Shown here piece by piece: positions 1-64,000 of a DNA stretch of 64,000 bases. Each line of letters opens with the position of its first letter. Position 1 is the stretch's first letter. The notes under the pieces were generated by a model. The model searched no databases. It saw nothing but the letters and a program-made list of their open reading frames with translations, and had not been told where the DNA came from. The translations under genes and the position numbers were made by a program. The DNA comes from Adineta vaga (taxonomy: Eukaryota > Animalia > Rotifera), in assembly GCA_021613535.1 (NCBI GenBank), contig CP075494.1:11842001-11906000 (forward strand). Direction: 5' to 3'.

Positions 1-313
1 ACAAAAAACAGATTTTTTATCTTTAAGTTAATAGATTGATCAGACATATACAAATAAAAGGAATGCGAGCAAAAGACGATATATACATAAATATGGCCGA
101 AAAAAAAGAGAGAACAAAAGCAAGTCGAACATTTCAAATAGCGTTTGTTAGTTAGTTTTTCAAATAAGATAATGTGGAATTTGTTGATGCCACTGGACGG
201 CATTATCATCAGGAAAGAAAGAAAGAAAGAAAGAAAGAAGAAGAAGAAGAAAAGAAGGAAAATTATCGCACCGGAATAGTTCGTAAAAAACAGATATTAA
301 AAAACAAAACAAG

Positions 314-2704
<2,391 letters not shown>

Positions 2705-4908
2705 TGTCTTCGATCATCTATATACATATAAGAAAAACAGTTCTTTGTTTTCATTTTCTCAATTAAAATATTGAAAAATAAATCTACCTATTGTTATCAA
2801 TCCAGTGTGTTTTGTTTAGATATTGAGGTCAGAAATCAAATTGAACTTTTCGCATACATACACACACAGAGAATCTAAAAGGAGACAAAAGAGAACGATG
2901 GCACATTGTATAATACCAAATGAGAAGAATATCTTTAAGCTCTAAATAAACATTCATGTTAAATTCATCGAATACGAAGGCGGAGACTCGACGCGTGTGC
3001 TTATACACGACTTTAATTTTGTCAATAGATGATGTCAATCGATTAGAAGGGAAAATCTCTAATATCATGATAATACAATGAATAGATCTTCACTTTTGTT
3101 TGTTAAATCTCAACACTCCTGTCAGATTTATGGGTATGTGTATGTGTATGTGTGTACAAAAGAAGACAGCTCAGTTGTATATAAGACGAAAAAGAAAATA
3201 GGTCATAGCGAAGAAGAAGAAGAAGAAGAAGAAAAAGAACAGTTACTATCGTCAATTAATGTTGAGATCGATAACAAAGAACAAAAAAAATCGTTTAACA
3301 CATTGTGAAAAAACGAACAAAGTTGATACATCTTAAACCTATTCATACTATGCCAAAAGAAATCTAAAAGAGAATCAAAACATACAACATGTACGAGACG
3401 AGACAAAGAAGAGAAAGAGATAAGATGATGATTACTCATAGGAATGAAATTTCTCGTGTTTATGTGATAAACGAAAAGAAAAGACGAAAAAGAGCAATGA
3501 TGTCAACGTATTATCACCAAGTTTTGCAATTATTTAGATTCAAAAATATGTCTATAGAAAACGACAACTTGCTTTTTATCAATGACTCTTTTTTTTTTCT
3601 CCCTGTGAGATCATTAATCATAAAAATATATTCTTATTCTGTGGCTATTTTTTTCTGTGCTATACTCACGTCTTTTTTTGTGTATACCGATATTACTTCA
3701 AGTAAACTAATCAACTTTTTCTTCAGTCTCATCTAGTAAGCGAGCATGTATTGTTAAAGAACATTACTATCATTTACCTTCACATATTTATCTAGCTTGA
3801 AAATTCTTTTTTTTCAACTGAACAAATACGTAGAAAGAGAAGAAATAGTTTTCATCATTCAAATAAAATAATCTCGAGATTTTCAAGGAACCAACATTTA
3901 CTTACATGCTCACGAGAAATAAAGGACGCTTGACATCAGCCAATCATTGTGAACAAATAGTCATTGAACTATATTCACCACTCATTCATTTTCTATTGGA
4001 TAAGTTGTTCCTTTTTTTGGATGGCGTTAGTTGCCGCATGATCATTTTTTTTCATCGATATATATCAATAAGAAATTGATTATCAAAAAAGAAAAAAAAA
4101 GTGTTTTCATACACATAACATATTCGATTACTCGTATTGATACATCAATTAATCAACAGACCGATAAGTGATGTAATAGTATCGATGAATAGAATACAAA
4201 ACAATGTGTTGATATTTGTTAGAGCCACTTGTCTTGTCTTGTCACATTTGTCTAGAGGTCATAAGCGACGGGATCACTGTTTTTGTCATGCAACTACTTT
4301 GTTTGACTCACTCGAAGTTGTCATGTTTTATTTATTTCTATTATTATGAAATGAAAAACTTAATTAGAGAACACAATGTAGTATAGCATGCGAGAAATTT
4401 ATTAACATTGAATTATATACTACCGTTTCACATAGGGAATAGACAAACATATTCATATTCATCTCATCAATTTATCTATAATGAATAATTATAGAGAAAA
4501 TGTTACAAATTTTCGAGTCATTTACACGAAAATAAATATTATGATTTTATGTCGAAAAATCGTATTTATACAGTTTTGGATCGAAATGTCTTTTCAATAG
4601 TCAAAAAGGATTGTTTGTTAAATAACAACGAGAAATAATCTAATACAAATTATAGAATTTATTTTAATGTTTTTTTCTTTCTCCAATAATAACTCATAAA
4701 TTTTTCCGTAGGAAGCCGTGTATTATCGGACTACATTATAAATATGAAAAACCCAACGTAAAAATACCCAGTGTATGAGAGTATCTAAAAATATATCATG
4801 ATTCATCGTTTATAGCCGAAAGGCATGACGAAATCTTCATAGTATTAATCGTTGAAGTGGTTAAAAATATGCTGATACAATTCTCTTTTTTTCAACTGGG
4901 TTTATTCT

Positions 4909-4948
4909 TGACTCATCGGGAAAATTTCCAACCATCATTGTCTATAAA
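4909..4948 (+). promoter_or_regulatory. Putative viperin proximal promoter: AP-1 site, kB-like site, TATA box
   Basis: TGACTCA 4909-4915, GGGAAAATTTCC 4918-4929 and TATAAA 4943-4948, ending ~65 nt upstream of the ATG at 5013. Confidence 0.5.
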
Positions 4949-5012
4949 GGAAAACTGCAGTTAGACAACAACCTCACGTCTTTTCCGATTCTCTTATTTT
5001 GCAAATCTCAAA

Positions 5013-5978
5013 ATGATACTTTTCAAACTTTTAATTCAAGTAATTCTACGTATGTGGAATACTATTCAGTTCACATTCTTCTCAAAACGACCGATTCCTA
5101 TAAGTGTAAACTATCATCTAACTCGCGCTTGTAATTATCGGTGCAAGTTTTGTTTTCATACCGCTCTTACCAATGATCGTCTTCCAATTGATGAAGCTAA
5201 ACGTGGTATACGTCTACTACAACAAGCTGGCACGAAAAAGATTAATTTTTCTGGAGGTGAACCATTTTTAATCGACCAAGGACGTTTTGTTGGTGAATTA
5301 ACGCGATTTGCTAAAGAAGAATGTCAAATGGCAACAAGCATTGTTTCTAACGGCAGTTTAATATTCGAGAAATGGTTCGAAATGTATTCACAATATTTAG
5401 ATATACTTGCTATATCTTGTGATTCCTTTGATGATGAATGTAATCGCAAAGCTGGCAGAACAAATGGTCATGAAACTCATTCACAAATTGGGCACGTACG
5501 TCGTGTTCGGCATTTATGTGAACAATACAATGTTATTTTTAAAATTAATTCTGTTATACATAAATTCAATTATCAAGAAGATATGACATATGCTATTGAA
5601 GAACTAGAACCAGTACGATGGAAAGTATTTCAATGCTTATTAATTCAAGGAGAAAATATGGGTGGAGAAAATAATTTACGTGATGCTCGTGATTTAGTCA
5701 TTACTGATGAACAATTTCAAGAGTTCTGTCAACGACATCAACATTTAAAATGTTTTGTACCAGAATCAAATTTAGCAATGAGAAATTCATATTTAATCCT
5801 TGATGAAAAGATGCGATTTCTAGATTGTACAAAAGGACGTAAGGATCCTTCACCATCAATTCTTGATATTGGTGTTGAATCAGCATTGAATCGAAGTGGT
5901 TTTGATGAAGAAATGTTCTTTGAACGTGGTGGCCAATATAAATGGACTAAAGATACAGTGGATTTAAATGATTGGTAA
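5013..5978 (+). CDS. RSAD2: Viperin (radical SAM antiviral ddhNTP synthase), intronless
   Basis: 321-aa ORF with [21 protein letters not shown] (CxxxCxxC), [43 protein letters not shown], a C-terminal DW and a hydrophobic N-terminus. Confidence 0.95.
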
Positions 5979-6352
5979 CTTTGCATATTGTTGGTATTCA
6001 AGACAAAAATTTGTCTCATTCAAAATGAACACTAGCTAGAATCTCATACGTATGATTGTTTTGGATTTTGTTTTTTTTCATTGTTAATATATATATATAT
6101 ATAAAGTAGAACTACGCAGTTCAAAAAAATCAAACCTTTAACATATTAATCATTCTCTTGAAACTATTTCTTCTCTCTCTCTCTCTGTAAGTCATTTGAG
6201 TCAGTTAAAAAGTATATTTAATTTGTCAACGATATTAGCATAGTACTACTTCCTGTAAATACAATCTTTAGAAATATCACTCCCCTCTGTTTTATCTTTT
6301 ATTTCGAAGCTTTAGAAATATAGAAATACAAATAGATAACATAGATGAAATT

Positions 6353-7408
6353 TTATTTTTTAATTCGATGTGTCCGATGTTTGGTTGGCTGTTCTACTGT
6401 ATCACAATGAACGGAGACTGTTGATGTTACATGTCGATCTTCTTTTCCATCACTCAATGGAATAACAAACGATCTAAAATGAAATCAATAGGTTATTTGG
6501 TATGATAAAACTACTTCAGCAATTACTTACGATGGAAAATCTGGTACATTGGAAAGAAAATATTCGAAAATTTCAGCAGTAATTTTTTTCTCATCACGTA
6601 GATCAACTTCGTTAATAACCTAAAACATAATACATGGAAATGAAATTTTTCAATCAATGAACAAACCGCTTCAGCAATCTTTGTTAAATCGTCGTCATTA
6701 AATTTTTCTCCTGATAAACGACGAACAATTTCTTTTATATCATACAAATCAATTGTATTCGGTGTTGCTACTCCTCCATCTAAAATTTTCAAAAATACAT
6801 GATAAAAATAAGGAAGCTTATTGAAATTCTTACTTGGTCGTGGACCTTTATAGATTCCTTCTGAAATATAAAGCAAACGAAATAAATAAGATCAGTTAAA
6901 ATGATTCGATTTTTACGATAAATTTTGAATGCATATGAAACTTTAACAGATTTTGGTGCTCTTTCCGAGAAGACACTCATCATATCTAAGAAATCTTCAT
7001 ATGTTATTGAACCATCTTCTTGAGAAGAGAACACTTCAACAATTCGTTCACGAAATGGATTTTGCTATAGAAAACAATCGAATCTTTTTCTATTCAAAAT
7101 TTCAATTCTCTTACGTAAAGTTCATTGATATTAGCAGCTTGTTTTTTCGATAGACGCCATTTAGATATATCATTGTCTTTATGATTAATTGCTACGAGTT
7201 GATGAAATCTTTCCAAAACTCTAGACACAACAAATGATTACAATTCTATGAAAATGAATTTTTTACTGTGAAATTTCCTGGCGAGTTAAAAATGTTAATG
7301 TCTAATCGAAAAAAGAAAGTTATTTGAATGTTTTTGTAAGATTCGATTGCAATTTACCTGATAATCATCGTAAGCTTTTTCAGAGATATATGAATATGAA
7401 GTACCCAT
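6353..7408 (-). CDS. Calcium and integrin-binding (CIB) family EF-hand protein
   Basis: Spliced: MGTSYSYISEKAYDDYQ-TLTFLTRQEI...NPFRERIVEVFSSQEDGSITYEDFLDMMSVFSERAPKSVKVSYAFKIY...VINEVDL. The MG start and these motifs are CIB-like. Stop TAA at 6353-6355. Confidence 0.85.
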
Positions 7409-7678
7409 GTTCGTATGCAAATGAAAGGAAGAAGAGATTCATTTTCAAGTATCTGCAAACAATAAAAATGGTTGGTTGTTCTGTATTCTCTAATCATTAG
7501 TGCTGATAATATCAATTTAAAAGCGACACGTAATAAGCTTGAGTTGTTCATTATAGTAATTCAATTTGAAATATAGAACAAATAGTATTAAAACTTCTTT
7601 CACGAAGATAGTTGTCGAATAATGATAGATTTAATAGTATGCATTAATCTAACTGGAATTTGGTCTTCGTAAATATAA

Positions 7679-7789
7679 GACAGTGCTTTTGATTATCTAG
7701 ATGTTCCATCAATTCATGTTACCGGTGCTGATGTTCCTTTAGCCTATGCAAATGAACTCGAACACCCTTCTATATTAAAACAAGTTTAA
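7679..7789 (+). pseudogene. Isolated fragment of the pyruvate dehydrogenase E1 beta C-terminus
   Basis: Translates as DSAFDYLDVPSIHVTGADVPLAYANELEHPSILKQV*, resembling the PDHB motif AFxxLDAPxxRVTGADVPMPYA. No intact upstream exons were found. Confidence 0.7.
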
Positions 7790-8534
7790 AAGAATGGGAC
7801 AAATCATATAAATGAGAGTTATTGAAAGAATACTCTATAGTTATATGTTTTACGCTGTTTGATTAAAAAATGCTATTGTAAAAGTCAGATGGAGAAAATT
7901 TTCATCTTAGAAATCTAATTACAAAGTCATACGCCATTTCTTCATCAAATCCATTCTTTCAACTATGATTATCACTAAAGAATTGAAAGGAATATCTTAT
8001 ACAAACTCGTCGATCAACACAATCATCTTCGGAATGTTCTATGAATTAGATAGTCAATTACGCGTTTCATAAACGAATAGACATTTAAATATATATTACC
8101 TATAATTAAATGAATATTTATCTTCTCTATTATCTTGATTTTTTTGTAGAGTAATGTGTCAACATTTACTGCTAAGTTCTTATGTCACACGCACTCATCG
8201 TTTTCATTCTATTTTGTACTTTGAGCCTAACATCAAAACAAGTTATTATTATTCATAACTGTTTATAAATTCTATCAGCTATTTTATACATCATTTCTTT
8301 AGTCTTTTCTTCTGTGTCAGATGTCGGAAGCAATTAATATTAATAAAGATTAGATTTTAGATAGACATAAGTCACTTATCTGAGAAACTAGCGACATAAA
8401 GAATGAAAATATTTTCTAGCGACATGTGAATGTTGACTGCTATTGGTTAATCAACATTGTCAAAGGTATATGTATGTATATATATAAATTGATTCATCTT
8501 TATGTAAGTTTTTGTTTCATAAACGATTGGGAAA

Positions 8535-9825
8535 ATGCCGTATGCAAATCAACCAAGTGTTCAAGTGATTGATCTAAACGATGATATTATCAAATTTATT
8601 ATTGAAAATACGGATTTAAGTGTAGCAAATGCTATACGTCGTTGTATGATCGCTGAAACACCAACAATTGCCATTGATTCAGTTCAAATTGATTCCAATA
8701 CAACAGTTCTATTCGATGAATTTCTTGCTCATCGTGTTGGTTTAATTCCATTGTATAGTGAAGAATTAGTTGATAAAATGAATTATCATCGTGATTGTTC
8801 GTGTGAAGGTTTTTGTCCACAATGTTCAGTGGAATTTACACTTGATGTACGCAATCGAGAAGAACAAACAAGAAATGTACGATGAAAATCTATAGAAAAT
8901 AAACATTTTTTTTCTTCCAATTTTCTATTTAGGTTACATCAGCTGATTTAAAAACAAGCAATCCACATTTAGTGCCAGTAACGTCGAAAGCTAGAAATGA
9001 TGATGAAGGACAAGATCATTTTATTGAACGTAAGATATTCGATGATTTTAGAAGAGATATTTGCTAAAGATTAAGCTTTTATTTTGATATTTAGTTAAAA
9101 ATATCTTTGTTTTGAAAATGTAAAGGTTAAATAGTTAAAACTTATAAGGTGTTGAAAATGAGAGGAACATTAAAACAAAGTAGTATTTTATGTTAATAAC
9201 CAATAGATTAAGACATTTTCTTCAAATTAATACAAAGAAATAATGAAAGATAATTTTTATTTTGTTTAGATATTCTTATTGTTAAACTTCGACAAGGCCA
9301 AGAATTACGTTTGAAAGCCCATGCACGAAAGGGTTTTGGTAAAGAACACGCAAAATGGATTCCAACATGTGTAAATTATTCAATAATAACTTTGAAAAGA
9401 AATCTATTTTCTTGTTTTCTTCATACAGGGTGTTTCATTCGAATATGATCCAGACAATTCTCTTCGTCATACGGTTTATCCAGTACCAGAAGAATGGCCA
9501 CATTCAGAACATACTGGTAAATTAGATAGATATGGATTAAAATATAGATGATAATCGAATTTTATTCTGAATATAGAACTATCTGAACATGAACATGAAG
9601 CTCCATTTGATCCAAATAAAGTTCCAAATAAATTCTTTTTCAATGTTGAATCAACTGGTGCACTTAAACCAGAAACTGTAAGTTATTCAATTAGATTTTC
9701 TAACTCAAATAACACATATATTTAAATATTTATTTTAGATCGTTTTGTCTGGTCTTAATGTTCTTAAACAAAAATTGAGTAATTTACAAACATTACTTAA
9801 ACAGGAAACGATTGAAGGACTGTAG
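8535..9825 (+). CDS. POLR2C: RNA polymerase II subunit RPB3
   Basis: [11 protein letters not shown]...[11 protein letters not shown], zinc motif [39 protein letters not shown] and [14 protein letters not shown] across several exons. Stop TAG at 9823-9825. Confidence 0.95.
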
Positions 9826-10001
9826 AGAAAGAAAAAAACAATGTTATTGTTGTTCTTTAGAAAAAAAAATAAATGATTCTTGAATCTCTATTCTAGATTA
9901 AATTTATTATTGTTATTTGGAAATATGATGTAGATTTAAATAATCTGATTGATTCATTTTTTTTGAAGCGATGTTGAAATCAGATCGAATCTGATATACA
10001 A

Positions 10002-13000
10002 ATGTCCGAACGAAAATCCAATGGACCATCATCGCCTACTCGTCGATCAACACTGGTCAATGAACATGAACAAAATCATAGAAAAAAACGAGAGAATGTT
10101 AATCAACAACAGGAAAGAACATCATCAAATCCAGGTAGGAAGAAATACAAATTGACTCTGATGTATTTATTGATAGTTTATTGTATGATAAATAGCTAGA
10201 ATAATGGAGAGTGAACTTTAAAAACAGATACTATTCTTTTTATGATATTTCTCAACTTTAGTAATTTGATCATTATACGTAGATCATCTTGATAGTTTCT
10301 ATAACCAATTAGCAAATGACATACGATCTGACTAAAGTATCATTTGATTAGTTCGCCAACGTACTTTCTAACATAATTAGAACATTGAAAGATGAATAAA
10401 AGTTAGTTTGTTGATATCAAACTTTAGTATACCACATGCAACAATGAATACATATACACAATTGCTGTATGTGAAGTTGGTATAGTATAGATAGGTCAGT
10501 TTGAATATATTACATAGAAGGCATCTGACCGGTGTAAGAAAAACGTCATATATAGTTTATGATAAAAAGTCATCAGTTATGATAGACCCTAGAAAATGAT
10601 CATGACATGACCATAACCAAAGTAAAACTTGGTCATGCCGATATGAATTCAAAAGACATCTCGTAATTGATGTACAATAGAATGTGTATGATTTATTTTA
10701 TGTAAGATACGTCGTTTTAGTAATCATTTTGTTGTCTTCTTATTGTAGAAAGTCAAACTACTGTGGTGTTTCGCTCTGATCAGACTCCTTCATCATCATC
10801 ATCGACTCGTAAATCAAATTGTTCAATGTCAGAAACCAATAGATCACGTTCAAAAACCACTTCTACTACAAGTATCACACCAGACGTTGAAAATCCACCA
10901 ACACAATCAACTGGTCTCAATATTCTTCAATCAATTAGAGATGTAACACATCAAGAATTAAATCGTGCTAATCCATTAGGTCTTCTCGGTAAAGAAGTTA
11001 TATCTGCAACAGGAACAACACATTGTCCAGAACCAATACCACCGAAAGAATCTGATGAAAATGTTCTTAGTACTAGTCGTACATCTTCGTCATGTTCATC
11101 CGCATCACCAATCAATGATAATGAACCTCAACAGTTACATTTTCCATTAAATGAAGAAGAAAAAATGCAAATGACACGTCGTCGTTCAACATTGGCAAAT
11201 ATTACTGATCTGACTCTTCCACCATGTCCCGCCGAATATATTCCCTCAGATAATGATCTCAATTTACAACCTCATCTTTTCTCTCAACCATCACCCGGTA
11301 CTATGATTGCTGATTTTATTCCGGATACTATGTCAATTAATGTTTTTGAAGTCTTTATCTATGCTTGGGGTGTATTTGCCTTCTTTTTCGATACAGTTAC
11401 TGATCTTGTCTTAGCACATGCTTATTATCTCGAAGGTGCATATTGGCTGTTTATATTAACATTGATGTGTGTCATTTTACCAAATGTAACTTTATCCGTA
11501 TTTTCACTTGTTTGGTATATGGATAGTAGTCAATTGAAAGCAGCTGCAAATAAAGAAACGAAAACTAATAATGAAACAACACATCAAACGACCTATTGTC
11601 AAACAGATGATGCAGTTGAAAATGAAAATGGACAAGATCAAGTTGATGCTCATCTTTCACGAATAAGACAACAACCACAAATGCCAGAAGCGAAAATCAA
11701 AAAGAATACTTTTCAAATATCAGCTGCAACGATCAAAGGTTTCACATGGATTATTCGAATTATTATATTACTACTTCAACTTGATCTATGTTTAAAGTAT
11801 GTATGAGAATTGAATCTACTGAAATGATGATAGTTTTAATTTAGATATATACGTGGTTTATATTATACATGGAAAGGTTTCCAAAAACGTCATAATCCAA
11901 AATGGGCACGATTCTATTTAACAAAACAAATCTTAATAGATGCTGATATTGCATTATTACGTGTATTCGATTGTTTCATGGATTCAGGTTCTCAAGTGGT
12001 ATTACAATTGTACATTATGTTAAGATTAGGTTCAACATCGATGAAATGTAAAAAATCTTCACTAGATGTTTTCTTTAACTTCATATTATTCATTTGTTTT
12101 TTTTTTGTCTAGTTGATAATCTATTCGCAAAGCAATGTTTATCGATTGTATCTTCACTTGGATCATTAGCTTATGCTTTGAGTGGTTATTCAAGATGTTG
12201 GAGACATATGCAATTAACACATTCACCACATGGTTGGCCAAAAGATAAACCACCTCCACGATTAGTTTCATGGTGGAGTACAATTATTCAATGGGTATGA
12301 ATATTTCGAATTTTTTCTCTTGAAACAAATCCATAATTCTATTGATTTAGTTTTGGTATCTATTTTTAATTACACCACGAGTTTTGGCATTAGCTATGTT
12401 TGCAGCTACATTTCGTTCATGGTTTTGGATTATTCTTGTTGGTCATTGGTTTGGAATGCTTTTTTGGATTCTTCGTTTTGTATGTTTCAACTATTTCTGC
12501 ATTCTACCATAGAATAAAATCTTCTTGCTTTCTTTTAGCGTACGATTTTCTGTATTAGTGATCAAACAAAATATAATCCACGTGAAGCAATTTTTGAAAA
12601 ATGTTACAATCTTGTATGTTCATATATATTTATATTTTGTTATATGGTAATTATTCATTTTTCTAATGAACAATCTCTGTTCAATTCATTCTGATCTTTT
12701 AGAATCTACGTAAAGGTGATACACGTTTGCATTATATTGGTTTTTATACAATTTATTATATTGAAAATATCTCTTTTTCCATTATCTATGCTATTCATTC
12801 TGCCGAAACGAATACAATCTTTAAATATTCACTTGTTACATTTGTTTGTTTGGGCTTTTGGATAGCAATTTTCTTTCAGTTTATCTATTATCGTTTTCTT
12901 CATCCAAGTGATCATGTTCGATTGAATACGAAACATAATCTAGCATCAGTTACACGTATGCGACCATTACCACGTTTTAATCGTTTAAGAAAATCGAAAT

Positions 13001-13821
13001 CATGCGAAGAGATGATTGATACAAATGAACTACAGAATCAAAATGAAAACAATGATCTTGCTGAAACTATATCCTTAGAAATGAATACAAATCCAATTAA
13101 TGAACGATGGTTTAATCGATTTTCAAAAGAAAATCGACAAAAACTTATCTCTCAACAACAAGCAATTGATCAAAAAGTCAAATTAACTAGAGCACAAAAA
13201 CAATTGGTATGTAACAAGGATTTTCCCCCGAAAATCTCATTTCTACGCATACAAGGATTTCTTTTCTAGGAAGAAGCAACCAAACGTCAGCAACATCCAT
13301 CACATAGTGTTCTATCGAAAATATCCAATGGTCTGAAACGGCCGACAACAATTTCATTATCAACATCCATACCTTCAGAGCATTCAGATACTAACAATTT
13401 CACTACGACTGATACGTATTCATCTCATTCAGAAACTCGTCATAGTCGACGTCAACCATTCTTTCATATGACTCGTGTTTCATTAACACGATCTCCACAT
13501 CAAGAATCTTATGCTAAAATGCAACAAGAAGATGAAGAAGAAGAAGAAGAAAATGATGTCGATAAGCCACCATCGATTTCTTACATATCAGATAAACGAA
13601 CATCACAACATCAGCAAACATCAAGAATGTTTAGTATTGATGAAGATACACATTTATCTAATGATAATTATCATTCCATTTCATCCCATATCAATCATGC
13701 AAGTAATGATGATGGAGAAGAAATGATTTTAACAGCTGCTAGACTTACACCATTAATAATATCTTCACCATCGAATGATACGAAATCATTTCTATCAACA
13801 ACAAATACTTCTCGATGTTAA
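10002..13821 (+). CDS. XK-related (Xkr/CED-8) multi-pass membrane protein, putative phospholipid scramblase
   Basis: FFDTVTDLVLAHAYY, DADIALLRVFDCFMDSGSQVVLQLYIM, SIVSSLGSLAYALSGY, PRVLALAMFA, YTIYYIEN and FIYYRFLHPS are XK-family motifs. Long Ser/Thr-rich termini; multi-exon. Confidence 0.85.
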
Positions 13822-14528
13822 AGTAAATAAATCTTTTTATTCATTTCTATTAATTATCGTTTATTTCATAGATAATTTTCTTTTCAAGAATATTCTGTTT
13901 AACAGTGAATGAATTTCCTATATCATTTCTCTTTCATTTAATCATATGTGATCATTTTTTCTGGAATCTCGTCTTCATACAGATGCATTATATACATTTT
14001 GTAAGAAATTTACTTTTTCATTTAACTTCGCATCTTAATAATCTATCTACTTTAGTTGTTTATCAATCAAATTGCATCTAGTCACCATTTCTTTTCTTAA
14101 TGGGCGTCACTATTCAAGCAATAAGATATCCTATCATACATCTTAGCAAATAATTGTCTTCTCTCTTTTTTTTTGTGTATAATTTTGTAAATGTGTGTAT
14201 TAGAAGTTGTAGAATTAGTTTTCATATGATAGACATGCTATATTCTCTATGTTTTCCTCTCATCAATATCAATGGAAAGATGAATCGAAACAAAACTTCT
14301 TTTATTTGTGTATTTTACAATAAAAAATACTTCTGAAGTGCGTGTGCTTCTCGTCATTTGATGATGAAAGAAAAAATGGTACTTCTATTTTTAATGATTA
14401 ACTTGAATCTGATCAATATTTTCGAGATTTGTTTTTTCCTTTTTATAATTTTATTAAAGATTAAAATAGAATAGTAGTCACTTTAATGTTTGCTGTAAGA
14501 TAAAAAATAAAGTAGAGTAAAAGGAGTT

Positions 14529-16433
14529 TTAATAAATAGATTGAAGAACTGGACGAAGGCCACTTGAATCCATATTTAATAATTGTCGATTACGATCAAC
14601 TTCCGTATTCGGTGTGATCTCCGTATTCAAACGACGTCGCGTTTCTAATGCGCGTTTTTCTAACATAATAGAATTTGATTTAACTGCAATTTCATCTTCA
14701 ATACGATGTAAATTTTGTTGAAGAATATTCCATGCATGTCTAGAAAGAAAAACGAAATATTGAATCCTTTCGAAAATCAATTCGTTGTTCTTTTTACTTT
14801 GCTTGTTTTAATTGATCTTCTAAGGCACGTTTTTCCGCTTTTAATTGTTGAATTTCATTACATAACTAAAAATATAACTTTAATAAGTAGAAGGAAAAAA
14901 GAAGAATTGTATCAACATACGCCATAGCTGACTTCATCTCGAACAAGATCCATGCCTGGACGACTATGACGATTTTCTTGTCGAGTCATCGCTAATTTAA
15001 TCAATGGTTCTTTATCTAAACAAAATAAGATATAAATCCATGAAAAATTACATCCAAAAAAAAAACAAACTGTTTTTCATTACCTCGAATCGCTTTTTCT
15101 AAACGTTCAATATCGCTTTCATTACTAAGAATTTCTTCTTGAGTCTAGAAGATGAATGTAATTTACGACGAAAAGATTTAACATAAAAAACCAACCTGTT
15201 TCTTTTGCCATTCCAATTCATTCAATGATCTTTCAAGTTCATGTAAACGTTTTCGTAATGCATATTCACTGGCTTTACTTTGTGATTCAAGATCAGCTGC
15301 CGATTGTCCCATTGTATGAAAGATACTTTCACGAAGACGTGTTGATTCATACACTACAAATGATTTCTCTGTGTATATATCAAATCATGTTTAATTCGTA
15401 CTTTCTTTTTCTGCACGATCTTTATTATATTTTGAAAAAGCTAACCATTCTTCTGGTGTAATTTGTCCTTTAATTGGTCGACATGGATCAGGTTTATAAC
15501 TAATATTTGGTGAAAATTCATTTAATTGTAAATTTTCTTCACAAATAGCAAAAGCAGTATGTTTATCTTGTAAATCCTATATAGGGTTTGATTTTTTTGT
15601 TGTTGTAGAAATGTATAACAAAAAAAAGAAAATATTTACTCGAATTAATTGTTGTTTAGCTTCAGTTAGACGAGCAATTTGATCAAAAGAAGTTTGAACT
15701 TGTTGATGAAGTTGTCGTTTGACTCCATCAATAACATAAACTTCCTAGAATACTTCAGATATGAATGAATTTGAAGAAGAAATACCGAAATACCTTTTTC
15801 AATTCTCGTTCAGGTTCATCATCAGCATTATCAATCGCTTTACGTCCATCACGTGTTACATGATTTTCCAAAGCTACATCTAGAAAAAGGAAGTTTTGTA
15901 TATATAAATGAATTAAAAGAAAACCGAACCTAATGGTCGACGCATTGATTCAAGATATCGTTCGCATTGTTCCTTTGCTGTTTGGATCGCTTGAATTTCT
16001 CGATCAATATCTTGAATAGTATATTCAAGTGTCTTGCGCCATTTGTCAATTTCATCAAGTCGATCAGAAATTCGTACATCACTAAAGAATAATAAAATAA
16101 ACAAATCATCTTAAGTATTTATCAAATTATTTACTTATCATGTTTATTCCACCATGATTCGTTATATGTTTCATTGATTAATTGTCGACCATCTTGTCGT
16201 ACTTGATGTGAAACATTTCGACTACGTTCTGCATCATAAGAAATCGCATAGCTAGATAAACAACAAATAAAATACGTATGAAAATCTTCACGAATTAACT
16301 ATTACTTATGATTGAACCAATCTGGTACACTATACTTCGCGCGTGGTTTTTCTTCAAGTGTTGGATGAATCGTATGAATAGCGACTTCCGAACGTGGTTT
16401 TAAAGGTTTGGAAAGTGCTTCAAATCCACTCAT
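14529..16433 (-). CDS. Tektin (tektin-2/B1-like) ciliary filament protein
   Basis: YSVPDWFNHN, SHQVRQDGRQLINET, ISDRLDEIDKWRKTLE, SPNISYKPDP and a signature variant RPGMDLVRDEV. Coiled-coil; many short introns. Confidence 0.9.
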
Positions 16434-17944
16434 TCGAATATATACTATAGACTTCTAACAACAAATAATCTCCAAAGAATTATTGAATAGTACGTCCACA
16501 AGGTATGTTTATATGCCATTTTGACGAATATCTCTATAGAAAACCTTGACAACGGAACGCTTTTACGAGTAAAATGTGACTTTTAAACTGAAACGAAAAA
16601 AGATTGTAATGAAACAATTGATATTTGTACGCTGATTTGATTGCAGTCAAATTCGCAATTATGAAATAGATAGAGAGGTCGCTAGAGATCATCTATCATG
16701 AACTCTAGTACAAGCTATTGTAAAAGTCAAGTCAAATAGTAGGCGTCAATTTGTATAATCGACAAAATAAATGCAAAAACAAGAATTTAATTAATCAATT
16801 TCCGTAAAGATATACATCATCGTGTATCTTTCGAAGATTTTCTAATCTTGACAAAGAATAGTTCTAATTATTTTTATATCTATTCTTAATTTGAAAAAAT
16901 CAATAATATTTGGATCCTCCCAGGAACTTCTCAATTAATGTTTGCCTTCTATATTTTGCATTCTGATTGAAGTGACAACTATTTAGTATGCAGACGGACA
17001 AGTAACAAGACATTGAACATCGGCTCTAATAAAATCCGCTCAGTACAGCTAGAATTCATACCAAAAGTATCGAAAAAGCAATCATCAGATGAATAAACAT
17101 CTAACATATCCTTGTTTTATTTCTTTGTAACTATTTCACAGAACATTCTGTAATAAGTGTTTGTTTTGAAATAGTTATTAGCGAAAATTGTATCTCTTAC
17201 TTAACAATAAGAGTTTGAGCAGAAACGATGGAAATAGATTGTTTCTCTCGTCATTCAACAGTCCTTTTTCTCAAGAATTTTCCGTCATTGTTGATTATTC
17301 ATTTCTATTCGAAACAATAAAGATGATTTTTTGACATCTGCTTATTTATTTAGATAACTAATATTAATAAGATTGTCTCTTATCTTGCGTAACAAAAGAG
17401 ATAGTAAGTATTAACGAATTGAATCACAATTAATGTGATTTATTTCTTTGAGATAAAAGAAAAAAATACGAACAAATGGTTTTTATATCCTATATTCATC
17501 TCAACATTTTTGTGTTTTATGATTGATTTTCTATATCTCGGTTTTTGTTTTATACTTTATTAATCTATCTACTCGAGATAATCAATAGAGAATTCGAATA
17601 TAGAATCATGAATAATAACGGAAATGTTCGATCATAGTCAGTATTTATATAAATAAACAGTGATGAACATCGAGAAAAACAAGAAATATAGAATCAGATG
17701 AAATCCAATCTTTTCTGCCATTCTTTATTATCTATTTTCAATAAATGAGTAGAAAAGAGGAGAAAAAGAGAGTATCATAAATTGAGGATGAGCATCAATG
17801 TTTATTATCGATGATAAATTCCAGACATGAAAAACCCCCGCATCACCATGTATATATATATATATATATATGAATGTAAATAAAATTACGACTGCTTATT
17901 TGATTTGATTCCAGATTTAGTTGAATATATTCCAAGAAAGTAAA

Positions 17945-18299
17945 ATGTACATTACTAAATATTCAATCCTATTCATTTGTGTCATCGTTTCTTTTGGTAA
18001 AATATGTCATTTGTTCTTTGAACATTATCTATAAAATTTATCTTTTAGTTCTTCTCTTGTGTGCGAATGCTGATTCAAGTGAACAACAAGAACATATACT
18101 TGATATTAGTAATGAAGATTATGATGATGTCATTGAGGCATATCGTCGTGCATCACTTCGACCGTTCGTTGTACAGCAACGAGCATCACTTCGACCATTT
18201 ACCGGTAAACGAGCATCATTAAGACCATTTGGAAAGCGTGCCTCACTTCGACCATTTGGTAAACGTGCATCGTTACGTCCTCCAAATTATTTCGGTTAA
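17945..18299 (+). CDS. Neuropeptide precursor encoding ASLRPF-amide-type peptides
   Basis: Exon 17945-17996 plus 18049-18299 gives the signal peptide MYITKYSILFICVIVSFVLLLCANA, an acidic spacer, then five ASLRP copies flanked by RR/R/GKR. Ends in G. Confidence 0.9.
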
Positions 18300-18516
18300 T
18301 GAAATAAGCATTTCGAACATTACATTCATCGACTTTGCTGGTTTTCTCTTTTTTCTTTTCGCATAGACAACATCGAAGAAATAAAAAAAAGTATAAAATA
18401 TCTATTATGGAATTTTCGATTTTATTTCTCATAAAAATCATTTCGTGCCCACTGTCTTTTATGTCGTTTTGTTCTCTATTGCACAATATTATAAAAAAAA
18501 ACAAAATCAGATATCA

Positions 18517-18805
18517 TCAGTCACGTTTGGCATGACGACGAACTTTTGCAATGTTTGTTTGCTGTTGAGATTTAGCACGTTTAGCTTTTTCATTGCGATC
18601 AATATCTTTTGCTAAACGATAAGCTAGATAACCAGATATTATGAACATTGGAGTTAAAAACATAAAGACATAATAAAGAAATTGCCACGGATTTGTAGCT
18701 GAAAAACGAAAGAATATTTTTGAAATTATGTCATCGAAAGAATAATTAAATACCTGCATAAACAGCAATATCCATAAATTTTTGATGCCAATCAAATGAA
18801 AACAT
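18517..18805 (-). CDS. SMIM15: Small integral membrane protein 15-like
   Basis: With intron 18699-18753: MFSFDWHQKFMDIAVYAATNPWQFLYYVFMFLTPMFIISGYLAYRLAKDIDRNEKAKRAKSQQQTNIAKVRRHAKRD, matching the SMIM15 pattern. Confidence 0.85.
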
Positions 18806-19297
18806 TGTGCTTTAATAAAACTTCACGTTTGTTTGGAATGAATGAAGATGGATGAAGAAAAGTGAACGAAAGGTTTAACTGGATGGTAGTTGTGCCAATA
18901 AGAAATTTACAAAACGAAAACAAAACTACATACACTTCGTATATCTGTAAATAGAAGAGAACAGATAGGTCGCCACAATAGTTGATCGTTTTATGATTTA
19001 ATAAGCATAGGTACTATTCATCGATCAACTCGAAAGCGTTCGTGTGGCACATAAATGTGCGTATCATGAAATGATTTGCAAGATATCCTAAGTTTTTATT
19101 ATTGTTTCACACAAAAAGAAACCAAACTGTTTTCTCTAATATAAAATGTATCAATGAAAAAAGAGAAGAGAAAAATAATCAAGCAAGGAGTGGAGAATAC
19201 GGATAGCAAGAAAAGTGTTATTCTAAATATAAGAATCTTCTTCTTCTTCTAGGAATGCATGATTCAAATAAAACGGTTTGCTGTTGTTATTGTTATC

Positions 19298-21229
19298 TTA
19301 ATTGACGTAGTTAAGTTTTTTATTTAATGTGATTTTGATTTCATTAATGAAATCTTTGGTATTCAAATACATTCCTTCTTTAACACTAAAAAGAAAACAT
19401 TTCATCAAGATAATTTTTAAGAATTAATCTTATTATTAATGGCATACTTTTTCAGTCCATGAATACAAGCAACAAGATCTTTAGTCATTTTCTTTGAATC
19501 AACTGTTTCGACACAAGCTTCTTCAAGTAAATGACACCAACTAAAGACAAGTTCATATAAGAACAGATAGATATATTGGAAAAAGTTAAATTACCGTTGA
19601 AGTTCTTCATTGCCATCAAGTTTACCACGATGTTCGAGACCACGTGTCCATGCAAAAATACTTGCAATAGGATTTGTGCTTGTTGATTTTCCCTATGAAA
19701 ATCAGATATCTATCGAGATTTTCTTCTTCTTCAGTTTTATCTTACTTTTTGATGTTCACGATAATGACGTGTTACAGTACCATGAGCAGCTTCTGCTTCA
19801 ATTGTTTTTCCATCTGGACAGATAAGAACTGATGACATAAGACCAAGACTGCCATAACCTATTTTCAACAGAAAAAATAGATTTTAACCATTCAATAGAT
19901 TTTTTATCATTACCTTGGGCAACAATGTCGGATTGTACATCTCCATCATAATTTTTACAAGCCCAAACGAAACCACCAGTACTTTTAAGTGCTTGTGCCA
20001 CCATATCATCAATTAATCGATGTTCATACCAGATTTTATTTCGATCGAATTCTTGTTTATATTGTCGTTGATAAACTTCTTCAAAGATATCTTTAAAACG
20101 ACCATCATATCGTTTAAGAATAGTATTTTTCGTGGACATATATAATGGATAATTCTAATTATAAAGAAATAAATTAGTATTTCTTGAAGTTCAATCTTTT
20201 TTATGTCATACCTTTTTCAATGCATATTGAAAGCATGCATGAGCAAAGCCAGTTATTGATTCATCAGTATTGTACATAGCTAATGCGACACCACCAGAAT
20301 TGGTAAAGTTGAAAACTTCAACTTCTTTTGGTGGTGAACCATCGGCTGGTGTATATTTTAATGTAACACGACCTGGATGTTTGATGACCATATCTTGACA
20401 ACGATATTGATCACCAAAAGCATGACGGCCGATGATAATTGGTTCTTTCCAGCCGGGAACTAATAACGGGATTGTTTTGCAAATAATTGGTTCACGAAAG
20501 ACAGTTCCACCCTAAAAAGAATTAATATAGCTATCATTTTTCTTCAAAAAACGAAACGTACAAGGATATTTCGAATAGTTCCATTAGGTGAAAGCCACAT
20601 TTTTTTCAATTTGAATTCTAAAAATTGCACAGAACAAGAATGAATTTATGAAACTAAAGTTGATTTTACCTTCAACTCGTTGTTCATCAGGTGTAATTGT
20701 TGCACATTTGATACCGACATTGTATCGTTGGATAGCATGAGCTGATTCAATAGTAACTTGATCATCTGTAGCATCACGATTTTCCAAGCCCAAATCATAA
20801 TATTTGCAGTCAATATCAACATAAGGAAGAACAAGCTGGAAAAAACAACGATTTCCTTTTTTTTCTACATTATCTCAAAACGAACCATTTCTTTGATCCA
20901 TGCCCAGATAATACGTGTCATTTCATCACCATCTAATTCGACAACTGGATTAGCAACTTTGATACGTTTTTGTGGCGATGCCGTTGATCCTTAAATAGTA
21001 TCGTTAATTTATTTATTTCATCGAAAATGATGGCAGAAAGCAAGCGTTGTACAAGCTTGTGACACACCCCTACGGGCCCCATAGGTCATGTTTATTTTAA
21101 GATCGTACCTTGTCGAGTCTGATTGTTTTGCGATGGCATTGTTGAAATGATGCTTGATTTCAAAAGACATCCTGATGTTTCATATGATCTAATATTTCGA
21201 GCAATAGATCGAAGAAGAAATGAAGCCAT
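19298..21229 (-). CDS. IDH2: NADP-dependent isocitrate dehydrogenase, mitochondrial type
   Basis: Arg/Ser-rich presequence [16 protein letters not shown], then [56 protein letters not shown] and [11 protein letters not shown]. Stop at 19298-19300. Confidence 0.95.
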
Positions 21230-21668
21230 TGTATGAACAATCGTGAACGAAACTTTCTACAAAAAAAAAGGAGGACAATGATAAGAAAAAATATGTCAAA
21301 GAGAAAAACAATCTCGATAATAATGAAGAACTTTCGTGTTTATGTCTATCTACGTGTCTCACTCTATAGAAAACAACATTCCAATCGATTACGATTGGAT
21401 CTTTAAATGAAGTAGTAAAACAACAAATCATTTGAAAAACAAATCTATTATTATTTATCTATCGAAGTACCTAAAAATGAAAAAAGAATTAGGTCAGCGA
21501 TTGTGCTGCACTCTAGGTCAATATAAAGGCAACGGTATAATACCAATGAAAATGTATGAATCAATCAAAAATAAGAAGATGCGTTTCTTACGCATTAGTC
21601 AACTTTGTGTCTTGCAACTTGTCAAAAACTTTGTGAAAAGGAGATATTAGCCGCTTTTAATCTTCGTA

Positions 21669-24559
21669 ATGAGCACAAACACTGCTTCTTCATCGAATAG
21701 TCGAACATTTGATCCAACAGCATTACCGCCTCGATGGTTAGATTGCCCAAGAAAATCGACTATTATTGCTGGTAGATATCAAGAAAACAAGTTTAATAGT
21801 ATTTCAAATTACTTTTTTTTCAGAGAGATTCATTGCCTTTAAAACACCATTGGATGATCGATATAAAGAGAAAATCCCTCCCATTCATAAATGGACATGT
21901 TCGATGTTAATTAGTGGTTTTAAAAGCGAACAAGTATGTTTGTGTCTTTTATTAATTAAGATGCATATGATGATGATGATTTTTATCCTAGAAAAAACTT
22001 GGTCTTGTCATTGATTTAACGAATACAGATCGATTTTATAAAAGTGATGATGAATTCAAAGCGAAAAATATTCAATATGAAAAAATTCGATGTCGCGGGT
22101 AAGAAGTGTTGTTTCAACGAAATAATAGTTTGTCAATATATAATATGACTCTTTTTTAGACATGGTGAAGCACCGGGTGATGCACAAATTAATCATTTTA
22201 CATCTACTTGTAATGAATTTTTCAGAAATGACCCTAATGGAATCATTGGTTCGATCTATTGGTCTTGATTTCTACCTAATAGAAAAAGAATATTTTATGT
22301 CATGTAGGTGTTCATTGTACACATGGATTCAATCGAACAGGATTTCTCATATGTGCATATCTCTGCTGTGAATATGATATGAGGTTATATTTCGAAGTTT
22401 GATCGTCTTTGGATCATTAATTTAGCTATTTTTTTAGTATTGATGCTACAATTAATATGTTTGCTAAAGCAAGACCAACAGGAATCTACAAACAGGATTA
22501 TTTAGATGAATTAGTAAGAAGATTCGGTGACAATAGTGTTGATTTAATTCAAGCACCTCCCAGAGAGAGTTGGTGCCTTAGTAAGACGATAGTTATTTTT
22601 TTTCAATAAAGAAAATAAAGAAAAATCTTATTTACAGCTAACAGTGACGACGAAGATGAGCCCAATGAACGACCAGTGGCTACTGGTGGAGTTAAACGAC
22701 CAGCCAGTAATTTCTACGAACAATCTAATAAACGATCTCATGTAGAACCGCAAGTAAACGAATTAATTGTTATGATACACTAAGATCTGATTCTTCTGTT
22801 TATTTCTTAGAAAACAAATCCGCAATTTGCTGTTAATCTTCCTGGAGTAACACCTATATGTACTCAATCATTAATGACCAGTATTCAATTGAAATGTCAA
22901 CGAATGTGTGAATGGAATGGGTACTTTTCTTGATTTGTTCTTATTTAAAGTATATTTATTTCTTTAGACGAGGTTTTCCCGGATCTCAACCGGTTTCAAT
23001 GGATAACACTAATTATAAGTTAATTATACAATCTCCATATATGGTTAGTTGGAAAGCAGATGGTACACGGTAATTTTGATAGAACACGAAGAAGTGATAT
23101 TTGATTCGATATGAAATCTGTCTGTTATCTTCTACAGATACATGATGTTGATCGAAGATGAAAACAAAATTTATATGTTCGATCGTGATAATACTGTTTT
23201 TGAAATCAGTCATCTACGTTTTCCATACGATGCTGAATATACGCGTCATTTAACAAATACACTTGTTGATGGAGTAAATTTTTACTGTTTGTAAATATGT
23301 TATGGACGATCTTTTACTAGGAATTGGTACTGGATAATGTAAATGGTACTAAAGTACCAAGGTTTCTAATATATGATATTATTATCTATGAAGTAAGTAA
23401 AAAAAACGATGAAAAATGTTAAAAAAAATGATTTTCTTTAATTTTAGAATGAAAATGTTGGAAAAAAACCTTTTCGTGAACGACTTGACATCATACGTCG
23501 TTCAATTATAGATACAAGGAATCAAGCTATAACAAAAGGTCGTATTGATCGAAGTCGAGATCCATTTTCAATACGAAATAAAGACTTTTGGGATTTATCA
23601 ACTTTACATAAAGTAAGTCATTTTCGAATATCATTCATTTTTTCATAAAAATTGTTTACCATTTCAATATATTTCGAGGACATTTCGGAAAAGATGCATT
23701 ATTCTCTGTCTTTAACATTTTCAATCCGAACAGATTGTTGTTTTAAGAAAAAAAACTAGTTATGTATAATGACTCATATTTTTATGCATATCTGTTTGAG
23801 GATGTTATCAAATTAGATTCTTCGCTTAGTAGTTGATAAATCATTCGTGATATGACTGATTTTATTGTATATTGTTTTAGTTAGTTGGAACAAAATTTCG
23901 TTCGCAAATTGCTCATGAAGTCGATGGTCTTATTTTTCAACCTGAAATGGATGTAAGATCAACTTAGTTTCTTTTCTCTTTCATTGTTCATGTTTCTCGT
24001 CATATTCTAGCCGTATACAGTCGGACGTTCACCGCGTGTACTTAAATGGAAAGAAGATAATACAATTGATTTTCGTTTAAAAATTGTTACAGAGGAAAAG
24101 GCGGGGTATGCAAAGTATATCGTACGAAAGTCTTTTAATCATTCATATTTTAGACAACTATCAGAAAAGAAAGCTTATTTATTTGTCAACGGTATGAAGC
24201 CACCATTCGCAGGAATGCGATACCATCATAATTTACGTCAATATAATAATAAAATTATCGAATGTTCATTTATAAATAACGAATGGCAATTTCATCGAGA
24301 ACGTACTGATAAATCTTTTCCTAATGCCAAAGGTATGATTGCTCAGCAGATGAAAAAAACAAACAAATGTTTTATTAATATTAATCTCTTTTTTTTTTAG
24401 ACACAGCTTTTGGTAAGATAAAAAAGTTGCTACAGGTAGCTATTTTCCAATTCATTTTTAGGAGCGGTCCGAGCGTTAGAAGAACCAATAACGAAAGAAA
24501 TTCTCTGTTCACTTATTGATGAACATTTGAAATTTAATGAACATCGACAATTACTGTAA
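21669..24559 (+). CDS. RNGTT: Bifunctional mRNA capping enzyme (RNA triphosphatase plus guanylyltransferase)
   Basis: [28 protein letters not shown] (cysteine phosphatase loop), [17 protein letters not shown] (KxDG), [14 protein letters not shown] and [10 protein letters not shown] across many exons. Confidence 0.95.
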
Positions 24560-24784
24560 TAGAAAAAGATTTTTCTGTAGCTTTTCTTCTAAACACTGTT
24601 TTGTTGGTTAAATACGAATCTAAAACAAAGTACATATGTAAATATACGAACTAGTTGAGAATTGAAACACTCAAGATCAAGAAATGTTTGTTTTCTTTTG
24701 TACGATATGGGTTTTCTAGCATATATGACATTTATTATCAGAACTTTATAAAAAAATAACAACAGATATTATAACAAAACAAAA

Positions 24785-26297
24785 TCAATTCAATTCTTTA
24801 GGAAATTTTTGTATTCGATGATTATAACTATCAACAATATAAAGATTGCCTTGTCGGTCTATTGACAATTCTCGAGGATTAAACAATTGATTTGCTTGTT
24901 CACCATGTCCATGTCCACCAACAACGAGAGTACCTCTTTTCGAGCCTTTTAACCAACGCATTACTCGATGATTATTCGTATCAGCAACGTAGACAGTATC
25001 GAATTGATCGACAAGAATACCATTCGGACTTGATAATTGTGCTAAATCATCTCCTTCAGTTTGATTTCCGGCAACAACAATACCTTCTTTTGCACCTAGT
25101 TTCCATTTCATTACACGATGATTAAAATGATCGGATACATAAACTGATTGTTCATGATCAACAAAGATATTAGTAGGTGAATCCAATTGATTAAGACCCT
25201 TTCCTCGTTTATTACCACCAGCAACTACAATTCCATGAGTATCTCCTATTTGCCATCGTCTAACTTCATGTCGTTCGTAATCAGAAACATACAAATTACC
25301 ACTATCATCCATGGCTAAACCCCAACATACAATATTTGGAATCATGGTTTTGTTTTGTTCATCATGATGACGTGGACATTGTACTATTTGACGGTTTTCA
25401 AGATCACAAATAATAAAATTATCATTTAATTCATCGATAATAACAGCTCCTGGACGATTTAATTGATTAGTGCCATTGAGAAAATTTTCACCGTACGTTG
25501 CATTCTTCTTCCATTTGACAATACGATTATTTCGATAATCGGCAATATACAATGATTGATCATTATCATCCATACACATACTCACTGGATCATATAATTG
25601 AGTACATTCACTTCCTAATCCTTTTCCACCTGCAATAGTTATACCATTTTGTGACCATCTTTTATAATTTCTCATCGGTGGTAAAGATAATTCTGGTATA
25701 GATACTTTTTTTACTAGAGAATAAAAACAAAAATGATCTAGTTTTAATTCAAGTCTGCGATAATATGAAAAGAAACTTACCCGAAGTATTAACAGGTATA
25801 TTATAAACAAGTGGTGTAGAATCTTCTCGAAATTTCATATTGGATAATGTACTTTGTATGTCTTGTTGTAATTTAGCTAAATCAATTTTCCATTGACATA
25901 GATCTGTTTCAAGATAATCATTATCTTGTCGACTTCTTCGTAATTCTTCTGTTAATGTATTCAATCGATTTTCCAGATCAGTCGTACGTTTGCCGGTATG
26001 TTTTGCTACTATTAATCGAGCATCTTCTGCTTTGTTTTGAATACTTTGTATTGATACATCTTTCCATTCTTTAATTTTTTGTATACCATCATGATTTTTT
26101 GAATTATTTATTTGTTCAGTAAATGTTTGTCGAATAACATCGCACGTGTATTCCACATCTTCGAATACTGTACTTAATTCTTGCTGATGATGAGCCACAT
26201 GTTCAAAACAGAAAGTCTGCAAACAACCTTCGCATCTCCAAATACCTTTGCCTTTATTGCATGTAGCACAACGAGCTTTGTCAACCATGGTTATCAT
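24785..26297 (-). CDS. B-box-like zinc finger / coiled-coil / NHL-repeat protein
   Basis: Exon 1 (25781-26297) has CxxC...CxxCxxxxCxxHxxxH and a coiled coil; intron 25714-25780; exon 2 has about six NHL repeats (WSQNGITIAGG, LYIADYRNNRI, LYVSDYERHEV, VYVSDHFNHRV, VYVADTNNHRV, LYIVDSYNHRI). Confidence 0.9.
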
Positions 26298-28375
26298 ATG
26301 AATAATTTTCTATCAAGTGTGTATGATATCTACTATGTTTAATAAGTTTGTATGGAAAAAAGGTGTATTTATACTTAGTAATTTACCTGTATTCAATCTG
26401 GAAAAGAAAGAATATGAATCATCACGAAAAAAAACGATGGGGACTTAAAAAAATGAAAAAGTATTTCGTCATGACACGTCATGTGACACAATCAGATCGG
26501 ACAGATAACAATTTATTGAATAGTAATCGATACTTGCCATTCTGTAGCGTAGATTTTTTTCTCCTGATAAAACTTCATTTTCAAATAAAATAATGTAATC
26601 ATTGTTTTATAATACACCTTTTAGATTGAATACAAAAAAAACGTTAATCTACCTAATATTACGTCAAGTACTAAAATTATTTGCTCAAAAAATGCATAGT
26701 TTGTTTTGTTCAGAAAATGCGTTATGACGTTAGTGTAATTTGTGTGATCGCAATTTTTAAATAATTGTTTATGATGACGTGTTGACAAAGGTTCGACCCC
26801 ACGCATATATTAATGATCATTAATTTACGAGAACGAAAAATTATCATGAATTGAGTTTTTATTCTCACAGTTGGTAATTTTATATCGAATAGTTACATGC
26901 TACGTGGACATGTATGTATGATTTTATCATTTAACGGAAAATATCATAGTAGTAAAATGAGTCATTCAGAAATCAATGAGAAAATATTTCTTTTTCAAAT
27001 TCCCAATAAATACGGAAAAACCCTATTGATTACCATGTTGAGTGTACTTGATTCAGTTTTTTACAATGATATTTGTCTATTTCCGTTATTACGTAACTAT
27101 TACATAGATTCTTATGTGAATTATTATGTCTTTATCAAAAAAGAATGTAATTAAGACACATGAATGCACATTCATTTGAATTCAAAAATATGAATATAGA
27201 CAGGAAATGAATCTATGATATATTATCTACATTCATATCTTTCGAAATATAAGTTATTTTGTGTCAGTCAATGATTTTTCTAACTGAAATTACACATATT
27301 GCAAAGCATATTTGAAATAATTTACCCGGCAAGAAAACCTGAAATCTTCAAAAATATAACGAAAGGAAAGAATTGTATTGATTAGTCAATGGCTTTAAGA
27401 ATCAAGTACTTTCTTAGTAAGATATATTTGATATATATGCGATTTCTTCAAAAACAATGTTCCTTGTCTTTGCTATACAGACCTCTTGAAACACTGCAAC
27501 TACTGAATTTTGACAAGGTTCTTGTCAAGCAATCTCAACATTTCCTGTAATGCACTTCTCAATAACAATAGATGAAGACTATAGATTCAACATTATATGT
27601 TAGGACTGAAAAGAAAATCAGTACTTGTTTTTGATAGAAAATATGACATGAGAAAAAGCATCTTTTCTCTTTCGAAGAAAAGATTTTATCAATACATGTC
27701 ATGGAATAGACATAACATCTTTGATATGGTAAAAGAATATTGTATCCATAAAGAAAATGAAATATCATTAAGTGTATCTAACAACTGTTAAAGCAATTTT
27801 CTTATTGTATCTGAAGCTTGCTCTTACACGACTGACATTTTTATCGTTTAGTTCTGGGAAACTATTCTTCCATTTGTTCACTGAATCTAATGAATAATAA
27901 ATTGAAAATTTCGATATTTCAACTCATATTTGATATGAATACGAATGAATAATCATGTAGAAAAGTAATATTAACAAGTAGCGTCCCCTGTCGTCATATT
28001 TACAAGTAAGTCAAATCTAATATGAGAAGAATAAATATGAATATTCATTCATGTTCGTAATACGATTAATCTTCCAATCGTATTATCAATTGCATACATG
28101 TCAAGAAAAGTAGAGGCCACATCATTCAAAAATATTTGTTCCATTTCGAATCCAATGGCGATGAAGAGCTTATTAATCAATAAACATAAAAACAAATACT
28201 CATCATATCATTTTAATAGTACTCAATCAACATAGAAGGATTCTTCTTTTCATATCGTAGTTTTCCTTCTATTGAAGAGAACGAAGTTGATGATCGATGT
28301 TGATCTTTTTGTTTTAGTTTTAGACAATATCAAGAACCATTGACATAAAATTTCGGCTTATAAAAACAAAACAAA

Positions 28376-30309
28376 ATGACCGACGAAAATATGCGTAATG
28401 AATTATCAACGATTCAAATGCAAATGAATCAAACAACAAATGAAGTGAGTAGTAGAAAACCTCTCGTTTTCTTTTCTCCTTTTTTTTCTTGAATTGATTG
28501 GAAGAAATATAATCGAAGTGCATATGAGAGAAGAATAAAGAACCGGAAAACACCGGCAGTGAAGCATTCGATTGTTACATTAGAAAATCATCAGGAATTC
28601 TTTTCCAATATTGACTTTTTTTTTCTTTAATCAATCTTCTTATATATGCATACATTAATATCGACCAATTCCTATCAATCTTATTTCTTTTTCTATGTCT
28701 ATTATCGAAAAGAGAAAATTTGATGAAAATAATTATCACAATGACAAGTTTTCTATTTCCTTTGAGACTAAAAGTAAAAGAATATGAAGTCAGTTATTTT
28801 AATGATGTGACAATCATCATCATCAAAAGATATGAAGAAAAACTAACATTCTAATTGATTTCTTCCTTTTCGAATCGTAAGAAAGAAGAAATTGTTTGTC
28901 ATCTTTTTTCTTTCTTTTTTGTTCAAAGCATCTCGTTCTTATCAATAAGACAAATGATGATGATGATTTCCGGAAATAAACTACTCGTGTTTGTTTCTCT
29001 GTTTCTTTTTTTTCTTTTTGGTGACGTTCAAAGAAAGCAAACTTCGTCGTACTACTTTACAATGCTTCTTTTTTCTGACTTCCGACGTCAATCGACAGCA
29101 AGTAAACGTGTAAAGTACAGCGTTTACTATTCTCTCGTCTTCTAAAATAATCATGAAATATCGAGAGTCTTCTTTTTCTTCTTCTCTTCTTTGAAAATGT
29201 AAAACTATTCCAAAAAAAGAAAGAAACGATACGAGCATTTGATTCCTATCTCCCAATTATGGTTTTACCATTTTCAACAAACACGAATAATAATAATAAT
29301 AATAGTAATTATAATGGTGAATTACCGAGAATACTTTCTGAAGAAGAACAAATCATGTTGACCATTGATCAAACTGTCCATGAGGTAAAATATGTTGAAC
29401 AATTGAGAATAGTTTAATAATGATACTTGTTAAACAATTTTAAAAAATGGATTTTTGAATATTTTTCTATTTATTTAGTCGCTGGAATCTACTCGACGTA
29501 TGATTACTCTCTGTGATGAGGTATATTTTTTCAAAATTATTCATCTATTTATGAGTTTACTTGTTTCATTTAGAGTAAAGAAGCTGGTATTCGAACTTTG
29601 GTTATGCTTGATGAACAAGGAGGTAAATTCTTGATTCGACCTTAAAAATCATTAATATTATTTCGATTAATTACAAATATTTCTAGAACAACTTGATGCT
29701 ATTGATACGGGCATGGATCGTATAAATGCTGAGATGCGTGATGCAGAAAAGAATCTTGAAGGTTTAGAAAAATGCTGTGGTCTATGTGTTCTTCCATGGA
29801 ACAAGTAGAAAATTATCAATCGATTTGATTTCTATTCTTAATTTTGAATCTATTAGATCGAAAAATGTGGAAAAAAGTGCAGCATATAGTAAAACATTCA
29901 AAGGTAATGATGATGGTAAAGTGAATTCATCAGGTCCTCGACAAATTGTTTCACAGAATGGTGTTGGACCAGGTTCAGGTTATGTTCAAAGGTAATTTTA
30001 ATAATAACATTTTGTCTTATTTGAGACATCTTTTTTGTAATTTAAGAATTACTCATGATGCAAGAGAAGATGAAATGGAAGATAATCTTCAGCAAGTGAG
30101 TACAATGATTGGTAATCTACGAAATATGGCTTGTGATATGGGTAATGAAATTGAAAATCAAAATAATCAAATTGATCGTATTAAGGGCAAAGTAAGATTG
30201 AAAACTATTCGTGTAATCATAGCATTGATTGTATATTTTTTAGACGGAAATAAGTCAAATGCGTATTGAAGGGGCCAATAAACGGGCAAAAACCTTATTA
30301 AATACTTAG
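28376..30309 (+). CDS. SNAP25: SNAP-25 SNARE protein, with two alternative first coding exons
   Basis: [23 protein letters not shown], palmitoylation cluster [10 protein letters not shown] and [39 protein letters not shown]. Stop TAG at 30307-30309. Confidence 0.95.
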
Positions 30310-31162
30310 ACAAAAAGATCAATACATTATTGCAATAATATCACAGCTTTTCTTCCCAAAATAATTTGTGCAGAAAAAAATAATGTTTTCTTTTCTTCTT
30401 TATTGCCTTGCTTATCTTGTTTTTTTGTAAAATGAATTGAATCTATTTTCTTCTCTGATCTGCATGATCTCTTTTTTTTTATATTTCTGAACATAATTTT
30501 CTTACCACTTTTTTTCTTGATTACAAGATCTGCTAAATGAAGAGAAAGACAAAAAGTACATCACAACTGACGTTATTTTTTTTTTGGACAAGTTTGTTTC
30601 CGTGTCGTCTGTGTTAGATTCTCTCTTCACTGATGCAATATGATCTTCTTTCTTTCTTTCTTTCTTTCTTTTGTTATTTTATCTGTACGAATATATCTCA
30701 GTAATTTATCACATATTTTAAATCTCCTTCGAATACATCAATATTGATATATAAGGAATGTTGTATGGTTTTTTTTCTTGAACACATCGATAGAGAAAAG
30801 GAATCTGTTTGAAATATTAAAATAGAGAGTCATCGAAAATAAATATCGTTTGCTTGACATTCTCTCAAGTCATTAACACACGTCGAGCGCATAACTGACT
30901 GGGGCGTCAGAATGTTTTGTTACCTATGAATTATATACATCTCTCATTATACAAAGATTTTTATGTGTACATCTTTGTACATAACTGTATTTTTTACTTA
31001 ATTGAATTGAAATATCCAGCAGAACATGATTTTAATCAGTCGGATATCGTAACTAATGCATTTGTATAATCATATTATATTTTTCTATCGTCTAATTTAC
31101 TTGACTACGTACACACACTGAAAACAAAAAGGATTCCGTAGAAAATAAAGACATTTTAAAGT

Positions 31163-31250
31163 CTACGGGTGGGACATTTACGTTTATTTTAAATAAACGT
31201 AAATGGAATCCGTTAATTAACTCGCGTTAAGTTAAATGGTCCACCCCTAG
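31163..31250. mobile_element. MITE-like foldback element with imperfect terminal inverted repeats
   Basis: Left end CTACGGGTGGGACATTT versus reverse complement of the right end CTAGGGGTGGACCATTT. Internal perfect 15-bp inverted repeat at 31175-31189/31191-31205. No clear target-site duplication. Confidence 0.5.
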
Positions 31251-31605
31251 TTTCCAGTGTACGAAGTCTTTCCTATCAAATATTTAAAAACTAACAAGAC
31301 TGACGAACATTATTATCTATTCTTACAGTACTGTAGTATTATCGAAATTCTCTATAGAGTAATCGTCTTTCATGTATACTCGACAATTTCATTGATATTT
31401 TCCTATCATTCGAAAATAGAAGGTATTTTATTGACATGTATAAAGAAAAAGATGTTCAGATATATTTTATTCATGAGGAAAGTTGGCTGATTATGCATAA
31501 CTCAAAATCGATAACAATCGAAGATAGTACTATAGCACAAATGTAAACATATATGCATGAATGTTATATATACATATATATATATATGATTGTTTAAAAT
31601 ATTTA

Positions 31606-33039
31606 CTAGGATATTTGTAAAACAGATTGCATTAATGGCGCAAGCTCATCGGCACTTTGAGAAGTTTTTTTAGCTACGTCTCCTTTTGTTTCTCGTGCTA
31701 TTGAATGTGCTTTCATACAAGAGAAGATTAAATGAGAAAAAATAACTGAAGTTTGATCGTTACCAAAGCGTACATTTAAATAATTCCATAGAATATCAAC
31801 AAAAATATTTTGAGCAAAAAATGCTTTCGTCGATTCGACTAATGGCGGTTCGGCATAATCAGCTCCTTTGGAAAAGATACTAATTAATATCATTAATTTA
31901 AATATTAAATGATCGTTTGAACACAGATTTTGTAGTTTTCTTGTCCAGTCCATTATTCGGTGATAAACCGAATCCGAATAAGTACGCAGTGCCCTGGCTT
32001 CATAACAGCAATCATTGGTTGTTCCGGGTTCACGAAAAATTTCTGTTTCTGTATCGGTGCAAATACAAAAATGAAAACATGATATTGTGATTAAATTATG
32101 TTTCACAAGTACTAGACGATCATGTTCATTTAAGGACTAAAAGCAGAATCGTTTTTATAAATATCGAGAATATAATGACGTCACTATAACTTACACTGAA
32201 TTCTGGTGTTAATTTAAAAAATGTAACAAGTCGTAAACAGCTAACATGTGCCGGTTCGTTTACAACATCAACTATACCATCAAGACATCTTAAACATGGA
32301 CTATCAGAACCTTTAATGACGGCTATATTTAATTGCACAGCTTGTCTATAATGTTCTTCAATTCTGGTTAATGATATTCTTATATTTTCATCAAGAGAAT
32401 ACTTAAATTCATTCGAATCTGTACTGGATGAATCATCACATTTATTGCAAGAAGATTGTGAATAATCACCATCGAGTGGAGTCAAGAGTGATGAAGCTGA
32501 TGTTGATAACATTGACATCTCACGTAAACGACGATTATCTTCAATTTTACGTTTTTTTGTAAGTTTTTCTTCTTCAGACATGATCCATTCTTTTCGTAAA
32601 CCTTTTTGAAAACATTTTTTCAAACGACAATATTTACATTTCTAGAAAATTCTGATAAAAAGAAAGATTTTCTGGATATTTCACAAACTTTTCGAGTTTC
32701 TAGCGTAATCGGACAATCATTTGTGCCAACTCGACATTTGAATTTATTCTAAACAAAAAGTAAAATGTTATTTTTAAAGAGGTTAATATTGACATGGAAT
32801 ATACCATATTGTCTAGCGCATTACGTCGAAAAAATGCTTTACAACTTTCACAGGTTATTTGGTCGAAATTATAACCTAAATATATTGTAGATAAAAATAG
32901 GCGAAGCAAAAGCGTGAAGAAAAGTTCATCATGGATTATGATTCTTACCCATGGCTGGCGCATGGCATACAACACATATGAGATCACACCGATTACGGCG
33001 ACGAAGACTGCCATTCGAATGTGAACGTTTTGTATGCAT
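31606..33039 (-). CDS. Nuclear receptor, NR1J/NR1I (HR96/DAF-12/VDR-like), copy 1
   Basis: [30 protein letters not shown], a second zinc finger, GLRKEWIMS, ligand-binding domain FFKLTPEFSSLNEHDRLVLVK and C-terminal LAPLMQSVL. Confidence 0.9.
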
Positions 33040-34194
33040 TATGAATATGAAGAATTTTTATTTGAAAATATCTTTATTTAATATGAACTAGAATGAAAAA
33101 GAAGCACATTTTGATAGGTACGAAAAAGACCAATCAAGAATGCATTTAGATATACTCAATGATACTCGCAGTCTTACCAACAACTAATTTGACGAAAGAA
33201 AAAAGAGAAAAAATAAGAACATCGAAGTACAAGAGCTAGTCGGGTCGACAACAGAGAAGAAGACGAGAAAGGATCAGAGAACAGAAAAAGAAATAGAATA
33301 AAACAATGGTGACGTTGTTATGATAACGATGCATTTACGTGCTAAAAAAATGCAGTATTTATATAACAGTCATTTGATTTTGTATAAGATGATTAGAATG
33401 AACCATGTCGAGACAAGGTCAGCATATCTTCATGTTTTTTTCTGTCTCTATCAAGTCTGATAAAACATATTCATAAATTGGAATTGGAATTTAAGCTCGC
33501 GACAAAAATTCAAATCCGTCTTGAATTAATTGAAATCAAGATGCAATTCCTTCTTTAATTTCAAATCACTTAGTACGCGACCAATTTGACCGTAGTATTT
33601 GAAAGATTGATAGATTTAAGTATTTTTGTATCAGGATACTCTTATTGATAATTATATAGATTTCAATCTATAATAGATGCAAAACGACTTATTCATTTAT
33701 TTGAATTTTTCCTTCAGAGAATAATAGATAAGTCTGAACTTGATTTGCATTATAATCTGTAAGGGAGGCAAAAAACCAATTTTTCTTAGTTACAATACGT
33801 ACAAAAAGTTTGTTTTCATAAGAAATCACCTGATGAATTCCTAAAATAAGTAACATTTTCATATGACATATCTTGTTCTTTTTACCGAACATGTCTATGA
33901 ACTTTTTTTTAACATTAAATTTCACAGAAAACAAATATTTTCTATGGATCATCTTATCATTTGTATTCAAACATAATTAAATCGATTTTCATCATAAAAA
34001 AAAGTTACCATATCGAATTTATGGAACGTTACTATAAAATTCTATTTTTTTTCTTATTCAAAGAAAGAAAAACGTTTTGTTGCTGTAATATATATACAAA
34101 TACAACAGTAACGATAACAGAAGAGAGAGAGAGAGAGCGAGACAAAGGAAAAAATAATACACTTAGAATTTAAAAAATATCGCATCATATTGGT

Positions 34195-35665
34195 TTAAAT
34201 GTTCAATATAACTGATTTCATTAGTGGTACAAGTTGTTCAGCTACATCGTCATGCCGCACATAATTATAACGAGTATTGAAAGATTGTAAATGTGCTTCA
34301 ATCGAAGCGAAGACAAGTTTTGCCCAGATATCAATAGTTTTTTTACTACCAAAGTTATTTTCACAATATTTCCACAATAAATCGATAAAATGATTTTGTG
34401 TCTGCAGTATTGATAAAATATCATTTGCAATTGGTTCACATTCATTAGTATAGGTACATATGGCTGATCCTTTGGATAATAACATAACTATTAAAAATAT
34501 CTGTATAATAGTACGATCACTATTTGATGCTTCGACTAATCGACAAACGCAACGCGTCGATTGATGATATTGATGTAAACTGAAACATTGAATCATATCT
34601 TTTCCCGAGAACAGACAATCATCGACACCTGGTTCATGATAAGTATCAGCAACAGGATCATAAACTAATACTGAACGTATAAATACTAATGTAAATGTAT
34701 TATGTTTAATTAAAATCAATTTATCATGTTCGTTTAGCGATAAAAATTCGGGAATCAGTTTAAAATATGTGATCAAACGTGTTGTTTGAAGATTCATCGG
34801 AAGATTCATCATCTCCCATGGAGCATTAATTCGTGCTGTATATGGATATTGTGGTATTTCTGGTGGTAACGATGTTAGACGGACTGAATCATCATATGCT
34901 TGTTTCATTTGTTCAATTTTAAGTAAATCTCCAACAGATAATACACATGGAACATACAATGCTTGCGAGTCTTCATCATCGATAGGTTCAGTTTTAAGAT
35001 CAATATCGGATTGCTATTAAGCAAAAAAAAAGAAAATAATTACATTCGATTGATGTATTTGTTAATTTAAAACAGACTTCATCAGATTCTATTGGATCGG
35101 GATAGATCAATCGACGAAGTTGACGATTTTCTTCGATTTTTCGTCGTTTATTTAAACGTTCTTCATCTGTTAATATCCAATCAGCTCTCATTCCTGTAGA
35201 AAAACCAAAAACAATCGAATGATTATTTTAAATAAGATGATTTCAAACCTTTTTCGAAACACTTTGCTAAACGACATGCTTTACAACGTTTTCGCGTTGT
35301 TACTGTTACAATACAATTTCCATCACTAGCTCGACATTTAAATTTATCCTAGAAAACAAAACATTTTTTATTTTGAACATAAAGTTTTTATTCCAAATAT
35401 GTATCCATACATTCGTTCGTAGAGCATTTCGTCGAAAAAATGCTTTACAAGATTCACATGTAATTGCATCAAAATTATAACCATGTGCTGGTCCTTCACA
35501 TATGCTGCAAATTAATCCTTCCGGTTTTTTTCGCACATAACTGGCACGTCGTTGTTGATTGTCGTAACTGATTGATGAATCATTGTTTTCATATTCATTA
35601 TCGTTTGGGATATTATGTTGACGACGAACAACGCGTTTTCGATATCGGACATTGTTTATACTCAT
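34195..35665 (-). CDS. Nuclear receptor, NR1J/NR1I-like, copy 2
   Basis: [60 protein letters not shown] and LVPLMKSVI. Confidence 0.9.
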
Positions 35666-36537
35666 AATCAGTTGTGGAAATTTATAAAAAAAAGAATTAC
35701 AAGATCGATGGATTAAAAAAAAGGGGCTTGTTTTTCTCAAATAAATGACGATGAAAAAGAAAACGAAAAAGAAAGAAAGAAAGAAAGAAAGAAAGAAAAA
35801 AAGTTACTTTAAATAAACAAGGTAAAAGTATACAAAATATAGAACGAGAAAAAAATGAGAGAAACTATCAACTTGATGACGCGAACTCTACAACGATTTA
35901 ATAAGTAACTCGCTAATAAGAAGATGAGAATTCGCGTTTTTATACTTGAAAAAATTCTATTGAAAACGCATAGATTTTACTCAAATCGTGTTCAAGTTTA
36001 ACAGAAAGAATGATGTTTTTAGTTCATGGAATATACTATTCTACACTTCGATAAACTTTCTTCCAGCAAGCTGTCGGATATATATTTTTGAAGTAAAAAG
36101 GAATAACAAAAAAATAGAACAGAACGGAAAGAATGCTGTTCTTGCTCTATGCTAATGTGATGACGACATTGGTTTCTCAAGCTATGTTATTCGACGAATG
36201 ATGATGATGAGGAAAGTAAAAGAGAAGAAACTATGAAAAAAACAACAAGCCTCTAAAGAGAAAAGAAAGAGAGTTCGCTAGTTAACCAATGATCATTCAT
36301 CCTTTCTTTACCATTCACCTGGAATGTGACATACAGTAAAGTAAAGTAATTCTTATATATAAAAATAATGAATGTACTTTTTTCACCTCAAATAATATTC
36401 AAAAAAGAAAGGCAATTATTTGCCTATAACACATTAGAAAGAGTATGATCTTTACTTGAAGTTACTTTTTTTTAAAGAAGAAAATAATTCGACAAGAGGA
36501 ATGAAAAAAAATGTACCCGAAGAATTTTCTCTACTGT

Positions 36538-36554
36538 TAGAATCACGTGAATGA
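36538..36554. promoter_or_regulatory. Conserved 17-bp E-box element (TAGAATCACGTGAATGA), copy 1
   Basis: Identical to 40610-40626; lies upstream of nuclear receptor copy 2. Confidence 0.45.
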
Positions 36555-36970
36555 TGATTGAGTAATAAATATGTATAAGACATAGTCTTTCTTGATTCTT
36601 ACATATCGATCCGTCGAAAAGATTAAAAATGGATAGATTTTTTTAAAATAAATTCACAATGGACGAGAGGAAAACAATACTTTGGATTTTCATAATAATT
36701 ATTTCAGTTTTCTCTTTTTTTCTATAGCAATAAGATTTTATTATGTGAAATATATGTAACATATGGATCCTCTTACATATTCACGTCGGAGTATCACATT
36801 GCCTACAATGTGTTGTTTCGTTACTCTTTGACGTCAGTCACATTATAACAATAAATGCATCTGTTTTATTATATTCGAATTTCAATCCTATTTTCATACT
36901 AATAGAGAAAAGAAAGATCAATTGGTTAATTTCGACATATTTTCTTTATTTTTCGAATCAAACCATCATT

Positions 36971-39187
36971 TTAATTATTAGATGAAGTCGTATCAGGTAA
37001 TTGTAAAACACTTTGCATCAATGGTGATAATTCTGCTGCATTAATAATTTCATGTGTTATATTTTTGAAATGTATAGACAAACGTCGGATTGAAAATAAT
37101 GAATTGATCAAATTTGTAAATAAATTTATTGTTTTCTTCAAACCATACTGATGTAAACAATATTTATATAATATTTCTACATAGATATTTTGTATATTAA
37201 ATACCATACGTGCATTATTTAATGATGGTTCATAAGGAAGATCGTATGCACAGAAACCTTTGATATAAATAATAATTAAGAGAAGAATTTTAACAATCAC
37301 ACGATCGTACTGAAGTATTCTAATTAATTTTGCGACTGTTGTTGTTATATCATGATAGAATTCTTCACCTAGAATTTCAATCCAATCTTTGCCTTGAAAA
37401 TTAGGATCTTGTGTATTACGTTCATGATATGTATCGTCAATAGGATCATATATTAGAACAATATGCATGAAAATCGCTGCTAATAGATTATGTTTAACTA
37501 ATATAATGCGATCTCCAAGCTCTAATAATCTGAATTCTTCTGTTTTTTTTAAATATGTAATGAGGCGTAATGATGAGAGATAAGTTGGTATACGAATTAA
37601 TTCAAGTGTTGTATGAATGAAATGACTAGCAGGATAAAGTGGTACACCAACAACTTGGTTATATGCCATTGCTTCGGTATATGCGGTTTGAATTTGATCA
37701 ATTTTCGACCATTCAAATTCTGTCATTAAGAAAGCAGATATGTCAGTTGTTTGCCGAGGTGGTGGAGAACCATCATCAGAATTACTGTTATCACTTTTAG
37801 ACTAAACGAAAGAATAAAGATTTGAAAGAGTTTCTTTATGAAAGTCTTACACCAGTTCGGGAACTATGACGATGTACAGGTGATTCCTGAGTTTGTTTGA
37901 GACGACGTTTTTCTTCTACACTATGTTTTTTTTTTTGTTTTCTAAATATATAAATCATCATTTAGTAATTATAGAATACAATCAATCTCTTATAGTCATC
38001 AATTTTGTTTTGCAACGAATTATAAAAACTAATCCTTTTACACGTTTTCTTTAAAGATGCAGATAAGGCTGGTAATGCAAATGTACAATAGATTATACAA
38101 TTACGCTGTCAACTCTCTCCGTAAAACAACAAATAATAATGAAAAATCTTTACTATCATAAGATCAAATAAGAAATCAATTCAATAGACGTACTCATCTT
38201 CGGAGAGAATCCATTCTTTTCGCATACCTAAAAATAAGAAATACAATAGAAAAACAAACAAACTATCATAGAAATCATTTTACCCATTTGGAAACATTTA
38301 TTCAATCGACATCGTTTACATCGTCTTCTAGATTCCATAGTTATTTCACAGTTTCCAGCACCACGACATTTCAGTCTATCCTATAACAAGATTCAATGTA
38401 TGATGGCTATTCCAAAAAATTCGTAATACATAATAAATGATCAATGTAGCTGGCTGAAATAAGAATCAAATTGAATAACAATGGAAGTAAAAATTGCGAA
38501 TTTCAAGGTAAGAAGTAGAATTATCTTTATTTACTATGATCCGCTTCCTTACTGTTATATCTCTGCAATTAAATAGAATTAATTTTTTTAATCCCCTATA
38601 ACATATGTATGTATATTTCATTATGCATGATCAATATGATTCTATCGAAAGTTTTTAAAATGCTATCCTATAACCTCTTAAAAACACTTGTAGTCACAAA
38701 CAAGAATAAATCTAATTAAGCAAATTATTCTCATTATCTTTCCAATACGCGAGAAGGTTTCACATTCGTGTTCTTTTTTTCTTATATAATTATAACTTTG
38801 ATGTTGTCACTTCACTCACGATCCAAACATGTCCAAACTAACAATATAATTAAGTTAATCTTCTAGCTAAAGGTCATTGTATTCAATAAAATTCTAATTA
38901 AAAATTTTACCGGTGGTCGTAATGCATTTCGACGAAAGAATGCTTTACAAGATTCACATGAAATAGCATCAAAATTGTATCCTAAAATAAAAAATTATGA
39001 TTCTCTATGAATAATTAAAATTTATTCGATTACCGTATGCATCATCACCACAAACAACACATTTAAGAAAAGCTCGTGAACGTTTATTTATTTGTTTATG
39101 TTCATTAGATAAATAATTATTCGTTTTGGAAATCACAGGAATTTGACCATCAACTAATTGATCGTTATCTTTGTGTCGTTTTGCCAT
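36971..39187 (-). CDS. Nuclear receptor, NR1J/NR1I-like, copy 3
   Basis: [60 protein letters not shown] and LSPLMQSVL. Confidence 0.9.
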
Positions 39188-40609
39188 TTTAAATCATTTA
39201 TTTAAGTTTGAAAACGATTAATAGTAATAATAATTGCTCTAGAAAATTGTATTAAATGTAACTATAAATGTAGTCCATCATTTCAAAAGAAAGTATTATA
39301 TTCTTTTATCTTAGTAGAATGACAGAATATACGAGATATTCTTTATTGAATTCCTTTAACCTTAGTAGTACGAAGAAAAAAAGACGCGTAATTACATTCA
39401 TATATTCTTTCAGCTTGGAAGAAAATCGAATCGAAGGAAAGGAAGAAAAAAAACGTGTAACGAAGAAAAATATTCTGCGTCGACCTTTACGAACGACGAT
39501 TATTCTTTTCCCTCTACTATCTGACTTTATTATCCAAAAATTGTAGATTTGAATTCATATTGCATGCATAAATATGAACTAATTAAATAAAATTATTCAT
39601 GCAAATTATTTGTAGTTTCTTGAAAAAAAGTTCTACTCTTTTATAAAATTCCAGAAATTAGTTCTGAAGTACGTCAGAGAACGCCGACTTATTCATAGCA
39701 CATCCATCTATATATAGAAAATGTAAACTAATAAAAAAATGACATTGTATTATGAAGTTTATGGATTTTTCATAATTCGAAGATTCTTTCTAAAGAAAAG
39801 TCAGTGTTCGTCAGAAATTTGAAAACTGTAAGAAGTCCATAGGAAGATACTCCGTATTCGGATCTTTCGGAAATAATATCAGTTTTAGCTAAAATCTTTC
39901 TTTTTAGCTGAAAAAATCGATGATTTTTATAATCCACTTTTTGAAAAGCACGTTTTCTTATTCAACTAGACTGTCAATTTTAGTGGAATATTTTTATTAC
40001 ACATGTGGTCTTCTGAACTGCGCAAAAGAATAATAGAATTCTGAAAACCTAGTTATGTGGTGCCCTCTATCGTGACATGGCTGTTTGATAGAAACACACA
40101 GGAAAACGTAGCATAAAATGGGACGAGAAATTCTGAATTTAAATTAAGCTCTTTTCTGCTTTTTGTTTGTTGGTTATCTCCACGACATGTTATCATTTAA
40201 GGCTGAAAGTTCTACTGTAAACCTTTACAATACAGCCTCAACATATCCCGAAAATTTCACCAATTTTGACTGAGTAAAAGAAACTCAGGACTCGAAGGGT
40301 TAAAAGAAGAATAACTTTAATAGATAAATCTGATAGACTAGCGTTCGTGTTGTTATTATCTTTTTTTCGCTCTCTGATGACCTCGTTTTTACATTCTTAA
40401 GTGTGCGTGAGTTAAAAATAGAACCAGATAGATTTCATCATGTGAATTTAGTACGATGATATTCGTATTGAGAAAACATGAAATTCTTTCTAAAATATAT
40501 TTAAAATCAACTACATGATTATAAAATGTCATCAGAAAGCACATCATCGAATGAATTTTCTTTCTGGCGGCAGATTAAAAGTATTTATAAACAGTAACCG
40601 AAAAACGTG

Positions 40610-40626
40610 TAGAATCACGTGAATGA
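40610..40626. promoter_or_regulatory. Conserved 17-bp E-box element (TAGAATCACGTGAATGA), copy 2
   Basis: Identical to 36538-36554; lies upstream of nuclear receptor copy 3. Confidence 0.45.
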
Positions 40627-41315
40627 GTGTGACCGTTTTTCTTTTATTCATGACCTACCTCATAAAAGTTTTCCATGTGTAAAATAGTTTCCAGATGAAT
40701 AAGCAAGGCTTATATAGCCGTTAATTAACGAATCAAAAATTGACAATTAAACTATCGAAAAGCAAAAAAAAATGAAATTATCCTATATAGAATTATCCAT
40801 ACAATCGGATCGAATTTTGTAAATATCTCTTTTATTTCTATATACTCAAAAACTCATTTAATCGTAGGTTAATTTAATGTTTGCCTACAGCCGAAGAAGT
40901 CAATTTTTTTGAAAGCATTATCAGATCGTAAGTTATAAAGTTCAAAAGGACTATTACGTAATGAATTCCCAAGATTTATCACAAAAAGTAGTCTAAAAGC
41001 GTTCTCCTATGTTGATATATAACGAGTATAAAATTCATTACATACCCTATTCTGGTACTTTTGAACAAAATATCATCGACACATCAGTACATATTATCTC
41101 AATTTCAGAGAGTATTTTATTTCATAATCTTGACCATATCATTGAATCTTTTTTCACTATGTAAATGTCCTCGTTGAATATATAATCTAGAAAAACGAAA
41201 TATTTCACAACATACATATAGAAACACAATAAAAAGAGTTTGAATAATAATCTTCAATCGGTTCATATTCGACCAAGTATTCTGTTTTGTAAAGAATCAA
41301 ATCAATTTCATATAT

Positions 41316-42737
41316 TTATAAAAGACTTTGCATTAATGTCGATAATTTTGTTATATCAAGATGATTATGAATGGTTAAACGAAGTTCAGATATTAATTTT
41401 TCTATTTTCATAATACTATTGACATATTGTAGATATAATTTTAATGATTTAGGTAATCCATAATGATCTAAAGAATACTTCCAGAATAATTCATTGTAGA
41501 TACTTTGAGCTTTGTAGATATTTAATGTATTGAAATTAGTCGATGAAGATTTTGAAACGAAATCGTTAGAAAAGAGAATAATTAAAAAGAAAATGATCAT
41601 TATTTGACCATCGATCTGATGAATTTCATTGAGATCAATACGAATTTGCTTTATTTGTTGATGAAATTCTTTATTGATTGTTTTGATCCAATCTGTTTCC
41701 AAAAATATTGGATCATTTGTATAAGGTTCGTGATAGTTTACATTTTCTGCATCATAGATAACGATAGAATGTAAGAAAACAATTGCTAAAGTGTTTAGTT
41801 TAACTAAATGAACTTGTTCATCGATAGTTAATTGTTGAAATTCACATATATGTTTGAAATAAGTTATCAAACGCATAGATGAAAGTAAGAGAGGTATGGA
41901 AAACAAATCCATTGTTGATCCAATTGATTGAATTGATGGATATTTTGATATGCCAATTATCTGATTTAATCTTACTGCTTTTCTATAAGCATTTTGAAGA
42001 TGTTTGATCTTGTAAACATCAGTTTTAGTCAAATAGTTTCGTTTGAAAATTGGCGATACCGAAAGAATTCTTTTGTCATGAGGTATGATCTAATGAAAAG
42101 AAACGAGAATAAAAATGATCTTATCAAGTAAATTTATACTTCATTTTTTTCAAATTCTTGATATTCTCTCAAACGACGATTTTCTTCAATTCTTCGTCGT
42201 TTTGATTCTTTTCTAAAATGAATTTTAGTTTCTTTCTAATTATTTCATCAAGAAATAGAGCAACAAATCTTACTCTGTTTCTGTTAGAATCCATTCTTTA
42301 CGCATACCTAAATATAAATGAGATCATTCTATCAATATATTCATTTGATCTTACCTGCAACAAAACATTTAGCTAAGCGACATTTTTTACATCGTTTTTT
42401 CTCATCAAATCTTGTATTACAATGGTTGTCTTGCGGACATTTCAATTTTCCCTATGAAAATCTTCTATACAAACAAACAGTGTCTGGATTAATTCGAATC
42501 ATTACCGGTGCCCTAAGTGCATTACGACGAAAGAATGCTTTACAAGATTCACATGAAACTGCATCGAAATTATAACCTAAAAAAAGAGGTGAATATCAAA
42601 ATCATTTATTTTCTCAAGCATTTACCATATGCAACATTCCCACAAACAACACATGTCAGATCTATTGTACGATTTTTTTTTGTAAGTTTTCTTCGTCGAA
42701 CATTGGGTTGTTCATGCAGACGATTTAATGGTTCCAT
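41316..42737 (-). CDS. Nuclear receptor, NR1J/NR1I-like, copy 4
   Basis: [60 protein letters not shown] and LSTLMQSLL. Confidence 0.9.
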
Positions 42738-45663
42738 CTCATTACTACACACAATGATTTATTAAAATATAATCTAGTAATATAATTAAGAATGTATTCA
42801 ATTGATTCCTGAAAAATATTTCGCTACGTAGAAATCACATCCTACAGATAATCATCTCGTCATTTGATTTAATATACAAATCCTTCGTTATTTTAAATTT
42901 GCTATTTCTACTGGTAAGAACTAAATATCATTTTGATGAGCTAGTCAAGCATATCCATGCAGTAATCAACATCGTTTGTACACCTATAAATATTAAATAT
43001 CAATAAGAAAATAAAAGCATGCTTTCGTTTGACATTCGAGTTTTCTTTATCTAAAATAAACAAAAAAACATTTATGTATCATGTCTTGAATGCATGAGAA
43101 ACACACAATATGGTAGTAGTTCAGACAGTTGAATCAGAATATATATTCAAAAAAAAGTCAATGCATGCCTCTGTAATTGTGTCGAGTTTGTTCTCCTTGG
43201 CGGCGCGAGGCCATATGGAGATAGCATGATCGTTGGAAGAATCGAACAAAATGTTTTTTTGATCTTTTTCTTTCTATATTTAGCCTTGGACAAAATTGGA
43301 GCACTAAGTACGTGAAAAGAACTTAAATAAAAACTATGCTGATTAACCTTGAATTTACTGTCAATATTTTGTTAGTTTTCACAAAAAATGTTTCATCGCC
43401 TAAAAACATACTCTTCAGGTCAAGAAAGTTGATAATAAGTCGAGCAAATAATGTAGAATATTGTAGAAAAAATGCAGTGATTTTTATAGTGGTCTCAAAA
43501 AAAAATGTGATAGGATGTCTAATGAATGGATGGTCTGCTTTACTTGTTCTTTCTAATTTCATTTCAGTCAACAAGAACATATATACTATCATAGAACAAT
43601 CGTTATTAAAAGCAGAAAATAAGTTTTCGGTACTTAATTTGAGAAAACTGAAGTCTATTTCTCATTTATTAACAGCAGAGAATTCATACCGAAATATTTC
43701 TGTTATTAAACTCGTAAAACTAATTGATCATGATCTATACCTTGAGATTTCATCTCTTGAAGAAGAAGAAGAAGAAGAAGACAAGAGAGTCTATTAAAAA
43801 CGTAGATATATATATGCATAATGTAACTCGTTGAAAGTCTTTTTTTCTCAAGATTTATAAATGAGAATACATCAACTAAACAATCAGTATATTTTCTCGT
43901 TAAGTTTGTCTGAAGAAGGATTTATATGCGGTAGTTGAGAAGATATGGTTGATCACTGTCTTAATGAGATGGAAAAGAAAGCAGCTACGTTAAAGAAACA
44001 ACGAAGAATGAAGAGAAGAGTATTATATTTTAGTTGTAGGTACTTTTAGAACTATCTGATATTTATAACTATTATCATCATTGTCAATCATGCGAATCTT
44101 TAGACTTACCTGACTATTTCTTAAAAAAATCAATCTTTTGGAAACAGTGGAGTAAAGAGATTTTTAATGTATATCACAGTATTATTGAACTGAAGCGTAC
44201 AGGTTGTGTTACGCACGATATCGTTCTCATTTTCAATTCGATCATCTTTAACCAGTTAATTTCAGAAACGAGACGTCTGAATAGTGATCTATCAAACGTA
44301 AAATTGAATATCTTAATCATTTCTTAATAGAACCAAACATCTTGTTTTGACACAGCTTCATTCAAGCATGCTAAGCTGTCAGATTGAGAGAGCACGCGGC
44401 TTAGAAAGCAGAACTGCATTTTCCAGTTTATTTCTCATCATATCTTTTCATTGATCAATCACGACCTTTTGTGGGGGAAGCGGAATGGATCATCGTCTTA
44501 TTTAAATTACATATTCTTGTCGATGTTTTTCTTTACTTCATTGATCAGAAAAAGTTTTCGCCATTGAAAAACAATAATCCTATTATTTGTTTGCATAATT
44601 TTGCGCATCAAACGCACATCCCTGCTGAAAGTGTCATATTATTTCATCGGTTATAACGACCTAATTACTTAAAAAACCATATACAAAATTTATGTTTGTT
44701 CACAAGGTTTGAAAGATGACATGTTGGTTTATTGAATTTTAATATTTGCAGAATATATTAAAATATTTCATTTTTATCAGAGTATATAGTATTCGATATA
44801 TTATCAACACACTTTATATTCTTCGACCTACACCCTGAAAACATGCTCTATATATTTTTCATAAAGTTTACCCTCTGATTGTTCTTGATAACTAGAAGAT
44901 TATCCCTTTATCTAAACATAATAAGTTTGTTAAACTTATCGTCGGTATCATAGACGACTTCATGTGTTATACGCAACTAATAATTCGTGTTTTTTCGCAT
45001 CAACTTCGGATTTTTATAAAACTATTGTAAACTCACCTCAAAAATATGCTGCTTTTGAAAAGAGAACAATTCTATTCTATTTAACATTTAAAATATGGGA
45101 CATACAGAAATTTAATGAGCTGCCATCTATCGTAATTGATTTGTGTATAAAAAGTCGATCTTATTTGTTTAAGTTTCTAATTTATATTGATGTCTTTCAA
45201 GATAAATTAATTGTAAATGAATTTGTTTTAATCATGGTTTCAATTTTAAATTTTATTGGTTTGGAAGTTCGTCAATCGTTAATCTCCAATGAAGAAGACT
45301 GACTACCGGCCGTATGGTATGAAAGAAAGAATTCTTTCGAGTTTTTATTCTTTCTTTTACCGTTTTTTTCTTCTTTTTTTTTAATACTGTTTGTTCAACG
45401 TAGGCGTTCGATGGCAACAGTCATGTTCCGCCGCCCAAAATTTTCGTCATTCTATCTGATGAAAAATTGCTGTTTTAAAATGAATACTGAACATTTCAGT
45501 TTTCTTTAATATTTAAGTATCAACTTTTTCTTTTCAGTCTTCAATTAATGAACTCATTCGATTTTCTACAAATCATAATCGATAATTGATTTCACAAAAG
45601 ATGTCATTAATAACTTCACATATATGATTCTTTTTTTAGATTTCTTCCTTCGTTGTCAAGTAG

Positions 45664-46557
45664 ATGGACGACAACAATAACAATATTTTTGATGTTCTAG
45701 AATCGGTTTGTTATTCAGATAGTCTTTCATTATTCACTGATCTTTTTCTTCTTTTTAATTGTTTTAAAGCCATATTCTTCAACAAACTCAAGCAATGATA
45801 CACAAGTGAAATTATCTACGAATATGCATTCGATTCGTCGTTCTCATCTTCCGTTGATGAATGCAGGCAATGGAATGTATACATCTTCACCTTCCTCATC
45901 TTCACCTTCATCACCTGGTGAAGTTCAACGGCAAAGACGAAGAGTAACGAAAAAAAACTGTCCTTTCTAAAATAAATAAATAAAAAAAATTTCCACATTA
46001 GGATCGAGCACTACATGGTCTTGGCTTTGCTAATCCTGGTCCAAAGAATCTAGTCAATGTGGCAAGTGTACCACCGAGACGTCTAAAAACTCGTCAACCA
46101 TCAACACAAGAAAAGCCTTGGTAAATAAATTCCACTGAATCTATTTTTTCTATGAGAAAAACTATGGAGAGATTTTATCAATCAAATGTTTAGTATTGTC
46201 TATTCCATTTCTCCCAAAATGAAAGATGTTTGAATACAATCCACATTTAGTTTTACAACTTACAAGATTCAATGATTCTATTTTAGTACAAGTAAACAAT
46301 TGTATGATAAATCAGGATTACTTCTATCTGACCAAACTGATCGGTGTGATTGTAATCGTTATAAATGTCCCGGATGTTTTGTACCTTGCACGAACTGTCA
46401 ATCACCGAAATGTGGTCTCGAATGTCGTATGTATTTGATGTTCTTTTTTTCTATAAAAAAATGTTGAATTCAATTTGTTTCTTTTTTAGGCAATCTTCGA
46501 ACTTATTCGTATGAATATCGTTTATATGGTACTAATAAAGAAATAACTCAGCAATAG
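45664..46557 (+). CDS. ARL14 effector protein-like (ARF7EP C-terminal Cys-rich domain)
   Basis: Five exons. LYDKSGLLLSDQTDRCDCNRYKCPGCFVPCTNCQSPKCGLECRN matches the ARL14EP YD..G....D.CDC....C.GCF.PC..C.S.KCG.ECR pattern. Confidence 0.85.
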
Positions 46558-46724
46558 ATCAAAATCAATACATCTCCTTTCTCGTCTTCTTTTTCTATAT
46601 GTATATATTCATAAGATTAATCATAATTACTTTATATGACATTATTGTACTTTTTTCTCTTTATGTTCTCGAAATCTTCCATATGTTTTTATAGCTCATG
46701 TTGAGTTTATTTCTAGATTAACTT

Positions 46725-48454
46725 ATGCTCGTGCGGAAAACGCAGAGTAAAAAGAAATCAACAACAGGTGGAGCTGCTGTTCTTCCATTAGACAGTAGTT
46801 TAACATCAATAGAATGGCTACCAAATATGCAAATAGGAGAAGGTTCACCATCAATCTCAAATATAACAGAACCATTAACATCGAATACATCATTACCAAC
46901 AACACCTATCAAACACTCATTACCTATAACTAATAATTTTCAACAAAAACTTGAAGCCATCGAAGTAGAAATACCAACTACAACTGTTAATGATAATATG
47001 CACGTCAAACCACCTTTCAGTTATGTCACATTAATTCGTCAAGCTATACAAAGTACAAGAATGCAACGAATGACATTAAATGAAATCTATCAATGGATTG
47101 TTGATTCTTATCCGTATTTTCGCACAGCACCACCTAAATGGAAGGTTAGATTTTGAAATATGATTCGACTAAAATCGCTTTTTATTTTAATCAAAATATT
47201 TTCTTCTAGAATTCTATTCGTCATAATTTATCATTAAATAAATGTTTCAAACGACTTCAAAGAAGTACCAATGATCCTGGAAAAGTATATCATATTTTTT
47301 AATTTATTATTTACTTAAAATGATTATATTTATATTAGGGTTCATATTGGGCAGTCGATGAATCATCGGATACTAACAATCAATTGAATTCTCGTAAACG
47401 AAAAGTAAGAATATATATATATGTTCTCATCAATGAAAAATTCTTATCACAATCTTATATTCAGCTCGAAGAAATACAACCGTCACCTCATATATTACCA
47501 TTATCACCTGGTGGTTTAATTCAACAACCACATGGTTTCTATACAAATAATAATCCAATGATATGTGGAGATATTTCTAGTGTTGGAGGACAATCATCAT
47601 CAACAGATGAATCAGATTCAACTATGTCTCTTGCTAACAATGTAAGTTCATTTTTATTTCTTATGATCTTCTCTTATCTATTTTCTTTTCCTAGCAATCT
47701 TTACTTCCATGGGATGGTTTAAATATTGACTTAACTGCATCATTCCGTCGATTTCGTGAGCAAGTTTTAGATGCTCCAAATCTATTATCGACAACAAATC
47801 TCGGTATGATCAAACGATATACTCTTCTGTTTTCTTATTATATCTGAACTTGAAATTGTCTTCATAGATCTCTCATCTGCCAATCCACATAATACAACGA
47901 CTTGGAGTCATGATCTATTTCCTAATGGAGAAACGAACAGTTTTTTTGAGAGTATCAAACTTGCATCAAGTGGAGAAATCAATTGGAATGAAATTGATGT
48001 TAAACCCTATTGCGGTAAAACTCATAAATATAGTTTAATTATTGAAGAAAATTTTCCATTCTAGAATTTCTTGATGGTTTTCGAACAAATTCAACATTTC
48101 AACCACAAGATCGTAATAAATTAATTAATCTTGCATCATCACTTTCATCCTTTTTTGATTATACTGGAATTACTAATTTAGCGCAATCAAGAATTGCAAG
48201 TAAATCTATAAAATAATATAATTCGATTGAAAAAATTTTTTGTTAATAATTGTATTATCATCTAGATGAATCATTTTCTGGTAATCGATTACCAACAATA
48301 TCTCAAAGATTAACACCAGAACCAATGCATAATGTAAAAAAGATCTTCTTTCTCTCTTTCATATTTTCTCAATATTTTTTTACTTTAACAGACGAATTCA
48401 CTTCCAGTTGTCATCGAAGAAGAACCAACGTTTGATTGGGATTCGATTACATAA
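46725..48454 (+). CDS. Forkhead box transcription factor, FoxJ2/3-like
   Basis: N-terminal [11 protein letters not shown], forkhead domain [10 protein letters not shown]...[15 protein letters not shown]...DPGKGSYW and C-terminal FDWDSIT, typical of FoxJ2/3. Confidence 0.9.
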
Positions 48455-50343
48455 GATTTATCGATCATTGAATCATGTATAAATACATATATATATATGT
48501 ATATAGAGAGAGAGAGACAAAAGAGAATGCACGACAATTCTTTTCCGTTTATGTTTTCAAAAATTTATTTATCAAAATTCATTTTTCCGTCCAAAGAGAG
48601 AAAGAAAACGAAATGCTATTCGAATGTTCAATGAAACTAATCATTCCATTTCTTTGTACACATATGCTTAATCAATGCAATATAATTTTTTTTCTCCTCA
48701 TATTGTACAAATGAAAAAAGAAAATCAAAATAGCTAACATACCGATATGTTTTATGTTTTTATTTTATTCCCATTTCATTACATACATTGTGTTGGGTTG
48801 TTGTTGTTGTTGTTTTTTCTTTCTCTGTAAACAGTGATCGGCCGGTGTGTGCTTATTGTAATCACTTGTCGTACTAAATCAAAAAAGAAAAATTTGTTTG
48901 TATACACCATCATACATATGTAGATTGTTTTGATCAAAATAAATCAATAAATATTATTCCGTTTGTTTGTGTTTGTAATTAACGAATTATGATATATCTT
49001 TATTGTTCTTCATTCAATGAAATTTTTACTTCGAAATAGAATTACTAAGGTTAAAAGGTGGGTGATAATACTTTCATTTAGAAACTCTTCTAATTTCTTT
49101 TACTCCAACGACATTTCATGACAATAGACTATTTATAAGTATCACCGACGTTTATGTAGTTGTACGCAAAGAAAATGATGATGCTATTGAAATTCAAATA
49201 TTTTGTTCTCATTAACAGATAGTTTAATTTGAAAAAATTTATGAAATTATTCTTGCAGAAAATAAAAACTAATGATTTGATTGAAATATGATAATGAAGT
49301 AGTTTCGTCATTCATTGTGGATGAGTGAATAGACAGTTAGAGTGGTAAAATAAATCTCTTTTTTTTTTCTAATGCTTTCTTCATTAACTCTACCTTATCA
49401 GGCATCAAAATTTGACAGTCTAAACATGTCATATCATAACCTGGTCGTCAGTCATTTGATAAAAACATATTATGGGTCAATTGATTTCATCCAAATATAA
49501 TTTATGTTTTTTGTTGAAAGAACTGTGTAAAAATGACTTATTAGCCTGTATTCGATTGACTCAAAGAATAGTAAACATTGAAAAAAACGAAGATATTTTT
49601 GTTCAGAAACTATATACAATCTATTCTTAGTTCTCATTACGTTTAAAGTATAGAATAATTCATTGAACTGCTGAAGACTCCGCCTTTTTCCGCTTTAACA
49701 TTGTCGTTGACGTCACCTTTCACTCCTTAAATTTGTCGCACACTATGTCATTGTAATCCTTCTCTTGACAACGAAGATTTTTTTCTACATGATCAATCAG
49801 TTTGATCCTTTTCATGATTATTCAATTTCAATTGTTCATAATTATAAAAGAAGAAAACTGTAAAAACTAAGCACATATATAAATCTGTTTAATGTAGCAT
49901 AGATGAAAACATTGAAGATGATTAATGATTATCTCTGTTGAAAAAATATATTCTTCATTTCGATGGATACATATCAACATATTTCCTTCAAGCTATAGAT
50001 TTAATTAAAAAAGAAAAGAAACTAATATTTCAAGATTGTAGTGAATCTGAAGTTTGTACTTGTTTCGACATCATGTGTAAATGAAATCTTTTTCATATCT
50101 ATATTTATCAACTCATTTTTCTTTGGAATAAATTGTTAAGAATTTTTTATGTATATATATACATAATTGAGTATTTGATCATGATAAAAAAAAGAGAAAT
50201 ATCCATTTGAATAGATTCACAAAATGAATTTGTGAAGAATATCATTTTGTTAATGCGACATAGAATTTGTTTTATTTATTGTGAAAAAAATGTTTTATGA
50301 ATTATGGACGAAAAGAAACAATGAGGAGAAAGCGATGGTTGTT

Positions 50344-50954
50344 TTATTGTAATGATGGAATTTCATTGTTAAGTACTTGAGTGTAAGTTCTCCAAAAACA
50401 ACCTTTATCACCTCGTGTAGCAGCGCCTTGTCCATAGATTTTATCAATCTAATAAAATTAGATAAAATCGCGATGAAAAGAAAAGGTTCATTGATTTCTA
50501 ATTTTACCGTTTCGATTGGTTTATGAGTACAACTGTTAGCACAGTCGCACATTGGTCCACAATTATCTGCAGCCTTCTTCTTGCGCTAAAACATAGAGAT
50601 CAAAATGTGGAAAAAACTTTTCCTTAAATCTTTTCTCACCATAGTAACTGGATAATCTTCGACACATTTGTAACAAGCCTCGAGACAAGCTAAATCTTCA
50701 AGATATCTAGATGATGGTTCATTTGACATTGGTACAACTGATGATAAACCTTGTTGTTTCTGTCCGTCTATACTATAAATTGTATTAGTTTCTGTATCGA
50801 TTAATTTACCCATAATATTTCGTATAGTACGTTGTTGATCATTACTTCGAGAAAGTCGATTTAAATGATGTCTGTTCATTTTGACATCATTCGTAGTAAA
50901 AGCCCAGTTCACGCCAGCAAACACAATAATTGAGAGAAAGAAGAAGCTGACCAT
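50344..50954 (-). CDS. Secreted Cys-rich peptide precursor (eclosion-hormone-like cysteine pattern)
   Basis: Exons 50954-50640, 50585-50508 and 50448-50344 splice in frame: signal peptide, pro-region, then CLEACYKC...CGPMCDCANSC...C (8 Cys). Gene model is well supported; family assignment is tentative. Confidence 0.7.
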
Positions 50955-51373
50955 GTTGTTAAATTAGTTCTAATCTAAAGATATGATGTCAGAGAAATTT
51001 TTTCTAGTACAGATATCAATATGAAACTAGTGACGTTAAATATAATTGTTAAATAATGCGAATATATAAACTAAATCATCTGTCAAGAACTAATTTGTTT
51101 TAGTGAGATTATTTCAAAAGGAATAAAGAAGTGATTGCTGATTGTGAAGAGTAAAAAGATAACAGACAGTTAGTAGTTGTTTCGATTATTACAAAAAACA
51201 TTTTTCTAATGTCATTTATGATGAACTCACCAGTAATTTTTGATGGATGGTTGGATGGATGGATGGATGAGTAGATGTGATGAGAATGAAGTTAAAGTGA
51301 GCTTTAAAAGAGAAGAAATATATCGCATTAATTTTCTCTTTTTCTCTCTTATTGATGAGAGGATCTATTAGAG

Positions 51374-51406
<33 letters not shown>

Positions 51407-52604
51407 CAAAAGAGATTGACAGCTTCTGACTCATAAGAACATAGAAGTTGCAGAAGAAGCAGAGAACTAATATAGAAAAATAACAAAGATCCCAATCGAG
51501 ATAATATATATAATTATATCTCAAAGTCATTTTTATATTTACGCATCATCTCGATGAAATAACTTTAAAAGGAACAGTAAATCTTTTATTCACACCTACA
51601 CTAATTTTTTGCAAAATTCTATTGAAACTAATAAGCGAATAATTTTTTACGAAAGACGTCAGCATTAATAATAATAATATTACTAATATTAAAAGCTAAA
51701 ATCTATTATCATTCAATATTTCTCTAATTTCATTCTTTACAATAATTGAACAGAGGTTATTTTTTATTCATGCTCTTCTTTTTTTTATATAATAAAGAAA
51801 AGCACGCAATAAGCATCACGTTAATATAGATATCAATTAACAATTCTATTATGAAGCATAACGTCTTTCTGTTCTATATACTACATTTTTTGCTCTAATT
51901 GTAAGTATGATACATAATTGCCTCTATATGACTGATTCATATCAATGAGTAAATTTGACGTTTTGCGCATAATCATCATCATCATCATTATCATCTATGA
52001 CTAATAACAATAATTGATTTGAACTTGAAAAATACTTCATCTTGAGGACGTATAGTTATACTTCTCTTTTTCTTTTTGTTCAAGTTCATTCTAATAGCAG
52101 TCTTTTTAAGAAAAGAAAATTTAAATTAATATTTTAAAACGAAATATATTTAAATAAAAGAAAAGAAACGTAAACGATTACAATGCAGCAGTATTTCAGT
52201 AAAAAATAATTGTTGTGCGCTTAGAAATGAAATTAATCGAATCTTTTTTGCTATGTATGACAAAAAAGATTTTTCAATAAAGTATGAAACTAAACAAACA
52301 ATAAAGTAAATGCCAAGAGTGCACAAGACAGGGAAGAGCTAATCTTCTAGGCAACATAACAATATGATAAAAAGACAAAACAAAAAAAAACTCTTAAATC
52401 AAGAAGTTTTTTCTTAATTTAGAACATATAAAATAAAAGTGAAAAAAAAAATCACTTTCAAAAATTTATCCTAAATATAGGTATATATCTGTCAACGAAA
52501 CAATATTTGAAACAAAGTTATCTGTCATAATACAAAGAAACAATTAGAAAAATATCAGAATTTTTTCTCTTGGCACACTTCGCAAACGACAAAGACTTTT
52601 TTTC

Positions 52605-55348
52605 TTACTCTGGCATAGCACAGCATACGATTCTCACTCGTCCAGTACCACCTGGTAATCCTAATGGTGCGCTACCAATTTGTGAGAAGCCACCAGCCTG
52701 AGGAAAGCCACCGTATTGTGGAAAAGCAGGTTGTTGAGGAAAACTATTGAATTGTGGGTAAGCACTTGGTTGAGGATAGGCAGCTGCCTGTGGATAAGCA
52801 CTTTGCTGAGGGAAGCCACCAAATTGTGGGTAAGCAGATGGTTGTGGATAAGCAGAAGCTTGAGGAAAACCAGCTCCGGGATAGCTGCTATAGGATTGTT
52901 GTGGAAAACCACCGTATGATGGTTGTGGTAGGGCACTATACGATGCTTGTTGTGGAAACGCTCCAAACGATTGTTGTGGATAAATGCTACTTAGTTGTGG
53001 TTGTTGTTGCGGAAAGCCACCATAACCACCGAAGCTTTGTTGACCATAGCTGGCAAGTCCAGTTTGAGGGTATCCTCCAAATGACTGTTGTGGATACATG
53101 CTACTAAATTGTGCTTGCATTTGAGGAAATCCACCATATCCTCCAAGACTTTGTTGACCATAACTTGCGAGACCAGTTTGAGGATATCCACCAAATGATT
53201 GTTGAGGATACGCACTACCAAACTGTGGTTGCATTTGAGAAAAACCACCAACTGCACCAAAGCTTTGTTGACCATAACCTGCGAGACCAGTTTGAGGATA
53301 TCCACCGTAACTTGCTTGTCCAAATCCACCATAACTTGGTTGACTAATACCACCATAACCTGCTTGTCCAAATCCACCATAACTTGGTTGACTAATACCA
53401 CCATAACCTGCTTGTCCAAATCCACCATAACTTGGTTGACTAATACCACCATAACCTGCTTGTCCGAATCCACCATAACTTGGTTGACTAATACCACCGT
53501 AACCTGCTTGTCCAAATCCACCATAACTTGGTTGACTAATACCACCGTAACCTGCTTGTCCGAATCCACCATAACTTGGTTGACTGATACCTCCATAACC
53601 TGATTGACCAAATCCACCATAACTTGGTTGGCTGAATCCACCGTAACTGGCTTGTCCAAATCCACCATAACTTGGTTGACTGATACCTCCATAACCTGAT
53701 TGACCAAATCCACTGAAACTTCCATACGGATTTGCACCAATACCTTTAGAAAAAACAAACATGAGTAAATTGAAAGAACAAAAAACTAGTTTGGTATTAA
53801 TTACTTGGTAGTCCCCCATATCCACCAAGACCTCCAAATTGTGGTAATGCTTGACTGGAACCTAAATGGAACATCAAATTAGTATAGAATATTTCTCAAA
53901 CAGAAATTCGCACCTCCATATGAAGATAATCCACCATAACCACCTCCCATACCGGGTGGACAGTATGGTTGCTGTTGTGCAATAGGCATTTGTGGAGCTA
54001 TAGAAGGTAACTGGAGTGACATTGAACAGCAATTTGGACCCATTTGAGGCATTGGCAATTGGGGCATTGGCATTTGTGGCATCATTGGTGCTGGAGCACA
54101 AGGCATTTGAGGCATTGGCAATTGGGGCATCATTGGTGCTGGAGCACAAGGCATTTGCGGCATTGGCAATTGGGGCATTGGCATTGGTGGCATTATAGGC
54201 ATTGGCATCGGTGGGGGAGCACATGGCATTTGGGGCATCATTGGTGGCATGATTGGGGGTGGTGCACAGGGCATTTGTGGCATTGGCATTGGCATTGGCA
54301 TTGGCATTGGGGGTGGTGCACAGGGCATTTGGGGCATTTGCATTGGCATTGGCATTGGCATTGGGGGTGGTGCACAAGGCATTTGTGGCATTATTGGTGG
54401 CATGATTGGTGGTGGTGCACAAGGCATTTGAGGCATTGGCATTGGCATTGGCATTGGTGGTGGAGCACAGGGCATTTGCATTGGCATTGGTGGTGGTGCA
54501 CAGGGCATTTGCATTGGCATTGGTGGTGGTGCACAGGGCATTTGCATTGGCATTGGTGGTGGTGCACAGGGCATTTGCATTGGTGGTGGTGCACAGGGCA
54601 TTTGCATTGGCATTGGTGGTGGTGCACAGGGCATTTGCATTGGCATTGGTGGTGGTGCACAGGGCATTTGCATTGGCATTGGTGGTGGTGCACAGGGCAT
54701 TTGCATTGGCATTGGTGGTGGTGCACAGGGCATTTGCATTGGCATTGGTGGTGGTGCACAGGGCATTTGCATTGGCATTGGTGGGGGAGCACAGGGCATT
54801 TGCATTGGCATTTGCATTGGCATTGGTGGTGGCGCACAGGGCATTTGCATTGGCATTGGTGGTGGAGCACAGGGCATTTGCATTGGCATTTGCATTGGCA
54901 TTTGCATAGGTGCTGGAGCACAGGGCATTTGTGGCATTTGCATTGGCATTTGCATGGGTGCTGGACCGCAAGGCATTTGAGGCATTGGCATTGGCATAGG
55001 CATTGGTGATCCACCACATCCACCCTGTTGGAGTAAGTTTTGGAATACACCGACTATATGATTTGGTACGCAAATCTGACGGACTTTTGGTCCACCCAAA
55101 CCCCCTGAAAGTATTGGATTAAAACCCGGTGGATATACACTACCGTATCCACCGAGTCCTCCTAGAGGAGGTTTCACAGATGTAATAAATGGTCCATCAG
55201 TTAAACCATAACCTATTGGATAACCTCCTCCGCTTGGTTGATAAGATGAACCGTAATTTTCGATATCCCCATAATTATTATAAGCCTCATAAGGGGCACC
55301 ATAATTGGCGATATCATTTCCTTGAACACGAGCATTACGACCTCCCAT
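52605..55348 (-). CDS. Low-complexity Pro/Met/Gln/Cys- and Gly/Tyr/Gln-repeat protein A (3 exons, ~880 aa)
   Basis: Exons 55348-53914, 53861-53805 and 53743-52605 join in frame (both introns phase 1). MG start, (MPMQMPCAPPP)n, (GGFGQAGYGGISQPSY)n and C-terminal PGGTGRVRIVCCAMPE. Confidence 0.85.
53310..53710 (-). repeat. Coding 48-nt tandem repeat (GGFGQAGYGGISQPSY), about 8 copies
   Basis: Direct repeats visible in both the DNA and the translation. Confidence 0.9.
54040..55005 (-). repeat. Coding tandem repeat with ~33-nt core (MPMQMPCAPPP) built on TGGCAT hexamers
   Basis: Near-identical units gcacagggcatttgcattggcattggtggtggt at ~54465-54800, degenerating towards both edges. Confidence 0.9.
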
Positions 55349-57687
55349 TATAAATATTTAAGAATTTATTTGAAGAGTATTTATATGAATATAAATGATT
55401 GTATTGTAGTGGATGGAATTGATGAGAAAACGAAACTGTTGAGCTGTTTAACAAATAGTAATATACAAATATAAAATAATTTTACTTGTTTATATATGAA
55501 AACTTATATCTTTTTCCTACCTTCGGTTTTGGTTAAAGGGGGAGTGGTTGAAGTTCTAGACGCAGACTGCGACTATATTAATATGAATGATTAGAACACC
55601 CTACATATAGAACCTCAAACCTTCTCTTTTTCTCTCTTCTTCCATGATCAATCGACCGCAGCCAAATTGTTAATGCAAAAAGAGAGAAAACGAGAGAAAT
55701 ATCACATGAACATTTCAATCTTCTATCCTCTCTTCTGTTGCATCCTTGTCTAAGGCCAACTTATGTCTTTTTCTTGGTCTTCGTGTTCGTCATTTCTCTC
55801 TCTCTTCGTCTTTCTCTCTTATCTAGTCACTTTTGGTCTCATTTTTTTTTCACGATTGGTGTAATTGCCTTTTTTAGTGAGTGTCTTTGCCGCCATCAGT
55901 GATGGCCTCACGAGTTTGAGATGGCGCGGTTATAATGAAAGACCTTGTTTTTACTTTGTACGTTCACTTGATTAATCGAATGAATAGATAGAACGAAACT
56001 ATGCATAGTATGCTTATTGTACAATACTGATGAATACCAGTGTGACAATTATATCGTCGCCCAACTAACAGACTAACTTGTCACACGCTTGTTATGAGTG
56101 TGGAATTGATTTCTTTCTCTTTCGCTTATATACTTGAGTAGAAGGTTTTCGTAATATATGTGTTAAAATGAATGTGATTGCTTCATCATCGTCAACTGAT
56201 AGACGGAACACAATCGATAACATACAAAGATTTTCATCATATTTTAACACTTTCATTAAATAGAACAAGAAGAGAAAGAGAGATGATAAAATATTTCGAG
56301 CGAGAAAAGAAAACGAAGAGTACTTTTTCAATAACACATCATCATTTTTTATTCTCAATTCTTTCTATTACATATTAGATCAAAATCATCAATCAAGTTT
56401 TATTTTAATGACCTTGTTCATTCAAATTGAAATAGTAGTTAACAAGAAATGTATTAACATCATGTAAAAATTTGATCAGATTCAGAACGACATCTTAGTT
56501 TTAGTATGTCTTTGTTTTATTGGACATTCTTTCATAATACTTTAAAACACTGAATATCGATGAAAATATTTTTCACCTTCCTTCAGACAAGGACAATTGA
56601 TACATATCGTCTTCATCGAATTAATTTTTGAATGCAGCTCATAATCGATTTTTTGAGAGATTTATGTTGCGTATGATGAATATTCAGACTTGTTATTATG
56701 TCTTGATTAAATCATTTTGTCAGAAGTGTAATAGTAGATTGAATAACTATCTGGATCATCATTATTCATTTCACGTCTATCACTAACAAGGAAAAACTTA
56801 GTAGTGCGTAACGTGTATCTTTAGTGACAAACATACATTTATTTATCTATCAATATCTGTCTATCAAATGAGTATGTCTAGTGAAATATACAAATCAGAA
56901 TGACAGCTATCAAAACCGCACAAATATTTAATATTTCGTTACTTTTACTAGTCCCTATCAGACCAAAATGAAGAGAAAAAAAGCTATCATCACGATCATA
57001 ATTAACTAGCTTCTTTTTAACATGTCTTTATATATACATATGTACATAGATAGATACATACATATATATATATGTATGATAAAAAAAAATTTAGATACAT
57101 TTCCGTTAGAAAATGATTAATAATTATTTCTGTGTAAATATGAAGACGTAGATAGGTGAAAGAAAAATCGAGTATAATTTGAGATAGTAAAATATATTTA
57201 TATTTTCTTCATTTATTTTTCTTGTCTAAACAAACTTTAATAAATGCGGCAATATGACAAACAGACACGCAGAAGAAAGTGAAAAGAGATCTATAAACAA
57301 AAAAAAAAATGGGAAGAAAACTCGACTAAAAACATCCTAAATCTGCGATGAAATATGAGCGTACAATCGTATAAGGAAACATCAATAAGCATTCTAATTA
57401 AATAGTAAGATAAATAGTGTCTTTAAATAAAATCGAACAAGTTTACTTGTTCAAAATAAATTGCATATATGCATATGTATGTGTCGATTGTTATTTGTTT
57501 GCTTGTTTGTTTGGAAAGAAAAAGTATTCTATTGAGTTGGACTATTATTAAACGACAAATTTTTGTGATAGTTTCTTTTATGAGCCCAGAAACACAAGAG
57601 TAAAAAGGAAGCAAGATGCGATTACACAGCAAAAGAAAAAGATCAAAAAAGAAAACAAATGTCTAACTGATAATCTAGAATGGAGTC

Positions 57688-60341
57688 TTAATTAGGAGCT
57701 GGAAAGCAACAGCAAATCATACGACCACTGCCTCCGGGTGCACCGCTTGGAGGTGGTTGAAATCCACCATATTGTTGTTGAGGTGGAGGTGGAAACGATG
57801 GTGGTGGTGGGGGTGGGGGTACATGAAATTGATCGGATTGACCGAAGCTAGGACCAGATTGTTGGAAGGCTGGTGGTGGTGGTGGTGGAGGAGGTGAATA
57901 GATTTGTTGTGGAGGTGGTGGCGGTAGTTGTTGTTGTGGTGGAGCAAAGTTAGGTGGTGGAGCAAAACTTGGTGGTGGTGGAGGAGGAGCGAAATTAGGT
58001 GGTGGAGGTGGTGGAGAAAAGCTTGGTGGTGGAGCAAAACTTGGTGGAGGAGGAAAGCTTGGTGGTGGAGCTTGGAATGATGGTTGTTGACCAATTGGTT
58101 GAGGAACTGGTACAGGTACTGGATATGGATGAGGATATGGTTGAGGAACTGGATCTAGATAATCAAATATCATTTTTTTTTCAATATAATTATCTTGCAA
58201 ATAAAAATTAAATTCTTACATGATTGAGGACCTGGAGCAGGTGGTGGGAATTGTGGTTGTGAGAATTGTGGTTGAGGAAATTGTGGTGGTGGTGCGGCTT
58301 GCATCTGTTGATAAGGTTGCATCAATGGCGCACCAACTGCTTGTAATGAACGCATCATACCCATTGGTGGAGCTTGAGCACCTACAATAAAATAAGTTGT
58401 TAGAAAAAAATAGAACTTCATATTGGAACATTTTGTTAAAATCCAAAATAAATTAGTATTTATTTTTACGTACCGAAATCACCACCTACTGGACAGTTTG
58501 GAGGAAATCCACCCATTTGTGGGGCTCCAAATCCTCCCATTTGTGGGGCACCAAATCCTCCCATTTGTGGGGCACCGAATCCTCCCATTTGTGGGGCTCC
58601 AAATCCTCCCATTTGTGGGGCACCGAATCCTCCCATTTGTGGGGCACCGAATCCTCCCATTTGTGGAGCACCGAATCCTCCCATTTGTGGAGCACCGAAT
58701 CCTCCCATTTGTGGAGCACCAAATCCTCCCATTTGTGGGGCACCAAAACCGCCCATTGATGGAATACCGGTAAATCCGGTGCCATAACCTATTATTGAAA
58801 TAGATTTTGCATAACTAATCTATCAATGCAATTTATAATAAAACATACCAGCACCAGCAGCACCTCCATAGGAAGCCAAACCACCGATACCTCCACCCTC
58901 AAAATATTCAAAAATCAAATAGTCAGTCATGCATCATTGATTTCTATATGAGACGATTCATATCGATGATGCACGCATAGTCGTTACCATTACGTAGACA
59001 AATTTATTTTACTTCGATAAAGTGTCAATGAAGATAGTGAATGACACAACATTGGTAGAGAACTACCGTAGCCTATGAATAATTATACAACATATATATT
59101 TTTCGAGAAAATATAGAAATAAACTAACCACCACTGAATCCACCGACGGCACCGCCAAATGGCATACCGCCACCCATTCCGAAACTAGCACCACCAAATG
59201 GCATACCGCCACCCATTCCAAAACCACCGCCAAGTGGTTGACCACCACCATAGCTGGCGAGGCCTATATTTTTCATACACAAAAAAGGCTATCTTTATCA
59301 ATAACATTTAAAATCAAGCAAAAAACGTACCACCGCCGAAACCGCCACCCATTGGTGGACACATAGGTTGTTGCATTGGCATAGGCATTTGAGGCATTGG
59401 CATAGGTGGTGGACACATCTGTTGGGGCATTTGCATTGGCATCTGAGGCATTGGCATTGGCATTGGCATTGGTGGTGGACACATCTGTTGGGGCATTGGC
59501 ATTGGTGGTGGACACATTTGTTGGGGCATTGGCATTGGCATCTGAGGCATTGGCATTGGCATTGGTGGTGGACACATCTGTTGGGGCATTTGCATTGGCA
59601 TCTGAGGCATTGGCATTGGCATTGGCATTGGCATTGGTGGTGGACACATCTGTTGGGGCATTGGCATTGGCATTGGTGGTGGACACATCTGTTGGGGCAT
59701 TGGCATTGGCATTGGTGGTGGACACATTGGTTGAGGCATTGGCATAGGCATGGGCATTTGTGGCATTGGCATTGGTGGACATGCTTGAGGCATAGGCATG
59801 GACATTGGCATTTGTGGCATTGGCATGGGGCAAGCTGATTGTGGAAATCTACAACAGAACAATATATTAATTATTTTGTATATTTTATCAAAACAATATA
59901 GAATTAATGTACTTACCCACCAGCAGCAGCACCACCTTGTGGGATGAAAATGACACGAATTTTAGGGGGAAGACCACCTCCTAAACCACCCATGCCACCA
60001 AGACCATAGCTACCAAGAGCACTTGAACCACCCATACCTAGTGGGGAACCGATGGGTGCTCGAGGAACAACAGCTGTAGTTACGTATCCTGTTCCGAATC
60101 CACCAGTTGGAAAACCACCTCCAGTTGGGTAAGCGCCACCAGTTGGATAGCCGCCACCATCTGAAAAATTTATATATGCATGTCAGTATGGAACCCAAGT
60201 AAATGAAAAGAAATTCAATCAAGACTTACAAGATACTGGATCATAAGCTCCTCCATAATAATCCATTCCATAGTTAGGATCATAGGGTTGACCATATCCT
60301 GAAAGACCAGGTTGTTGACGACGATTTACTCGATTTCCCAT
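57688..60341 (-). CDS. Low-complexity Pro/Met/Gln/Gly/Cys-repeat protein B (multi-exon, paralog-like to protein A)
   Basis: MGNRVNRRQQ start, GGLPPKIRVIFIP, (MPMPQQMCPPP)n, (MGGFGAPQ)n, poly-Pro and C-terminal PGGSGRMICCCFPAPN. Splicing between 58849 and 59129 is ambiguous. Confidence 0.8.
58512..58756 (-). repeat. Coding 24-nt tandem repeat (MGGFGAPQ), about 10 copies
   Basis: Direct repeats of ccatttgtgg(g/a)gcaccgaatcctc. Confidence 0.9.
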
Positions 60342-62567
60342 TTTGTCTAATATATTGCTGTATAACTAATCTAGTGCCTAGAACTAATAGAAAATATTTT
60401 ATATAAAATTCAATCATCAATAACTATATTTCATGTTTCCTCAAAAAGTAGCGGTAAAAATTTGTTTGTAATACTGCTGTCACACACTCACACACACACA
60501 CATATATATATATACATATATGTATATACTCTACCTACTCTTCTTCAAATGACGACCACGGCTGTCGATCTGGAGTAATCGATCTAATATGAATGCTTCT
60601 TATTTTATAGGTAAGCGGTTTCACCTTTGCTTCTTAGTTAACAACACAGGAGGAAGAGAGAGAGAGAGAGAAAAAAAAAAGAAAAATAGAAGAGAAGAAG
60701 TTTTTTCTGGTCGAAAAAAAACTTGCCCAGACGTTTGTCCCTAATTTTGAGGACGAAAATTGCACGATACAATTGGTTTATCATATCTTTCTTCGTATCG
60801 TCCATGCATCAGTCAGCGACGCAGAGAGGAAACGAAGGTTACTAATGCTAGTAATGGCATAAAAAAAAGAGAAATATGTTTTCTGTCGTCCACGGCCGTT
60901 TTGTCTATGGCAGAGAGAGAGAGAGAGACGAAAAGAGACAGAGAGAAAGAGAAGGAGACGAAAATGATTTTATTTACCACATTTATATTCACGGCCGGAA
61001 AACCGCGTATAATTTACCTGAACGTAGTTGTTGCTTTTAAAAACGAATGGTTATAAATGAAACGTTTTGTTCGAACGCATGCGAAAATAGAAATTGATCA
61101 GAAAGAAAAATTGACAAGTTACCATTTCATTTAACATGTGTATATATTTTTTTTCTGATAACCTTGTCGTTGATGAGTTGAAAAGGGTGCTTGCCTTTAC
61201 ACTAAAGATAGTGTGAGAGAGTGAGAAAAAGAGAAAGAAAATAAAGAAGAGACGTTTTTTGTAATCAATTTGATTGATCATCAATTTTTTTGTGGTTTCG
61301 CTTGATGTCTAACTATAATAACTATTTATTACGCTTTCAAGGTTAACACAACAAACTAAAGTGATCAACAAAACATCACTGAAACTGTGATATACAAGTT
61401 AAGATACATCAATGTATATTTCGAAGAGAGAAAAATAAACTTGTAATGAGCGTGAGAAGGAGAATTACTTTTTACCGATAATATCTAGGTAAACAAGTGT
61501 GATAATATATGCTTGTTGAATGCTTCAAGGCAAGTGCTGTTAATGAATAATAAACAATTTTTCATTTGCAATTTAATAGTGACTTAATTAATAATAATTA
61601 GTTTCAATTTGTGATGAAATGAAATTTTCTTCTCGATCAACACTCTTCAATATTCAATATCAAAATAAATTGATTCAATGCTACTCAAATGTATAATAAA
61701 TAACAACAAAATAGTAGACAAACTCCATTTCACTTACGACTTGAGAGTAATATTTGAAAATTAATCTCTACGACAACATTTTAATCATTAATAGTTATTC
61801 TCGGTTTTACATGTTGACAAATGAGTCGGATTTGTATTGCTTATATACATCTATTAAACATAGATATTACCGTTAGAAACGATTATTTTTAGTTTAACTT
61901 TACATATCTCTTTTTTACCTATTGTTTTTTTTAAATGTTTTTCTCTCTCTCCCTTTTCATTTCTTCAGTAGATCAATAACAACCTTCTTTTCAATAATAT
62001 TAGCAATACAGAAACAAGAAAGTATCCTTTTTGTTGCACATATTAATCGTAAAAAAATTATAAGAAATATTAGAGTCACTCCATGGTTGATTGCTTCACA
62101 CCACAATATCTATGCATGTACATATCACTTAACCACACCTCATCAACGTCATTTTTTTCTTATTAATTGAAATCATTTTTTTCAAAAGACTAGTTTTCGT
62201 CTTCTTCCTCTTCTCTCCTCCTCTCTTACTTTTTTTTCTCTGCTTTTACTCATCTACATTTTTATTTCATAGTCAGCAACATATTCACTCATTCGATGAT
62301 CAATTTCATTACATGTACTCTGATCTATATCTAATTCATATATCTTCCCTCTTTTCTTTTGCTGTTCTTCTTATACATATAAATCTGTGCATATCAATTC
62401 TAATGACTATTTTCTTTTTCTCACTTCGTTTTAACGTAGTTATTATAATCACCTCCTCAATAGATCAACGATCATCATTAACGCAATAAAAAATATACAA
62501 ACATGTGCTTTTTTTGCAGTTAAAAGATAGTTTGCTTCGTATATGTTTTGTATTTTTTTTAGATAGA

Positions 62568-63010
62568 ATGAACCGAGGACCCGCTCAAAGACAATTACAA
62601 GGTGCTCCAGCAATGAATCCGTAATTTTATGTCTTTTTTTTTTAAAGTTTATCCCTGGTTTTTTTTTTCATAGTCATGCACCAAGAAAACTTCCTGATCG
62701 CCGAGTGGGAGCTGGATTTCCTGGCGGTAACGGTGCCGGATACAATACAACTGCAAATGTTGAACCATGGGCAGTAACAGAATGGACTGAATATTACATT
62801 CCAACTGTTGCTGGTAATAAACGTCCCGTTATTTATGTTGCCGCTCCATTAAATCAATGTGCTATGGGTGGCATGGGTGGCATGGGTGGCATGGGTGGTA
62901 TGGGTGGTATGGGTGGTTTAGGAGGTATGGGTGGCATGGGAAGTTTAGGAGGTATGGGTGGTATGCGAAGTTTAGGAGGTATGGGCGGTGGATTTCCAAT
63001 GCGTCGCTAA
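62568..63010 (+). CDS. Small Gly/Met-rich protein C with a (GGM)n tail
   Basis: Two exons: MNRGPAQRQLQGAPAMNP-HAPRKLPDRRVGAG...EPWAVTEWTEYYIP...RPVIYVAAPLNQCA(MGG)n...RR*. Confidence 0.7.
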
Positions 63011-63323
63011 AAAAAGAGAAGATCTTTTTTCGACCTTCTCGTTTACCAAAACACAAGTTTTCTCTCTTTTAAGGAACGTTTAACACAAATATGATTTCGA
63101 AATTCTTTTAAATTGTTCGTACATATATGTGTCAATACGTGTGTTACATTTCTTTTTCTTTTCTCTTCATTTGAGGTTTCTATTTATTATTTTTCTCTAT
63201 CTTAGTTAACATTATTTTAACACATTACTTTTTTTTCTTTCTTTTCCAATATTTTTTTCCTTACTCTTGTCATTTATTTTAACAAAACAACAACAAACAA
63301 ACAATAATAATATGCTGACATAA

Positions 63324-64000
63324 TCAACGTTTTTTATGTAAACATGGTGCAAGTGTCAGAATAGCTTTAGATTTGACTTCTTCGGAAATCTTCACAAAAT
63401 CAAATGTATAGAAATATTTTGATGGTGTATTATTGCTTTTTTCTTCCATTGAATTCGTTTTCGAACATTGAAAACCCAAAGCTTCGATTTTTCGTATAAA
63501 TTTTTGTGGCTGATTTTCAAATCGTGATGCAATTTCAACGATTTTCATTGTTCCACGTAAACGAAGAATACGATGCGCTTCATGAATAAAATCAGTTAAA
63601 TTTGTTCCCATTAATGATAAACAAAAAATAACAATATCAACTGAATTTGTTTTCATTGGTGTATGTGCAATATCACATACCTGAACATGTTCATTCATTG
63701 CAACAAAATCAAAACTTGAGATATTTGGATGTGTTGATTTTAATGTTTGAGCAAGAAGAGCATCGCCACAGCCCATATCAACAATAGTATGATTTCCCGA
63801 ACGTTTACGAATATATGCAATAATTTCATCTAATGGTTGATCTGGCCAACGAGACATGCTTGTCTATGATAGAAAAATTTTAAAAAAACAATTTGTTGAA
63901 AAAATCTTCAAGAAAACTTACAGCATAACCTTGATGATAGGCATGAAATGATTGAGGATCTTTTTCAAACATTTTCTGAGCTTCTTTACTTGATGATGTA
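63324..64000 (-). CDS. RRP8: Ribosomal RNA-processing protein 8 / nucleomethylin methyltransferase (5' part outside the window)
   Basis: MFEKDPQSFHAYHQGY, WPDQPLD, DMGCGDA, SFDF, VDIVIFCLSLMGTN, EAHRIL, VEIASRF and LAPCLHKKR. Confidence 0.92.

Follow-up and report, generated by a model that had tools for sequence, protein, structure and literature searches.

The window is the whole stretch of Adineta vaga DNA that was analysed, 64,000 nt of contig CP075494.1 (positions 11,842,001 to 11,906,000). It contains three neighbouring genes, A, B and C, with B and C divergently oriented. The elements of the cluster are as follows.

52605–55348, minus strand: gene A, 876 amino acids; three exons (55348–53914, 53861–53805 and 53743–52605), with the frame open through two GT-AG introns
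57688–60341, minus strand: gene B, 674 amino acids; nine exons (60341–60230, 60160–59917, 59848–59331, 59263–59129, 59072–59050, 58897–58849, 58788–58474, 58381–58220 and 58154–57688), with the frame open
60383–60385, minus strand: spliced-leader addition site of B, seen as the loose end of a contig in RNA run X6, which we take to be the rotifer spliced leader
60530–60930: conserved non-coding block between B and C, about 70% identical in the two types of homoeologue and between genera
62568–63010, plus strand: gene C, 129 amino acids; two exons (62568–62620 and 62674–63010) whose joint is present in RNA; spliced leader added at 62561/62562

The two introns of A are placed from the reading frame and from its homoeologue; the C2 homoeologue is 63% identical over the head, and orthologues of A were also found. 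All eight exon joints of B are present in RNA contigs. Transcripts of B and C, in RNA from mixed cultures of several studies, are both spliced and trans-spliced, with the leader directly 5′ of the first ATG in each, so that a hidden signal-peptide exon is excluded there. The highest hydropathy over 19 residues is 0.87 for A, 0.84 for B and 0.99 for C; across the first 40 residues the maximum is −0.79. The description of the cluster in a sequence-only reading, as three neighbouring low-complexity genes lacking signal peptides, is borne out in every feature listed, as is the near-absence of charge from the repeats; A 114–437, A 480–860 and B 125–290 are entirely without charged residues. The proteins contain 2, 1 and 2 lysines (0–2 in most orthologues) and, in this copy, 29, 14 and 1 cysteines, for A, B and C respectively. 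From its conservation the block at 60530–60930 is a candidate for regulatory DNA shared by B and C.

Conservation within the proteins is confined to the ends and to short β-strand-like motifs, while the repeats turn over; between homoeologues the motifs are retained and the repeats are wholly different.

55328–55348, minus strand: N-terminus of A, MGGRNAR, with Gly2 in 9/9 A orthologues; a candidate myristoyl-plus-basic membrane anchor, the modification being putative
55064–55090, minus strand: core motif of A, PKVRQICVP, common to A and B and kept as PK(V/I)RxI(Y/F)xP in their orthologues
54038–55009, minus strand: Met/Pro/Gln/Cys repeat of A, with 22 cysteines and no charged residue; differs between homoeologues
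53999–54040, minus strand: second conserved motif of A, NCC and then a short hydrophobic strand; the C2 copy has it, as do A. ricciae and metagenomic A orthologues
52605–52652, minus strand: tail of A, GRVRIVCCAMPE, conserved in seven orthologues; not a CaaX box; candidate palmitoylation or disulfide site
59940–59966, minus strand: core motif of B, PKIRVIFIP, conserved in every B orthologue read
57688–57735, minus strand: tail of B, GRMICCCFPAPN, the same in the C2 copy and conserved among orthologues
62759–62848, plus strand: conserved core of C, EPW..W.EYYIPT-turn-RPVIYVAAP, the best-conserved part of the cluster in alignments and in 18 HMMER matches

Gly2 and the basic residues that follow it are present in 9/9 A and 12/12 B orthologues, some of them Src-like (MGSGKSK), and the CC tail of both proteins is maintained. 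The protein C of this window begins MNRG, lacking Gly2, and has a single cysteine and no CC tail. The cysteine-bearing repeats are lineage-specific; A of A. ricciae has four cysteines in 627 residues, and C orthologues have none or one. The Met/Cys repeat that the sequence-only reading saw in A and B is not a conserved feature of the family.

The order and orientation of A, B and C are the same in five named bdelloid species and in metagenomes. All the named organisms among the 18 matches found by HMMER with the C core are bdelloids, and at the sensitivity of that search no relatives were found outside them, monogononts and acanthocephalans included. Pfam gave no match to 13 protein pieces of the cluster, the spliced models being searched exon by exon, and the ESM Atlas none to two queries. 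A word search for relatives of B also found nothing, which says little given its length limit and the low complexity of the protein. For the C core AlphaFold produced only a low-confidence model (pLDDT 57). The earlier reading is supported in that the genes are clustered and their proteins intracellular, uncharged and outside any named family.

A and B have the features of N-myristoylated peripheral membrane proteins, namely Gly2, basic residues after it and no signal peptide. Judged from their sequences, it is plausible, at somewhat less than even odds, that A, B and C are lipid-anchored proteins of an internal scaffold. They would form an old bdelloid family, disordered and almost uncharged. 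Myristate on Gly2 together with the basic residues would tie them to the inner face of a membrane, and the CC tail of A and B, probably palmitoylated, would add to the anchoring; the conserved termini agree with the tethering suggested previously. The short β-strand-like motifs may mediate mutual binding, and the fast-changing repeats rich in Gly/Tyr/Phe or Pro/Gln/Met could condense into a mat. Its most likely site would be the epidermal intracytoplasmic lamina of bdelloids. The spliced-leader-defined N-termini, the lack of a hydrophobic segment and Gly2 in 21/21 A and B orthologues argue for an anchored scaffold, while the loss of Gly2 from C in this window and the low-confidence model of the C core count against it. 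An intracytoplasmic lamina is common to all Syndermata, monogononts and acanthocephalans included, and this range does not correspond to that of a bdelloid-only family.

The same mismatch would be accommodated if the proteins were structural elsewhere, in the egg envelope or vitellarium granules, trophi-forming cells, gland granules or the cortex of the ciliated corona. The sequence features would suit any membrane-lined intracellular scaffold, and the Gly/Tyr repeats are reminiscent of those carried by eggshell proteins; the absent signal peptide speaks against secreted shells, and the presence of transcripts in mixed-culture RNA of several studies also weighs against this reading, which we regard as unlikely. 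Membrane-coating condensates that protect against desiccation, in place of a permanent structure, are improbable. The proteins are indeed disordered, bdelloid-restricted and prion-like in composition, but they differ from LEA and CAHS proteins in being uncharged and hydrophobic, and the cluster is fully retained in R. magnacalcarata, which we take to be a non-desiccating species. Improbable too is a true analogue of cornification, in which transglutaminase and disulfides between repeats would crosslink the proteins as in SPRR and loricrin. The genes are clustered and the proteins intracellular, this copy has repeats of the Pro/Gln/Cys kind (29 cysteines in A and 14 in B), and SPRR, loricrin and keratin-associated proteins are likewise clustered, low in complexity, intracellular and subject to rapid repeat turnover. 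However, crosslinking of the SPRR type, put forward earlier, fails on the one or two lysines per protein and on cysteine repeats that other orthologues lack; there is no match to Pfam Cornifin or Loricrin. Unlike those vertebrate proteins, A, B and C lack lysine-rich ends, have lipid-anchor-like termini and multi-exon genes, and share no sequence homology with them. CYSTM proteins resemble the family in having a Pro/Gly/Tyr/Gln head, a basic β-strand motif and terminal cysteines, but A, B and C have no C-terminal Cys-rich transmembrane module (hydropathy maximum <1.0) and no Pfam match. Protist articulins have VPVP runs like those of B and a role in the membrane skeleton, whereas the alternating charges of articulins are missing here, and again Pfam finds no match.

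A feature that had been overlooked is found at 59049–58898, where the GT-AG rules do not allow B to be spliced. The elements of this insert are listed below, numbered from its ends.

58898–59049, minus strand: 152-nt insert in B, with ends TT..AG (GT..GA if shifted by one base) and in-frame stops; joint 58897/59050 in three RNA runs
59038–59045, minus strand: 5′ signals, with a helix strand at +5 to +10 and an invariant TTC(A/G) at +9 to +12
58980–58985, minus strand: partner strand of the covarying helix, at about +65 to +70, with 96% of its cells paired and 10 double changes (0/500 shuffles)
58907–58926, minus strand: 3′ signals, with a branch-point-like CTGAY and an invariant TGAA at −13 to −10; invariant columns in nine copies

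The joint 58897/59050 is identical in runs X1, X6 and X8, which come from three studies, and its depth equals that of neighbouring joints. There is no contig coverage inside the insert, and the depth of that bin is accounted for by exon 5 alone; this RNA evidence consists of assembled contigs from one species group. Nine homologous copies of 138–153 nt have the same layout. Their 5′ ends are TT, AT, AG or TG and their 3′ ends AG or TG; neither GT nor AG is conserved, and the two ends share a direct repeat of 1–2 nt. All nine keep the fixed spacing TG|N8-TTCR ... TGAA-N8-G|GG, in which the inverted TTCA/TGAA motifs are placed symmetrically, 8 nt from a shared G. The CTGAY is invariant about 26 nt from the end, accompanied by a U-rich tract, and conforms in sequence to a YTRAY-type branch point. 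The covarying helix contains many G-U pairs. End-to-end pairing (98% paired over 5 bp) is invariant and so shows no covariation. Overall identity is not raised relative to the neighbouring ordinary intron (0.635 against 0.629). No in-frame GT/GC-AG alternative lies near the insert ends in 4/9 copies. We conclude with high confidence that B carries an element of 138–153 nt which predates the bdelloid genome doubling, that this element is removed with base precision although it has no GT-AG ends, and that the frame from exon 5 to exon 6 needs its removal.

Several known types of element were considered and rejected. An assembly error is excluded by the layout common to nine copies, a coding insert by in-frame stops and lengths in all three phases, and a repeat family by the presence of a single locus with only two homoeologous copies. 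A micro-exon within the insert could, from the lengths of the contigs, be no more and no less than a single G, and AG-G-GT does not occur inside it. Standard U2 ends require GT or GC with AG in one register, and the RNA joint gives TT..AG or GT..GA; the RTATCCTT 5′ site and TCCTTAAC branch site of U12-type introns are absent from the alignment. Rfam, searched with the insert up to E = 5, gave no match to a group I or II intron, snoRNA or known ribozyme, and the motifs for bulge-helix-bulge, hammerhead and C/D snoRNA readings are not conserved across the copies. At each of its two sites IRE1 cuts CNG|NNG within a hairpin loop of 7 nt; C is found at −3 in one of nine 5′ sites and in none of the nine 3′ sites.

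Exact removal in RNA, fixed spacing, the covarying helix, the stops and an empty DNA site discussed below lead to either an unconventional intron or a somatically excised DNA element. We favour the former, with a probability of about 0.55–0.6; the insert would be removed at the RNA level, guided by its fold as in the nonconventional introns of Euglenozoa. Excision might be performed by the spliceosome, using the branch-point-like 3′ end and a 5′ end defined by structure, or, about as likely, by an endonuclease and an RNA ligase; both are tentative proposals. Three loci for RtcB and about six for Rnl-type ligases were found in the genome. Euglenozoan nonconventional introns likewise lack GT-AG, have a short terminal direct repeat and pairable ends, and are neither group I nor group II; RNase III plus a ligase has been proposed for their removal (PMC12621601). 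The B insert differs in being a single conserved animal locus, in having spacers fixed at 8 nt, a branch-point-like sequence at its 3′ end and a covarying helix inside it, and in the one empty DNA copy. Like the IRE1/RtcB substrates XBP1 and HAC1 it would be cut after G at both ends with restoration of frame, in a genome with RtcB genes, but it lacks CNG|NNG loops, its removal looks constitutive and the gene that carries it does not encode a bZIP factor. Introns that depart from GT/AG are also described in an animal for the tunicate Fritillaria, where non-canonical U2 introns are genome-wide with changed U1/U2AF (PMC13326754), whereas the B insert stands alone among canonical introns and has variable terminal dinucleotides.

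An observation less easily reconciled with removal as RNA comes from RSIL801, a single Rotaria animal. Its reference assembly has an exactly empty junction with both neighbouring introns present, and this is more easily explained by programmed, site-specific excision of the insert from the DNA of somatic nuclei expressing B, in which case the gene would be off in the germline and turned on by excision. In a second RSIL801 assembly, made from the same reads, that haplotype carries the full site, as do both alleles of the clonal line. The symmetric inverted motifs and the absence of an RNA contig over the insert also agree with excision, and internal eliminated sequences of ciliates and developmental excisions of bacteria similarly interrupt genes, leave a precise empty site and have inverted motifs near their ends. 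Unlike those, the insert is a single locus and not a family, and a search of the genome for tyrosine recombinases (PF00589) found none. Moreover the empty form occurs once in about 25 assemblies, and from amplified DNA; an identical product would also result from repair templated by RNA or from a fresh loss of the intron, and the G-U-rich covariation and the branch-point-like, U-rich 3′ end resemble RNA signals. We know of no programmed single-gene rearrangement by DNA excision in any rotifer, and consider it rather unlikely here. It is very improbable that the joint is an artefact of reverse transcriptase, and of phi29 in RSIL801, jumping a hairpin. Template switching is an established source of false introns (PMC13149111), and the ends lack splice signals and share the 1–2 nt repeat. 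Against this, the insert folds no more strongly than shuffles (z −0.9 to +0.7), skipping is complete in three studies, the retained form carries stops in 9/9 copies 5′ of conserved coding exons, and in lineage L015 the insert is missing and the exon is fused.

Taken together, an anchored scaffold for the proteins and an unconventional intron for the insert form the best overall explanation, at close to even odds, on the lower side. To our knowledge no protein of the rotifer intracytoplasmic lamina has been identified, and a literature search returned no paper on such proteins and none on such an intron in rotifers; A, B and C provide named targets for identifying them. We judge the insert to be the weightier of the two. 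Tunicate cases, tRNA and XBP1-type introns set aside, an intron of an animal mRNA that conserves neither GT nor AG and predates the bdelloid genome doubling would point to an undescribed route of splicing. If DNA excision were true instead, a further phylum would be shown to assemble a gene somatically in a programmed way.

The cluster comprises three neighbouring genes, each of which gives a spliced reading frame without internal stops.

Gene A, 55348-52605, minus strand: three exons, 876 amino acids, both introns inferred
Gene B, 60341-57688, minus strand: nine exons, 674 amino acids
Gene C, 62568-63010, plus strand: two exons, 129 amino acids

All eight joints of B occur in RNA contigs, every one of them in three or more of the four runs, and the exon joint of C occurs in contigs of two runs. 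RNA contigs of both B and C carry the rotifer spliced leader directly upstream of the first ATG, so these N-termini are real and lack a signal peptide. Hydropathy stays below 1.0 throughout A, B and C, and the repeat regions contain no charged residues. The sequence-only observation of a cluster of low-complexity repeat genes is borne out, except that C here starts MNRG and has one cysteine. A. vaga and A. steineri have lost Gly2 of C (62568-62576) in this homoeologue; it is kept in Rotaria and in the homoeologous cluster on C2. The final, Pro-rich exon of B has clustered substitutions and gaps at 57911-57929 in RNA runs X6 and X8, reflecting a second allele or another strain.

The window corresponds to C5:11842001-11906000 of the genome (100.8 Mb in six contigs). 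A search of this genome, made one exon at a time for the spliced models, finds exactly one further copy of each gene, all on C2, where neither gene order nor orientation differs. The repeats of the two homoeologous copies are unrelated; both keep the MG-basic start, the Tyr/Gly head, the PK(V/I)RxI(Y/F)xP motif and the GR..CC tail. The same arrangement, whole or to the contig limits, is present in A. ricciae, A. steineri, Rotaria sordida, R. magnacalcarata, R. sp. Silwood1, Didymodactylos and several metagenomes, and about 400 nt 5′ of B are ~70% identical across genera. A profile of the C core gave 18 real matches among 1.84 billion representatives, the named ones all bdelloid; one further match (E = 8e-4) was judged to be chance. 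Pfam, ESM Atlas and AlphaFold gave no usable result for the cluster proteins. Pairwise similarity of A and B is weak (E = 0.003), and it is the common heads and motifs that suggest that A, B and C form one family. The cluster is genuine: a family without a name, restricted to bdelloids and with a putative structural role. In one metagenome contig (L021:1589-2345) the C core is joined to the 3′ half of B via Gly-rich repeats, by misassembly or natural fusion.

Directly downstream of A, 50586-50954 (minus strand) and the following exons encode a secreted-looking precursor with a signal peptide, dibasic sites and a Cys-rich end, exon 1 of which has no Pfam match. It is kept on C2, and the A. ricciae model CAF1086991.1 wrongly fuses it to A. 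Elsewhere in the window lie a viperin-like gene (5013-5978), a run of several nuclear-receptor genes (31606-42032) and a forkhead gene (near 46725-48200).

Basic residues follow Gly2 in all 9 A orthologues and all 12 B orthologues; a Src-like MGSGKSK occurs in some of them. The terminal CC or CCC is located at least five residues before the protein end, so is not a CaaX box; palmitoylation or disulfides are possible. The chains would be tethered to the membrane and associate via short strands, with the aromatic, uncharged repeats driving condensation. A lamina within the syncytial epidermis has been described (PMC13403294). This intracytoplasmic lamina is the natural candidate for the location of A, B and C; the bdelloid-only range counts against a universal lamina protein, though such sequences evolve fast. 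Lysines are the usual transglutaminase acceptors, and A, B and C contain two, one and two respectively. With so few, and with a Cys-bearing repeat that is lineage-specific (A of A. ricciae has 4 Cys in 627 amino acids), the strict analogy with cornification fails.

Between exons 5 and 6 of B an insert of 152 nt (58898-59049, minus strand) is skipped in RNA contigs of three studies. The skipping joint is as deep as neighbouring joints, and the bin depth is that of exon 5 alone. Read on the coding strand, the insert starts with TT and ends with AG; a shift by the one repeated G turns this into GT..GA, and a GT..AG reading would remove 153 nt and break the frame. Nine distinct homologues measure 138-153 nt, starting with TT, AT, AG or TG and ending with AG or TG; several lack GT at the 5′ junction in both registers, and for four of the nine there is no canonical alternative close to the ends that stays in frame. 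The invariant elements are exon TG, eight bases and TTC(A/G) at the 5′ end, and CTGAY, TGAA, eight bases, G and then exon GG at the 3′ end. Retention introduces a translation stop in 9/9 copies, and the same removal rule, applied to the C2 copy, opens a 508-aa frame reaching the conserved tail. An insert-less lineage (L015) has a fused exon lacking the TG. The genome holds only two copies, both homoeologous, Rfam has no match to the insert, and literature searches found no published description of one like it. The insert did not pass as a member of the U2, U12, IRE1 or Rfam classes.

Exon 5 (59072-59050) is 23 nt in eight of nine copies and 20 nt in the C2 copy. Joint skipping of exons 5 and 6 would preserve the frame in the window, yet the RNA includes both. 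In many public annotations B is broken near the insert and given as two separate genes (L041-L048, L055-L058), as expected if gene finders are unable to splice it.

Within the insert a six-pair helix (+5 to +10 with about +65 to +70) covaries, with 96% pairing and 10 double changes. It was matched by 0/500 shuffles and lies above all slid controls, a lenient comparison as the helix was found in the same alignment. Because the pairing between the two ends never varies, it carries no information. The fold as a whole is unremarkable, and in overall identity the insert matches the neighbouring intron.

The most likely mechanism (probability about 0.55-0.6) is removal at the RNA level guided by the fold, favoured by covariation rich in G-U pairs and by a U-rich, branch-point-like 3′ end. 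The insert would then work like euglenozoan nonconventional introns (PMC12621601). RtcB is represented in the genome by three loci and Rnl-type RNA ligases by about six, and a search found no tyrosine recombinase; these results provide context for the mechanism, not proof. The RtcB loci lie at C3:8931334-8933015, C3:9037602-9038699 and C6:2403646-2404638 of the searched genome (G000); two of the three have long open frames, look intron-poor and were possibly acquired horizontally. That the joint is a polymerase artefact is very improbable, as this would require complete skipping of a weak fold across three studies.

Excision from somatic DNA is possible, if distinctly less probable than RNA-level removal. 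The symmetrical end motifs speak for it, as does a pair of R. sp. Silwood1 assemblies. GCA_905331515.1 contains the exact empty junction of A. vaga RNA with both adjacent introns, 23 and ~37 nt away, still present, and along gene B this 153-nt gap is its sole difference from GCA_905332295.1. Both were built from a single amplified animal, RSIL801 (run ERR4467437), of clonal line N17X, the former as the reference assembly and the latter as the maxhap assembly (PMC7943196 and supplement). The insert is present in both N17X alleles (10x assemblies), and the site is full in all other assemblies examined (~24). One animal thus apparently carries both forms on one haplotype; the empty site could reflect somatic excision, RNA-templated repair, new loss or an amplification jump. 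Either mechanism, RNA-level removal or DNA excision, would be unexpected to specialists.
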